A stretch of DNA of 64,000 bases, taken from Cyanophora paradoxa CCMP329 (Eukaryota > Plantae > Glaucophyta). A model generated the notes under the pieces. That model saw nothing but the letters and a program-made list of their open reading frames with translations. It was not told the DNA's origin and made no database searches. The stretch spans positions 1 to 64,000 of the forward strand of contig QPMI01000033.1 in NCBI GenBank assembly GCA_004431415.1, written 5' to 3'. The first letter of the stretch is position 1; the number at the start of each line of letters is the position of its first letter. The translations under genes and the position numbers were made by a program. Shown in pieces: positions 1-64,000 of this stretch.

Positions 1-917
1 GATCGAGCTCGCGCTCGAGCACACATGCACGTGCACCGGCCCATGCCATGATGGCCCGTGATGGCCATGGCCAGGCTGTGGTCGAACCCCAGCTGCAGCC
101 CGCTCCAGCAGTATCATCTTTGCAGTATCATTATTTCAGCTTCGAATTCTTCAGCTTTTAAGCGGCCCAGCGCGGCCACGGCCGCGCCGCCTCATGGGCG
201 CCCCGCCGCGCGCGCGCCGGCGCCTACTAGGCTATAGCTAGCGCTAGGTATATAGATGTGCGCCTGGCCGGGCCGGCTAGCTACTAGTGGATGCGCTCGC
301 GCGGGAGCGCACGCCTGTGAAGCACGTGCACTATCTACTAGTATAGAACTGTGAACTTCGGAAGCCAAACGGATCGAGGAGCCTTGCCAAGTTCAACGGT
401 TGAGGCCGGGCGGCCCGGGCCGCGGCCCGGGCGCCCTAGCCTAGTAGGCCTTGACCGGCCCGGCGGCCGTATCCGGCCGGGCCGAGTCCGATGCAAACCG
501 CGGTGACGAAGTTCGCGTCACCGAGGTACCCGTCACGAAGAAGGCTACCGACCGATTGCGGACAGGCTGGCGATCTCGGCACCGCCGCCGCCGCGCAGCA
601 GCAGCGTCCTTGAGCAGGCTTAGCGGCTCTCGGCAGCGTGATCAGCGCGGAGGGAGGGAAAGCGCGCGAGCGAAGCGCCGGCGAGCGGAAGTGCGGCTCA
701 GGTGCCGCTCACAGTGCGAAGCCGACCGCGGCCGCCTAGGAAGCGTCTTCTCTAGGTACGTACGTGCTCATTCGTGACCCATATCGCCGTCGTCATGCCC
801 CCGGCCGCGGCCTGCGCCTCGAACGCGCGTTTCCCCTTGTGCTGAAGGACATGTCGCCGACAGGCCGATCGCACGCGCCGGCGTCCGCCATAAGATCGGC
901 ACAGGGATCGCGCTCTG

Positions 918-3632
918 ATGTCTGAGGTTATCAGTGTGCTGCCGATGTCGCCGGCCGCGGCGGTGTTCTCGGGTTGCGGCGGAGAGGCGAGCAGCCACGC
1001 CGGCCTCCGATCGGCGGCGCTCTCGACGCCGTCACCGATGTCGGAGGCCGGGGAGAACGGCGTCGGGGGCCCGGCCGCGTCTCCGGCCTCGCCGGACGCT
1101 GCCCTGCCGTCCAGCTCGCCGATGCAGCTCAGCCCGGCCGGGCCCTCCTCCGACCGCGGAGGCTCCTACTCGGAAGGCGCGCAGGTCGTCCCGTCCATGC
1201 GATCGGGGGCGGAGATCCCGGCCCAGCCCCTCCCGCCGCCGCCGCCGCAGCAGCAGCCCCACCCCGTCTACGTCCACTCCCAGCCGCATCCGCATCCGAT
1301 GCATCAGCAGCCGAGCCCGCAGCCGCCGCTCACGTCCCAGATGCTGCAGTTCCAGAATCAGCCGCAGGGGCCGGCGGGAATCGCGCACGCGGGGCCGGCG
1401 GCTCCGGGGCGGGGCCCGCCGCAGGCGGGGCATCAGCCGCTCCAGCAGCCCGTGCCGCAGTTCCCCATCATTGAGCCGCTCTTCTATCCCGCGAACGCCC
1501 CGCAGCAGCCGGCCCCGGGCGCCCGCCGCGGGAGCGGTAGCGGGGCGCCGGGGGCCGCCGGGCCGCCGCCCTCGCTCCCGCCCATGATCGTGCCGGACTA
1601 CACGGCGTTCGCCCGCGCCCCGCCCAGCGCCTTCCTGGCCCACGCCCACGCCCACGGGCCGCCCGGCGCCCACCACGCCGGATTTGATCCGCGGGTCCTC
1701 TACGGGGTGCCGCCCCTGAACCACTTCCGGGGCGGGCCGATGCACGGGCACGCGTCGGCGTACCCGGCGGGGACGCTGGAGCAGCAGCAGCAGCTCATGG
1801 CGCGGGCGGCGGCGGCCGCCGCCGCCCAGCTTCAAGGCCAGCACCACATGTTCCACCTCCACGCTCAGGCCCAGGCCCAGGCCCAGGCCCAGGCCCAGGC
1901 CCAAGCCCAGGCTGCCGCGCAGGCCCAGGCCGCGCAGGCGGCCCAGGTGGCCCAGGCGCAGGGCCCGGCGCCCGGCGGGGCCGGCAAGCCGCCCTCCTCT
2001 GCGGCGGCCGCCGCCGCTGCTGCGACCGGAGCGCACGCGCAGCGCCGTAAGCCCGGCAAGGAGACCCCGGGCGGGCGGGACGGGGAGTGGGGGGCGACGA
2101 GCCCCGCCCGGAGCGCCGCGGGCCCGGCCGCCCGCCGGGCCGCGGCGGCCGCCGGCCGGAGGCGGGGGCCGGGGGCAAGCCGCGGGCAAGGCGCCGCCCG
2201 GGGCGCTGCAGATCCCGTCGCAGGGGCGGGAGGGGCGGCGGGGCCGGGACGGGGCGACGAGTCGGACCCGGACGTGGCGGCGATGCTCGTGTCCATCTCG
2301 CGGAGCCATCCGGGCAGCCCCGCCCAGGAGGCCAGCCCCCCGCCAAGGCCGGCCCCCTCCCGGCCCCGGCTTGGCCTCCGCCCGCCTCGCCGCCCTCGCC
2401 GGGCCCCCGGCCCGGCCTCGGCGGCCCGTGGGCCCCACGCGTCGCCGCTGCTGCAGGCGGCGGCGGGGTACGCCTCCGTGCCGTGCACCCCTCGCCCGCC
2501 CTCCGCGCCCGGCCTCGGGCGGCCCGCCCTCGACTCGCCTTTCAGGTATCCCTCCCCGCCCCCGCCTCCCCCCCCCCCCCCCCCTCCCCCCGCCCCTCCG
2601 GGCGCTGACAGCCGGGGCAGCCTTCCCGAGTCGGCCGTACCCGTGCAGCAGCGCACCCCGGCGGGCCCCGGCGCGGGGCGCCCCGACGAGGCCGTGCCCG
2701 CGGGCGGCTGGATCATGCTCCCCGGTGCGCCGCCCCCGCCGCCGGGCCGCCGGCCCCGCGCCGCCGGCCCGCGCTGAGCGGGGGCGGGGCGGGGGCAGAC
2801 GTGGTGGGGGAGTACATCGTGGGGAAGGGCCGCCCCTGCTCGATGGACGAGTGCGTCCGCCACGTCCAGAGCGTGCGCCGCCTTCCCGCCCCGCCTCCTC
2901 CCCGCCCCTCCCCCGCCCTCCCGCCCACGGCGGCGACCGCGCAGCGCTGGCACCTCGTCCGCAAGCCCGACGGCTCCGTGTACAAGCAGGTCGGCCCCCG
3001 CGCCCCGTGTCGCGCCTCCCCGCTGCGCCTGACGGGGCGCGCAGGACTGCCTCACGACAGTCCGCACGTGCCTCAGCACGCACAACGGCCGCTTCCGCGT
3101 GCGTCGCGCCGCGCGGCCCGTGCCGCCCTCCGCGGCGGGCGCCGCCGACGCGCGCGGGGCCGCAGAAGACGGAGGAGGGCCTGTACATCACGCGGGACAT
3201 GCGCGCCGGCTCCCCCACGCCCCTCGTCCGCCCCGCCCCGGCCCACCAGCGTCCGGCCTCGGCCCTCACTCCTCGGGCAGCAGGGGGCGCGGCAGGGGTC
3301 GCCGGCGGGGTGCCGGCGCTGGACCTGGGGGAGGCGGCGGTGGGGGGCGGCCTCAAGCGGGGCCGCTGGGGCCCGAGGAGGAGGCCCCGCCCTCCAAGGG
3401 CCCCCGCCACGCCGACCGCGAGGACGGCCGCGAGGGCGCGGGGCGCGCGGCCACCCCGCCCCCGCCGCCGCCCCGTGCGCCGGCCCCGCCCCGCCCTCGC
3501 TGCGGGCAGGGCTGACGGTGGGGCAGGGGACTCGCCGCCGCCGGGGCCGGGGTGCGGGGAGGCGCCGCGGGTGCGGCCGCTGCTGGAGAGCATCCGGCGC
3601 GACGGGGAGGCCCTCCGCGAGGCCAGGGTCCG

Positions 3633-3664
<32 letters not shown>

Positions 3665-4523
3665 CCCCGCCCGCGCGGCCGGGCTGAGGGCGGGGGCCAG
3701 GCGCGCTTCTGGGAGGCGGAGGGGCGCCTGCGGGAGCTCGAGGCGCGCCTCGCCGGCCTCCTCACCGGCCCCGCCGCCCCGCTGGCCCCCCGGGACGAGG
3801 AGGCGCTCCTCGCCGTGCGGCCCCCTTTCCCCCGCCCCAGCAGCCCCGCCGCCCCGCCGACGCGCGCGCCCCGCAGGCGGTGGCGGAGTGCGAGGGGCGC
3901 TGCAGGCGGCCCGCGGGCCCTCGCCGCCCGCCGCTCCCGCGTCGCGCCCCTCGTCGCCCTCGCCCGCGCCGCCGCCGAGCGCGATCGGAGTGCGGCCCGC
4001 GCCCCCTCCCTCCCGCCCTCCCTCCTCACCCCGCCGCCCGCGCAGCCATCTCGGAGCGGCTCCAGAGGCTCTGGGCCCTCGAGGAGAGCGCCCGCCGCCC
4101 GCCTGCCCCGCCGCCGCCGCCGGCAGCCCGCCGGCACTCGACGATTTCAAGGGCCGGCGGCGCGGGGCCAGCCGGGCCGCCCCGGCGCCGGCTCCCGCCC
4201 CGGCCCCGAGGAGGACGCCGAGGAGGAGGAGGAGGCGCCGGCCCCGCACGCCGACCCGACCCAGAGCCGGCCCCCGCCCCGCCGCCGGCCCCGCCCCCGC
4301 CCCGCGCGCCTGCCGCGCCCTCCGAGGCGCGCGCGGCGCCCTGCCGCCCCTCCCGCCCCGCGGGGGCTTCGAGCTGGGCCCGGAGGGGTGCGACGGCGAG
4401 AGCGCGCGCTGCGGGCGGGACTCGCCTCCGAGGCCGGCGGCAGAGGCGGCGGGGGCCGTCGGTGCCCCGAGCGAGCGGCAGGCCCGGGAGGCACGCCACG
4501 TGCACGTCAGCCACTTCTCCTAG
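918..4523 (+). CDS. Multi-exon Gln/Pro/Ala-rich protein with a putative winged-helix DNA-binding domain (3' end uncertain)
   Basis: Long first exon with Q/P/H-rich and (QA)n tracts. Spliced exons at 2700-3200 read GWIMLPDVVGEYIVGKGRPCSMDECVRHVQSRWHLVRKPDGSVYKQDCLTTVRTCLSTHNGRF..KTEEGLY, which resembles a winged helix. Confidence 0.5.
1866..1911 (+). repeat. (CAGGCC)n coding microsatellite encoding poly(QA)
   Basis: Direct tandem CAGGCC units inside the first exon. Confidence 0.85.
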
Positions 4524-5527
4524 CCCGGGCCCGCCGCCCCGCTACCTCCCAGTTCGATCCCTTTCAAGCCAGCGTAGCTGTATCCATGTCCATGCATGCA
4601 GTTGCCTCGAGCTTCCGTTCGCTTTTTTATTCTGTGATTCGCGATTTCAGGGCTGCTTCTTTCGAATTTTCTAAAGAATTTTCCCGTCTCCGGTGCGGCT
4701 GGCTTAAAATTTGCCTCCGTGCCACCGGCACCGCGTCAGACTGTCAATTCGTTTCCATACTCGTATCTATCTATATATTATGTACCGAAAAGCCTCGCTT
4801 CCAGCGGCAGTTTTGCGGAACTTGAGTTCAAGCCAGTATTCAGCGTTGTGTACAATACGCAAGGTAGGACGGCAATATTTTATACAGCTGTGCAGTCCCT
4901 CACTGAGTCATTTGGACAGCTCGACATTCTAGATATTGTAGAGTGCCGCGGAGCGCCGTGACGCCCCATGGCCACTCATTTTCAGAGTCGCAGCTCGCGT
5001 AGAAAATGCATATTCATATGATGTCTCGAGATCCGTGCCATCATCAGAAGTCCACCCGAAAAAGGGCACTGCAGCATGCGCGCAACACTGGCTGGACTCG
5101 AGGAAATTCGAACAAGGATAGAATTTTAATTTCGAATTCAACATTAAGATCAAGAAGATTTTTTTAATCACTAATTCCTGTACATGCGGATGTTAGAGTC
5201 GATCTAGATCTCGCAATGAAAGCGCCAGAAGTACGAGTCGAAGGACGGTCGGACTGGGGGCCGCCAAACGAAAGGTACAAGACTAGGATCTGAAAGAATC
5301 GCGAAATTGAAGGCTACAAAAAAGTACATAGTTCGAGGGCGCACTCTATGCGACTGGAAACAGCGTGGTGGGCTCCGTGTGCCTCGATCGGCTTCCTACT
5401 GTGAAAGAACTAAACGTGGACGGGCTACTGCGCTCGCTCGCTCAAAGCGGGCGAGGGGCAAGATGTGGAGCTGTGGCGGCGGGTGGTATGGACATGGTGG
5501 GGCCCCGGGGGCGGGGGAGGCGGGGCG

Positions 5528-6609
5528 TCACTTCTTCTTCTCCTTGAGAAGCTTGTTCTCGCGCTTGAGCTCGAGGTTGCGCGCCTCGAGCTCCGCCAGG
5601 CGCCCCAGCACGCCCTCCAGCGCCGCCCCCGGCGACCCCGCCGGCAGGCCCAGCGCTGCAGCCACGTCGCCCGGGCGCGAGCAGGGCGCAGGGGGGGAAG
5701 CCGGCGCCGCACCCTTGGCGGCCGAGAGGGCGGCCGGCTTGAGGCCCACGGTCATCTGGACGTCCTTCTTGAGCCGCGCGATCAGAGCGAACCCTGCGGT
5801 GCAGCGCTCAGGCGCACGGGCCGGAGAGGGGGGTAGGAAAAAAGGCGCACGGGTAGGGAACGACTCCGTGGGGTACAGGTGCGCGTTGATGTCCTCGAGC
5901 ATGCGAAGGTTGGGGTCCACAGTGGTCGCCAGGGCCCCCGCGCGATCTATGAGCAACTTCACAGCATCTGCGCACCGCGCAACCGGCGTCACGGGCGGGC
6001 GCCGGTGCGTTCCGAAGGCTAGCGGCTGCATAACGCCATGAGGCGCGGATTGGGCAGCGGGGCTCACTGCCTGTGCCGATGCTGCAGCCGCCGGGGCTGT
6101 ACGGCGCGCATCCGAGCTCCTTAGCCAGCGGGCTCAGGATTTGCCACACGCCGTTGAGCTCGTTCACGTCCGATCGCACCCGCGCGGCTAGCTCGCCCTA
6201 CGAGTTGCACAAGACGCCCAATGCGGTCAGCGTTGCGGCAGCGCGGGTCGAGGATGCGACTGGCGATCTGAAGACTCACCGCGTGCTCTGCAGGTTGCGC
6301 CCGCAGGGTGCCGAATCGTCAGTCATCCGGAAGCGCGGGGCGCGTGAACACGCGGCCATCAGAGAAGCAGCACACCGAAGCACATGTGCGAGTAGTGAGT
6401 TGATACTAACCGCTTGATCAGTTCCACGAGATCTGTTCGGGGAGGAACAGTGAGCTGCAAGGAGCATGCCAGCGCGCGAGCGGCGAGCGCTTGCCAGTTT
6501 CCCTCGAGAGCTCCTCGGCGAACTGCTCATCAAGCGCGCCCGACGCATGATTCTGGAGCATCCGCAGCTGCTCATCGGTGGTGCTGGGCTCTGCGACTGG
6601 CGAAGGCAT
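5528..6609 (-). CDS. Hypothetical multi-exon protein with C-terminal coiled coil (5' end uncertain)
   Basis: Coding-like exons flanked by GT..CAG introns (DAVKLLIDRAGALATTVDPNLRMLEDINAHLYPTESF; LAELEARNLELKRENKLLKEKKK*). Confidence 0.4.
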
Positions 6610-6910
6610 CGCGCGTGCAATTCGCCGTTTGGCTTCCGGGGAGTTTTGCTGTGCTCTGCGAACGCCCGCGAACGTCTACTAAGGAAGACCGGATGCTCTG
6701 CGCACAACCGCGGCCGCCGGGCGCAGCTCAAAGCAGGACCTGAATACCTCCCGTCTCTATAGCGCCAGGGGGTACGCTGCCTGGCCGTTTGGTCCTGCGG
6801 ATGCGCATGCGTACCGTACGTATATACCCGCAGCAGCTCTCGTATATACGTATAAGCAGCGCCAGCGCAATCGAATCAAACCCCCGAGAAATCGCTCAAG
6901 CGCGATATCG

Positions 6911-8713
6911 ATGGATATCCGCGTTCCGAGGCGTGGCGGCGCTGCGCATGCGGGCGAGCGGCTGATTCGCCTTGTAGAAGGTGCAGCGCCCGCCTCACGG
7001 CGCGCGCTTCCGCTCGTGCACGCTCGCGTACGCTCTTATACGCTCGCGTACCTCCGACCTGCAGGCGACCTGGCGCGGGGGGATCCCGCGGGAAGCAGGT
7101 TCGACGTCCTCCTCGTCAGCGCCTTCCCGGGCGACTACGCCCCTGTCCCTGGGACGCTGGTGAGCCGTCAATACGAGCGCCGGCAGGCGGCTGGGCCAGC
7201 GGGTCTCGTGCGCGTCGCGCTCTGGCTTCCGACGCGCGCCGGGCGGGGGCGGCAGATCGGGGCGCTGCTGGAGGCCGGGGTGGACGTGGCGGAGCTCGCG
7301 GAGAGCCGGGAGTCGGACCTGCTCGCGAGCCACGGGTGCTGGATGAGCCGCCGCCTGCCGCCGGGCCACGCCTTCTCCCGCATCCTCTGCTTCGAGCCGC
7401 GCCCCGGCGTGCCCCCCGAGGAGTGCGCCATGCACCTCGGCGCCGCGCCGCCGAGCTGGAGGGCGAGCCGGGGGCGCCGCCGCAGGCTGGTGGCCTCGGT
7501 GTTCCGCGCGCTGGCGCCGTACCTGCTGCTGGAGGGCCCCGAGGCCGTGCGGCACGTCGCGACGCCCCTCCTGCGCGCCGGCAACCAGGGCCTCCCCCAG
7601 GAGGCCGTCCTCGAGACCCTCGTCCGCGTCGCCGCCAAAGTGCCCCGCCCACGCCCGCCCCGCCCCCGTCCCCTCCCCGCCCGACCCGTGCGGGCCCTCC
7701 CCTCAGTGGGACGGGGCGGGGCTGCCGCTGGAGACGCTCACGATCTGCTGCCACCGGGGCGTCCCGGCGCCCCTCGCCGCCCTCTTCGCCCGCCTCAAGG
7801 CCGAGCTCGAGGGCGCCCCCTCCCCCGCCCACCTCCCGCCCCCGCCCCCAGCGCCGGCCGCCGCTCCCGCTCCCGCTGCTCCCGCCGCCCCCGCCCCCGC
7901 CCCTGGCCTGCAGGCCTCCTCCTCCTTCATCACCGGCCTCTCCTCCGTGGCCCAGCAGCCATTCAAGGCGCCCCGTCCCCCGCGCCCCGCCGCCCGCCGG
8001 CCTCCTCTTAGGCCGCCGGGCGCAGTGGGACGTCTTCATCAGCTACAGCCACAGGAACGGCGACATCGCGAGCCTCGTCCTGCGCGTGCGCCCCCGCTCC
8101 GCCGGGGCCGCCGCCGGGCGCGCCGCGACGGGGCGCGCAGCTGCTGCAGGAGAAGCGCCCGCGCCTGCGCGTCTTCTTCGACAACGCCGCCCTCCACAAC
8201 GGCTGCTACTGGCAGCAGGAGCTCTACGTGCGCCGCCCAGCTCCCCCGCCCGCGCCGGCGCGCCGCCTCCTCACGTAGCGTGCACGCGTGTGGGGGCAGG
8301 CGGCGATCGACGACACGCGCTCGGTGCTGGCGATCCTCACGCCGGACTACCTCGCGAGCAAGGCGCGGGGCCCCACTGCCCCGCCTCCTTCCGAAGCGCA
8401 ACGAGCTCGCGGCAGGTGTGCCTGGAAGAATTGCACATGTCAATATGCCGGCAGCGGGAGGAGGGCCGGACCCTCCTGCACCTCATTTACGCCGCCTCCA
8501 TCGAACGCCTGCCAACCTACATCAAGCTCCTCCAGTACAGGGACTGCCGCGAGGACGACCCCGCGAAGGCCCGCCCCGCCCCGCCCCGCCCCGGCCCGCC
8601 CTCAGCCTTCTCAGGCCCGGGTGCGTCAGGTGGAGGCGGCCGTGGACGACTTCCTCTCCTTCTTCTTCGGGGCGCGCACAGAGGGGCCTCACGGCCCGCC
8701 GCCCCTCGCATAA
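6911..8713 (+). CDS. Macrodomain-like / TIR domain fusion protein
   Basis: N-terminal part has macro-fold motifs (IRLVEGDL..DVLLVSAFPGDY; VATPLLRAGNQGLPQEAVLETL). C-terminal TIR motifs: WDVFISYSH, RVFFD, LHNGCYWQQEL, AIDDTRSVLAILTPDYLASKVCLEEL. Confidence 0.85.
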
Positions 8714-9918
8714 TTATATGTACACATGCAGCGCATGCGCACGCCGTGACGTGCACGGGCTCGTGGCCGAGGGAGGGGGAGGAGACCTTGGGGGATTCGC
8801 TGATGGCCTAGGGGAGACATCAACAAAGGAGGAGGCGGCGGAAGCCTAATAAGAATTCATCGGATCTTTAAAATTTCTCACTCTCTAGCCCCTCTACAAG
8901 CCCACCGCACCCCACCGCGTACACGTGAAGCGATGGCCGAGGAGCAGCGTCAGGAGCTGGAGCGCATGCGCGAGGCGCTCAGCGAAGGCGACCCGGGCCG
9001 CCTGAATTTGAATGTGGCGGAGAATGTGTTGCCCACGGCGCGCCGTGGCGGCGACGAACCCACAGGCGCGGAGCTTGACGTCAAGAGCGCTGAAGGCAGT
9101 GCGCATGCGTCTCGAAGCGCTGAATCATCGGAATTTTGGCCACTGGCCATGAGCTCGAGAATCATTCTTCTGAGCGCAGATATTGGGCCGCTACGCGGAG
9201 AGGGCCTCGCCGCGTCCAAGAAAGGCGCGCGCGCGTCGCCCACGCACAAATTCCGGCCCTTAAGCTTGTTAATTCGGCCGCGGAGTTTAAACTTTAATTC
9301 TGATCCGTCACGATCGCGTGCGCGGCACAGAGTCGACTGCGGACACGCCGTTCATGCCCGGAGCGCGCACGGGTGTCTTCGGAGCCGACATGCCCGTTAA
9401 AGGTGAATTTGATCCCCGACGTCGACCGGACTTAATTCTCCGATCCGTATATCCGGATCCAAAAATTGGATATCGATCGAGTCGCTGAGATGACGCGTAT
9501 GTTAACGCTGATCCACTGTTCACAGAGGACGACTCGCCGGAGCGCGCGGCCGCAGGCGACCGGGAGAGATCTCAGATCTAGACTCTTAGACTCTGAGAAG
9601 CGTACTACGGTATTATCGTAGTATATATAGCCGCTGAGCTGCCGCAGTGCCGCTATAGCTATGCCATGATGTACGCACCGACGCACAAGGGCGCCTGATT
9701 GTAAGTGATCGCCCATAAATACCAACAGAGCTCGAGCCTGAAGTTCGCTGTCTTTAAAAGCAAAATTTCGGAGGTCACAACGTATGCGATGCAAAACTAC
9801 GTACAGTTGAAAGGATGCCTGAAAGTGGGGTAAAAGGTCTGCCGAGAAAGAATACGAGGGGTCGTACTATGGACTACTACTAGGCTACGTCTAGAATAGC
9901 TTACGGCCTGGAGTCGGC

Positions 9919-11927
9919 CTAGAGGTAACGGGGCGGGGGGCTGTAGGAGATCATGGGCGGGAGGTCCTTGGGCTTGGCCTTCTCCGGGGGCGGGGGCGGG
10001 GGCAGCGCCCGCTCCTGCGCCTCGCGCAGCTTGGCGGCGCAGATCTCAAGCTTCGCCTGCAGCTCCCGCGTCTCCAGGTGCGCCGTCTGTCCCGGCCCGT
10101 CGGCCCCGGCACGGCGCGGGGCGGCCCCGCGCGGGGAGGCGCGGCGCACGTCGTTGAGCTCCTCGAGGACGATAAGGCCGCTCGGTTGGAAGCTCAGCTG
10201 GGGGCGCGCGCGCCCCGTCGGCCCGAGGAAGGAGGGGCGAGGCGCGGCGAGCGGCGCACCACGTTGACGGCGCCGTAGCTCTGGTTCAGCTGCCGGTAGA
10301 AGGAAGTGCCTGCGGGGCGAGGCTCGATGCCGGCACGCGCCAAGGGGCGCGGGGCGGGGCGGACCGAGGCCGAGGGCGCGGCCGATGAGGGCCTTGTTGA
10401 CGGCGTTGTGCCCGACGACGAGGAAGGCCTCCCCCTCCTGCGCCCTGCGAGTCACCGCCGGCCGGCCGCACGCGGGGGCCGGGCGAGGCGCACGTGGTCC
10501 AGGATCGTCTCCCACGCTTGCGCCGCCTGCGCCCCGCCGGCCCGTCAGCCGAGCCCCGCACGGTCAGCCGCGCAGGCCGGTCCGGCCGGCCTCCCGCGGC
10601 TGCCTCCCTTCTCCAGCTCTTATCCCCCGGGCAAGCCTCTGGCGCGCGCGCGCTCCGGCGAACCTGCTCCCAGAGCGACTCGACGGGGTTCCTCCCGTCG
10701 ATCTGCACCGAGAGCGGGTCGTTGATCCACTTGTCGAACTCCCCGGGGTACATCTCGTCGATCTCCGCCTTCGAGTACCCCTGCCGCGCCGGCTCGGCGG
10801 GGCGGGGGCGGGGGCGGGGCAAGGGCGGGCGGGCGGGCGGGCGGACCTCCCACTTGCCGAGGCCGAGCTCCTCAAGCTCGCTCAAGAACTTGATCGGGAA
10901 GCCGCCAAACCGCTCCCTGCCCCGCCCCCCGCCCCGCCCCCGTCAGCCCCGCCCCGCCCCACCCCCCAACCCGGCGGCGGCGCACCCGTCGAAGTTCAGA
11001 TGGCCCGAGTCCGGAATCTGCAGGTGCTTATTCCTGCACCGCCGCCGCGCCGTCGGCAGGGCGGCGTTGCGGAGCGCAGGGGCACGGAGTGCGCACCGCG
11101 CGAGGACGATCTCGGCGGTCTGCTTGCTCCGGGAGAGGGGCGAGCACTGCAAGGGAGGCGGTCGGGCGCGGGGGAGGCGGCGCGGGAGGCGGCGGCGCAC
11201 GAAGACTTGGTCGAAGCGGATGTCCTTGAGGTGGTCCCCGAGGGAAACAGCCACCTCCTGGCCCCGCTCCGTCAGCACCGGCAGGTCCGAGCTCCCCTGC
11301 ACCCGCCCTGCGCCCCGGTCCCCGCCTCACGCAGCGTCCCCCGGCTGGGGCGAGGACGGCGCGGACGACGCGCCCTCCTCGTTCCAGTTGCTCGGGCCCT
11401 TGCGGACGATGTAGACCTTCTTGAAGGCGGGCCGGCCGGGCTTGCACTGCGAGGGCACCGGGCGCCACTGCAAAAACGCAATCGAGGACGTGAGATACCG
11501 AGTAAGTGACCAGGAATGCAGCCCGGAGAGCGGTGCAGTGGACCCAGGACGCGACGCCTAATCATCGAACAGGGCGCTAGCTTGACGCCACGTCCGGCGC
11601 ACCTTGATCAGCTCCTGTTGAACCTTTTCGTTAGCGTACAAGCGGGACTCGCGGGGCGGCGCGCTGCGAGAGAATGGGGCTTCAGGGGACTCCTCAGAAG
11701 TCTGGTTCGCGGGCGGCGGCAGCGGCGGCGGCGGCGGCGGCTCACTTGATACGCAGATAGTTAGATCCATCTTCTGCGAGCGCGAAGACGCGCTCGGACG
11801 CTGACCGGCGTGTCCGCGCAACGCTGGCCGCCGGCCGAACTGCCGGATTCAGGAGGCGGGCGCCGGCGAAGGATGTCCGGCCGATGGTTCGGCTGCCCTG
11901 AAGCGGCGGGACGCTCGAGAAGGCCAT
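9919..11927 (-). CDS. Plastid-targeted histidine phosphatase / PGM-family protein, CA1Pase-like, with RKG in place of RHG
   Basis: MAF..Ser/Arg-rich presequence. Spliced motifs KKVYIVRKGPSNWNEEG, QGSSDLPVLTERG, SPLSRSKQTAEI, IDGRNPVESLWEQ, LVVGHNAVNKALIGRALGLG. Confidence 0.8.
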
Positions 11928-12022
11928 TCTGGATTATCTGCGGACACTTACCAGCGACCGCAACCGCAGCAGCGACTCGGGGGGTACGACGCATTGCAAG
12001 TCTTGGCTAGCTCGGAGCGAAG

Positions 12023-13705
12023 ATGGGAGAGGGCGCTCCTCCGCCGGGCTCGAAGCGACCTCAGAGTGCGCTCCTTCGCGCGCCCGAGCCCCCGATTCGC
12101 CGGCTGACCCGCTCGCGCCTATTCAGACACCGCCTTCAAGCAGCAGGTCAGGGGATGCGCTAGCTCTTGCACGCTTTGTCCATGCTGACGCTGTCCCACC
12201 CCTCCGCTACCCTCCTTCCTGTGTTCCCTCGCAGCAAGTGCGCCTCCAGCCAACATAACCGCACCCCGCCGCAACTGGCTCATGCTAACGCCTTACGTGG
12301 CGCAGTTGAAAGCATGGCAACCTATCCTGACGCCGCAGTGGGTTATTTCCTCCTTTTTCATCGTCGGCATCGTGTTTGTTCCCATCGGCATAGCCTGCCT
12401 TAAGGCATCCCAGGATGTGAGCGGCTCGGTTCCTTATGTAGCTTTGTCGGCCAGCCTGCTCATCGCTCGCTCTGGGCGCCGCCGGCAGGTCGTGGAGGTC
12501 TCGCAAAATTACTTCAACACAGGGAACGAGTCGCCGTGCAAGGCGACGGACAAGACATGCACAGTTACCTTCAAGCTGCCGAACGGCATCGGCGGCAAGG
12601 GCAAGCCGGCGTACCTGTACTACGCCCTGGACAACTTCTATCAGAACCACCGGAGATACGTGAAGAGCCGCAGCGATGTGCAGCTCCGCGGCGAGACGCC
12701 GTCGTCGCTGGCGGACTGCGAGCCGATGGTCGACCTCAGCGCGAGCTCCATCGCTGCGATGGCCGAGAAGGCGAAGGGCAAGTCCTGCAAGGACGACCCC
12801 CAATACTGCCTCAACCCCTGCGGCCTCATCGCCTGGAGCTTCTTCAACGGTGCGCTCGAGCGCCGCGCATCTCCTCTGATCTTTCTCTTCCTCCGCCGGC
12901 TCCGCCGTAGTGCCGCCCGCGCGCCCCGCTGACGTCCGTCGGACCCGGCCGCAGACACCTTCACCGTCTACAAGGGCCCGAAGGAATCCGGCGCTGTGGT
13001 CACCGGCACCAAGCAGGGGATCGCGTGGCCGTCGGACAAGGCGACGAAGTTCAAGAACCGCGCGGACTGTTCCTTCGACGCGAGCGGCAATCTCGTTTCG
13101 GGCCCCGCGAACTGCTTCAACGTCGAGAGTGAGGACTTCATCGTGTGGATGGTGCGCCGCTGCCGGCGCCCTATTCCGCTCCGCGCTCACGCTGGTCCCC
13201 AGCGCACGGCGGGCCTGCCCTCGTTCCGCAAGCTGAACCGAATCTTCCCCGACGGGCTCGAGGCCGGCGACTACGTTGTTGAGATCGGAAACAGTGCGTT
13301 CCTGTCGCCGCGCGCCGCCCCGCCGCTCCGGGGGCCGGCGCCGATGCGGCGGCGCAGACTACCCCGTGGGGGCCTTCGATGGGAAGAAGTCGCTGGTGCT
13401 CTCGACGACGACGTGGATCGGTGGGAAGAACGACTTCCTCGGGATCGCGTACATTGTCATCGGCGCCGTCTGCCTGCTCCTCGGCATCGCCTTCCTCGCC
13501 AAGCACCTCCACTCGCCCCGGTCCGCCCCGGGCGCCGCGCGCCCCTCCCGGAGCGCTTCCCGCCCGCGCGCCGTCTGAGCGACGCCTCCGCAGCAAGCTC
13601 GGCGATTCCAAGTACCTCGCCAATATGGCCTCCGAGAACCGCAGCGGCGCCAGCCCCACCGGCGCCTCGGGCCCCGCCGCGGCCCCCGCCCGCCCCACCC
13701 AATGA
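12023..13705 (+). CDS. CDC50: CDC50/LEM3/ALIS-family P4-ATPase beta subunit
   Basis: TAFKQQ(Q)LKAWQPILTP, YYALDNFYQNHRRYVKSRSDVQL, PCGLIAWSFFN, EDFIVWM-RTAGLPSFRKL, TWIGGKNDFLGIAY; two TM segments. Confidence 0.95.
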
Positions 13706-14219
13706 CCCTCCGCATCCCCTTAAGCTTAGTGTGTTTATTAATAGAGAGATACCTCAACATGGGGTTGCAAGTGGGCCGAGCTCCAGGTGGGCAGGCCCAG
13801 GAGCTCGCCAGCGCCAGACGCGCGTAGCGCCAAGCATAACGAGCTGTGTAGCGCGAGTAACCCGGCCGGCAACGCTCGGGTGCGTGGCGCCGGCGTGTAC
13901 ATATGCATGTACATGTAAATGTGTGCCCAGGTGTAGTATTCGTGTAGCCCCCCCGCGGGAAGGCCGTCGAGGAAGGCGTCCGGCTGCGAGCGCGCGCGCT
14001 TGTCTCAAAGCCTCAAGACAGTGCAATTGCGCATGTCGGATCCCTTGCCGAAGGTCCGCATGAGGGCAAATGGTCGATGGGAAGCACGGCCAGCGCTCGC
14101 ACTGACGCATTCCGGCAGGTGGAAGGTAGCGCTAGCGGGGCAAAGAGTGAGCCGGACGTGGTGCGGTCGGGCACACGACGATGGTCGCTCAGCGCGGCTC
14201 TGACACGCCGAGACAGGTC

Positions 14220-14997
14220 ATGCAGCAGGCCAACGACGCACAGGAGAGCGTGAATGCGCCGGGAAGGCCAGCTGCCGACGCAGGCCCCAGCTCGGCCGGC
14301 GCTCATGCAGTAGACGGCGGCGCGGGCGGTTCAGTCGCAGCCGGTGCGAGCGAGGATGCGCCTGGGTCTGCTGGAGGATCGCCACCTCGGGACGGCGCTC
14401 CGCACACATGTTGGAAAGCGTGCGCCGCGCCTTGCACGCCACGCCCTTATCGGACCCAGCTCCCTGCACTTTACGATCCACCGCCGAGTCGCATGCGACC
14501 CTTAGCGCTTCGATGGGTCCACATTAGTTCGCCTTTGTCAGCTCTGGACTCATACGCGCCGTGCAGGTGCCAGCGGAAGAACTCGCCGGAGTACATTTGG
14601 CATCATCTGAAGCCCGTCGGCGACGGGAGCTTCGAGTACCAGGCAACGTGGGAGTGAGCGCCCCCTTCCTGTTGACCCTTGCGCTCGCTCGCTGACTCAC
14701 GCGCGGCGCCCCGTCCGCAGCTCCTCGCCCCTCTGGTACTTCCGCACGCAGCACGGGTGGATCTGGAGCCCAGACAGGATAGTCTGGATAGATGCCCCCC
14801 AGGTGCCTAGCCCCGGCCGGATCCGGCTGCTTACGCCCCCAACGACGCGCGCGATGCAGGTCACAGTAACGGTTGGTTCGTTCAGCGGCCAGAAGCCGGT
14901 GCAAGAGAACCAGAACTTCATCGTTTGGCTGGCGATGGTCGATCCTGTGGCCCCGCCCGCGGCCGGGTCGTCCCAAAGCTCCGGCAGGCCGACATAG
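14220..14997 (+). CDS. Hypothetical multi-exon protein
   Basis: Aromatic-rich exons bounded by GT/AG (SPEYIWHHLKPVGDGSFEYQATW; PLWYFRTQHGWIWSPDRIVWID; VTVGSFSGQKPVQENQNFIVWL). Confidence 0.45.
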
Positions 14998-15058
14998 CTA
15001 TAGGGAGCAACGCTTTCTGTGTTGCCTGTAAATATTTCACTTGGCAATGATTTTCTGC

Positions 15059-16321
15059 CTACTCGCAACGAGCACTGCCCGTGTTGCAACTGCGGATGGA
15101 GGCTCGCAAGGCGCCGACACGGTGAAGCCGAAATGAACGGCGTACCTGCTGCCCGGCGGGCAGCAAAGGACGTCGGACAAGCAGCAGAATTCGGGCTCGG
15201 TGCACTGGAGGCTTGAGCCGCAGGAGAACTGCGCATGCAGGGGATCTCACTGAGTCAGAATTAGAAATCTTAACCCGACTTCGTGCAGGCATTAGGGCCC
15301 GGCGTTTCGCACCGACCCGCGGGATGAGCTTGAAGAGCCAGTCCCGGGTCTGTCCTGGCTGCTGGAGTCCGACTCACTGCCGCCGCTGCCCTCGCCGCCG
15401 CCGCCACCAGAGCCACTGTCACTGCTTGCAACTGAACCGCCGCCGCCGTCTTCGCTACCGCTGCCCAAGCTAGAGTCTTCGCCGCCGCCCCTGCCACAAC
15501 GCACATCAGCAGGGGCGCTTTCTATGAAGATTGCGAAAAGTTGGACAGGAGGAGCGCACTGGCACTTGGCGTTGCCGGCGTTCAGGACGTTGCAGCTGTA
15601 GAGAAAGGCTCGCAACGCGCCGACACGGCGAAACCAAAATGAACGGCGTACCTGCTGCCCGGCGGGCAGCAAAGGACGTCGGACAAGCAGCAGAAATCGG
15701 GCTCGGTGCACTGGAGGCTTGAGCCGCAGGAGAACTGCGCACGATCCAGGAGGTTAGGCGCGCCGCGACATCGTACACCAACATAGGAGCCTGGCAACGT
15801 GGCTCGCTCGCTAACGCACCGAGTTTCTCTGCCCGCCAGACGGCGCTGCAAGCGTCGCCGGCGGAGATATCGTTGCCTGATGCCACGCGAAGCTGTCAGA
15901 GTGTGTCCGGATTCATGATCAGAGCCAAGAGCACGACACGCTTCCGCGAGCTTCCGCAGCGCAGCTTCCGCGGTCGAGCGCGCGGATTCGCGCGGCAGAG
16001 GCCGGCGAAGCGCACACGCAAGCGCCAAGACGAGCGCGGTCCCCTAGCGCTTCGCGCATTTGCGCACCGGCGGGGTCGTGCCCGGCTCGACATCGAGACA
16101 CAGGGCTTCGCCTCCGCTGCGCTGCACGCACTGCGCGAACTCCGGACAGCAAACTCCGCCGCTTTCCAAGCAGCAGAAATCAGTCTCGTAGCATGTCGCC
16201 GGTCCGCAGCGCGTCGCCTGCTTCTTGTTAAGAAACGAGCGTCGGGTGCTACTAGAGCATCGCTCACGTTCTGAGCGCACGCGGCACCCGCCAGGAGCGC
16301 TAGGACCAGGAGCGACCTCAT
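15059..16321 (-). CDS. Secreted cysteine-rich repeat protein with Ser/Gly linker
   Basis: Signal peptide MRSLLVLALLAGAACA, then three related CGxx(x)xCxExxFCCLx(3-4)xCCP modules. Confidence 0.6.
15081..15741. repeat. Direct repeat pair of about 155 bp (15081-15235 and 15589-15741): duplicated Cys-rich exon plus intron
   Basis: Near-identical sequence aatgaacggcgtacctgctgcccggcgggcagcaaaggacgtcggacaagcagcagaa..gagaactgcgca occurs twice. Confidence 0.9.
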
Positions 16322-16355
16322 TCCCTGGGTACCCGTACGAGCATTTGAGCTGCAG

Positions 16356-17116
16356 ATGGCGGACCGCAGGAAGGACAAGGAAAAGGCCCGCGTGTATCCG
16401 GCATGCAATATGCGCTTAGCTGACCGCTTGAGCAGGCCGCCGCAGCGTCGTCCGGCAAGGGCGGCGCGGGGGCTCGGGACAGCCCGCGGCCGTCCGAGGA
16501 GGGCGCATCCGGTCGCGGGTCGACAAAGGGCAAGGCGCGCTCCTCCGGAGCAACGCCCGACCCGAGCAGCGCAAGCAAGGGCGGGCGAGCCTCTGTCAAC
16601 TCCTCGATCACTACAGGTCCGCGCTGCACCGCAGCTAGGCGAGCGCTCCAGCATTTTTAAGCCGCGAGGGCTTGCAGAGCGGCCGCCCAAGCGCTTGCGG
16701 CGGAATGCGCGCGACGAGGAGGACGAGGACGAGGACGTGGACGTGACAAACGACATCGACGACGAGGAGGGCCCCGGTGCGGACCTCTCTGCGAAGCTTG
16801 GTCCGGACGGGAGCGAGCGGCCGCGCAGGGGCGATCCCGGTGGCGGAAGAGGAAGGGGAGGACGACGAGCTGGCTGCGGTGGGCGCCGGCCGCCCCGGCA
16901 CGCCACGCCGGCCGCGCGCGCTGAGCGGCGAGGCAGATGAACGACGAGGCGGAGGCGGAGGCGGAGGGCGACGAGGACGAGGACGACGACGGGGAGGCGG
17001 ACAGGGAGTCGGGGCCGACGCCCTCGGTCCCGAAGGCGTCCCCGGGCGCCGGCGGGGAGGACGAGGAAGGGGACGGGGACGGCGACGAGAAGAGCAGCTC
17101 GAAAGATTCGAAGGAT

Positions 17117-17151
<35 letters not shown>

Positions 17152-18053
17152 GGCGAGCGCCCCCGCCGCGCCCTCCCCCGGCCCCGCACCCGCTGACCGC
17201 GCCCTGCGACGGCCGCCCCGGACGCTGCGCAGGACGAGATGATACGGAAGTCGGCGCGGCAGCGGGGCTACCGGGTCCGCTCCCGGGGCCTCCCCACGCT
17301 GGACGACATCGAGCTCCCGAAGCGTGCGCTGCGCCGGCGCCGCCCCTCGCCCCGCCCACGCCGCCCGCAGGGAAGGGCAGCCGCCCGGAGGTGCGGCTGA
17401 CGGCGGAGGAGCGCGCGGCGAAGAAGGCGGAGGCGGCGCGGCGGCGCAAGCTCCACACGCAGCGGGCGCAGGAAGAGGAGAAGGCGCGAGGGCGCCGGCG
17501 CTGCGGCCGGCCTGGGCCCGCTGACCGGGGCGGGGGGGCCGGGGGCAGAGCTCGACGATCCAGAAGATCCTGGAGCGGGACGGGGCGAGGAAGAAGCGGG
17601 AGGAGAAGCAGCGCGAGAAGACGGAGGCTGCCAAGGCCGCCGCCGTGCGCCCCGCCCCGCCCTACTGCGCTTCCGCCGTCTGCTTTGACGCGTCTCCGCC
17701 CGCTGGCAGGCCCCCTCGAAGCCGCCACCGCTGCGCTACGTCGACAGCTCCAAGGCGCCCGTCGCGTACCTCGCCGTCAGCGACGAGGAGCCGTACCCCC
17801 CGCCGCCCCTTGGCGCCCTCGCCCGCCCGTGCGGCCCTGCTCTCCTCTGTTCTTGCCCTGCCCCGCGCGCGCTGGGCTTACGGCGGCGGGCAGGGAGGCA
17901 CCGAAGCGGGACATCTGCGGGGCGCCGGGGTGCAAGGAGCCGCGGCTGTACGCCTGCTCGGAGACCGGCATCTCCCTCTGTAGCCTCAAGTGCTACAAGG
18001 GGCTGCGGCAGGTGCCAGCCTTTGAAGCGGCCGGCCACCGGTACCCGCGCTGA
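16356..18053 (+). CDS. INO80B: INO80 complex subunit B / Ies2-like (PAPA-1 region + HIT zinc finger)
   Basis: Acidic N-terminus, LTAEERAAKKAEAARRRKLHTQRAQEEEK..TIQKIL, and C-terminal CGAPGCKEPRLYACSETGISLCSLKCYK. Confidence 0.8.
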
Positions 18054-18357
18054 TCGACGCGGGCAGGACGCGAGCTTTCCGCGGCTGAAGAAGCTGTACG
18101 CGATGGAGCGGGAGGAGAGCAGGGCTGGCCCCGAGGCCGCCGCCGGCTGATGCCGGAGGGCTCGCGCCCCTCCGCGTTCGTTCCGTCCATTGACGTGTAT
18201 TCGATAGTTCATTACTGTTAATAGAGAGGCCTACGGGCCTAGCACTAGGATTAGGATACCGCTATGGAAATAGTAGCAAAAAGCCGCCTCAAGGGAAGCG
18301 AAGACGCGCGCGCGGGGACTCGAAGAAGCATGAGCGGGGCGCAGGGCGATGCGGGGG

Positions 18358-20140
18358 CTAGTGCAGGAGGAGGCGGCTGGCGCGGAGCTGCATGGCGACC
18401 TTGGCGAGCTTCGGGGCGCTCGGCTTCTCGCCGGCCTCGCCAGCGCCCTGGTCCTCCTCGCCGCCCTCGGGGGCGACGCCGCGGACGAGGGGCGCGTCGG
18501 GGTCGTAGCCCGGGGGCAGGGGCCCGACGATGCGCTCGTCGCCGAGGAAGAGGCGGATGTCCTCCTCCACGCCGGCCGCCAGCGAGAGCAGCGGCAGCTT
18601 GTTGTCGTCTGCCCCGCCCCCGCGCCCCTCGCCGGCGCCCGAGCAAGGCGAGGTGAAGGAGAGGGGGTGCCCGCACCGATGCCGAAGGGCTCCTCGAGCT
18701 CCCACGAGAGGTTCTTGAGGCCGTAGAACACGAAGGTGAAGATGCCCCTGCCCGCATTCAGAGGAGGCGGCGGGGGAGGGGCGAATGGGGGTACATGATG
18801 AGGGGCAGCTGCCAGCGGGTCTTGGTGACGGTGCCGAGGAGGGGCAGGAAGGCGGGGGGTAGGAAGATAAAGTAGAGGAGGAGGGCCACCTGCAGCATTT
18901 GCCTGCCCGCACCCCAGGCGTCGGGGCGGGGCGGGGCGGGGCGCGGGGCGCGTACACGTAGGGGAAGGGTACAGGGGTGAAGAGGATGCGGTGGAGGAGG
19001 TGGAAGTCCTGCAGGAGCATGGAGACCTGCAGGTTTGGGCGGGGCGGTGCGGGGCGGGGTCAGGGGCGGCGGGCGGGAGCGCCGCGGGAGGGCGAAGGGG
19101 CGCGCCTTCGGATCGATGACGCGGATGTGCACGCGGCTCAGGTACCCCGCCTGCAAGAAGGCGGAGAGGGTGAGCGCCCCGGGCGGGCGGCGCGGGTCGG
19201 GCCCCGTCCCGGCTCTCGGGCGCACCCGCTCCAGTCCGGTGATCTCGTTCCGCAGCCATAGTGCGAGGTGCACTGGCTTGAGGCCGGGAAGGCCCTGCGG
19301 AGTCGCGCCGCGGGAGGCGTCAGGGCCGGGCGGGGGCGGGGCGGGCGGGGCGCGCCTTGAGCTTGTTAATCTCGCTCTCGGTGAGCCACGGCTCCAAAAA
19401 GGAATAGTCCTCTATCACGCCGTGCGTCTGGAGATAGTGTGCGACTAGCGCGACGTACGCGCCGACGAAGCGCATCTGCCGCGCGGTGAGGAGAAAGAAG
19501 GCGCGGCTTCGCTGGCCGCCCAGGGCGCGCAGGACGCACCACTTGGTTTCGCACGCGCGCCACCTCGGCGCCCGACCTGTCGATGTACGACGCGAGCTGG
19601 AGGCCAATGTCCCTGCAGTTTGTGGCCAGCGAGCTGAAGATTGACCGCGCATCCCTGCGGGAACACTCGGCGTGCGTGACGGGCGGGCGGGCGAGCGGGA
19701 GCGGTGCTCACCAGTAGCGTGCGTAGGCAACTTGTGCGCGGAACACGAGCAGGAAACCGAGAGCTACGGCAGCCATCGAGTGCATCGTCGTGGGGATGCT
19801 GGGGGCGCGGCGCGTGAGCCGTAAGTTCGCGCGTCAACAGCGATATGGCTGCAGCACTGGACGCGCTATTCTGCAGGGCGGGCAGGCGAGCGCGAACCCG
19901 ATGCCATCTTCGATGCTCTCGCTCCTCGAGGTCGTCCCAACAATCGCCACAAGAGCGCCCCTGGTGGCAACGTGAGTTAACTCTGCGCGCTGTGCAGGCA
20001 GACTGCTTGTGTCGAGCAGGATCAGGGCACCAGGCGGTGAAGAGGATGATGTCAACATAGATAGACCGGTAGACGGACCCCTTCCAAGCAAAGAAGAGAA
20101 AAAACGTGTGCTTCCAGTTGTCTTGCTTGTATATGATCAT
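18358..20140 (-). CDS. Bestrophin-family anion channel (bacterial/algal type)
   Basis: MIIY..WKGSVYRSIY, VALGFLLVFR, RILFTPVPFPY, FYGLKNLSWELEEPFG..DDNKLPL. Confidence 0.85.
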
Positions 20141-20466
20141 TCTCAGGGCGCAGCTAGCTAACTGGTGCGAGACTCATTCACGGCACGACCCCGCGGTCAG
20201 TAGCCGGTAGCTGCAGCCTAGACTAGCTATAGCGAGACGGATTGCTCTGCAGCAGCGGCAAGCTTAAGCTTGTGCGTCACACGCGAGCGGATTTCGAGGG
20301 GTCGACCGTCGATGTTTGGGAGGGGTACGTTGAGAGAGCAGGGCATGCAGCTGCAGTGGGCTAGCGGGGCGGCGACGCCAGACAGCTGCAGGCAGGTGTG
20401 AAGGCGCTGTGCAAGCATGCGCAGGTCTAAATGCAATGACAGTACGGTTCGAGTTCGGGTCTATAG

Positions 20467-23400
20467 CTATAGCTCGCGTTGGACCGCGGCCACGGCCGGG
20501 GCGTACGCGTCCATGTCGAGAGCCGGCAGTGGCGGCTGGGCGCGAAGCGCGAGCACCGCGGCAGCAGCGCCGAGCGCGTCGGCGAGCTCGGGGGCGCGCG
20601 CCGGTTTCTGCGCGCGAAGCGATCGAGAACGATACGGTTGCGTGCCGGCGGGCCGGGGACGCGACGCACTGCGAGGAAGGCGTCGAACCCCGCCGCGGCG
20701 CACTCCTGCCGGTCGTGTGCGCCCACGTTGGCGGAGAGGGCGATCGAGTAGGGCACGCGGCCCGGGGGCAGCTCGGCCCGCATCCGCCGCGCCAGCTCCA
20801 GGCCGTCCAGGCCCGGCACTGCGTTGGGGTACGCGCGGTTACGCGCGGGGGTACATAGAGCTGAAGCGCCGGGCGGGGCGCGCACTCATGATGTCGGAGA
20901 GGAGGAGGTCGAAGGGCTCGCCGCGGGCCTCGGCCGCCCGCGCCGCCTCCAGCGCCTCCCGCCCGTCCCCCGCGTGCACGACCCGCCCGTAGCCCAGCTT
21001 CCGCAGCTGCACCATCACGATCTTCGCGTTCGTCTGCGCGTCCCCCGGCGGATTCAGCTCGCGTTTGAGAAGGGAAAATCAGTCTTCCGGAGGGAGGATG
21101 GGCGCGCCGGCGTGTCCTCCGCAAAGAGGATGCGCATCCCGCCCCCTTCGCTCCCGCGGGGCGCAGAGGGTGCGGCGGCTGGTGCCGCGGCCGGAGGCGG
21201 GGGCTGGGGCGGGGGAGGGGCCGGGGCGGGCGCGGGGTCGGCGGCGCGGAGGCCGCTCAGCAGCGCGTCATGGAGGGCGCGCTCGGAGAGGGGCAGGCGG
21301 GGGCGAGGACCCGGGGCCGCCCCACGCGGCGGCCGCCCCTCCAGGGGGAGCGCCGGCCGGGGCAGCACGAGCACGGGGCCGCCACCGCCTCCGCCGCCGC
21401 CGCCGCCGCCGGGCGCGCTCATGGCGGCCAAGAGCCGATCGGCCTGCGCATGCGACGAGAGCCAGAAGTCAAGAAGGGCCAAACAGGGCCGGCGGGGCAC
21501 GCGCACGAGGGCGGGGAGCTCCGCCGGGGGCACGCAGGAGGGCATGAAGAGGACGCAGGCGGCGAGCGGGGGCCCGCCGTCCGCCGCCTCGCGCGCCGCC
21601 CCCGCGGTGACGCGCAGGGCCTGCTCCGGCGTGCCGGCGCGGACGACGCGGGCGCCCCAGCGCGCCGCGTCCTCTCCCGCCGTCTCGAGCCAGGCCGCCT
21701 CGTCCGACGCCAGCACTAACGCCGCCCCGCGCAGCGCCGCGTGTCCCTGCGCGCGCCCGCGCTGGTGAGAAGGCTTCGCGCGTCGCGCTGGGAAGCCGGA
21801 CCTCGGCGAGGCAGGCGGCGCGGAGGGCGGGGAGCGCGGCGTCGCCCTCGGGCAGCGCCGCGGCTCGGAAGGTGAAGGCGAAGGTGGAGCCCGTCCCCGG
21901 CGTCGACACCACCTTGGCGGGGAATGAGAAGGGGGAGGTGAGTGGGGCGGGGGCGGGGGCGGGGGCGGGGCGCCTGGATGTCCCCCTCGAGGGCCCGCGC
22001 GATCTGGAGGCTGATGTAGAGCCCCAGGCCCGTCCCTGCCCCGCCCCGCCCCCTCAGCCCGGCGCAGCGAGAGGGCTGGAGTCGAAGGGGCGAGCCCTGG
22101 TGGCGGCGGGACTTGGAGGAGTCGAGCTGCGTGAAGAAGTGGAAGAGGCGCCGCTGGTCCGCCGCGGAGATCCCGCACCCGGAGTCTGCGCGCCGGCACC
22201 TCGGCGCCGGCGGGCGGGAGAGCGCGGGGATGCGGGCGCACCGGTGACGCAGATGCGGAAGGCTGTCTTGCCGTCGGGCCCCGGGGCGGCGGCCGCCTCG
22301 ACCTCCACGCAGACCCGCCCCCGCTCCGAGAACTTCACCGAGTCTGCGGCTCTGTGAGGCGCCGGCGCGGGGGGGGTGCCGGCGCCGGAGGAGCGTGCAC
22401 TGCCGATGAGGTTGACCATGACCTGCGCAGCGGCCGGAAGCGAGGCGCTCAGTGGCGGGAAGGAAGCGTGCCGCACGAGTCGTGCGGGCGGGTAGGAGGG
22501 GACCTGGCGGATGCGGCCGCGGTCGGAGGCGAGGAAGCGGGGCACGGCCCCGCGGAAGACGAGCTGCAGGGCGATCTCCTTCTGCGCCGCAACCTGCCCC
22601 GGCCCCGCCCCGCCCGAGCCTCAGGCGCCGCCCCGAGGGGCGGCGAGGTCTGCTCGGGCGCACGGGCCAGAGCATGTCGAGGGCGGCCTCGGCGCAGGCG
22701 CGGAGGTCGCAGGGGGCGGCGTCCACGCGGATCTGTCCGCCCCGCTCCAGCGCGCTCGCCTCGAGGACCTCGCCCACTAGGTCCAGGAGCCTGCAGCGGG
22801 GCCGGCTCGGCTCAGCGGGGCGGGGCGCGGGAAACCGGCTTCCGCTGGCGGGCGGCGGGCGGGCGGACGCTTGGGCGGAGACGCGGATGAGGTCGATGTA
22901 CTCGCGCTGCTGCGGCCGCGGCGCGTCGTCGAGCAGCAGGTCGGTGACCCCGACCACCGCCTGCATCGGCGTCCTGCCCCGCGCCCCCTCGCTCCCGCAG
23001 CCTTGCGCCCCGGGGCCGGGCGCACCTGAGCTCGTGGGTGATGACGGAGAGGAAGTCGGCCTTGGCGCGGGCGGCCTGGCGGGCCCGCTGGAGGAGCCCC
23101 GCGTGCGCCAGCGCCACGCCCACCGTCTGCGCGCGAGCTCAGCGGCGGCAGCGTCTCGGCGCTCGCCCGGGGGCGGCCGGCGCGCGCGCCTCGCAGACGT
23201 CGTCGAAGAACTGCAGGTCCTCGCCGCGCAGCTCCCGCCCCGGCTCCCGCCAGAGCAGGGCCACGACGCCGTTGACGCGCCCGCCGCCCCGCGAGGCGCG
23301 CAGCACGCCCGAGCGCACGCCGGCGCGCCTCAAGCACGCCACGACCTCCGGGTCCGCCGCGCCGCCCGTGCCCGGCAGGGCCTCCTCCCCCGCCCACGCC

Positions 23401-26283
23401 TGCGCCGCGTGCAGGTCGCTCACCGCGAACGCCCGCTCGCCGCCACTGCGGAGGACGGCCTGTGGGATCTTCAGCGAGGGCGAAAGCGAGCGGGCCGGCG
23501 CTTGCGTGCCTGTATGCGGGGGCCGAGGGCGGCGAGGAAGCCGGGCCCGTACGCGGGAGCGAAGTCGGCACCGGGGCCGCCGTCGCCGTCGCCGTCGCCG
23601 TGGGCAACAGCGTGGGGCGGGGGCGGAGCTCCGCGGACCCCGTCGGCGTCGCGGGTCGAGCGCGTGTACTTGACGTACTCGACCTCGTCCTTGTCCTGCC
23701 GGCCGCGCGCCGCCTCAGCCGCGGGAGCGAGACGAGAGCGTGCGGCAGGGCCCCCGCGCGCCTTCCCCGTCCAGTCAACCATGCAGATGTCGGTGCTGTC
23801 GGCCTGGAACGCCTCCCGCAGGCGCCGGGCCGTCGACTCCACCACGCTGCGCCGCGATCAGAGGCGGCCGCGCGCCGCCGCGCAGAGGCGCGCGCGCGCA
23901 CCTCTGCGGCTCCAGCGTGTTCCGGATCTCCTTGGTGATGGACATGAGGAGCTCGGCGCGGACCAGCTGGAGCCGGCGAGCTCGACGTCGGGGTGCGGCG
24001 GGTCGGCGGGGGCGGCGGGGGCGGCGCACGGCGCGCTCGAGGCTCTCGTTCTTGAGGCGGAGGCTCTCGAGGAGGGCGTCCTGGCCGACGGCGTGGCCCA
24101 CCTGGTCGGTGACGGCCTGCGGGCAGGCAGTCGGTGAGCGATCGAGCGTGGGGCCAGCTGGCAGCCGCGGGCACGAGCGGATCGGACCTGGAAGGTGGCG
24201 ACCTCGTGCGCGCTGAACTCGCGCTCGCGGTTCCAGCAGACAGCGATGTAGCCGATGACCTGCCCCGCGCGCTCGCTCTCAGCGAACCGGCGTCGGCTGG
24301 AGCTTCGCGCAGATCGCGCGCCTTGCTGTCCCACTCCATCGGCTGGACGATGATCGCCTTGATCTCGCGCTGGATTAGCGACTCGCGCAGCTGGGCGAAG
24401 GACGCCTGCGGGAGCCGTGAGGGCGTGGGACGGGCGGTCGCGGGGTGGGGTCGGGGCGGGCGCGCGTCGTGCTCGTCGGCCGCGGGGCCGCCCTCGTCCA
24501 AATCCGGGATCCAGCGCATCCAGCGCGCCTCGGCGCGCGCCGCACACGGGCCAGCGAAGAGCCTCTGGAGCGCAATCTCAGCGCCGATCGCAAGGAGTCG
24601 CGAGAAGAGAGCCGGGGGCGCACGGAGAGGCGGTAGCGGCAGCCCGGGATGGCCACGAGCTCCCGCCCCAGCGTCTCGTAGAGGCCGCGGTCCTTCTGGT
24701 ACCGGAACTGCGCGGGGGAACTCTCAGCGGTGAACGGCGGCAGCGTCGCAGCGCAGGGAGAGGGCCGACGAAGAGCTCGCGCTCGGAGCCGAGGAGGCTG
24801 AAGGGGGCGGCGCCCTGCTCGCCCGGGGCGCGCTTCAGCGCAGAGACGAGCACGCTGTCGCAGTCGAAGAGCCGCTGGATGTCGCCGATGGTGGCGCGGA
24901 GGACGTCTTTGAGGTTCAGCTGCGTCCGGATGCTGCTCGCAATGCCCCGCAGCAGCGCCTGCCGAGCCCGTGAGGCCCAGCGCTGCCAGGAGCGCGGCGA
25001 GCCGTCCGCGGCACCTCCACCTGCAGCCTGCGCTCCAGCGCCACTGTCTTCTCCACGTGCTGGGAGCGCGGCAGACGAAGAGTAAAAACCCGGGGCAGGC
25101 CGCCGGCGATCGCGAGGAGGGGGCGGCGCGATCGCGAGCACCTCGACGCGCAGCTGCTCGCTCCTGGCCTCGAGCTCTCGGAGCAGCTCGAGGTTCCTGG
25201 CGATGGAAGAGGCGGGGCCAGCGCGCTCGCCGGCCTCGCCCTGCGGCCGCCGCGGGCGGGACTCAGCCCGTGCCGGCGCGGCGGACCGTGGGGCGCCCCC
25301 AAGGGCGCTCCGAGGGAAGCGGCGCCGAGCTTTAACCTCACCTGCAACTCTTGCAGCTGCGCGTGCCGTCAACGCGGCACGAAACTTCATCCGGGGAGGG
25401 AAAAGAGCACGCACCGCGGTGCGCAGCTGCTCGTTCTTCGACCTCAACTCGAGGCAGAGAGACAGCTCGCGGTCCGGATCAGACGGGGTATCGTCAAGCA
25501 AGGGGCTTGGGACTGGCTCCGCCTCGCCGCATGACGCCCCCGCGTCGCCCCCCATCGCATCCTCGATCGCCAGGCATACTCCCACTTCCCCACGAGTTGG
25601 TTAGACGGGGCCAAAGAGAACGAAGGGCAGAAGAACGGACTGCATTCAGCGAAGGTGTCGAGAAGGACGAAGTCGTCCACTGAGAACAGCTGCCCCTCGG
25701 AGGTGTGCACAGCCAGGTACGCCTGCACCTGCGTTCACGGTTCGGGCCGGGCACGAGGCCGGCCACACCACCAGCGCGGGCCAGGGCGCGGCGCTCGGCG
25801 GCGCGCACGGAACCGAAGGCCGCGCACGCGCGCCAGACGCAAGAGGCGGCCTGGAACTCGTTGAGGATCACCTGGGCGCGCTCCGCGGGCACGCCGCGGG
25901 CCAAGAGCGCAGCGGGCGTGTCGGGCGACGCGACGGACGCTGGTCGTTTGCAAGCTGATGGAGCGGCGCCGAGACCGAGCGCAAGCTCGAACAATTCTGC
26001 AGGATATTCTGCACTGCAGGGGCCCGTCGACATCGGGCGCATTACGCAGATCGACAGAGCAAGGAGCAAGCGCACTCGTACGGAATTCCATGAATATGAT
26101 CCAATGTGTCCACGTCCGCAGCGCCTTCCCGGAAGGAGGAAGACGCGGAAAGAAGAAAGATGCGGGCGCCGAGCTGATCGCCGAGGACGCGGGTCGCACG
26201 CACCAGCTTCGATCTGCGAGCTCTTCGTCAGAGTTTGGAAGGTTGCTCGAGCGAGCTAGTGCGCGCGAAGCTTGCAACTGCAT
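20467..26283 (-). CDS. Soluble hybrid histidine kinase with multiple GAF domains (GAF-GAF-HisKA-HATPase-degenerate REC-REC); 5' end uncertain
   Basis: GAF helices IASSIRTQLNLKDVL and ITKEIRNTLEP; H-box AKADFLSVITHELRTP; N-box NLIGN-SVKF; DSGCGI, GTGLGLYIS; REC FDLLLSDIM-PGLDG..KP. Confidence 0.9.
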
Positions 26284-26599
26284 CTGCTTGGCGCGGTGCG
26301 CGGTCTAGGAAGCTGCGGGGGACAGACCGAATGCTGCTGGGTGCGCGCGGATCCTCATTGATGCTCGGAGATCGTTTTACACCGCTGGGCGCGGAACTGC
26401 TGTCCTGCGCGAGGCCCAGTGCGCTGCAGGCCAGCGCGAGCGCCACGCGCCGCTTCGTCATTTGATGAGGCGAGGAGCGCTGGATACAAGCGGCTGGAGA
26501 AGCCTTCAGACACCTCGAAACGTGTTTTGACGAGGGTACGCGACGCGCGTGGGGGTACGAGTTCGCAGCGGGATCTACACGGCGCCGGCAGCTGGCGAG

Positions 26600-29027
26600 A
26601 TGGAGTTCATCCCGGTCATCGATGCGCAGGGCAATTACACGTGCGTGGGAGAGCATAATCTGCATCCTCCCGACCGCTCTGCGACTATCGCCACTGCGTC
26701 TGCGAGTCGCTTCAAGCACGCGTCCGATCTCTGACGAAGCGCACGCTGATAACAGAAATGCGGTGAACCGCTTCGCGGAGACACTCCGCAGCGGAGATTA
26801 TTTCTCTGTCTCGGTGCTCGGCGCTCAGTCCACCGGCAAGAGTGCGCAGCTCATTCCCGGTCGCTCGCTTGCCATCGTTTGGCGGCTCCTCACTCCGCGT
26901 CTACGTAGGCACGCTGCTCAACATCCTCTTCGGCACGGGATTCCCTGTTCTCCAGCCGATCAGCGGACGGACGCAGACCACGAAGGGTGTTTACCTCGCG
27001 AAGGCAGCGAACAGCAATGTGCTGGCTGTCGATGTGGAGGGCATTGACAGCCGGGAGCGCGAGGGCGAGGTTCGCTGTCTCTCAGCGGTCGCTAGATCGC
27101 TCGGAGATTCCGTCCTGTCGCACGCGCGCCCGGTGCCGCACAGCTGTATTCTCATATCCGATTGCGAGCAGGGCCTGGAAAAGAAGTTCGCGCTGTTCTC
27201 GGTCGCCGTCGCGAACGTGGTCATCCTGAACCTTTGGACTCACGACGTTGGCCGCCGCGAGGCCTCTAACTATCCCCTTCTCTCGACGGTCTTTGAGGAG
27301 TACCTGAAGCTTTTCGGGTCCGTGATCCAGTCAGCGTCTCCTCTATGAAACGCTGATTGGTGTTCTGCTCGCGCCCCTCAGCAACCGCAACGCGGCCCCG
27401 GCGACGCTTCTTGTTGTTTTCCGTGACCACGACGAGACCTGCCCCCCTGTCGCCTCTCTGCGGCAGCAGGTTGCGGCTGACCTTCAGGAGATCTGGGAAG
27501 GTCTCTCGAAGGTGGGCTGCGCTGTCCACGTAGCTAGAACGGCATTGAGGGCTTACGCAATTCTTCTTCGCTCGCAGCCCGCGGGCCGCCAGCTCTCGGA
27601 CTTCTTCCGGCTGGAGTTCGAGTCGCTTCCCCACTACCGTTACAACCGCGCCGGCTTCGACCGCGCCGTTTCTGACCTTCAGAGCCGGTGCCCTTCCTTC
27701 CCTACCTTACTCTGAACGAGTGGGCCCTGACCCCCCCCCTTCTGTAGCTTCCTCGGCGCTGGCCGCGCTGGCTACCTGTTCGGCTCGGACGCGTCTAGCC
27801 CCCGCCAGGTCGCGGACAAGCTCCAGGGCACCTGGGTGCGGCCTTTTCTCCTGCGGATCGTCCTTGCCGCCGCCTGAAGCCGGTCGCAGACGGCGATTAA
27901 CTCGGACGCGGCGCTGAACGTGCCGAGCGCGCGGGAGCTCTCGGCGGTTTTCCGCTGCGACGAGGTCATGCAGCAGAAGCTCGGTGACGCGTCGCGCACG
28001 TTCGCAAAGTGGCGCCAGCTGGTCAACAACGGTGACACCGTCGACGGCCTCGGCAACAAGTCGAAGGAGCTCATCGACACCACCGTCGGTGCGGGTCGCC
28101 GCGCCGCATCTCCGCGACGCACGCTCACGCGCGCGCGCGCAGCTGAGTTCCAGGCGGCGACTGCGGCGTACGCGGCGACCAGCGCACGGGCGCGGAAGGA
28201 GGAGGAGCTCCGCAGCGCGCTCTCGGCGGAGCTGTACGGCATCTACAGCCAGCAGGTCGTTGCGCTCCGCGACCAGACCTTCGCCCGCATCAAGGCGGCC
28301 ATCATCCAGTCCACCCCCCTCACCGCCGCCCCCCGCATCTCCGTGCGCCCCGCCGCCCGCTCCGTCGCCCGCTTGCGCTTGCTTCCTCACGCGAAGCCAG
28401 ATCACCGAAAGCGACTTCAAGACGCTCCTCGACTCGGCCGAGAACTTCTTCACCAAGCAGGCGACGGGTGCGGCCTGCCAAGCCTGCAGCTGCTGCCCGG
28501 GCTCTGCAGACTGACGCCCGGGTCCAGAGAGCAAGCCGAAGGACTCGGACTGGGCCTTCGATGAGGAGAAGGCGGAGCTGCGCAAGATGATGAGCGAGTT
28601 TATCGCGGACAGGCAGAAGGTCCTCAAGTCCATCCCGGGGCCCGGCCGCGCCAAGCCCGGCTGGTGCGCCCCCCCCCCCCCCCCCCCCCCCCCGCCCCCG
28701 CGCCTCGCGCTTTCCCGCTAACGCGCTGCATCAGGTTCCTCTCGCCCAATGTCGAGTTCAACACGACTTTCTCGCTCCTCACTGCGATCAACCTCGGCCC
28801 CCGCCAGACCGTCGGTCAGCTCCCTTCTTTTGAAGCTTCCTCCCGCGCGCCCCTCAGGCTGGCGGCGGCGCGCAGGCATGCCGCTTGGCGACGACATCGT
28901 CGACTCGTCGCCCCTGCCGCCCAACAGCGTCTACTCGGACTCCAACGGCGATGCCGGCGTCAACCTCGACAAGGTGCCCCCCACGCCCAAGCCCGCGCCC
29001 TCTCGCCCGCGCCTTCTCCACACCTAA
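26600..29027 (+). CDS. RHD3: RHD3/Sey1-like GTPase (an upstream exon is possible; no clear C-terminal TM hairpin)
   Basis: VSVLGAQSTGKSTLLNILFGT, RTQTTKGVY, DVEGIDSRERE, EKKFALF, NLWTHDVGR..NYPLLSTVFE, LPHY, RCDE. Confidence 0.85.
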
Positions 29028-32000
29028 TGGCGGCACCGTCTCCCAGATCGATTACAGTGGCGGTGACAGCGCTTCTTCCCGTCTCGCGCCCTACTCGCGC
29101 AGCTGAGCGGCGGGATTTTTGTCTTGTGTGTGTGGCTATCCAATAGAGAGCAGGGCTTCTTTTCAGGTGCCAGTGCTCGCCGAGGCCTCGAAGAAGGGGG
29201 GTGGGGGAGGGGAGAGAGAGAGAGAGAGAGAAGAATATATTTTCTTCATAAAGAGAGGGCCTGGCCCAGTGGAGGCTCAGCGGCTTACACAGAAGGGGCC
29301 CCGTATGGAATTGATGTATACATACTCTTCCGCAATCATTGAATGTATTCTTCGACCCCCGCCGCAATGTGTACGTACTACGGTATTTCCCGACGCCGTG
29401 TTCGAATTCGCGATCGAGTGGATCATGGAGCGCGCGCAATCGAGATGCGCCCCGGCGGGCGCGTCTCCAGACGCCGCGGCGCATATGCATTGATATCGAT
29501 TGATACCGCACTGCGGCACGCATGTGTCAGAAGTGGTTTGTGCAGGCACATCATGGCATGTACAGCGGCATGCGCACAGCTTGTCGCCGGCTCTCAGAGT
29601 CTGGTCTAAACTATAGCGCTAGCTAGCTCTCCGGATCCGTGCCTCTTATGCATACTATGATATGTACAGAACTAGTCTATAGCTAGTGGTTAAGTAACGT
29701 ACACTATACGTATACATGTGCATGTATTCGACATCGATGCATCATGGCATGCGCAGACACTGAGATCTAGAAATACGCAAACCATTCAAGGATGAAAGCT
29801 TCGAATTCAATTGCAAGGCTTCAAAGGCGTAGTTGGAGCTAGAGATGAAAGTCGAGGTTCAAAGCTTGCAATTGAGAGGCGCTCGCGATCGCGATTGAAT
29901 TGATTATTGGCAGAAGAAGTACTAGTACAGCGTTGAGGTGCTCAAAACGCGTTGAAATGGAGAAGACGCGTTTATCTACAAGAAAAGAAACTGCTCTGAA
30001 AAGAAAGGAATTTACAAGAAAGAAAGGCATGGGAGCGACGGAAATCAGAAAACCAGAGGCCAGGCCAAGGCGAAATAAAACAAGATGAGAGCAATTAGGG
30101 CGGCGGGGGGGCTTACAGGACCTCGACGCGAAGTTCGGAGGCGTCGGAGGCGGCGGCGGCGGTGGGGAGCAACTCAGGCGGGGCGCTCGAGCGGCGCCCC
30201 GCCCGCCGCTCCCCGCCCGCCCCGGCCGGCCCCGCACCGGCGCCGGGCCCACGGCAGCGTTCCCGGCCATGACCGGATCGGAGGAGAGGCGACGCGGGGG
30301 TCCGGCGAATGCGGCGGCCCCGGCGGCGGCGCTGCCGGCGCGGGGCTACCAGGGACAAGAGGGCTGCTCTTGCCGCTGCAGGGCCCGCTCGCAGCGCCGG
30401 CGGGGCCGGCGGCCGGCCCTGCGTTGCCGCCGCCGCACTTGGCGAGCATGGCGAGGATGCCGGCGCGCGTCTGGGCGGGGTCGGGGCGTGTGAGCGGGCG
30501 GGCCGGAGGGTGCGGGGCGGGACGGGGCGGGGCGGGGCGCTACGACGGGCTTGACGAGGAGCTCCTGCATGCCGGCCTCCAGCACGTTCGCGTGGTCTGC
30601 CGCCCGCCCCTCAGCCCCGCACGCGGGTGTCGGCGCGGCGCCCGGCGCGCCCTGAGAGGAGAGGGCGGTGCAGGCGACGATGAAGGTGCGGGGCGCCGCG
30701 CCGGGGCGCCCCCGCTCGAGCTCCCGGATGCGCCGCGTCGCCCCGATCCCGTCCAGCCGCGGCATCGACACTGCGCCGGCGTCAGGCGGCAGGCTCCGGG
30801 CGGGCGCACGGCCCCGCACCGTCCATGAAGACGATGTCGAAGGGGGCGGCGGCAGGCGCCCCCGGGGGTCCGGGGCGGCGAGGCGGCGGGCGAAGACCTC
30901 CACCGCCTCCTCCCGTCCTCCGCCACCTGCACCTGCGCCCGCCGCCCGCCCAGCGTCAAGCCCCCGGCGCCCCCTGAGGGCGCTCGCCGGGGCGGGTGGC
31001 CCCCAGAGGAGAGCGCGGGGCGCACGCGGTGGCCCTCCCGCGCGAGGAGCGCCTTCAGCACGCGCCGGTTCATCGCTGCGGGGGCGGCGGGGGCGGCGTG
31101 GGCGGCGTGGGCGGCGGGGCGGCGGGGGCGGGCGGGGCGGGGGCACCGTTGTCGTCGGCGACGAGGACCTCGAGGGGCGGGGGCGCGCCCCCGGCCCCGC
31201 CTCCTCCCGCTCCAGCGAGGCCCGCGCCGCCGGCGAGGCCGGCCCAGCGCCCCCGCGCCCCGATCCCCGCCCCGATGCCGGCCCCCGCGCACTCGCCGGC
31301 CGAGCAGACGGAGAGGAAGCGCTCGCGGTCGCCCGCGTCGCTCATCGAGGGCGGCGGGGTGAGCGACGGCGCCCACCGCTCGCCCCGCTCCGCCGCCCGC
31401 CGCCCCGCCCCGCCAGCCGGCGGGGCGGCCGCTTCTGCGAGCAACGCAGTCGCGAGGGGCCCAGAAAGCGCCTCCGGCGGAGCCACCGAGGGCGCACCTT
31501 CGACGGCGGCCGGGGGGAGCTCGATCGGGGGCGGGCCCGGGGCGGCGTTGAGGGGCGGGGGCCGCCCGTCGGGTCCGCGCGAGGGCGGCGAGCACTGCGA
31601 GTCGGAGCGGACGCGCCGCAGAGTCGGCATGAAGAGCACCCGCGTCGAGGCCGCCGCGAGGGGCGTCGAGCGCGGCCGCAGGAGCGCCGAGGGGGAGGGC
31701 GACGGCGAGCGCTCCGGGCCCGAGCGCGGGGCGGCTCCCGTGAGGGCCTCAATCTGCGGCGCAGCCCGGCCCCGTAAGCTCGACCTCACGGCCGCGGAGG
31801 AGCGTTCCTCCGCAAAGAGCGCGGTGCCGACCGTCTCGAGGAGAATGCTCTTCCGGATGGGTTTCGTGAGCTGCCCCGCCCCCCGGCGAGGGCGCGGCCA
31901 GGCGCGGGAGAGGGCGGGGGCGCGCGCCGGCGCGCATGCGCACCCACTTGTCCATGCCGGCGCTGAGGCAGGCGGCCCCGTCCTCCGTGCTGGCGCCCCG

Positions 32001-34913
32001 GTGAGGGAGGCACGATGCGAGGGCAGGGCGGGTGCGATGCGAGGGCAGGGCGGGTGCGATGCGGCGGCGGGCGCTCCTCTCTGGCGGCGTGCGCGGGCGG
32101 CGGACCTGGCGTGGCCGGTGAGGGCGACAATGAAGTGGCGGCGCCAGCCGCGCGCCCGCTCCAGCGCCCGGATCCGCCGCGTCGCCTCGAAGCCTGCGCC
32201 CCGCCCCCGCCCCGGTCCCCGCCGGCGCCCCGCGCGGGAGCACGGGCGCCGCGCGGCAAGGCGTCGCGGACCGTCCCTGCGCGCTCGACGGTTAGGCGCC
32301 GGCGGGTGGGCGGTGCGCGTCGGCGGGCGGGAGCACACATGACGGGCATGGAGCACTGCCGGCGACGAGGCGGGCGGGGCGGGGCCATCAGGGGCGGGCG
32401 GGGGCGGCGTGGGGCGGGGCGGGCGGCGGGGCGGTGGGCTCGGGGGCGCACGTCCATGAAGACGAGGTGGAAGCAGTCGGGCGCCCCCGCTGCCTCGAAG
32501 GCCTCCACCGCCTGCCCGCCCCGCCCCCCGCCTCCTCAGTCGGGGCGGGGGCGGGGCGGGGGCGGGGGCGGGGCGCGCCTCGCGGCCGTTGCGGGCCTCG
32601 GTCACGCGGTGGCCCTCCTTCTCGAGCATCGTGCGCAGCACGCGCAGGTTCCTGCCGCCGCCCTCCAGCCCCGCGCGGCGCGGGGCCGGCGGGGGCGGGG
32701 CGGGCGCACATGGCGTGGTCCTCCACGACAAGAATCGAGAGGGCGGCGGCCGCGGCGGGGCCGGGGGCGGGGCGGGCGACCCCCGGGCCCCCGCGGGAGG
32801 CCCCAGGGCTCGACGGCGCCGGGTGGAGGAGGGCGGAGGAGGCGGGGGCGAGGGGCGCGGGGGCGGGATGGCGCTCGGGGTGGCGGGGAGGACGGCGAGG
32901 AGCGAGGCGGGACGGGTGGCGAGGAGGGCGTCGGGGCGGGCCCGCCGGCCTCGAAGTCGGCGCGGACGGCGAGGGTCGCGGGGCTCAGCGGGGCCCCCCG
33001 GGGAGCGCCGCCCGCAGCGGCACCGTGAAGTAGAACGTGCTGCCGCGCCCCACCTGGCCAGCCCCGGCGGCCTTGTGAGGCGCGCCCGCTTCGCCCCGAG
33101 GGCGCCGCGCACCTCGCTCGCGCAGCCGATCTCCCCGCCCATCTTCGTCACGATCTCGCGGCTGATGGCGAGGCCGAGCCCTGCGGCCCCCGCTCGCGCC
33201 GGCCCCGGGGCGGGGGCGTCGGGTGGCGTGGCACCGGTGCAGCCGGGGTCGGCGCCGCGGGCGGGGTCGTGCTGCACGCGGTAGAAGCGCGTGAAGAGCT
33301 GCTGGCGCGCCTCCAGCGCGATCCCCGGCCCTGCCCGCACCGCCCCTCGGCGCTCGGCGCTGCAGGGCGCAGGGAGCGCGGGGGCGGGCGGGGCACCGGA
33401 GTCGAGGACGGCGAACTCGCAATTGAGGAAGCGCTGCGGGGCGCCGGGCTCCTCCACGCTCGGCTCCACGCCGGGCGGCCCGTGCTGCGAGGCCCCGGCG
33501 AGGTGGCCGCCGAGGGCCGGGGGGCGGCGGCGGCGAGGGCGGCGGCGCCGTGGACCGAGGCGTCCACGACGACGGCGTCGGCCGCCTCCGCCTCCACCGT
33601 CACCAGCACCTGCGCGGGGTCGCTCGGGCGGTGGCGGCCGGCCGGCGGGCAGGCGGGCGGGCGGGGCCGGGGGCGCGCCTCGACGGAGCCCCGCAGCGTG
33701 TACTTGACCGCGCTGCCGCCACCGGCTTCAGAGGCGCGGGGGAGGCGAGGGGCGGGGCCCACTTGGAAACGAGGTTGAGGAGGCACTGGCGCGTGCGGTC
33801 GGCGTCCCCGACGACGACCTGCGGGGCAGCGCGCGGGGCGCTCACGGGCGCCCCCCGCCGGCGGCTGCGAGCGGGGGCGGGGCGGACGGCGGGGACGTCG
33901 TCGGCGATGACGGCGGCGAGGAGGAGGCCCTTGGCGGACGCCCGCGGCGCCACGATCCGCACCGACGCCTCCACCTGCCGCCCCGCGCCCCGCCCCTCAG
34001 CGCCCCGCCGCGCCCGGGAGAGCGAGGGCGAGGCGGGCACGATCTCGGCGACGCGCATGGGCCCCGACTGGAGCTCGATGAGGCCGGCCTCGATCTTCTG
34101 CAGGTCCAGCACGTCGTTCACGATCGAGAGGAGGTGCTCTGCGGCGCGCGATCGCGAGGTGATCCACGAGGCGCGAGGGCGCTCCCCCGCGATCCCTCGA
34201 CCCCCCGCACCGCCCGAGAGGCTCGCCGCCTCGACGAATTCGGCCGCCTCCGCCGGCAGCGTGCAGTCGCGCGCCAGCTGCAGCATCCCCAGGATCCCGT
34301 TGAGCGGCTGCACCAGCCGGGGGGGTTGGCGACTCGTAGTCATTGGAGGTGCTGGCAGCAGGGCGTGGGGCGCGAGCGGGCGCACCGTGCGCATCTCGTG
34401 GGACATGGTCGAGATGAATTTGCGCGTCTCGTCGGCGCGCACCTCCATCTCGAGCTTCGTCTTGCGCTCCGCGAGGAGGGAGCGCATGAGCGCGAGCTCC
34501 GTGGCGCTCATCTGAGGCGCCGCGTCGCGACGAGGGCGCGGGGCGGGGCGGGGCGGGGCGGGGCACCTCGCGGAAGGCGGCGAAGCCGGAGCGCATGGCG
34601 CGGACGGCCTCCTCGAAGGCCTCGAGCTCCCGCAGGCCGCTCCCCAGCGCCACCGACTGCCGCGCCCGCGCCCCGCGCCCCGCCCCCGCCGCCCCGGCCC
34701 CTCCTCCCGCTCCCCTTCCAGTTCCGTGGGCGGGCAGGAGGAGGGGGAACCCACGCGAGGTCGCCCCATGAGGCCGGCGCCGCCGCCACGCGCGCCTCCC
34801 GCCGCAGCGCCCGCCGCGCCCGCCCGCACAGCCGCCCCAGCAGCGCCCCGGCGCCCCCGCGCCGTCCGGCGCCCCAGCGGCTTCTGCGGCTGCTGCTCCG
34901 GAGGGGCTGCGGA
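28696..34913 (+). repeat. Tandem segmental duplication, copy 1 (RHD3 3' end + intergenic + 3' part of the membrane histidine kinase)
   Basis: 28696-29769 matches 35441-36525 and 29770-34913 matches 38716-43973, with scattered substitutions and indels. Confidence 0.95.
30174..34913 (-). pseudogene. 5'-truncated duplicate of the membrane hybrid kinase (HisKA-HATPase-REC-REC, no sensor)
   Basis: Homology to the full gene stops at 34913/43973, downstream of the TM and sensor exons. Retains SHEMRTPLNGILG and both REC domains. Confidence 0.8.
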
Positions 34914-35242
34914 AGGCCCTATTTATTTAGCAGTCGGATTGCCGCAAGTGAACTGTGAACTGAACCTAGAAGCAGTTGATTTATATTATACTATGATTAT
35001 TCAAAGCCTTTCAAATTTTCGAAGTTTGCCTCGCGCTCTTCTATCCGATGATCGATTGTGATTCAATGATTATCATAGCTTGATAGAAGCCTTGCTAATA
35101 TTCATGCGCGCATACGTATACATTCCCCTTGATTATAACTAGGTTATATACAATTGGACCCCCCTCCCCCCTCCCCCCCCCCTTCCCTCCCCCTCCCTCC
35201 CCCCCCCCCCCCTCCCTGCCCCTCCCTCGAGCTCCCCTCCCC

Positions 35243-35416
35243 GAGCCGGCCGCGGCACGAGCGAGCGCCGCACAGACTTTCTGGAGCGCTGCTTCCTGCC
35301 GAGTGACCCGGCGGCCATAGCCCTTCTCAAGGCCGGGCCTGCCTCGGGCCGCCCGTACCTCACCACTGCATGCTAGCTGCCGACGTACGCGTACGCGTGC
35401 CGCCCGCCCCGCCGCC
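35243..35416 (+). pseudogene. Isolated, inverted, diverged copy of one PAP2 exon (cf. 50345-50490)
   Basis: gactttctggagcgctgcttcc..gggccgcccgtacctcaccactgc matches the reverse complement of the PAP2 exon DFLERCFPPSDPAA..., with substitutions and two insertions. Confidence 0.85.
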
Positions 35417-36525
35417 TCCCCCCCCCCTCCCCCCCCCCCCCCCCGCGCCTCGCGCTTTCCCGCTAGCGCGCTGCATCAGGTTCCTCTCGCCCAATGTCAA
35501 GTTCAACACGACTTTCTCGCTCCTCACTGCGATCAACCTCGGCCCCCGCCAGACCCTCGGTCAGCTCCCTTCTTTTGAAGCTTCCTCCCGCGCGCCCCTC
35601 AGGCTGGCGGCGGCGCGCAGGCATGCCGCTTGGCGACGACATCGTCGACTCGTCGCCCCTGCCGCCCAACAGCGTCTACTCGGACTCCAACGGCGATGCC
35701 GGCGTCAACCTCGACAAGGTGCCCCCCACGCCCAAGCCCGCGCCCTCTCGCCCGCGCCTTCTCCACACCTAATGGCGGCACCGTCTCCCAGATCGATTAC
35801 AGTGGCGGTGACAGCGCTTCTTCCCGTCTCGCGCCCTACTCGCGCAGCTGAGCGGCGGGATTTTTGTCTTGTGTGTGTGGCTATCCAATAGAGAGCAGGG
35901 CTTCTTTTCAGGTGCCAGTGCTCGCCGAGGCCTCGAAGAAGGGAGGGGGGGAGGGGAGAGAGAGAGAGAGAGAGAAGAATATATTTTCTTCATAAAGAGA
36001 GGGCCTGGCCCAGTGGAGGCTCAGCGGCTTACACAGAAGGGGCCCCGTATGGAATTGATGTATACATACTCTTCCGCAATCATTGAATGTATTCTTCGAC
36101 CCCCGCCGCAATGTGTACGTACTACGGTATTTCCCGACGCCGTGTTCGAATTCGCGATCGAGTGGATCATGGAGCGCGCGCAATCGAGATGCGCCCCGGC
36201 GGGCGCGTCGACGTCTCCAGACGCCGCGGCGCATATGCATTGATATCGATTGATACCGCACTGCGGCACGCATGTGTCAGAAGTGGTTTGTGCAGGCACA
36301 TCATGGCATGTACAGCGGCATGCGCACAGCTTGTCGCCGGCTCTCAGAGTCTGGTCTAAACTATAGCGCTAGCTAGCTCTCCGGATCCGTGCCTCTTATG
36401 CATACTATGATATGTACCGAACTAGTCTATAGCTATAGCTAGTGGTTAAGTAACGTACACTATACGTATACATGTGCATGTATTCGACATCGATGCATCA
36501 TGGCATGCGCAGACACTGAGATCTA

Positions 36526-38715
36526 AAAGAGCCACTGACTTGCCGCGCGCGTCAGTTGGGTCCGGGGAAGGGAATTTAATCATGTGAACGGGACTGTTGC
36601 ACTGCAGTGGCTTGCAATTGGCATTCACAGCGCGCACAAGACTCGCACAAAATGGGCGGGGGGGCTGCAGTTTGGCAGCCCCGTGCGGGACTGCACTGTC
36701 ACTGCACGGCCTTGGTCTTCTTTCCGCCCTTGGTGTCCTTGGACTTGGCGGCCTTGGGGGCCGCCGGCTTCTTGGTCTTCTTGCCCTTGGAGACGCCGGC
36801 GCCCAGGAGGCGCGCGGCCTTGGTGCCGAGGAGGCGGGGCGTAGCGAGGGCCATGAGGCCCTTCATGCCGGTGGCCTTCTTTGGGGCGGAGGCCGACTTC
36901 ACGACCGGCGCCTCGGCGGCGTCGAGCTCGGGCGCTGCCCCTCCTCGTCCGAGGAGACCTCGATGGGGTCGTCCCTGAGGGCAGAGCGGGTAAGGAGAGG
37001 GAGGAGGGGTGGGGAAGGGGGGGGGGGGGGGGGGGGGCGTGGGGGAGGTGGGGCGGGGAAGGAGACGGAGGGGCGGCAGACCCGGTGGCGGAGGCGTTGT
37101 CGGACTCGTCCGAGGAGATCACGGTGGCCTTGCGGCCACCCGAGCGGCGCTTTGGCGTATCCCTGCGGGCTGGGATTGAGGAGCGATGGAGCATCCGGGA
37201 GCAAGAAAGAGGGACGCACTCGTCGTCGTCCTCGGGCAGCTGTGGGGCAGGCAGGGCCGCAATCGGGGCAGGCGGGGCCGGCATCACCAGGCAGGACTTG
37301 GTGCCGGACCGCAGAGTGGCCGTGCCGTTCCTGCAGGGACGGCGGTGGGCACACGAAAGCAAACAGACGCGGGAGAGGGGTGGAAAGTGCCCACCGGAAT
37401 GCGTCGTAGAGGGCGTCAAGCGCCTGGGTCTTCTCGTCCTTGGCCGTGATCACGCACTCCCGAGTGTACTGCTGGGGGATGAAGTGGACGTGGCCATCTG
37501 GGGGAGAGCTCAGCAAGGGCAGACTGAGGCAGAGCACGGAGAGACCCACGAACCCTTAAGGTCCGACTCAAAGGTAGTGTAGACGACCTGAAGCTTGTCG
37601 CCGGCCTGGTAGTCGAGCTGGTAAACTTGGCTGCGGCCAGGGGACTTCTTGTAGGGATGGAAGGTTGCAGTGCACCTGAGCAGGAGGGGTCAAAACAGCA
37701 TCGGAGAGGCGGAGGGACCAGCAGAGGGACGCGCCCATCGGCGGAAGCAACCAGGACGTTGTGGAACGTGTATTGGTTCGAGTGGACGTACTCGCCCGGC
37801 AGGCACTCGAGGACGACGACCTCCGTGCCTGCGCGGAGCATGAGAGCGAGAGGGACGGCGCGGCGCCTGCAGAGGGCGCACTTGCGTTGCGTGGTGTGCC
37901 ACCACCTTCGCCGGGCCGAAGCGCACGAAGTGGGCAGCGCAGAGGTCACAGCCCCACACGTCTTTGCTGCCGGTGGCTTTGCTCTTCTGCTGACAGTCCC
38001 CGCACTCAGGCCGCTCGCTGAACGCGTGGGCGCCAGCTGCCCGGGTTTTCACGGCTGCGCTGCTTGCCGCCGGATGTCTACATCGCAGCACATGACTGTA
38101 AAGCGCGTCCCTCGTGCAGAAGTGCTGGCCGCAGTGCAGGCACTTGCCGCCGTACTTCTGCCTAGATCCGCCGCAGCCTGGCTGACTGCAGGGCTTGCTG
38201 GCCGCTCGATATCGACTCCGATGGCGATGCCCGGCGGTGGCTTCGCGCCGCCGCTGCCGCTCGGGCGGCCGGAGCGTGGGAGGCTCATTGCAGCGAGCGC
38301 GGGAGATCGTGCGGGTACCGCAAAAAGACTTTCCGCAGGGTAAGTTCGCACTCTCCAATGCGATTGGCTAGCACGCGCGGCGTCCTCCTACGCGACCGCG
38401 CTCGCGCCCGGCCTCGCTCTTGCAGTACGGAATGTCGGGCATAATGCAAGCATTGACCTCGAACTGGTCCGGCCCGTATATCTGCTCCATGTGCCTCGCT
38501 GGACCCCTTTTTGTCCCGGGTGTTGGTGCCTGTTCCTGGATCACCCTTTGGTCGGACGGGACCGGGAGACACGGTTTCGGGGTCCCCTGGGGATGGGCTT
38601 TCAAGTTTCAGCGTGTACCGCGCGGCCCGGGTTTTGCGGAGGTCGGGGAAATGGGATTTGGGGTAGGGTTGGGCCCGAGGGACAGGGACAGGGGAAGTGA
38701 TTTTCCCTTCCCCAA
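36526..38715 (-). mobile_element. Non-autonomous Helentron/Helitron2-like element
   Basis: Absent from the paralogous site (gagatcta|gaaatacg at 29769/29770) and no TSD. 11-bp asymmetric inverted repeat GGGGAAGGGAA (36564-36574 / 38703-38713), a 5' palindrome, and a 3' stem-loop at 36532-36559 followed by a T-run on the minus strand. Confidence 0.75.
36699..38490 (-). CDS. Element-borne spliced gene: Cys/His zinc-binding motifs + beta-rich domain + Lys/Ala-rich tail (5' end uncertain)
   Basis: CLHCGQHFCTRDALYSHVLRC, CGDC..CDLC; NVLVASADGCTATFHPY..YQLDYQAGDKLQVVY; C-terminus KKTKKPAAPKAAKSKDTKGGKKTKAVQ*. Confidence 0.5.
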
Positions 38716-39119
38716 GAAATACGCAAACCATTCAAGGATGAAAGCTTCGAATTCAATTGCAAGGCTTCAAAGGCGTAGTTGGAGCTAGAGATGAAAGTCG
38801 AGGTTCAAAGCTTGCAATTGAGAGGCGCTCGCGATCGCGATTGAATTGATTATTGGCAGAAGAAGTACTAGTACAGCGTTGAGGTGCTCAAAACGCGTTG
38901 AAATGGAGAAGACGCGTTTATCTACAAGAAAAGAAACTGCTCTGAAAAGAAAGGAATTTACAAGAAAGAAAGGCATGGGAGCGACGGAAATCAGAAAACC
39001 AGAGGCCAGGCCAAGGCGAAATAAAACCAGATGAGAGCAATGAGGGCGGCGGGGGGGCTTACAGGACCTCGACGCGAAGTTCGGAGGCGTCGGAGGCGGC
39101 GGCGGCGGTGGGGAGCAAC

Positions 39120-42100
39120 TCAGGCGGGGCGCTCGAGCGGCGCCCCGCCCGCCGCTCCCGCCCGCCCCGGCCGGCCCCGCACCGGCGCCGGGCCCACGGC
39201 AGCGTTCCCCGGCCATGACCGGATCGGAGGAGAGGCGACGCGGGGGGTCCGGCGAATGCGGCGGCCCCGGCGGCGGCGCTGCCGGCGCGGGGCTACCAGG
39301 GACAAGAGGGCTGCTCTTGCCGCTGCAGGGCCCGCTCGCAGCGCCGGCGGGGCCGGCGGCCGGCCCTGCGTTGCCGCCGCCGCACTTGGCGAGCATGGCG
39401 AGGATGCCGGCGCGCGTCTGGGCGGGGTCGGGGCGTGTGAGCGGGCGGGCCGGAGGGTGCGGGGCGGGACGGGGCGGGGCGGGGCGCTACGACGGGCTTG
39501 ACGAGGAGCTCCTGCATGCCGGCCTCCAGCACGTTCGCGTGGTCTGCCGCCCGCCCCTCAGCCCCGCACGCGGGTGTCGGCGCGGCGTCCGGCGCGCCCT
39601 GAGAGGAGGAGAGGGCGGTGCAGGCGACGATGAAGGTGCGGGGCGCCGCGCCGGGGCGCCCCCGCTCGAGCTCCCGGATGCGCCGCGTCGCCCCGATCCC
39701 GTCCAGCCGCGGCATCGACACTGCGCCGGCGTCAGGCGGCAGGCTCCGGGCGGGCGCACGGCCCCGCACCGTCCATGAAGACGATGTCGAAGGGGGCGGC
39801 GGCAGGCGCCCCCGGGGGTCCGGGGGCGGCGAGGCGGCGGGCGAAGACCTCCACCGCCTCCTCCCCGTCCTCCGCCACCTGCACCTGCGCCCGCCGCCCG
39901 CCCAGCGTCAAGCCCCCGGCGCCCCCTGAGGGCGCTCGCCGGGGCGGGTGGCCCCCCAGAGGAGAGCGCGGGGCGCACGCGGTGGCCCTCCCGCGCGAGG
40001 AGCGCCTTCAGCACGCGCCGGTTCATCGCTGCGGGGGGCGGCGGGGGCGGCGTGGGCGGCGTGGGCGGCGGGGGCGGCGGGGGCGGGCGGGGCGGGGACA
40101 CCGTTGTCGTCGACGACGAGGACCTCGAGGGGCGGGGGCGCGCCCCCGGCCCCGCCTCCTCCCGCTCCAGCGAGGCCCGCGCCGCCGGCGAGGCCGGCCC
40201 CAGCGCCCCCGCGCCCCGATCCCCGCCCCGATGCCGGCCCCCGCGCACTCGCCGGCCGAGCAGACGGAGAGGAAGCGCTCGCGGTCGCCCGCGTCGCTCA
40301 TCGAGGGCGGCGGGGTGAGCGACGGCGCCCACCGCTCGCCCCGCTCCGCCGCCCGCCGCCCCGCCCCGCCAGCCGGCGGGGCGGCCGCTTCTGCGAGCAA
40401 CGCAGTCGCGAGGGGCCCAGAAAGCGCCTCCGGCGGAGCCACCGAGGGCGCACCTTCGACGGCGGCCGGGGGGAGCTCGATCGGGGGCGGGCCCGGGGCG
40501 GCGTTGAGGGGCGGGGGCCGCCCGTCGGGTCCGCGCGAGGGCGGCGAGCACTGCGAGTCGGAGCGGACGCGCCGCAGAGTCGGCATGAAGAGCACCCGCG
40601 TCGAGGCCGCCGCGAGGGGCGTCGAGCGCGGCCGCAGGAGCGCCGAGGGGGAGGGCGACGGCGAGCGCTCCGGGCCCGAGCGCGGGGCGGCTCCCGTGAG
40701 GGCCTCAATCTGCGGCGCAGCCCGGCCCCGTAAGCTCGACCTCACGGCCGCGGAGGAGCGTTCCTCCGCAAAGAGCGCGGTGCCGACCGTCTCGAGGAGA
40801 ACGCTCTTCCGGATGGGTTTCGTGAGCTGCCCCGCCCCCCGGCGAGGGCGCGGTCAGGCGCGGGAGAGGGCGGGGGCGCGCGCCGGGGCGCGTGCGCACC
40901 CACTTGTCCATGCCGGCGCTGAGGCAGGCGGCGCCGTCCTCCGTGCTGGCGCCCCGGTGAGGGAGGCACGATGCGAGGGCAGGGCGGGTGCGATGCGGCG
41001 GCGGGCGCTCCTCTCTGGCGGCGTGCGCGGGCGGCGGACCTGGCGTGGCCGGTGAGGGCGACAATGAAGTGGCGGCGCCAGCCGCGCGCCCGCTCCAGCG
41101 CCCGGATCCGCCGCGTCGCCTCGAAGCCTGCGCCCCGCCCCGCCCCGGTCCCCGCCGGCGCCCCGCGCGGGAGCACGGGCGCCGCGCGGCAAGGCGTCGC
41201 GGACCGTCCCTGCGCGCTCGAAGTTTAGGCGCCGGCGGGTGGGCGGTGCGCGTCGGCGGGCGGGAGCACACATGACGGGCATGGAGCACTGCCGGCGACG
41301 AGGCGGGCGGGGCGGGGCCATCAGGGGCGGGCGGGGGCGGCGTGGGGCGGGGCGGGGCGGCGGGGCGGCGGGCGCGGGGGCGCACGTCCATGAAGACGAG
41401 GTGGAAGCAGTCGGGCGCCGCCGCCGCCTCGAAGGCCTCCACCGCCTGCCCGCCCCGCCCGCCCGCCTCCTCAGTCGGGCGGGGGCGGGGGCGGGGGCGG
41501 GGCGGGGCGGGGCGGGGGCGGGGCGGGGCGCGCCTCGCGGCCGTTGCGGGCCTCGGTCACGCGGTGGCCCACCTTCTCGAGCATCGTGCGCAGCACGCGC
41601 AGGTTCCTGCCACCGCCCTCCAGCCCCCGCGCGGTGCGGGGTGGGCGGGGGGCGGGGCGGGCGCACATGGCGTGGTCCTCCACGACGAGGATCGAGAGGG
41701 CGGCGGCCGCGGCGGGGCCGGGGGCGGGGCGGGCGACCCCCGGGCCCCCGCGGGGAGGCCCGGGGCTGGAGGGGGCCGAGAGGGGCGTGCGCGCCGTCTC
41801 CGTGCAGCCCCCAGCTGCGCCCTTGCTCGAGCGCGCCGAGGGTCGCGACCAGTGCGCGCGCCGCCGCCGCACCTTCGGAGGCAGGGCGGAGGAGGACGGA
41901 GGAGGCGGGGGCGGGGGGCGCGGGGGTGGGATGGCGCTCGGGGGTTGCGGGGAGGACGGCGAGGAGCGAGGCGGGCGGGGCGGCGAGGAGGGCGTCGGGG
42001 CGGGCCCCGCCGGCCTCGAAGTCGGCTCGGACGGCGAGGGTCGCGGGGCTCAGCGGGGCCCCCCCGGGGAGCGCCGCCCGCAGCGGCACCGTGAAGTAGA

Positions 42101-45100
42101 ACGTGCTGCCGCGCCCCACCTGGCCAGCCCCGGCGGCCTTGTGAGGCGCGCCCGCTTCGCCCCGAGGGCGCCGCGCACCTCGCTCGCGCAGCCGATCTCC
42201 CCGCCCATCTTCGTCACGATCTCGCGGCTGATGGCGAGGCCGAGACCTGCCGCCCCCGCTCGCGCCGGCCCTGGGGCGGGGGCGTCGGGTGGCGTGGCAC
42301 CGGTGCCGCCGGGGTCGGCGCCGCGGGCGGGGTCGTGCTGCACGCGGTAGAAGCGCGTGAAGAGCTGCTGGCGCGCCTCCAGCGCGATCCCCGGCCCTGC
42401 CCGCGCCGCCCCTCGGCGCTCGGCGCTGCAGGGCGCAGGGAGCGCGGGGGCGGGCGGGGCACCGGAGTCGAGGACGGCGAACTTGAGGAAGCGCTGCGGG
42501 GCGCCGGGCTCCTCCACGCTCAGCTCCACGCCGGGGGGCCCGTGGTGCGAGGCCCCGGGGAGGTGGCGGCCGAGGGCCGGGGGCGGCGGCGGCGAGGGCG
42601 GCGGCGCCGTGGACCGAGGCGTCCACGACGACGGCGTCGGCCGCCTCCGCCTCCACCGTCACCCGCACCTGCGCGCGCCTCGCTTGGGCGGCGCCGGCCG
42701 GCCGGCCGGCCGGCGGGCGGGCGGGGCCGGGGGCGCGCCTCGACGGAGCCCCGCAGCGTGTACTTGACCGCGCTGCCGCCACCGGCTTCAGAGGCGCGGG
42801 GAGGCGAGGGGCGGGGGCCCACTTGGAAACGAGGTTGAGGAGGCACTGGCGCGTGCGGTCGGCGTCCCCGACGACGACCTGCGGGGCAGCGCGCGGGGCG
42901 CTCACGGGCGCCCCCGCCGGCGGCTGCGAGCGGGGGCGGGGCGGACGGCGGGGACGTCGTCGGCGATGACGGCGGCGAGGAGGAGGCCCTTGGCGGACGC
43001 CCGCGGCGCCACGATCCGCACCGACGCCTCCACCTGCCGCCCCGCGCCCCGCCCCTCAGCGCCCCGCCGCGCCCGGGAGAGCGAGGGCGAGGCGGGCACG
43101 ATCTCGGCGACGCGCATGGGCCCCGACTGGAGCTCGATGAGGCCGGCCTCGATCTTCTGCAGGTCCAGCACGTCGTTCACGATCGAGAGGAGGTGCTCTG
43201 CGGCGCGCGATCGCGAGGTGATCCACGAGGCGCGAGGGCGCTCCCCCGCGATCCCTCGACCCCCCGCACCGCCCGAGAGGCTCGCCGCCTCGACGAATTC
43301 GGCCGCCTCCGCCGGCAGCGTGCAGTCGCGCGCCAGCTGCAGCATCCCCAGGATCCCGTTGAGCGGCTGCACCAGCCGGGGCGATTTGCGACTCGTAGTC
43401 ATTGGAGGTGCTGGCAGCAGGACGTGGGGCGCGAGCGGGCGCACCGTGCGCATCTCGTGGGACATGGTCGAGATGAACTTGCGCGTCTCGTCGGCGCGCA
43501 CCTCCATCTCGAGCTTCGTCTTGCGCTCCGCGAGGAGCGAACGCATGAGCGCGAGCTCCGTGGCGCTCATCTGAGGCGCCGCGTCGCGACGAGGGCGCGG
43601 GGCGGGGCGGGGCGGGGCGGGGCACCTCGCGGAAGGCGGCGAAGCCGGAGCGCATGGCGCGGACGGCCTCCTCGAAGGCCTCGAGCTCCCGCAGGCCGCT
43701 CCCCAGCGCCACCGACTGCCGCGCCCGCGCCCGCGCCCCGCCCCCGCCGCCCCCGGCCCTCCTCCCGCTCCCCTTCCAGTTCCGTGGGCGGGCAGGAGGA
43801 GGGGGAACCCCACGCGAGGTCGCCCCATGAGGCCGGCGCCGCCGCCACGCGCGCCTCCCGCCGCAGCGCCCGCCGCGCCCGCCCGCACAGCCGCCCCAGC
43901 AGCGCCCCCGGCGCCCCCGCGCCGTCCGGCGCCCCAGCGGCTTCTGCGGCTGCTGCTCCGGAGGGGCTGCGGAGGGAGCGGGCGGTGGCTGCCCCGGGGG
44001 GCCGGCAGCCTGGGGCGGCTCGCCGAGCTCGAGCTCGCGGGCGACGGCGGTCATCGTCTGCGCGAGCTGCACCATCGAGCGCCGCAGCGCCACCAGCGGC
44101 CGCGTGATCCGCACCCCCAGCGCCGCCGCCACGCACACGGAGAGCACCAGCCTGCCGCCGGGCCGGTGAGGGGGCGGGAGGGCGGGGCGGGGCGGGGCGG
44201 GGCGGGCGGGGCGGGGCGGGGCGGGCCAGAGGGAGTTGACGACGAGGTTGACAACGGTGGAGGCGTTGATCCCCGCCAGCAGCGTCCCCCGCGGCGCCGC
44301 AAGATACCTGCCCCGCCCCGCCCGCCCCGCCCTCAGCCCCACCCGCCCCCGCGCCGGGGGTGTGCGCGCACAGCTCCCACTCGAGGTTCGGGCGGCGGGC
44401 GACGGGGCGGCGGGCGAGGTAGTACGTGGCGCCCTGCGGGGGAGGCTCGTGCGGGGCGGGCGCGGGGCTCGTGCGGGGCGGGTCTGCGGCCGGCGCGGAC
44501 CTCGACGTCGGCGCTCGCAAGGCGGCCCTCGGGGCCCGCCGCCGCCCGCTGCGCCTCCTGCGCCACGTCAGGGCGCGGGGAGTCGAGGGGGCGCCTGGGC
44601 CTGCCTGGGCGATGAGGGAGCGGATGAGGGCGCCCCGGGCCTCCCCCGCCCCCGCGACCCTGCGGGGCGGCCCTCGGACGAGCGCAGCGGCGGGGGGCGC
44701 ACGGCAGAGGGAGGGGAGGGCACCCGCCGGGGGCGGCGGGGGCGGAGGAGGAGGCGATGAGCTGGCCGGCGGAGGAGACGAGGAACGCGAGCGAATCGGG
44801 CGTCGGGAGCGCCGCCCGCAGCTGCGCAGAGAGCGCCCCCGTATCCATCGCCGCCTGCAGAGCCGCGGCGACGTCGGGCCCCGCCCCCGCGCCTCCCCGC
44901 GGGGCCGGCGCACGGCGATCAGGGCGATGGTGGAGCCAAGGGGGTCGCCTGCCGGCCGCCGCGCCCCCGCCGCGGCCTCCGCCGCGGCATACCTGCCTCC
45001 GATTCAGCGCGGGGAGCGTGGGGAAAGGCGCGGCGAGGAGGATCCCCGCACCGCTCGCCCAGCGGCGCGGGGAGGCCGGCGGGGCGCGCCCCCGCGAGCC

Positions 45101-46788
45101 CCGCCTGCGCGACCGCGCGGGTGGCGTACCTGCGCCGGCTGCGTCGCGGGGCCGCGACGTGTGCCGACGGGCGGGGGTGCGCGTGCACGCACACGACGGC
45201 CGCGCGGCCGGCGGCGGCGGTCGCCTTCGGCGGGAGTGAGCGGCGGCGGGCCGTGGGCGAGGGGCGGCGGGGGCGCACGTTGGGGCGCCGCGCCGGCTGA
45301 AGGACGACGTCGGTGAACAGGGCGCTCTCGGGTCCCACAAGAAGGGCCTCCAGCTCCGCTACCCCGGCGCTCGCCACGCCCACGAACTGCCGCCCCGCTA
45401 CCCCTCGAAGAGTGCCCGGAGCGGCGGGGCGGGGCGGGCGGCGGGCCTGCGCTTCCAGCGGCTGGCCGCGTGCGTCGGCCGCGTAGGCGCTCAGGGCTGT
45501 CGCTGCCGGCGGCATCAGGGCCGAGGGCGGGGCGGCGGGCGGGCGGGGCGCCAATGGAGAAGAAAGAGGGGAAGGCGGTCGGGGAGGCGCCGGCCGCCGC
45601 CTCGTCCGCCCCGCAGCGCTGCGCGAGGGCTCGGGCCGCGGCCCGTGGCGCCCGGGCGCCCGACGCGGTGGGGCGGCACCTCGACGCCCAGCGCGGTGCG
45701 CTCGGGGAAGAGGGCGAGGGTCTCGAAGTGGGGCCCCGCCCCGCCGCCCGCCCCGACCCCCGACACTTCCTCGACGCCCACGTGCCGCAGGCTCCGCCCG
45801 CCCACACCGGGGCCCGGCCCGGAGCCCCTTCCGGCGGCGAAACTCCCGTTGAGAGCGGCCATGAAGCTCTGGTCGCGCTCACGAGGGGGAAGGGAAGGGG
45901 GATGGGCAGGCGGGGCAGGGCGCACGGCGAGGGTCGTGCGCCAGTCGTCCTTGGTGAGGAGTGCCTGCGGGGGGCGGACGTCAGAAGCCGGCGCGGGGGC
46001 GGCCGGGGGGCCTCGGAGGGGGCGCACCAGCTCGAACGCCCCGCGCTGCGCCTCAGCCGCCTCCACCAGCCGCTCGAGCTGCCGCTGCGCCGCCCTCCGT
46101 TGGCCGCGCCGGTGAGGGGGGAGGGGGGGGGGGGGGGGGGGGGGGGGGGAGGGGGAGGTGCGAGGGGGATGGTGGGGAGAGAGAACGCGAGGGTTGGGGG
46201 TGGGAGGGGAGGGGTGTGTGTTTTCTTTTGGGGGGGGGGGGGGGGGGGGGTGCGCACGTGGAGGGTCTCGGCGGTGTGGGCGTGCGCCTCGGCGACGAGG
46301 AGGCGGGCGACGCTCTCCAGCGAGCGCGCCGAGAAGAGGTACGTTATCGCCCACGTGAAGGCCACCGCCCCGCCCACCCCCAGCACCGAAGAGATCACCT
46401 GCGCCGGATCAGCAAGCCGCCGGCCGCGCGGCGGAGGGCCCCGGAGCGGAACCATGAGGGAGCGGATGGAGAAGAAGAGGGCAGCAGCCCGCCGGCCCTT
46501 CGCCTCCCCCGCCCGCAGTTTCCATCGCGGCTCGCCGTCGCGCACGTCAGAGAGCCGCCGGCTGGCGCTCGGCCCCGGCCGGTATGCTTCCGCGCGACCG
46601 CCGGGCCACCAGGCGGCGCGGCTGACGTCAGACGCGTTACTGACTCGTCGCACTCCCTTATCCCAAATTGGCCGCGACGTCTCGCCGCCGGCCGCACACG
46701 CGTTCATTTCCTGCAGCTGGCTGGCGCTGGCCATGGCGCTGGCGCTGCGGCCGCGGCCGCATGTCATCGTTTCCAACTCCCGATCCAT
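39120..46788 (-). CDS. Membrane hybrid histidine kinase (TM-extracytoplasmic Cache-like sensor-TM-HAMP-like-HisKA-HATPase-REC-REC)
   Basis: TM VLGVGGAVAFTWAITYLF; RITRPLVALRRSM; RKFISTMSHEMRTPLNGILG; NLVSNAVKYT; GLGLAIS; REC motifs VFMDCSMPVMDGFEAT..KP and VFMD-SMPRLDGIGAT..KP. Confidence 0.9.
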
Positions 46789-47436
46789 GCTTGCCGCCTG
46801 GTCGTGCGCAGGTGCGGTCTTCAGCGCTTTCGCCGACCGCAGTCGACGTCAGATCAATGCACATGCGCGAAGCTCGAAGCTGCCTGCCAGGCTGCGCAGG
46901 GCTGCCGTCGGCTGGTTGACGTTGCGGCCGCTGGCCGCGGCCGAACGATGCAGGCCCACCAGCAGCTGCGAGGTAATGCGAACGACGCCGCGCGCGGCTG
47001 TCCGCTTAGCGCAACGGATTTTCGTGCGCAGTTCGCAATCCGCATATATACCAGGTCGGAGCAGCTTCTACGCTATTAACGCTAACTTGCGATTGCTTCC
47101 GACGCGTACGGTCGCGGCGGTGCGGCTGATGGCGGTCGGTCGCGACGCCTGTTGGCGCGAGTATGCGTACTAATTTCGAATTCATGATATCGATATCGCA
47201 TGCTGACGATCCAACGGTTAATTGCTGCGTGCATGTGTGACGATGTGTCACGGGCGCGGCTCAGCTTGCGAGGTTCGAGCGACGGTTGCGCTTGCGCGGC
47301 TAGTTGCGCCTCTTTGCAGGGGCACCCCTGACCTTCCGGCATACTTCGTTCGCCATCTTGCATCGTCGAGGCCATTTGTACCCCTCCCGGCGAACGGGTT
47401 CAACGGGCGAACCGGGCCAGCCATGCGCATTCAGCT

Positions 47437-48965
47437 ATGGCCGCCTGGATCGACCTTCCAGACGCGATTCTTGGGGCTATTTTCGCGGCGCTGGGGCAGG
47501 GCGCCGATGCGGCCAACCTCGCGCTGTGCTGCAAGCGCAATGCCGACGTGTGGAGGAGCGCGATGTGGGATGAGGTCTCTATCGACTGCTCGCGCGGCTC
47601 TAGCCTGCGGTCGTACAAGCGCTACCTCGGAACATCTTCAGGCGGCTGCCCGCGCTCGCTTCACCTCGCAGTGCCGTGGCTCGTGGCGAACGACTTCCGC
47701 TGGAGTGAGCTTTCGCGGGTCGGGCATGCCGTGTGCTCCGCCGCGCAGCGCGCCGGGAGCCGCGGACCGGAGGAGATACGCGTCCGCCTGAAACACCTCA
47801 ACCCTTTCTCAGCGTTCTTGTCGAGGAGGGTGTCCGCGCTGCTCGCCTTGCTGGCATCGCAGGGCGGTTTAAGGAGGCTCGTCCTCCGCGCGCCGGAGGG
47901 CCCGGGGGCGGAACCCGCACTGGCCACGGTCTTCGCCTCGGGGCTCGTGGACCGCGCCGCCCCCGGAAGCCTTGCCGAGCTGGAGGATCTGGACACCGCA
48001 GGGGCCTTCTGGTTTGACGCGGACTCCGCGGGAATCGTAGGGGCGGCGGCCCCCGCGCTCGTCTCCCTGCGCGCGTCCGCGGGGCCCTGGGGGGGCGGGG
48101 CGGAGCTCCCCGGCCGCCCCGGCGTGCGCGTCTACCCCGACGACCTCCTCGGGGCCTTCGCGGGGCGCGAGCTCCGCGCGCTCTGGACGTCCCCGTCCTC
48201 GGCGCGCGACGGCCGCGCCCTCGTGCGCCTCGGGGCAGGCCTCGCCGAGGTGGCGGTGGCGGGCGGCCCCTGGGCCAGGAGCCTGGGGGCCTCGGGGCGG
48301 GGCTGTGCGCGGACGCTGGGGCGCTGGGGGCCATCGGGCGGCTCGAGGGCCTGGAGGAGCTCGACGTGGCGGTGCGCCCCGAGGACGCCGCCGCCCTCGC
48401 CGCCCTCGCCCCGCGCCTCCCGCGCCTCCGCTCCCTCGCCCTCTACGACCTCGGGCCCGCCGCCGCCCCCGCCGCGGCCCAGCCCCCGGGCGCCCTCCTG
48501 CGCGCCCTCGCCGCCCTCGCCGGGTCGGGGGCCCGCCCCCGGGGCCTCGAGTCGCTGCGGGCGGCCGTCCCCAACGCGTCGTGGGACGGGGCGGCCGCCG
48601 CGGAGCTCCTGCGCAGCCGCGGGGCGGCGGCGCTCGAGCTCCGCCTCGAGCACCGCGGGGAGGCCGTCCACCGGCTCGTCCCCGAGCTCGCCGGCGCCCT
48701 CGCCGAGGCGGCCGCCGGCCCCGCCCCGAGGCTCGCCGCCGCCTCCCTCGCCCTCCTCGCCGCCTCCCAGGACGACGCGCGCGCCCTCGAGTCGCTCGCC
48801 GCGGCTCTGCGCGAGCTCGAGGCGCCCCGCCCGCCCGCGCCCGCCGCCCGCCGCCCCGCCCTCGACATCCTCGTCCGCGCCGCGGACCCGGAGCTCGCCC
48901 CCTCGCTCTGCCTGATCGTCTGGCCCAACTGGGTTCGCATACGCCTCTCGAGCCCCGAACCCTGA
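47437..48965 (+). CDS. Intronless F-box / leucine-rich-repeat-like protein (one frameshift near the C-run at 48267-48270)
   Basis: N-terminal WIDLPDAILGAIFAAL..LALCCK F-box motif, then LxxLxL repeats (LRRLVL, LEDLD, LEELDV, LRSLAL). Confidence 0.7.
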
Positions 48966-49362
48966 TCGGTCGGACAGGGTCCCGCCGCCTCGCCCCTCCT
49001 TCCCTATCCTAGCTTTCAGGGTCGTCATGAGGTTTACTAGTGGTGCAATTGAGAGATCGGAACTGAACGGATGATCTGCGGTATCGCTGTAAACTATGTT
49101 AACATTGGGGCCGCGGCCCGGCCCAACAGCTAATCTAAATCATATGCCTAATTTGTGCTGGGCCGGGGCCGCCCATCCAGCCTTGTTCCTAGTCTAGAGT
49201 CCCAGCGCCCGCGCCTAGACCTGCAGGCGCGCGCGAGGTGAGTCGCGATCGACGTCCCTCCTCCTGTAAGCGAGTCGCCGGTTCTGCTAGGGGGCTAGCC
49301 TGAGCGTTCGGGGTGGGCTCACCTGCTCGACCGGGCGGTACGCTTTACACGAGCGGCTCGGC

Positions 49363-51350
49363 TTCAGCGCGGGCCGATCAGGGGGCGGGGCACGCAGAGG
49401 AGAGGCGGGCAGGCGCACCGCCCCCGCTCTTGCGGACGGCGGGCAGGCCGTTGCCGGCGTGGGAGGAGGTGGAGGGGATGGCGGTCAGCTGCAGGGCCGC
49501 CGAGACGGGCGGGTCGTGGTGCAGGGCCGACATCTGAGGCCGGCCCCGGGGGCCTCAGCGCATCCCCGCCCGGGCCGGAGAGGGGCGGCGGGGCGCACGG
49601 CGTTGCTGCGGGAGAGCTCGAGGGCCCGCACGTAGTGCTCCTCGTGCACCTGCCGCCCGCGTCAGCACCGGCGGCGGCGCCGGCCGAGAGGGGCGGGGCG
49701 GGCCTTCTGCCAGCGCCAGGAGACGGCGCCCATGACCGCCCCGACGACGGCGCCCACCAGAACGTCCTCCACTGCGCCCAGCGGTCGGCGCAGGAACGGG
49801 CGCTGGCCGGGGCAAGGCGGGGCGGGCCGTGGTGGCGGGAGTCGCGGAGGCGGGAGGCGGCTATGAAGAAGGCCCCAAGGACGAGGGTCAGGGAGAGGAT
49901 CGAGCGCCAGACGTGCGGAAGGTGCCCCGCGTTCTGCCCGCACGCCCCTCAGCGCTCCACTCGCCGCTTGGGAGGAAGGGGGGGAGTGGCGCGGGGAGGG
50001 GTTAGGGAAGCGGGGGGGGGGGGGGGGGGGGGGGGGGGAGCCTGCGCGCCAGCTTGCGGACGACCTCGAAGAGGACCGAGTGGAAGAAGAGGCTGCGGGG
50101 GCGCCGGCTGAGCGGGCCGCGGGGCAGGCGAGGCGAGGCGGGGCGGGCGGGGCGCACGCGACGTAGACCGCGATGGTGAAGGCCGACGAGGTGTGCCCGC
50201 TGAAGAAGCCTGCGGGCAGCGAGGCTGACCGGCGCGCCACCTCGGCAGAGCGGCCCGGGGCGCACTCTTGCGGCCCTCGGTGATGACCTTCTTGTCCCCC
50301 AGGCACTGCGCTCGCAACCGTCGGGGGGGGGCGGGGGGGGGGGGGGCGGCGGGGCGGGCGGCACGTCGGCAGTGGTGAGGTACGGGCGGCCCGAGGCAGG
50401 CGCGGCCTTAAGAAAGGCTACAGCCGCCGGGTCACTAGGCGGGAAGCAGCGCTCCAGAAAGTCTGCGCGACGCTCGCTCGGGCCGGCTCGGGGCGCGGCG
50501 CGGCGAGCGGAGGGCGCGCGCCTGGGCGCAGCCGGCCGGCGGTCATCTTGACGATCTGCGGCGCGGCGGGGCGCCGGGCGGCGCGGCGTTGGCAAGCGGG
50601 GGGCGCTGGGGCCGCGCAGCTCTCGCACCTCGGTGAGAATGACGGTGGAGATGATCGCCAGCGCCAGCCCGTACGTCCAGACGTACGTGTAGTACAGGGC
50701 GCCCCCGATGTTGAGCTTGCGCCCGTTGGAGAACCCGCAGGGACCAAAGCTTGCCTGCGCGGCGCGGCGCGGGGGCTCGTCCGGAGGCGCCCCGCACGCT
50801 GCAAACCGCCGCACCTCGTGCACAAAGAAGAAGATGATTGCTGCGAGCCGGTTAAGAGCTGACGCGCGGTGCCGGACAAGCGCATTGGAACGCACGTATG
50901 AAAATGCCTCTACAAAGGCATCGGAAGGGAGTGCGGTATGTGTTAAGCAGGGCACGCCTGATCAGGGGATAATAACACATACGGGATAATAACAGCGGCA
51001 TCTGTGAAGGCAAAAGTGGGCAGTCTGAGTAAATCAAAGCATCCTCGATTCTCAAGCGAGCACGCACAGTGAACGCTGTCGTCCACGTGTTCGCCCATGT
51101 AGCGCGGGTCATCCCACCGGAATCTCCGTTCTGGCAAACTGCATGCAACGCTCAGCTTGTAGTAGCTAAGGCGGCTAGATGTCATGTCGCACTTGATCTT
51201 TTCAAAGGCGAGCATGCCGATGAGGATCACAGCCAGAAGCAGGAGCTGCAGAAGATTAGCTGGGCGGCGCGCAGCACCCGCGCGGCCGCGTCGCACCCAG
51301 TTCGGCAGGTGCTTAGTAAATGCTTTGGATGCACCGCCCTCCATCATCAT
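49363..51350 (-). CDS. PAP2-family lipid phosphate phosphatase (3' end approximate)
   Basis: C1 KMTAGRLRP-DFLERC, C2 EGRKS-FFSGHTS, C3 SRLRDSRHHVEDVLVG; multiple TM segments. Confidence 0.9.
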
Positions 51351-51707
51351 TCAGCTGGCCGGCGGCTGCTAGCTGGGCGGTGAGCCTCGGAGGGTGTACC
51401 GATTCACGGTGTCTCGCACCGACGTAATCGCTGCAGTTGGTGCGTCTACGCTTCCGGATAACGCTGCGAGGGCAACGGGGCTCTACGGCGCAGTGGTTTT
51501 CGCTTTGTGGGGGGTACTGACACCCGGGGTCGCCCGCCAAACTCGAAGGGGCCACTCGGCAAGCAGCGGTGGCTTGCGTCAGGCGCAGCGCAATAGACGC
51601 ACTGCAGCCGCCGCCTGAGCGCCCTCACTGATTCCCGACTACACGTGCCGGCTCAGCCATCTGTACGGACATCGTCATTGTCGCCGCATCGGCGCTCTAA
51701 TCCGGAA

Positions 51708-54575
51708 ATGACGACTCAAGCGGGCGTGGACCACGGGGAGGTCCTGAACAACTTCATCATGGTCACTGGGTGCGAGGACACCGACCAAGCACTGCAGATC
51801 TTGCAGGTTTGCCCAACTACGCGCCAGCGCTCGCGCCTTGCGTGCCCACACTGCGCGCCAGATCTGCGACTGGAACATGGAGAATGCCGTGAACATGTTC
51901 TTCGAGGGCGGCATTCACGGCGGGGGCGGCAGGCCCAGTGCCGGTCGCGCCGCAGACGAGTGCGCAGCATACACAGCCTGCACGGGCGCTGCGCTTGCCG
52001 GTTGTCGTGTGACGCGAGCACGTACGCAGGGACATGCCGTACATTCCCCCTGAGGAAGATGTGCGGGCGCCCATCCCGGCCACCGAAGGTGTCCTTGTCG
52101 ACCACGGATTCGGTTCAGGCGAGTGTTTGGTTGCGCCGCACCGCCGCCGCCGCTGAGTGCCGCGCAGACGCATACTACCGCAACTACCGCAATCCTGCGC
52201 CGCAGGTGCGCTCGACCTTGCCAGGACGCGCTCAGTGTCGGTCCGAGCTGCCGCTATCGTGCCGCACGAGCGCTTACCTTGTTGCCAATCGCAGCCTATC
52301 GTTGACGCCTTCCGCGATTTCCGCCGCGAGGCCGAAGAGCGGTCGGCTGCCGCAGGTCCGCGCTTCCGCGCCGAATGCTCGCGGCACCTTCGCAGCCTTC
52401 ATTGAATGTCTTCCACCAGGGCATCCACCTCCGAGCTCGAGCGTGGGCCCCATCGCCGGCATCCCCGCCACCCTCGGAATATCGCCCAGCGCCTCGCCTC
52501 CGCCTCGTGTCGACACCGGTGAGGCCAGCGCGTTTTCCCCCTAGGCGCGCGTCACACCGTGCGCAGGGCTCCCAATCGACCCGCTGACGGGCCTCCCGCT
52601 GCCGCCGCGGAGCCGGGCGGCGGGCGGGGGCCTGCAGGACCTCTTCAGGGCGCCGACGGAGATCATGTTCGCGGGCAACTTCATGCAGGCGAAGGCGCAG
52701 GCCCTCTCCGAGAAGCGCTGGCTCCTCGTCAACATCCAGGCGCGGGCCACGGGGGGCGGCGGGGCGGCCCCCGGCGGCGCGTGGGGCTCACGGGGCCGGC
52801 AGAGCGAGTCGGAGTTCGCGTCGCACCAGCTGAACCGCGACGTCTGGGCCAACCCGGGCATCCAGCAGCTCGTCTCCAACCACTTCGTCTTCATGCAGGC
52901 GCCCCGCCCCCCGCCCCGGCCCGCGCCCCGCCCCCCGAGCCGCCCCCCGCAGAAGTCCAGCTCGGAGGACGACGGCCAGCGCTTCCTCACCTTCTACAAG
53001 GCGAGCCTCCACGGCTAGGCCCTGGGGCCGGCGCGGCTGACGTGCGGGGCAGAACCTGCAGCTGCCGTGCATCTGCATCATCGACCCGCGGACGGGGCAG
53101 CTGGTGGAGCACTGGGACGGCTTCGTGGACGCCGAGGAGCTCAACGAGCACCGTGCGCTGCCCGCTGGGCCCTCGTCCCGCCCCCGCCGCCGCGAGCCCC
53201 GCGCCTCGCAGTCCAGCACTTCCTCGCCCACTCCCCGGCCCTCACCGAGGCCGAGCCGCCCCCGCCGCCCAAGAAGAGCCGCGTGCGCTGCGCTGCGCTG
53301 CGCCCCCCGACCGGCCGCGCCGCGCCCCTCACGCTGGCGGCAGGCTCGGGAAGAGCTGACGGAGGAGGAGCAGGCGCGGCGGGCGGGGCGGGGCGGCTCG
53401 CGGCGCTCGTCTGACGAGCGGCGCAGGTGGCAATGGCGATCGCGCAGTCCCTTGGGCAGAGCTACGAGCCCCCCGAGCGGGCCCCCGAGGGTGCCCCCGC
53501 CCCCGCTCCCCCGGCCCTGCTCTCTCGCCCTCTCACTCCCTCTCAGAGACGCGCGCTCGCTCCGGGCCCAGCTCTCGCAGCGTCAGCGAAAGGTACTGGC
53601 CTACGCGCTCCACGCTCCGGACGCGCCGCCCTGACAAGGCCTCCGCAGCGGCCCCTCGGGCGGCGGCGGCGGCCCGCGCTTCACCGAGGAGCGGTGCGTT
53701 TGTCGGAGACGGCGGCGCGCCCTCGGCGGTTCACGGTGGCGGGCAGGGCGATCCGTCGGCAGCAGGACATGGAGTACGAGGAGAGCCTGCGGCAGGACCA
53801 GGAGAAGGCGCGCGCCTCGCCCCGCATCGCCCCGCCTCGCCTCACGCGCCTTCGCAGGAGCTCGAGAAGGTCCTGCGCCTCTCTAAAGAGGAGGCCCGCC
53901 CCGCCACGCCCCGCCCCGCCCCGCCCGCTCTCGCTCATCCCGCCTCCCTCGCAGGCCGAGAAGCGGGAGGCGGAGGAAGCGGAGCGGTACCCCCAGCCCC
54001 TCGCTCTCGGTTGCGCCTGCCGCGCCGCCCGGCGACGCCGCCGCGCAGGCAGCTCGCGGAGCAGGCGAAGGCGGCGGCCGCGGCCGCCGAGGCCGCCGCG
54101 GAGCGCAAGCGCCGTCTGCTGGCCTCCCTGCCCTCTGAGCCGCCGGCCACGGACAAGGGCGCCACCCGCCTGATGGTGCCTTCCGCGCACGCGCCCATGC
54201 CATCACCCGTCGCCGAGGGCGCCCCCCGCAGATCCGGATGCCGGACGGGAGCCGGGTGCAGAGGCGGTTCAACCCGACGGACCGGCTGCAGGCGCGGGGG
54301 CGGGGCGGGGAGGGTGCCTCGCGGGGCGGGCGCTGAGGGCGGGCCCCTGCAGGTCCTCTTCGACTTCGTGGAGGGGTCCGTGGAGGAGGACTTTGCCGGC
54401 CTCGAGATCGTCACCCTGCAGGTCCCGCCCCGCCCCCGCCCCGCCCGCCCCGCCCCCCCCCCCCCCTCCCGCCGAGGCCCCGCCGCAGCCGCGCAAGACG
54501 TACGACGACCCCGCCGCGACCTTTCTCGACTCGGGCCTCCACCCGCAGGCCGCCGTCGTCGTCAACAGGAAGTAG
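51708..54575 (+). CDS. UBX-domain p97/Cdc48 cofactor (UBA-UAS-UIM-coiled coil-UBX; UBXN7/PUX7-like)
   Basis: FIMVTG..WNMENAVNMFF; KRWLLVNIQ-SESEFASHQLNRDVW; EEEQVAMAIAQSL; IRMPDGSRVQRRF..DSGLHP. Confidence 0.9.
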
Positions 54576-55025
54576 GCCGCCCCGCCACGCTTCGGGGGCG
54601 GCTGCGGAGCCCCCGGGTTGCTGCTTCCGGAGCGCCGCGTATCTCCCCATGGCCACGTCCTTGCGTGAATTGAATCGAACGCGCGAACTTCGAGCCGGCC
54701 CTCGGGATTGGAGCCTGCAATTCGTTTGCAGAGCGGGCGCTGGCACTTTCTTAGCAAGCAGGCGCCGCTCAGCGGGACAGCCCACGTGCACGGGGCCGGC
54801 GGAGAGGGGCATGCAGAAAAAAGCCGATGGGACCCTAAACAAGGAAAGGTCGACAGCAAGAGCGAGAACAGAGGGTGGGGCAGGTGGGGTCCGGGTGGAG
54901 TTGGGTAGGGCGGCGGGGACAAGGTTTAAAACGCGGCTGAAGCTCGACAGAGAGAGCGCCAAGAAGCAAAGCCTCCGATGCGGGACGGGAAGTGAGGCAG
55001 GAGGAGGACGAGGAAGGAGGATGCG

Positions 55026-56467
55026 TCACGAGGAGCGGACGGCCTTCGTGAGGACGGGGGCAAGAACGACAACGATCACGATGAGGAGGCAGACGATAAT
55101 GCAGCAGAGTTTCTGCGCCAGAGCCGTGAGGAGGAGATTGCGGACGGGAGTGCCCGGCGGGGCAAGGCGCACCTTGTGGGACGAAATCTGGTACTTGCGG
55201 GCCTGGTGCAGCTCGCTGACACCCTTCGCTGTGTACGCCGCGCTCTTGTTCACGTTCGCCTGGCGCGGCGCCGTCAGCGGGGGCTGCGGAGGTACAGGGC
55301 TCCACGGGGGTACCTCGATGACGTCGAGGAGCTCGCCCTGGCTCTCGACGAGGACCGCCATGTCCTTGAAGAGCTGGAGCGCGGACTCAGGCCCGGGACG
55401 CCGCCAGGGCCACGCGCGGGGAGCACCTGAGAGAGCTCCTCGATGTTTTTCTCGAGCCGGACGATGTCCCTGTGCCGCTCCTGCGCGCCGCCGTGAGATG
55501 GGAAGATCCGAACAAGGGCGGCACGCGCCTGAATGTCGGCCAGCGCGTTCTTGGCGAGCGCGTGGCCCTTCGTCAGCATGCCCGTCGCGAAGATCTGCGC
55601 GCTGTCCCCTTCCTCCACAGCCTTCTCGATTTCCTCTTGCGACGCGTTCGGGTTCACTGGTGAGGGGCGGTCAGGAGGTCGCCAAGAAGGAAGACCGGAG
55701 AAAATGAAAACGAAAAAGAAAAGCCACGAACCGATCTTGACTTGGCGCGCAACCGTCTCGCGAATCTTGTTCTTGTACTTGCTCTGCATCTCCTCAAATT
55801 CTCGCAGCAGGTCGAGGTACTTGCGCGTGAGGGTGCCGTGCATGTTTGTCCGGATGCGAGTTTCTGAAGTCATACCCTCTGATTTGCTCTTCTTCTTGTT
55901 CTCATCGTTCAGGGCCTTAAGCTTTGCGCCGATATCGTGGAACATCTCGCTTGTTGCGTCGACAATCTCCTCCAGCTGCTTCCCAATCTCTGCGTGGACA
56001 CAGGGGCGATGAGCGCACACGAACGACGCAGCTGCACTCTCGAAGCTGAAGAGCGCGCGCGCACTTTCTTTCTGCTCTGTGCTGATAGCGGTGAGCGCTT
56101 TGCTCTGCTTCTCGCTGACCTCCTCCATGTTTTTCCGGATCTTGCTCATCGTCGCTTTGATCTTTCCAACATCCTCGAAGAAGTCCGACATGAATCCCTC
56201 GCCCTGCTCGCCTCCGCCGCTCCCGCCGCCGCCGCCCTGGAGCTCGACATCGTCGAGGTCCGCCTCGTCGGCCCTGTCGCCCTACGCGCGCGGCGTAAGG
56301 CGTTTGAACGAGCGATGCACGTAGGGCGCGTCGACTAGAAACACGCGGGACGTTCCGGAGGCAGCCGGAACCAGATCGAAAGTTCACACAACGCCCGGCG
56401 GGAACGGCAGAGGTGACATTCCATCGCGCATGCAGCTCACCTTGAGATCCTTTAGCCTGTCCTTCAT
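55026..56467 (-). CDS. Syntaxin-1/SYP1-type Qa-SNARE
   Basis: [69 protein letters not shown]; C-terminal TM. Confidence 0.95.
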
Positions 56468-56777
56468 CGCTTCGGCTCCCGTCCGTCAAGCGCCGGGGCA
56501 GTCGTTGACTCGATGCTGCAAAGCGAATGGGACAGGCTTGCTGCGATGGAAGCTTCTTCTGCGCTGCCTGCCGTTGTTCGAGCTTCCTCTCCTCTCCTGT
56601 TCTCCCTCCGCTTTGCTCCAATGCTCTTGTAGGGGGGGTACCGCTGAAGAAGGGGGCTACCGCTGTAAACCGTCCCCGCACCAGCTTCGCTCGTTGTTCA
56701 TCGGCGTGGGTTCGGCGAGCAGCATGGCAAACTCTAGCCACCCGCCCCTGCACAGGAGCCCCTCCCTGCGCGGTGCG

Positions 56778-58811
56778 ATGGAGCGTACGCTCGCGCGCGG
56801 CCGCCCCTCACGCCCGCGGACGCGCAGAGGTTGACAGTTATCAAATCAAGCTTATATCGGGTTCGTCGGAGCGCGTGCACCCCGAACCGATCGCTTAGCT
56901 GTTTCTGCTGCGCCCCGAGCCCCGATCGCTTAGCTGCACCACTTCAAAACGTTGCCCCCTTAGCTCATGCAGCTTTCCTGACCCGCACGCAGGCAATGCG
57001 CACCCCGCGCTGGCGAACGAGATCGCGGCCTACATGCGGTTCGCGGTTATCTGGCCCCACGACCCCCGAACTGCGTCTCTGATCGCCTACAGGCTGCCGC
57101 TAACGCGGGCGACTGCGGGGCGCTTCAGCGACGGCGAGGTGCGCACCAAATCCGCAACCGTATCGCCGTATCGAGCCGCCACGCTGAAGGGCCCGGTTCT
57201 TGCAGATCCGAGTCCAGATCGACGAGAACGTTCGAGGTACGCGATTCGATCGCTACCTTCCGCCGCGTCCTTCCACCCGCAAGACGCTGTGCTGATCATC
57301 GGTCGGACGCAGGCGCGGATGTCTTCGTCATCCAGGTGACCAGCAGGCAGCGCTATGGCTCTAAGCTCCAACATTCTCTTCGGCCGCTCTGACAGCGCGC
57401 ACGTGCAGCCCACCTGCAAGCCCACGAACGACAACTTGATGGTAAGCGCCCCGACAATTTTCGGCGTTTCTGATGGGGTCGTCGTCTCACGTCCTCGCCA
57501 CAGGAGCTGCTTATTCTGCTCGATGCCCTCAAGCGGTCATCTGCCCGCCGCATCACAGCTGTTATCCCGTGCGCCGCTTCGTGCCGGCCGATAGTCGTGC
57601 TCTCACGCTGCCTCCCAAGGTACTACGGCTACGCCCGGCAGGACAGGAAGACGCAGTCGCGCGCTCCGATCACTTCGAAGTTGGTAGCGGACCTGATCAC
57701 TCAGGTCCGATCCCTTTTCGTTTCTTTTTTTCGAACGTCCTGAGTCTCTCTTCCTGCAGGCGGGCGCCCAGCGGGTGCTCACCATGGAGCTGCATGCTGG
57801 TCAGATTCAGGTGCGGGGCCCCCGATCGAGCTCGAGCGGGCACGAGGGCGGGGCCGGGGGCCGAGCCCCCCCGCAGGGCTTCTTCAACATCCCCGTGGAC
57901 CACCTCTTCTCGGGGTCCGTTCTCGCCGACTACTTTCTCACCAAGTGCCTCGAAAGGACCTGCGTCGTGCGTTCCGCCCCCCGCCGCCTCCGCCCCGCCC
58001 CGCGCCCGCCCGCCGGCGCTCCTCACTGTAGGGGCAGGTCTCGCCCGACGCCGGCGGCATCGAGCGGGCGCGCATCCTCGCGAAGAAGCTCAACGCCGGC
58101 CTCGCGGCCATCGACAAGCGGCGCGACAAGCCGAACCAGGTGCCTGCGCCCGGGCCGCGCGCGCCGCGGCGGGGGCGGAGGGGCCGACGCGGGCCGGCCG
58201 TGGGCGCAGGCGACGGCGATGCACCTGGTGGGGGACGTGCGCAACAGGGACTGCATCATCTTCGACGACATGATCGACACCGCCGGCACCATCGTCGAGT
58301 GCGTCCACACCCTCAAGAACGCCGTGCGCCCCGCCCCGCCCCTCGCCCCTCGCCCCTCGCCCCTCCCCCGCGCCCCTGGCCCGACCTGCTCGCCGCGCGG
58401 CTCGCCAGGGGGCGCTGCGGGTCTTCGCGTGCGCGACGCACGGCGTGCTCTCCGGCCCCGCCATCGACCGCCTTCGCTCCATCCCCCTCGAGGAGGTGCC
58501 CGGGGCGCGCCCCGCGGGGCCCCCACGGCCGACCCCCGCCCGCCCGCCCGCCCGCGCAGATCGTCATCACGAACACAATCCCGCTGCCGGGGGACAAGCA
58601 CCTGCCCAACCTGGTGGTGCGCGGCGCCCTCGCGCGGCGCCCCCTGCGTGTGCGGGGCCGACCTCGGGCGCCGGGGCGCCGCGCCGCGCAGATCCTCTCG
58701 ATAGGGGAGATCATGGCGAACGCGATCGCGAGGATCCACGCCGACGAGTCCCTGCTCGAGGCGGAGCCCTGGCCCGTCTGGAACATGTCGAAACTCTGCT
58801 CTTCCGCATAG
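56778..58811 (+). CDS. PRS: Ribose-phosphate pyrophosphokinase (class I PRPP synthetase)
   Basis: [71 protein letters not shown]. Confidence 0.97.
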
Positions 58812-59199
58812 CCCCCGCGGCACCCGCGTCGGCGTCGGCGTCGCTCCCTGCAGCACTACTAGGCTACTAGGCTAGCTGGTGCAGCCTGTGCACGTGCCGA
58901 GATGAGATGGGCCGCTCGCAAATGTACATTCGATATGCATTCATGGCCATGGCCGGCGCCGTGCGCGTGGCTCACGAGCATGCATAGTCAGTTTCGAATT
59001 CAGTGATCGATCGCGATGAGCGGGTTGCCTCCCAAGTTGGCGAGATGCGAAAGCTTCAAGTTCTGAGTTCGAATTCTTTCGAAACGTTAATTATAACCCC
59101 CATGGCCGGGCGCCAGCTGCAGGCGATCACGTCCGGTCCGACGGTCATGATCATGCCATGATCATGATGCACACACTGTGATACGCCGGCGCCGCGGCG

Positions 59200-60213
59200 C
59201 CTATATAGGCTACGTACCACGCTACGAAACGCGCCTACTATGGAATGTGGAATCTGCCTTCTGATGTATATTTTTGCAAGAATGCAAAGCATTTCGAGGG
59301 CGCGAATTGAGGGGATCTGCTCTAGAGTGAAGGTCCTGTATTCTGCAAGATGGCGAGCGCTCTGGAGGCTACAGTACGCGTCTTCGGGTGAACGGAGGCA
59401 ATGCAGGCGGACAGGGGTCGGGGTCTCGGGAGGAAAGGGCTCGCGCTGGCGCGAGTCGATGCAAGTACGAGCACGGGCGGGGCGGCGCGGGGCAAAAAGA
59501 GGCGGGGAGAAGCGGGCTGCGTCAGCGGACCCAGGAGGGGACGGGCCGGCGCGGGGCGCGGGCGGATTGGCTCCAGTCCTCGCCCTCCCCCTCGCTCCCT
59601 TCGGCCTCGCCGCGGGAGCTCTCGCCGGGGGCCCCCGGCCCCGTCTGCGTCCCGATACCGGGCGCCGGCACCACCGTCACGCCCCCGACGGGCGACTCGG
59701 ACACCGTCTCCCCCCCGGTGCCGCCGCGCCCCCGCCCGCCCTCCCGCCGCGCCCGTGACGCCCCGCAGACGGGGCCGGGGGCCCCCGGCGAGAGCTCCCG
59801 CGGCGAGGCCGAAGGGAGCGAGGGGGAGGGCGAGGACTGGAGCCAATCCGCCCGCGCCCCGCGCCGGCCCGTCCCCTCCTGGGTCCGCTGACGCAGCCCG
59901 CTTCTCCCCGCCTCTTTTTGCCCCGCGCCGCCCCGCCCGTGCTCGTACTTGCATCGACTCGCGCCAGCGCGAGCCCTTTCCTCCCGAGACCCCGACCCCT
60001 GTCCGCCTGCATTGCCTCCGTTCACCCGAAGACGCGTACTGTAGCCTCCAGAGCGCTCGCCATCTTGCAGAATACAGGACCTTCACTCTAGAGCAGATCC
60101 CCTCAATTCGCGCCCTCGAAATGCTTTGCATTCTTGCAAAAATATACATCAGAAGGCAGATTCCACATTCCATAGTAGGCGCGTTTCGTAGCGTGGTACG
60201 TAGCCTATATAGG
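59200..60213. repeat. Long inverted repeat (fold-back): arms 59200-59649 and 59764-60213, 114-bp spacer
   Basis: The arms are reverse complements with no mismatch seen by eye; both outer ends are the self-palindrome CCTATATAGG. Confidence 0.95.
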
Positions 60214-60458
60214 TGGGCCTTTGTGAAGCGTTGAGCTCTCGAGCTTGCCCCTTCGCTGTCAATGCATTGTTAACCCTCGGAGGTTGCATGAGTCACGCGT
60301 CGCGGAGGTTTGGGTGTTATATTGCGATCAGGTACACGCTGCACTAACAGGGGGGCTAGCACTAACCGACGCGGGGAGTAACAGCCGGTGTACCCCTCGG
60401 GGGGCCTCCCGGCCTCTAACGATGCTCAGGCTCTAACTGAATGCTGTACCCCCCGCTG

Positions 60459-61198
60459 TTACTGCCCGAACCTTCCGAACTTGCGTAATTCGGCCTCGCC
60501 CTGTACCCAGTGGCTGGTGTCGTCCATCCATTCGCGTACCTCCCTCTGACGCTTGAGTGACTCACGCTGCTCGGGGGTAGGGGAGGGGGGGCCTTCGAGG
60601 CGGGGTGGGGAAGGGGGTACGGTGGCAAAATTCAGCCACTCGGGGGTATGCCGAATTCGCCGTGAACGATCCTCTGCGGTGTGAAATACCGGTCGCTGCT
60701 CACGGCCAAGTGGAAGAACGCGCTCCTGAGCCCGGAGAGGAAGCGTGGTTGCATGAATGGCTGCTGGAGGGACTCGTCGCGCCAGGGGGCTACGAAATCA
60801 ATGATACGCTGCTGTACCTGCGCGGGCAGGGCAAGGATCTGGCTCTTGCGGTTCGCAAAGGCCGTCCACAGCGCTTGCAGGTCGGCCCAATCGCCGTTCA
60901 GATCCCTGCGTTCGCGCCTCAGGTACGATCTCGGGTTCTCTGTCATACCCATCAAGCCCGCGGCCCTGATCATCTCCCTGTCCGGGAGCTCTCGCTCGTC
61001 GTGGAATTCGTCTCTAATCCAGCGCACAAGGTAGAGCACGCGCTCCATGAAGTTCTCCGCCGGCGAGCCGCCCCCTGAGGACGTGCGCCTCCCCTCCAGC
61101 ACTGCGTTCGCATCCTCCAAGTCCACGTTCCGCTGTCGAATCTCCCCGTCCAGGTCGCCGTTGTTGTACAGCACGTCGGACTCGCGTGTTCGCGCCAT
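60459..61198 (-). CDS. Unknown protein, paralog A (one frameshift at the G5 run 60642-60646)
   Basis: ORF 60632-61198 continues in another frame as PPEWLNF..GPPSPTPEQRESLKRQREVREWMDDTSHWVQGEAELRKFGRFGQ*, homologous to the C-terminus of paralog B. Confidence 0.65.
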
Positions 61199-61233
61199 GC
61201 TCGCGGCTCGGTGAGAATTTCTACCTGTACCCC

Positions 61234-61964
61234 CTACTCGCGGTCGGGGTATCGAGGGCCTGGCAGCCTCGCGCGCTTCCGCAGCTCGGCCTCGTCTGGC
61301 GACCAGCTCGTCGGATCATTGCTGTACTCCATCCACCTGCGAATCTGACCCTCCCGCAGTATCTCTTGGCGCTGCTCCGCCGTGGGCGCCGGTGGGCCGT
61401 ACGGTGGGCCGGCAGGCGTCAGTTTTCTATACTTGTATCTCTTGAACCGTTCTTCCATATTGTCTTGTTCTTCGTCCCATCCTTCAGGGATCAAATCCGA
61501 TGGGGGGACATAGGGTACCACCCATTCATCTTCCTTGTTTTTGGCGTGGTGAACGAAGCCTTGGAAGTAGTGCTTCAAAATATTGAGCGGGCGATTGATG
61601 ATCTCCGTGCGAGTGCCCGCATTCAGGAAGAGATCCAGTATAACTCTCTGAACGTCTTGGGGCAGGTAGGTCATGGGGCTCTTGCGCGAGCCGAACGCCC
61701 ACCAGAGCTTGCGAAGTTCATCGCGAACCCTGCCCATGTCGTCCCTGTGTTCGATTTCGTACACCGGCGGCTCATACGTTCGGATGTCTACCCTGGACCC
61801 GAGGCCTCTGCGTGCCACATCGCGCAAATACGTCGCAGCCATGCCCCGTCTCGCATTGTATTGGGGATCTCTTCTTTCACCCAGCCGATCAGCCCGTTTA
61901 CCTGCTTAGTGTAATCTCGGATGTACCCCGATAGCGGTGGGAGGGTAGTCTGATTATCAGACAT
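61234..61964 (-). CDS. Unknown protein, paralog B (one frameshift at the C4 run 61844-61847)
   Basis: Joining ORFs 61788-61976 and 61234-61842 gives a protein colinear with paralog A. Confidence 0.65.
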
Positions 61965-62014
61965 ATGCATTCGCACACATCAAGAAATTCTAAACGCTAC
62001 TGCGAGGCTAAGCT

Positions 62015-62680
62015 ATGCATACCGATACAGATTGCGAGACTTGCGAGAACTTACAACAGGGGAGCGCGGCGTGGCACGCGGCGCGCCGTGAAAAACTAAC
62101 TGCATCTAATTTTGCGGCTGCGTGCGGTATAAACCCCTGGAAATCCAGGGCCCGCCTGTGGGCGGAGCTAAGCGGGATAGCGGAGGAAAACAACTTTGAC
62201 AACCCTGCCCTAACCTACGGGCATGACTATGAGCCCTTCGCGGTCTCTCTCTACAAAACGTTGAACAATAACGTGGACGTGCAACATACTGGATTGCACG
62301 AACATAAGGAACTGCCCTTCCTGGCGGGGAGCCCGGACGGGCTAATCGGAAACGATCGCATACTCGAAATAAAATGTCCGTACAAACAAGAACTCTACGA
62401 CAAGGTTCCTACCTATTACATGACGCAGCTGCAAGGACTTTTAGACATAACGGGCCGCGAGTGGGCCGAACTTTTTTGCTTCACGCCTCTGCGCGTGCAA
62501 ACGTGGTACGTCAGACGGGACGAGAGGTACATCGAGCTCATGCGGCGGTGCTTACATCTATTTTGGTCGCACGTGAAGGCTGGAACTCCGCCCGAGCCCT
62601 ACAGCGATCGAATGAAGTCAGAGAACCTCAGCGAGGAGCAGGCGGCGCTGCGCGAGTTTAAGTCGTACGCCCTCCTCTAG
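62015..62680 (+). CDS. YqaJ-like viral recombinase / lambda-exonuclease family
   Basis: QGSAAWHAARREKLTAS, GHDYEPFA, LAGSPDGLIG, ILEIKCPY, YYMTQLQG: PD-(D/E)xK motifs of the family; intronless. Confidence 0.92.
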   Translation: MHTDTDCETCENLQQGSAAWHAARREKLTASNFAAACGINPWKSRARLWAELSGIAEENNFDNPALTYGHDYEPFAVSLYKTLNNNVDVQHTGLHEHKELPFLAGSPDGLIGNDRILEIKCPYKQELYDKVPTYYMTQLQGLLDITGREWAELFCFTPLRVQTWYVRRDERYIELMRRCLHLFWSHVKAGTPPEPYSDRMKSENLSEEQAALREFKSYALL

Positions 62681-62928
62681 TGTCCCGACCCTCTCAGATA
62701 TTAATTTAAAGATCTGGGAGGGTCGGGACACGTCTCTTGGTCAGACTACTTATGTACGCCCTCCTCTAGTGTCTCGACCCTCTCAGATATTAATTTAAAG
62801 ATCTGGGAGGGTCGGGACACGTCTCTTGGTCAGACTACTTATGTACGCCCTCCCTCCTCTAGTGTCCGGACCTTTCCAATAATCTATAAAGAAAGTAGGG
62901 AGGGTCCGGACACGTCTCTTGGTCGGAC
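62665..62928 (+). repeat. Three tandem 89-bp units, each containing a ~52-nt hairpin
   Basis: Units start at 62665, 62754 and 62843. Hairpin gtgtcccgaccctctcagat-loop-atctgggagggtcgggacac; the third copy is diverged. Confidence 0.92.
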
Positions 62929-63207
62929 TCACCGTAGCTTGGTGTAGCTCAGGCCCAGGCGGGGAAGGCGAGTCTGCAATGAATCAGACCCCACAGGATT
63001 TGGTTGAGCTGCTCTTTGCAGGGGGGCAGGAAGGCGGCCGCAGAGGGCTAGGGAGACTAGATCTAATTAGTAATCCCACACCGCGCATGTGCAAGCGACA
63101 GAGAACGAAGTGAGTAAATGCAGATCGATGATACGGCAATCATGAGTTGTTCAGAAAAGGTCGGGACACATAGAGAGTGCATGCCCTCACTCTCGTCCGC
63201 CCTCGCA

Positions 63208-63260
63208 ATGTCCCGACCCTCCCAGATCTTTAAATTAATATCTCAAAAGGTCGAGACATT
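63208..63260 (-). terminator. Inverted copy of the same hairpin, putative 3'-end signal of the minus-strand gene (half copy at about 63155-63178)
   Basis: Minus strand reads atgtctcgaccttttgagat-attaatttaaag-atctgggagggtcgggacat. Confidence 0.55.
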
Positions 63261-63359
63261 CATTGATCATATGCATGACGTCACTTGAATTCGCACGTTC
63301 GTATTTACACACTGGCACGCGCATCCCGTTCGCGAAGTCCACACTGTGACATCCGACAA

Positions 63360-64000
63360 TCACACGCGCCTGTGAATGAGAGCATAGCAGTCGGAGAAAA
63401 CGTTGTAAACCTCTGGGAAGCTTGGCGCCATGCCTGCCCTTGCCTGCTTAGCCTGGCGCTCTACTGCGTCGTCGAGCATGTCTTCCTCCCACGTGATGTA
63501 GCGTCGCTTTCGGCTGCCCATTTGCCCTCCGTCCGCGTCGGAGAAAGCGCGTCTCACTCCGAGGTACTTCTCCAGCAGGTACTTGATGACTTGCCAAGAC
63601 TGCTGCGAGAGCCGCTTCTTCTCACCGTCCGCTGCATCGAAGCGGGGCGCGCGCTCGTCCAGACTCTGCAGAGCCGCGTACGCCTCCCGACCCTCCGGCG
63701 ACGCCAGGGCCGCGTAGGCTTCGTCCGACCACAGAGCACGCCCGCGAGCTTTCCATACCCCCGCCAGCCGAAGAGTTTCTTGAACAGCGCGACGACCTTC
63801 GATACCTTGAGGCGCTCAGCAGTAGGCACGATCTCGGCAACGTCCGCGCCATGCTTCAGCACCAGCGTGACCACGGCAGTGAGCGGGATGGAGTAGAACG
63901 AATCCCACATCCAGGCGACGTCTCCTTCGGTCAGCTCGCTCGGATCCTTGGCCAGGAACGCGGCGATCGACGTGCGAGCAAGCGAAGCAACCTTCTCGAT
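63360..64000 (-). CDS. C-terminal part of an intronless protein entering from outside the window (frameshift at the C5 run 63758-63762)
   Basis: Open from the window edge (IEKVASLARTS..VVALFKKLFGWRG), then VWKARGRALWSDEAYAAL..QVIKYLLEKYLGV..HRRV*. Confidence 0.6.

What the first reader, a model, noticed from the sequence alone, without database searches (positions are those of the whole stretch)
6911..8713. Single-polypeptide Macro-like + TIR fusion: candidate NAD+/ADP-ribose immune module in an alga
Seen: after splicing, a macro-fold-like N-terminal domain (GDL..DVLLVSAF; ATPLLRAGNQGLP) is joined by a Pro-rich linker to a TIR with the catalytic Glu position intact (SKVCLEEL). Known: TIR domains hydrolyse NAD+ to ADPR-type signals, macrodomains bind ADPR, and type II Thoeris pairs a TIR enzyme with a macrodomain sensor on separate genes. 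Inference: signal writer and reader are fused here, giving a possible self-regulating or feed-forward antiviral switch. There is no NB-ARC, LRR or TM. The gene is fully intronised, so it is domesticated rather than contamination.
Basis: partly seen in the sequence, partly recalled or inferred. Interest (0 to 1): 0.8.

Follow-up and report, generated by a model that had tools for sequence, protein, structure and literature searches.

The report
Divergent macrodomain fused to TIR
A real, nine-intron gene of the glaucophyte alga Cyanophora paradoxa encodes a divergent macrodomain joined to a TIR domain, and this two-domain unit turns out to be a widespread but uncharacterised module of bacteria that also occurs in the animal Trichoplax.

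Summary
Window 6911-8713 (+) carries a 10-exon gene whose spliced product equals the public Cyanophora paradoxa model tig00000140_g8460.t1 (397 aa). Residues 247-384 are a TIR domain (Pfam TIR_2, E 2e-16) that keeps the glutamate catalytic in NADase TIRs (E324). Residues 13-198 match no Pfam, NCBIfam or PADLOC model, but fold with high confidence (pLDDT 90) into a macrodomain (Z 16.8 to PARP14 macro 2). A family profile also reaches Af1521 by sequence (E 4e-4).

The fusion is not an algal invention. The same macro-like then TIR unit occurs in over 1,100 protein clusters, in at least 125 bacterial species of 11 or more phyla, in one archaeon, and in Trichoplax. Of 211 family proteins, 185 have the TIR directly after the macro-like domain. 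All nine introns interrupt conserved coding sequence, so contamination is excluded.

The adenine-contacting Asp and a modified diphosphate loop are kept, but both MacroD hydrolase motifs are lost. That favours a ligand-binding, non-hydrolytic partner of an NAD+-cleaving TIR. The writer-reader switch idea remains untested inference. I found no paper on this fusion. The scan had noted other TIR genes in this genome, but not this family.

The parts
6911..8713 (+). Whole coding region (ATG to TAA) of Cyanophora paradoxa gene tig00000140_g8460.t1. It has 10 exons and encodes 397 aa.
   Evidence: P0001 threads exactly onto the window and is EukProt entry EP00741_Cyanophora_paradoxa_P008738.
6911..6980 (+). 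Exon 1 (residues 1-23 plus the first base of the G24 codon).
   Evidence: Donor aag|GTGCAG.
7065..7159 (+). Exon 2. It holds G24-D25-L26 (D25 codon at 7067-7069, the equivalent of the adenine-contacting Asp of Af1521) and the start of the loop-1 motif SAFPGDYAPVPGTL (from 7118).
7256..7422 (+). Exon 3, the middle of the macro-like domain. It holds IGAL, D76, W84, S86 and CFEP (residues 100-103).
7486..7639 (+). Exon 4. It holds loop 2, ATPLLRAGNQG (7559-7591), which aligns with the diphosphate-binding loop FPAVSAGIYG of Af1521.
7707..7967 (+). Exon 5. It holds the end of the macro-like domain (to 7814), the Pro/Ala-rich disordered linker (7815-7958, residues 199-246) and the first TIR residues.
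   Evidence: pLDDT is below 50 for residues 214-244, and the linker is absent from bacterial homologues.
6947..7814 (+). Macro-like domain, residues 13-198, spliced across exons 1-5.
   Evidence: The domain-alone AF2 model has pLDDT 90.2. Foldseek gives macroH2A1.1, PARP9/14/15 macro and YmdB at E about 1e-6. VIA-align gives Z 16.8, rmsd 2.8 A over 175 residues. The family profile reaches Af1521 at E 3.9e-4.
7959..8671 (+). TIR domain, residues 247-384, spliced across exons 5-10.
   Evidence: Pfam TIR_2 E 2.3e-16 and TIR E 1.8e-7. The family profile matches PDB TIRs from E 8e-12 down. The best single-sequence PDB match is Arabidopsis AT1G72930 TIR. Foldseek finds RPP1, Hydra TRR-2 and AbTir.
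8026..8085 (+). Exon 6 (WDVFISYSH..., TIR strand A).
8141..8227 (+). Exon 7 (holds the RVFFD and WQQELY motifs).
8300..8362 (+). Exon 8 (AAIDD...LTPDYLASK). Its donor is GC.
8416..8568 (+). Exon 9 (VCLEEL...). The E324 codon is at 8428-8430, at the position of the glutamate that is catalytic in NADase TIRs. Its donor is GC.
   Evidence: SKVCLEEL aligns with SSWCLDEL of AtTIR and SEWCKYEL of TLR2. This position is 98% Glu in the family.
8630..8713 (+). Exon 10, the C-terminal helix and tail, with the stop codon TAA at 8711-8713.

Best explanation
The locus is a functional, intron-bearing nuclear gene of Cyanophora paradoxa for a soluble two-domain protein. A divergent macrodomain (residues 13-198) is joined by a roughly 48-residue disordered Pro/Ala linker to a TIR domain (residues 247-384). 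These parts are shown: the gene structure, both folds, retention of the catalytic-position glutamate, retention of nearly all family-invariant pocket residues, and membership of a large family in which the macro-like domain is almost always followed directly by this TIR. The rest is inferred. The TIR probably cleaves NAD+, like other Glu-bearing TIRs of bacterial and plant immunity. The macro-like domain probably binds an adenine-diphosphate-ribose type ligand at the canonical cleft without hydrolysing it. The ligand could be NAD+, ADPR or a TIR product. Binding would couple ligand occupancy to TIR assembly or activity, much as the macro domain of ThsA responds in trans to ThsB products in type II Thoeris. 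In bacteria the didomain is appended to kinases, FHA, HSP70, NUDIX, GT4, CHAT-NB-ARC and contractile-sheath proteins. That pattern fits a portable effector or signalling module of conflict systems. The Cyanophora copy descends from that bacterial family, probably through a lineage shared with Trichoplax.
For: Gene and splicing: the product threads exactly onto the window, and no alignment gap falls at any of the 9 junctions when compared with 56 intron-less homologues. TIR. Macro fold. Conserved residues sit at strand ends and the following loops: G24-D25, S42-A-F-P-x-D-Y, L55-I-G, C100-F-E-P and A136-x-P-x-x-x-x-G143-x-Q145. P0001 keeps 63 of 81 positions that are at least 90% conserved in the homologues. 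Coupling: 185 of 211 family proteins have the TIR directly after the macro-like domain, and 22 of the remaining 26 have under 60 residues after the macro-like domain, too little for a TIR. Family size: 1,182 clusters at E<=1e-3 and 125 GTDB species. Fusion partners. In a Bacteroidota subclade the neighbours are a ThsB-like TIR, a patatin and a GT4. Thoeris II precedent for a macro domain sensing a TIR product: PMC11204291. Trichoplax kinship: E 4e-68, a pairing with SH-aLRT 85, and a shared signature SAFxxDYAxxPGTLIGAL that is absent from all the bacterial rows.
Against: There is no biochemical evidence. A Glu at this position also occurs in TLR TIRs not known to be NADases, so NADase activity is not proven. 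The macro-like domain gives no Pfam Macro or ThsA_Macro hit. It replaces the catalytic Asn and GGG loop, and replaces G[VIA][YF]G with G[DN]QG, so ADPR binding itself is uncertain. Most bacterial homologues have no conserved neighbour and sit in ordinary contexts, so an immune role is inferred from the domains and fusions only. No expression data for the Cyanophora gene were examined. The domain-domain contact test gave no verdict.
Confidence: 0.55

Rival explanations
1. Enzyme tandem. The macro-like domain is itself catalytic, with a non-MacroD active site built from the invariant D37, D47, Y48, E102 and Q145. It would process the TIR product or an ADP-ribosylated target, so the protein would run a two-step reaction rather than a sensor-plus-enzyme pair.
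For: The family-invariant acidic and polar residues at the cleft (D37, D47, Y48, D76, E102, Q145) are more numerous than simple binding would need. NUDIX domains, which also process ADPR, are fused to the module in several clusters.
Against: Both motifs needed for MacroD-type hydrolysis are absent. The nearest structures are non-hydrolytic binders: PARP14 and PARP9 macro 2, and macroH2A1.1.
Confidence: 0.2
2. The macro-like domain is not a nucleotide binder. It would be a scaffold or oligomerisation domain, or a sensor for a protein or another pathogen cue, and would simply bring TIR domains together. The TIR might then act as an enzyme or only as an adaptor.
For: Loop 1 is completely remodelled relative to ADPR-binding macros. 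ThsA macro domains are known to oligomerise (PMC11204291). TIR activity in general needs self-association.
Against: The adenine-contacting Asp and the Gly-rich loop 2 are conserved in register with Af1521. Conservation is concentrated at the canonical cleft rather than on a surface patch.
Confidence: 0.15
3. The Cyanophora gene is a decaying or silent relic of a bacterial transfer and no longer has a function. The gene model would then be an annotation artefact of an ORF-rich, GC-rich genome.
For: The branch is long, 2.0-2.3 changes per site. P0001 departs from 18 of 81 strongly conserved positions, among them R78L, R106G and A141R. Three of the nine donors are GC. No transcript evidence was examined.
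Against: The reading frame is intact across 10 exons, with every junction restoring homologue-colinear sequence. All invariant residues and the catalytic Glu are kept. Both domains fold with pLDDT above 90. Several of the departures are shared with Trichoplax, which points to lineage-specific change rather than decay.
Confidence: 0.07

Closest known systems
Type II Thoeris (ThsB TIR enzyme plus ThsA TM-macro effector)
   Same: It pairs a TIR that turns NAD+ into ADPR-type products with a macrodomain that binds those products, and ligand binding drives macro oligomerisation (PMC11204291).
   Different: In Thoeris the two domains are on separate proteins, and the macro sits on a membrane effector. 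Here they are one soluble polypeptide with no TM segment. The macro-like domain does not match ThsA_Macro (PF20016) or any PADLOC ThsA model. PADLOC and NCBIfam hits are weak and fall on the TIR only.
SARM1 (ARM-SAM-TIR NADase)
   Same: It is a single polypeptide in which a non-catalytic domain that binds NAD+-related metabolites controls a Glu-dependent TIR NADase. This is the best-understood precedent for cis regulation (my own knowledge).
   Different: The regulatory domain in SARM1 is ARM repeats, not a macro fold, and oligomerisation is through SAM domains. The TIR of this family matches SARM1 only weakly (E 5e-5, over the N-terminal half only).
Macro2-type and macroH2A-type macrodomains (PARP14 macro 2, PARP9 macro 2, macroH2A1.1) and Af1521
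   Same: They have the same fold (Z 15-16.8, rmsd 2.5-2.9 A over about 170 residues). The Asp before strand 2 and the loop-2 P-x-V-x-x-G-x-x-G align with Af1521.
   Different: Sequence identity is 12-15%. The Asn-x6-GGG loop is replaced by F-P-x-D-Y-x-P...(S/T)LIG, and G-I-Y-G is replaced by G-(D/N)-Q-G. There is no Pfam Macro hit.
Trichoplax adhaerens TRIADDRAFT_57729 (B3S091; XP_002113494.1) and bacterial 'TIR domain-containing protein' homologues of about 340 aa
   Same: They belong to the same family for both domains. BLASTP gives 33% identity to Trichoplax (E 4e-58) and 40% to the metagenomic bacterial-type protein P0002 (E 1e-64).
   Different: Trichoplax has 2 macro-like and 3 TIR domains, and its first TIR has Gln at the catalytic position. 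The bacterial proteins lack the introns and the Pro/Ala linker.

Membership tests
TIR domain superfamily | Match to the Pfam TIR or TIR_2 profile above the gathering threshold | tested here: met
   TIR_2 scores 60.8 bits (cut-off 28) and TIR scores 31.6 bits (cut-off 21.3) on residues 249-371.
TIR domain superfamily | Flavodoxin-like fold similar to solved TIR domains | tested here: met
   In the full-length model the TIR part has pLDDT 94-97. Foldseek finds RPP1, Hydra TRR-2, AbTir, L7 and MyD88 at E about 1e-6.
Enzymatic (NADase) TIRs | Glutamate at the catalytic position in the S-x-x-C-x-x-E-L helix C motif | tested here: met
   E324 in SKVCLEEL aligns with the Glu of SSWCLDEL in AtTIR and of SEWCKYEL in TLR2. 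The position is Glu in 98% of the family.
Enzymatic (NADase) TIRs | Measured NAD+ cleavage or cyclase activity | not testable with these tools
   This needs an enzyme assay. A Glu at this position is necessary but not sufficient.
Macrodomain superfamily | Three-layer alpha/beta/alpha macro fold | tested here: met
   The model has pLDDT 90.2 and pTM 0.88. It aligns to PARP14 macro 2 at Z 16.8, rmsd 2.8 A, over 175 of 200 residues. 345 chains score Z>=8, and macrodomains or macro-derived chains dominate the 50 entries shown.
Macrodomain superfamily | Sequence-profile match to known macrodomains | tested here: inconclusive
   The family profile reaches Af1521 at E 3.9e-4 and PARP14 at 4.5e-3, but only over the C-terminal half. 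There is no Pfam PF01661 hit even at E<=10 on exons or E<=1 on the protein.
MacroD-type ADP-ribosyl hydrolases | Catalytic motifs N-x6-G-G-[VLI] and G-[VIA]-[YF]-G | tested here: not met
   My own reading of the family alignment places invariant F44 at the Asn position and (S/T)-L-I at the GG[VLI] position. HMMER aligns loop 2, G-(D/N)-Q-G, with G-I-Y-G of Af1521.
ADPR-binding macrodomains | Asp contacting adenine N6 after strand 2 | tested here: met
   G24-D25-L26 aligns with QGDIT of Af1521. D25 is 98% conserved.
ADPR-binding macrodomains | Measured binding of ADPR or a derivative | not testable with these tools
   This needs ITC, DSF or a co-crystal structure.
Type II Thoeris | Two-gene system with a ThsB TIR and a ThsA carrying TM helices and a ThsA_Macro domain | tested here: not met
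   Here there is a single polypeptide with no TM-like stretch and no PF20016 hit. PADLOC gives only weak ThsB-type hits, on the TIR. Most bacterial homologues have no conserved partner gene.

The most novel reading that the evidence does not exclude
The macro-like then TIR didomain is an ancient, self-contained 'single-chain Thoeris'. In this reading the TIR makes an ADPR-derived product, and the attached non-hydrolytic macrodomain binds it. Binding drives further assembly and activation, giving a feed-forward NAD+-collapse or signalling switch. This module would be conserved from bacteria to a glaucophyte, placozoans and molluscs, making it one of the few complete bacterial immune modules retained intact in eukaryotes.
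Probability: 0.2. Interest if true: 0.8.

Novelty: new variant of a known kind. Interest (0 to 1): 0.58.

Why it matters
TIR enzymes and macrodomains are the writer and reader of NAD+-derived immune signals, but they are known to work together only in trans, in type II Thoeris. Here a distinct, unannotated macrodomain clade is almost always wired in cis to its own TIR clade. It occurs in more than a thousand protein clusters, and in an alga and an animal. This gives a compact, experimentally tractable system for asking how ligand binding controls TIR activity: about 340 aa in cultured bacteria such as Nostoc, Thauera, Nitrosomonas and Nitrobacter. It also adds a case of a bacterial-type immune module kept intact in eukaryotes. 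The macro-like domain deserves a family model of its own, because current databases name these proteins only as TIR proteins.

Tried and rejected
1. Exon-by-exon Pfam search by reference found nothing. The exons are 20-128 aa, too short or too divergent. All later searches and folds used P0001, the public protein returned, which one search shows to be the exact spliced product.

2. The PADLOC and NCBIfam scans gave only weak hits, all on the TIR. The family is not a catalogued defence system.

3. The search for a conserved operon partner found none, either in five metagenomic contexts or across 80 GTDB loci. The one exception is a Bacteroidota subclade.

4. No bacterial donor could be assigned. 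Cyanophora sits on a long branch in an unresolved polytomy. A cyanobacterial (plastid-related) origin is neither supported nor excluded.

5. A complex-prediction run of the macro-like domain against the TIR domain returned no verdict, with a score of 0.00. It is not evidence either way.

6. Literature searches for Macro-TIR or TIR-Macro fusions, for Cyanophora TIR domains and for the Trichoplax locus tag found nothing relevant. The Aravind-lab surveys that I could read do not describe this dyad. Burroughs et al. 2015 could not be fetched under the PMC id I tried.

7. The ESM Atlas feature search gave only sub-threshold leads.

Full report
**The observation**

The region 6911-8713 (+) lies in very GC-rich DNA in which long ORFs occur in all frames. 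A homologue search used the read-through ORF 6911-8008, given by reference and restricted to the largest exon. It returned a 397-aa EukProt protein, P0001 (tig00000140_g8460.t1), and a 341-aa metagenomic protein, P0002.

A script that threads P0001 codon by codon onto the window, allowing GT/GC...AG introns, reproduces it exactly.
- There are 10 exons: 6911-6980, 7065-7159, 7256-7422, 7486-7639, 7707-7967, 8026-8085, 8141-8227, 8300-8362, 8416-8568 and 8630-8713.
- There are 9 introns of 53-96 nt, six GT-AG and three GC-AG.

The listing of cluster members identifies P0001 as EP00741_Cyanophora_paradoxa_P008738. Two earlier notes of this scan on the same genome agree on the organism.

The exon-by-exon Pfam scan by reference was blank. 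All further work used the database protein P0001, which equals the spliced product.

**Are the introns real?**

In an alignment with 56 intron-less homologues (34-42% identity to most), P0001 shows no gap at any of the nine exon junctions. Each intron therefore interrupts conserved coding sequence, and its removal restores that sequence.

The only large eukaryote-specific insert is a Pro/Ala-rich stretch of about 48 residues between the two domains, inside exon 5. AlphaFold2 predicts it as disordered, with pLDDT below 50 for residues 214-244.

**The TIR domain**

- Pfam gives TIR_2 at E 2.3e-16 (60.8 bits against a cut-off of 28) and TIR at E 1.8e-7 on residues 249-371.
- A profile of the family's TIR parts reaches TLR2, TLR15, MyD88, flax L6/L7, RUN1, Roq1, a bacterial TIR, Cat1 and AbTIR, at E from 8e-12 to 1e-6.
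- P0001 alone is closest to the Arabidopsis AT1G72930 TIR. There SKVCLEEL aligns with SSWCLDEL.
- E324 (codon 8428-8430) therefore occupies the position of the Glu that is catalytic in plant, SARM1-type and bacterial NADase TIRs. That this Glu is catalytic in those enzymes comes from my own knowledge of the families.
- This position is Glu in 98% of the family.
- The same position is also Glu in TLR2, which is not known to be an NADase. The residue is therefore necessary but not sufficient.

**The N-terminal domain**

Residues 1-200 give no hit in Pfam, NCBIfam or PADLOC. Three lines of evidence nevertheless identify a macrodomain.
- A profile of 58 family N-domains finds the archaeal macrodomain Af1521 (E 3.9e-4) and PARP14 macro domains (E 4.5e-3) among PDB sequences. 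Loop 2, A-x-P-x-V-A-A-G-D-Q-G, aligns with A-F-P-A-V-S-A-G-I-Y-G. The motif QGDLT aligns with QGDIT.
- AlphaFold2 on this alignment gives a confident model (pLDDT 90.2, pTM 0.88).
- Foldseek returns macroH2A1.1, PARP9/14/15 macro domains and YmdB at E about 1e-6. VIA-align gives Z 16.8, rmsd 2.8 A over 175 of 200 residues to PARP14 macro 2.

The invariant and near-invariant residues lie at the C-terminal ends of the strands and in the loops that follow. They are G24-D25-L26, D37, S42-A-F-P-x-D47-Y48, L55-I-G57, D76, W84, S86, C100-F-E-P103, F117-R118 and A136-x-P138...G143-x-Q145. By my reading this is where the canonical macro ligand cleft lies; no coordinates were available to check it.
- The adenine-contacting Asp is kept.
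- Both MacroD hydrolase motifs are gone. By my own alignment of the motifs, N-x6-GG[VLI] becomes F44...(S/T)LI. By the HMMER alignment, G[VIA][YF]G becomes G(D/N)QG.
- The nearest structures are non-hydrolytic binders.

I read this as a conserved ligand site with altered specificity. It is more likely a binder than a MacroD-like hydrolase. This is inference.

**The family**

- An exhaustive profile search finds 1,182 clusters (50% identity) at E<=1e-3, and 341 at E<=1e-30.
- A scan of one genome per GTDB species finds 125 species. On the tree of the best 80 loci they span at least 11 phyla, and include cultured Nostoc, Nitrosomonas, Nitrobacter, Thauera, Aquimarina, Agriterribacter and Flavihumibacter, plus one archaeon.
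- With local HMMs, 185 of the 211 family proteins in hand have the family's own TIR directly after the macro-like domain. Another 22 end within 60 residues of it, too short a tail to hold a TIR. Only 4 have a longer tail with no TIR.
- The didomain mostly stands alone at about 340 aa.
- It is also attached to Ser/Thr kinases, FHA, HSP70, NUDIX, GT4 glycosyltransferases, an extra ThsB-like TIR, RyR, CHAT plus NB-ARC, and fused VipA-VipB contractile sheath proteins.
- No neighbour is conserved across the family. The exception is a Bacteroidota subclade, where a ThsB-like TIR protein, a patatin-like phospholipase and a GT4 flank the gene.

These partners are typical of bacterial conflict systems. 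That is why I favour an immune or conflict role, but it is a contextual inference.

**Origin of the algal gene**

- On a maximum-likelihood tree of 90 rows, Cyanophora sits on a long branch (2.26 changes per site) in an unresolved polytomy inside the bacterial diversity. No donor can be named.
- The last homologue search found Trichoplax adhaerens TRIADDRAFT_57729, with E 4e-68. This protein has two macro-like and three TIR domains.
- With Trichoplax added, the two eukaryotes pair with SH-aLRT 85. The tool warns that two long branches meet here.
- Each placed alone goes to the same neighbourhood of the tree.
- Both share the signature SAFxxDYAxxPGTLIGAL, which is found in none of the bacterial rows examined.
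- They also share several further departures from the bacterial consensus, at positions T51, S54, R106, G107, P110 and S312.
- The best structural match in the ESM Atlas is a cluster of 699-aa mollusc TIR proteins, at TM 0.85 against about 0.72 for canonical macros. I could not fetch those sequences, so this is only a lead.

I therefore think a shared eukaryotic lineage of bacterial origin is somewhat more likely than a private transfer into Cyanophora. It is not settled.

**Mechanism**

The shown steps are a soluble protein (no TM-like stretch), two well-folded domains and a flexible tether.

The inferred steps are these.
- The TIR cleaves NAD+.
- The macro-like domain binds an adenine-diphosphate-ribose type ligand.
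- Occupancy of that site controls TIR assembly or activity.

Two precedents apply. [quoted passage not shown] In SARM1, regulation occurs in cis (own knowledge).

The rival readings are a catalytic macro-like domain, a non-nucleotide scaffold or sensor, and a silent relic. An attempt to test a direct macro-TIR contact in silico gave no verdict.

**Novelty and score**

- Literature searches found no description of this fusion.
- Current family libraries name these proteins only as TIR proteins.
- The parts are of known kinds, and the gene is already in the public gene set. I therefore class the finding as a new variant of a known kind.
- It is of moderate to good interest, because the family is large, unannotated, conserved into eukaryotes and directly testable.

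Noticed in passing
P0082, P0108, P0109, P0071; L041 (Thauera sinica, ORF of 959 aa ending at the matched gene): The macro-like then TIR module is fused to the C-terminus of a joined VipA-VipB (type VI secretion or contractile-sheath) protein in several independent clusters. In P0109 a Ser/Thr kinase and an FHA domain are also present. A sheath protein that carries an NAD-linked effector is unusual.
   Followed up: partly
L047, L053, L058-L066, L072, L076, L077, L081 (Bacteroidota loci), within 4 kb of the gene: This is a conserved gene cluster around the macro-like-TIR gene. It holds a second TIR protein (TIR_2/ThsB_TIR plus a CarboxypepD_reg domain), a patatin-like phospholipase and a GT4 glycosyltransferase with a weak GT4-conflict match. 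It looks like a multi-gene, Thoeris-like conflict island.
   Followed up: partly
P0212 (Trichoplax adhaerens B3S091), residues 5-193, 229-421, 428-570, 587-729, 821-959: This animal protein has two macro-like and three TIR domains of the same family. The first TIR has Gln at the catalytic Glu position and the second keeps Glu. Trichoplax sp. H2 has a 1,082-aa counterpart (P0249).
   Followed up: partly
ESM Atlas structural hits to model m976257910b31: The best match (TM 0.85) is a cluster of 699-aa mollusc TIR proteins. The second (TM 0.81) is a cluster of 349-aa Bacteroidota proteins with DUF4145 and no TIR. The macro-like clade may therefore have partners other than TIR.
   Followed up: no
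window 7968, 8363, 8569 (intron donors): Three of the nine introns of this gene use GC-AG rather than GT-AG, all with the context aag|GC. That is a high share for a single gene and may reflect the extreme GC content of the genome.
   Followed up: no
L054 (Candidatus Methanocrinis natronophilus): An archaeal genome carries a family member that is sister to a Chromatiaceae ectosymbiont sequence within a mostly Pseudomonadota group (SH-aLRT 92-93). This suggests transfer between domains.
   Followed up: no
L001 8084-11940: Next to the closest metagenomic homologue (P0002) lie a caspase-like Peptidase_C14 gene and a 649-aa TIR-TPR gene. The setting looks like a defence island, but it is not seen at other loci.
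   Followed up: no

Follow-up and report, generated by a model that had tools for sequence, protein, structure and literature searches.

The window, as the whole stretch of 64,000 nucleotides of Cyanophora paradoxa DNA is called here, ends in an island (60214..64000) with two orphan genes on the minus strand (ORFs A and B), a YqaJ nuclease gene on the plus strand, and a fourth gene on the minus strand (ORF D), with a cluster of palindromes between the last two. GC content is 57.6% in 60214-64000 and 71.0% in 1-60213, and none of 226 equal-sized host windows is at or below the island value (host minimum 61.7%). Per kb, the island has 1.3 of the intron-type words CCCGCC/GGCGGG, down from 9.7 in the host part. 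The host flank genes are PRPS-like and syntaxin-like exons, both with matches slightly under the Pfam cut-offs. The abrupt switch from GC-rich host genes to lower-GC ORFs described in the initial annotation is therefore borne out by both measures. The ATA/CTA/TTA codon usage attributed to the same ORFs is found in YqaJ (13/221), but not in the other three (1/188, 2/202, and 0/212; control, 1/154 in three host exons). Similarly, the ORFs have no sense-strand introns, as had been stated, but two GT..AG introns are present in antisense RNA from the plus strand. Profile searches found no capsid, polymerase, or integrase families among the island ORFs, and an Rfam search gave no match. We agree with the earlier view that the virus class cannot be assigned from the window, there being no capsid gene within 60214-64000. 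Features overlooked in that reading were three 1-nt gaps (in ORFs A, B, and D), the hairpin cluster, a 1014-bp palindrome, and the identity of ORF D. The three resulting frameshifts are likely assembly errors; all 4 sequencing runs show the gaps in ORFs A and D.

The leftmost part of the island (60214..60458) is the non-coding left part of a multicopy unit, with a rise in depth and short direct repeats, such as GCACTAAC and TGTACCCC, each present twice. A loose contig end at 60286 in run X4 marks a variant in other copies. Immediately outside lies a fold-back element (59200..60213) of 1014 bp; its arms are perfect over 450 bp, a spacer of 114 bp separates them, and CCTATATAGG is found at either outer end. 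Depth is 242-267 over the palindrome arm and 1600-5300 over the island, increasing inside the bin 60095-60229; the fold-back element is thus probably separate from the island, and depth rules it out as a viral terminus. The left boundary is blurred by this separate ~1-kb element, and the true left end of the multicopy unit may be further left than 60214. While the proposal that the window holds the left end of an integrated element is supported as to integration, 60214 is only approximate as that end. None of the 32 contig pieces listed (of 881) bridges 60213/60214. This result, the uncorrected 1-nt errors in the window, and the difficulty of assembling perfect palindromes would fit a genuine element that was joined to this host locus only by the assembly, as a chimera at the 1-kb palindrome. 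However, the arm contigs are identical to the window and stop at a branch point close to the outer end of the arm, and the dozens of copies in the proteome must adjoin host DNA somewhere, so a chimera is very improbable.

With N in place of the 1-nt gap at 60641, ORF A (60459..61198, minus strand) encodes ~246 aa; its 188-aa window form exactly matches a proteome entry. ORF B (61234..61970, minus strand; ~245 aa with the 1-nt gap at 61843 read as N) occupies a variable slot, being missing or different in other copies; one joint, 61234-61960, skips it. The two are paralogous (BLASTP 30% over 105 aa, E 2e-7; 41% over 39 aa, E 1e-6, for the C-terminal piece), and a third paralogue is fused to the origin-binding helicase described below in gene model P0120 (37% over 41 aa, E 3e-8). 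ORF B has no homologues at E<=1e-3 among 1340 candidates, and its predicted structure (pLDDT 41, poor) gave no match in a fold search. Atlas searches of the island proteins returned only leads below 0.9, one being a weak F-box-like motif in ORF B (F-box clusters at 0.81 and 0.78); neither ORF has a Pfam F-box match at E<=1. Since the best match of an ORF A/B profile against 6560 ORFs was only E 0.45, there is no sign of these genes as neighbours common to small-NCLDV contigs. The RNA antisense to ORFs A and B has plus-strand GT..AG introns at 61211..61266 (joint in X15 and X17, not found in DNA runs X1 and X4) and at 61607..61665 (joint in X17 only, with 255 letters on the short side). X15 and X17, which the record does not list as RNA, are taken as such only because the GT..AG joints occur there but not in the DNA runs; the ranking of genes made no use of their depths. 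A hidden plus-strand gene on the spliced RNA was rejected, with no ATG-started frame of more than 93 codons ahead of YqaJ. A short segment (61956..62003) is common to copies with different left neighbours, as seen from loose ends before 61956 and from the joints 61234-61960 and 62003-62052; it is a putative promoter region, from which YqaJ and ORF B would be transcribed divergently.

The YqaJ/lambda-exonuclease-family nuclease (62015..62680, plus strand, 221 aa) is intact. Its identity, already proposed, is secured by the match to PF09588 (E 1.1e-29; 104 bits, cut-off 22) and by the Q-G-S, E, SPDG, EIKCP, and Q motifs, which are invariant or nearly so in the family alignment; the match to phrog_434 has E 4e-40. 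The protein is 92-95% identical to C. paradoxa gene models. Relatives elsewhere are distant: a viral scan with the single protein found one distant locus, and a metagenome scan found 19 loci among 191 stretches at 28-48% identity, none close. One clade of the best viral matches has an NCLDV-type capsid or A32 ATPase at 28 of 28 loci, and MCP, A32, and VLTF3 on these short contigs suggest that this clade of small NCLDV-type contigs is mriyaviral. The best tree puts the Cyanophora YqaJ outside that clade (100/98) and among phage sequences (92/92, unstarred), but its union with the clade is not rejected (p-AU 0.31). The tree neither shows nor rejects a mriyavirus-like class. The phylogeny recommended in the initial annotation places YqaJ with phage and small-NCLDV sequences, in a set with no named eukaryotic cellular YqaJ.

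ORF D (63360..64000, minus strand), truncated by the window end and described previously as an unknown gene, encodes the C-terminal 212 aa of a UL9-type origin-binding SF2 helicase (OBP). It has a 1-nt gap at 63740, through which 8 gene models read straight. From residue 438 onward, P0115 matches both pieces of ORF D without a difference, and residues 1-247 of P0115 are 99% identical to P0127, which matches Pfam Herpes_ori_bp (PF02399) with E 2.4e-7 and 29.7 bits (P0128, 22.5 bits; cut-off 20). The PF02399 match rests on the overlap of P0127 with P0115, which holds both window pieces, and the helicase domain lies outside the window. The top Foldseek matches of the OBP model, a poor AlphaFold prediction (pLDDT 37), are NCLDV origin-binding/primase helicases, with E 3e-5 to 8e-4. 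ORF D is thus an OBP of the UL9/NCLDV type, and the UL9-like SF2 helicase looked for as a mark of Mriyaviricetes is present. No relatives outside C. paradoxa were found among 1.84 billion representatives (6 matches, 1 an unrelated repeat protein), and none in viral contigs, phages, or PDB sequences; P0129 was considered as an OBP, but rejected as an insect repeat protein. Our own profiles over ORFs found no OBP beside YqaJ in 81 viral loci. P0128 and P0131, both imperfect models that look chimeric or incomplete, have no AEP/primase family match.

The YqaJ and OBP genes face each other across four 50-bp palindromes. Three are in tandem 89-bp units (62665..62935), at 62681-62730, 62770-62819, and 62863-62912, and the fourth (63209-63258) follows a half-site in an inverted arrangement (63159..63258). 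The tandem ones are each built of inverted GC-rich boxes, TGTCC(C/G)GACC, flanking an 81-94% AT core, and one box is common to about nine half-sites across the cluster. The longest stem has 21 pairs, while 60 shuffles gave at most 13 (0/60 reach 21). The sequence of the fourth palindrome is also seen in different surroundings and in arrays whose spacer is 36 nt long. Viral contigs contained no match to an 18-base palindrome pattern. From their oriS-like anatomy, the palindromes are likely candidate origins for the OBP. Their position directly behind both stop codons counts against this and is as expected of 3'-end signals: the first starts with the nucleotide that follows the YqaJ stop codon, the fourth is 100 bp beyond the OBP stop, and the genes are convergent. 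In Mimiviridae, transcript 3' ends follow a hairpin rule (PMC4402537), and the palindromes could likewise be polyadenylation hairpins rather than origins, an alternative that bears on the repeats alone. However, the hairpins of Mimiviridae lack sequence conservation, whereas here one box is shared by the half-sites; the palindromes also recur elsewhere as spaced arrays, and no such hairpin follows ORF A or ORF B. We regard the 3'-end explanation as somewhat unlikely.

The island is present in many copies. At least 20 distinct C. paradoxa proteome models contain the window's OBP piece unchanged and at least 14, on at least 8 named contigs, carry near-identical YqaJ, so the other copies that were to be looked for exist. 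YqaJ and OBP adjoin elsewhere as well (tig00000471 g1179/g1180, EukProt P025120/P025121, and tig00000983 g5897/g5898). In two DNA runs, contigs over the island are 7-22x deeper than the palindrome arm, which served as the reference. Divergent OBP alleles are 45-81% identical, and single slots (ORF B, YqaJ, and OBP) swap alleles between copies. The earlier proposal of an integrated DNA-virus-like element is supported by the multicopy gene models, the contig depth, and the UL9/NCLDV-type helicase. A vertically inherited host gene cluster would account for the presence of the genes in the host proteome and their coverage by RNA-like runs, but it is opposed by the GC break, the lack of introns in sense, the many copies, the neighbouring orphan genes, and the viral type of the helicase, and the multicopy state and OBP linkage largely refute it, making it scarcely tenable.

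With moderate confidence, we interpret the island as belonging to one copy, seen here in its left part, of a multicopy integrated element, likely virus-derived and likely a mriyavirus-like small relative of the giant viruses, with an OBP that likely binds the oriS-like palindromes. The UL9-type helicase would bind the neighbouring palindromes, melt the AT core, and start copying; that an OBP would bind inverted boxes around an AT spacer is suggested by HSV biology, as far as given in the available part of PMC12543377. YqaJ, judging from its family, would resect the ends of DNA, either for integration or for replication that depends on recombination. According to the available part of PMC11253617, mriyaviruses possess UL9/R8-like SF2 helicases and a phage-derived PDDEXK nuclease, and the accessible text of a preprint (10.1101/2025.04.19.649669) reports Mriyaviricetes-related regions embedded in a Glaucocystophyceae assembly. 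Against a mriyavirus-like class, no capsid, ATPase, VLTF, or HUH gene is present within the 3.8-kb island, and in the same part of PMC11253617 SF2 helicases are limited to a subset of Yaraviridae and accompanied by an AEP primase. The place of YqaJ in the best tree and the searches that found no OBP relative beyond C. paradoxa also count against it. The detection of only replication and recombination genes, the single-slot allele swaps, the position of YqaJ outside the small-NCLDV clade, and the PLVs and adintovirus-like contigs reported in C. paradoxa are all consistent with a mobile replicon of viral origin that has no capsid, or with a Polinton-like virus employing an OBP helicase; either would copy and re-insert itself and be unrelated to mriyaviruses. 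The fold matches of the OBP are NCLDV proteins, however, and we consider this explanation unlikely. Endogenised giant viruses (GEVEs) have been reported in C. paradoxa (PMC12344493), and YqaJ and OBP-type helicases are common in Nucleocytoviricota, but dispersed copies that are numerous, nearly identical, and alike in their local order fit a small mobile unit, and YqaJ does not group with the GVMAG-derived sequence (L041). An amplified fragment of a GEVE is therefore quite improbable. A bolder form of the mriyavirus-like interpretation, possible but doubtful, is that the element belongs to a still-mobile, polymerase-less, giant-virus-related lineage initiating replication in the herpesvirus way, in which each divergent OBP allele would have its own oriS-like palindrome cassette behind the gene and host-spliced antisense RNA would restrain the copies. 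If true, these would be the first mapped origins for UL9/R8-type helicases of Nucleocytoviricota.

That C. paradoxa carries endogenous small DNA viruses has already been published or posted as a preprint, so an island of this kind is no surprise. The endogenous Polinton-like viruses of this alga (available parts of PMC12220804 and PMC8502044) share the host and the multicopy integrated state, but the window shows none of pPolB, rve integrase, tyrosine recombinase, PLV-type capsid and ATPase, or terminal inverted repeats; the OBP and YqaJ pair is unmentioned for these viruses, and YqaJ is absent from both texts. The top Foldseek matches of the OBP model (pLDDT 37) are helicases of Harvfovirus, Catovirus, and Pyramimonas orientalis virus, at 10-13% identity and TM-scores below 0.2. 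All three viruses have large genomes and a polymerase of their own. According to the available part of PMC11253617, Mriyaviricetes (Yaraviridae and 'Gamadviridae') resemble the island in having a phage-type PDDEXK/YqaJ nuclease and mostly orphan genes, and some Yaraviridae also have a UL9/mimivirus-R8-like SF2 helicase. In contrast, the island YqaJ lies outside the nuclease clade of the sampled small NCLDV-type contigs, and the AEP domain of Yaraviridae SF2 helicases was not detected on the imperfect OBP models. Mriyaviruses are said, in the accessible part of 10.64898/2026.06.19.733378, to be without integration genes, while the island is multicopy and integrated; its putatively cognate palindromes have no counterpart described for Mriyaviricetes in the available part of PMC11253617. 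A close parallel for these palindromes is UL9 and oriS of HSV-1, which, in the available part of PMC12543377, share with the island an SF2 origin-binding helicase family (PF02399) and inverted boxes around an AT-rich spacer. The box sequences are TGTCCCGACC in the island and GTTCGCAC in HSV-1 oriS. No similarity to UL9 could be detected in the C-terminal domain of the OBP, which also lacks the RVKNL motif, and, unlike HSV-1, the island has four tandem palindromes that follow the helicase gene directly. Many giant viruses and some mriyaviruses have UL9-like helicases, and among the literature matches listed binding sites come only from herpesviruses. A culturable alga with dozens of copies, several OBP alleles, and palindrome variants makes helicase-origin specificity testable.

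The initial annotation had described an abrupt change of composition at the edge of an endogenous virus-like island (60214-64000), and both the change and the island are borne out. GC content is 57.6% from 60214 on versus 71.0% before, none of 226 equal-length host windows is as GC-poor as the island, and the intron-type words CCCGCC/GGCGGG drop from 9.7 per kb in the host part to 1.3 per kb in the island. The nearest host exons are syntaxin-like and PRPS-like. The use of ATA, CTA, and TTA codons, proposed as a mark of the island ORFs in general, holds for YqaJ (13/221) but not for the others (1/188, 2/202, and 0/212); three host exons used for comparison have 1/154. The initial reading was right in kind: the island belongs to a real multicopy element, likely an endogenous viral one. 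Elsewhere in the window, 28600-44000 holds tandem segmental duplications of intron-rich genes (94-100% identical, spacings of about 6.7 and 9.0 kb), which we take from their motifs to resemble hybrid histidine kinase/response regulators. An inverted repeat pair of 117 nt (35253-35369 and 50369-50485; 91% complementary, 15 kb apart) is possibly a small dispersed repeat, and 47437-48915 is a long, intronless-looking ORF with an F-box-like N-terminal start.

ORF A (60459..61198, minus strand) is identical to one EukProt entry and clusters with a C. paradoxa model. The YqaJ protein search gave 69 matches among 168 candidates, the top ones being C. paradoxa models, which number at least 14 accessions and come from eight or more named contigs. 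Depth on single contigs in two DNA runs is 242-267 for the arm of a palindrome left of the island, 4550-5307 for ORF A, and 1627-1880 for ORF B (61234..61970, minus strand); in the same runs it is about 4000 for ORF D (63360..64000, minus strand) and about 7500 for the summed YqaJ variants. Island depths are thus 7-31 times that of the arm, a ratio in which contig depth does not equal copy number. Because the arm alone stands for at least two copies, we infer tens of copies of the element, and proteome model counts agree. At 60641, 61843, and 63740, all four runs have one base more than the window. The window's form occurs in no contig at 61843 and 63740; at 60641 the extra base is present in about 30-45% of the DNA depth, when summed, and in all of the RNA-like depth. 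Reading each gap as N gives ORF A 246 codons and ORF B 245, and eight proteome models read straight through the gap at 63740 in ORF D. The three gaps are most likely assembly errors, therefore the window copy need not be decayed.

The palindrome abutting the island (59200-60213, 1014 bp) is a low-copy fold-back element with perfect, 100% identical 450-bp arms, CCTATATAGG at both outer ends, and a 114-bp spacer at 83% GC; the outer 200 bp of the arms are 51% GC and the inner part 76%. As a viral terminus it was ruled out by its low depth. In three runs the arm contigs stop at 60211; one goes on with 125 unrelated letters, which suggests insertion at a further site as well and a target of TA type. 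The fold-back element may be a TA-targeting MITE that occupies at least one other site, or else a fold-back duplication that arose during integration. The rise to multicopy depth falls within 60182-60214 or further left; if the fold-back element inserted itself into the provirus, the actual end of the provirus would lie between 58812 and 59199. No contig bridging the left junction was found among the 32 contig pieces listed (32 of 881).

The YqaJ gene (62015-62680) is real, as originally called, and intact. Of 600 viral stretches matching it, 585 passed confirmation, and the top 80 were retained. The Cyanophora proteins share a long branch with one ENA protein in a quick tree of 153 rows; that protein, P0002 (contig of 1912 bp), is the sole close relative outside, at 65%, and could point to a related element in some environmental sample. 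In one clade, each of the 28 loci encodes a capsid of NCLDV type or an A32 ATPase, as detected with profiles built from six of those same loci. Several of the viral loci (L002, L006, L008, L017, L020, L029, and related) are IMG/VR contigs, about 20-43 kb long, in which both of these genes lie beside the YqaJ-like nuclease, and L002 also has VLTF3; these are likely mriyavirus-type genomes. A careful tree of 51 hand-chosen rows (102 left out), from a set containing no named eukaryotic cellular YqaJ, places the Cyanophora branch outside the NCLDV-type clade (100/98), among phage sequences, as an unstarred sister group; the AU test does not reject its union with that clade (p-AU 0.31). On these grounds the gene is of phage/virus type, as had been expected, but the tree does not fix the class of the element.

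ORF D is, by sequence overlap and structure search, part of a predicted origin-binding helicase (OBP). Its C-terminal piece matched 10 proteins among 683 candidates, every named one from C. paradoxa. Model P0115 ends in sequence identical to both window pieces; it overlaps model P0127 at 99%, and P0127 and P0128 exceed the Pfam cut-off for Herpes_ori_bp. The first 60 residues of the window piece are unchanged in 20 of 136 collected proteins, and divergent alleles within the same proteome share 45-81% identity. SF2-type motifs can be seen in the alignment. A poor structure model (pLDDT 37) gave NCLDV origin-binding/primase helicases as first matches. No true relatives outside C. paradoxa were found among protein representatives, viral contigs, phages, or ORFs of viral YqaJ loci. 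OBP and YqaJ are consecutive gene models on three further occasions. Model P0127 (tig00000983_g5898) begins in antisense YqaJ sequence followed by the OBP N-terminus, which suggests that the two genes of that copy lie head to head, in contrast to their tail-to-tail order in the window.

The YqaJ and OBP genes converge, and the stretch separating them contains four 50-bp palindromes, three in tandem units of 89-93 bp and one inverted, each with an AT core (81-94%) and GC-rich boxes on both sides. The longest stem, 21 pairs, was equalled in 0/60 shuffles, and the reads contain palindrome variants, as well as spaced arrays, in contexts other than this one. Since HSV-1 UL9 is described in PMC12543377 as binding inverted boxes around an AT-rich spacer, the palindromes are candidate OBP origins, with the chances about evenly balanced. 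They could instead be 3'-end hairpins of the Mimiviridae type, as outlined in PMC4402537; the first begins right at the YqaJ stop, which favors the hairpin reading.

ORFs A and B are orphans paralogous to each other; model P0120 contains one more paralogue, fused to OBP. A helix-rich LP..V...I motif is reminiscent of an F-box, an identity for which Pfam, Atlas, and folding gave no establishing support. The reads differ from copy to copy in the slot of ORF B and at the start of YqaJ, with one joint skipping ORF B. Plus-strand GT..AG introns at 61211-61266 (joint in the RNA-like runs X15 and X17) and 61607-61665 (X17) show that spliced RNA runs antisense to ORFs A and B; no long reading frame is opened on it.

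The words "virus" and "viral" are absent from the main text of the C. paradoxa genome paper (PMC6704402). GEVEs (PMC12344493) and PLV or adintovirus-like contigs (PMC12220804, PMC8502044) are known in C. paradoxa, and Mriyaviricetes-related regions are noted in a Glaucocystophyceae assembly (preprint 10.1101/2025.04.19.649669). New from the window are the OBP identity, candidate cognate origins, paralogous orphans with antisense splicing, and an uncertain end. Judged on the island within the window, membership of the element in Mriyaviricetes is plausible. One source gives integration genes as missing from mriyaviruses (10.64898/2026.06.19.733378); another describes genomes of 35-45 kb without polymerases, encoding MCP, ATPase, VLTF2/3, and HUH, together with a phage-derived PDDEXK nuclease and a helicase of either SF3 or UL9-like SF2 type (PMC11253617).
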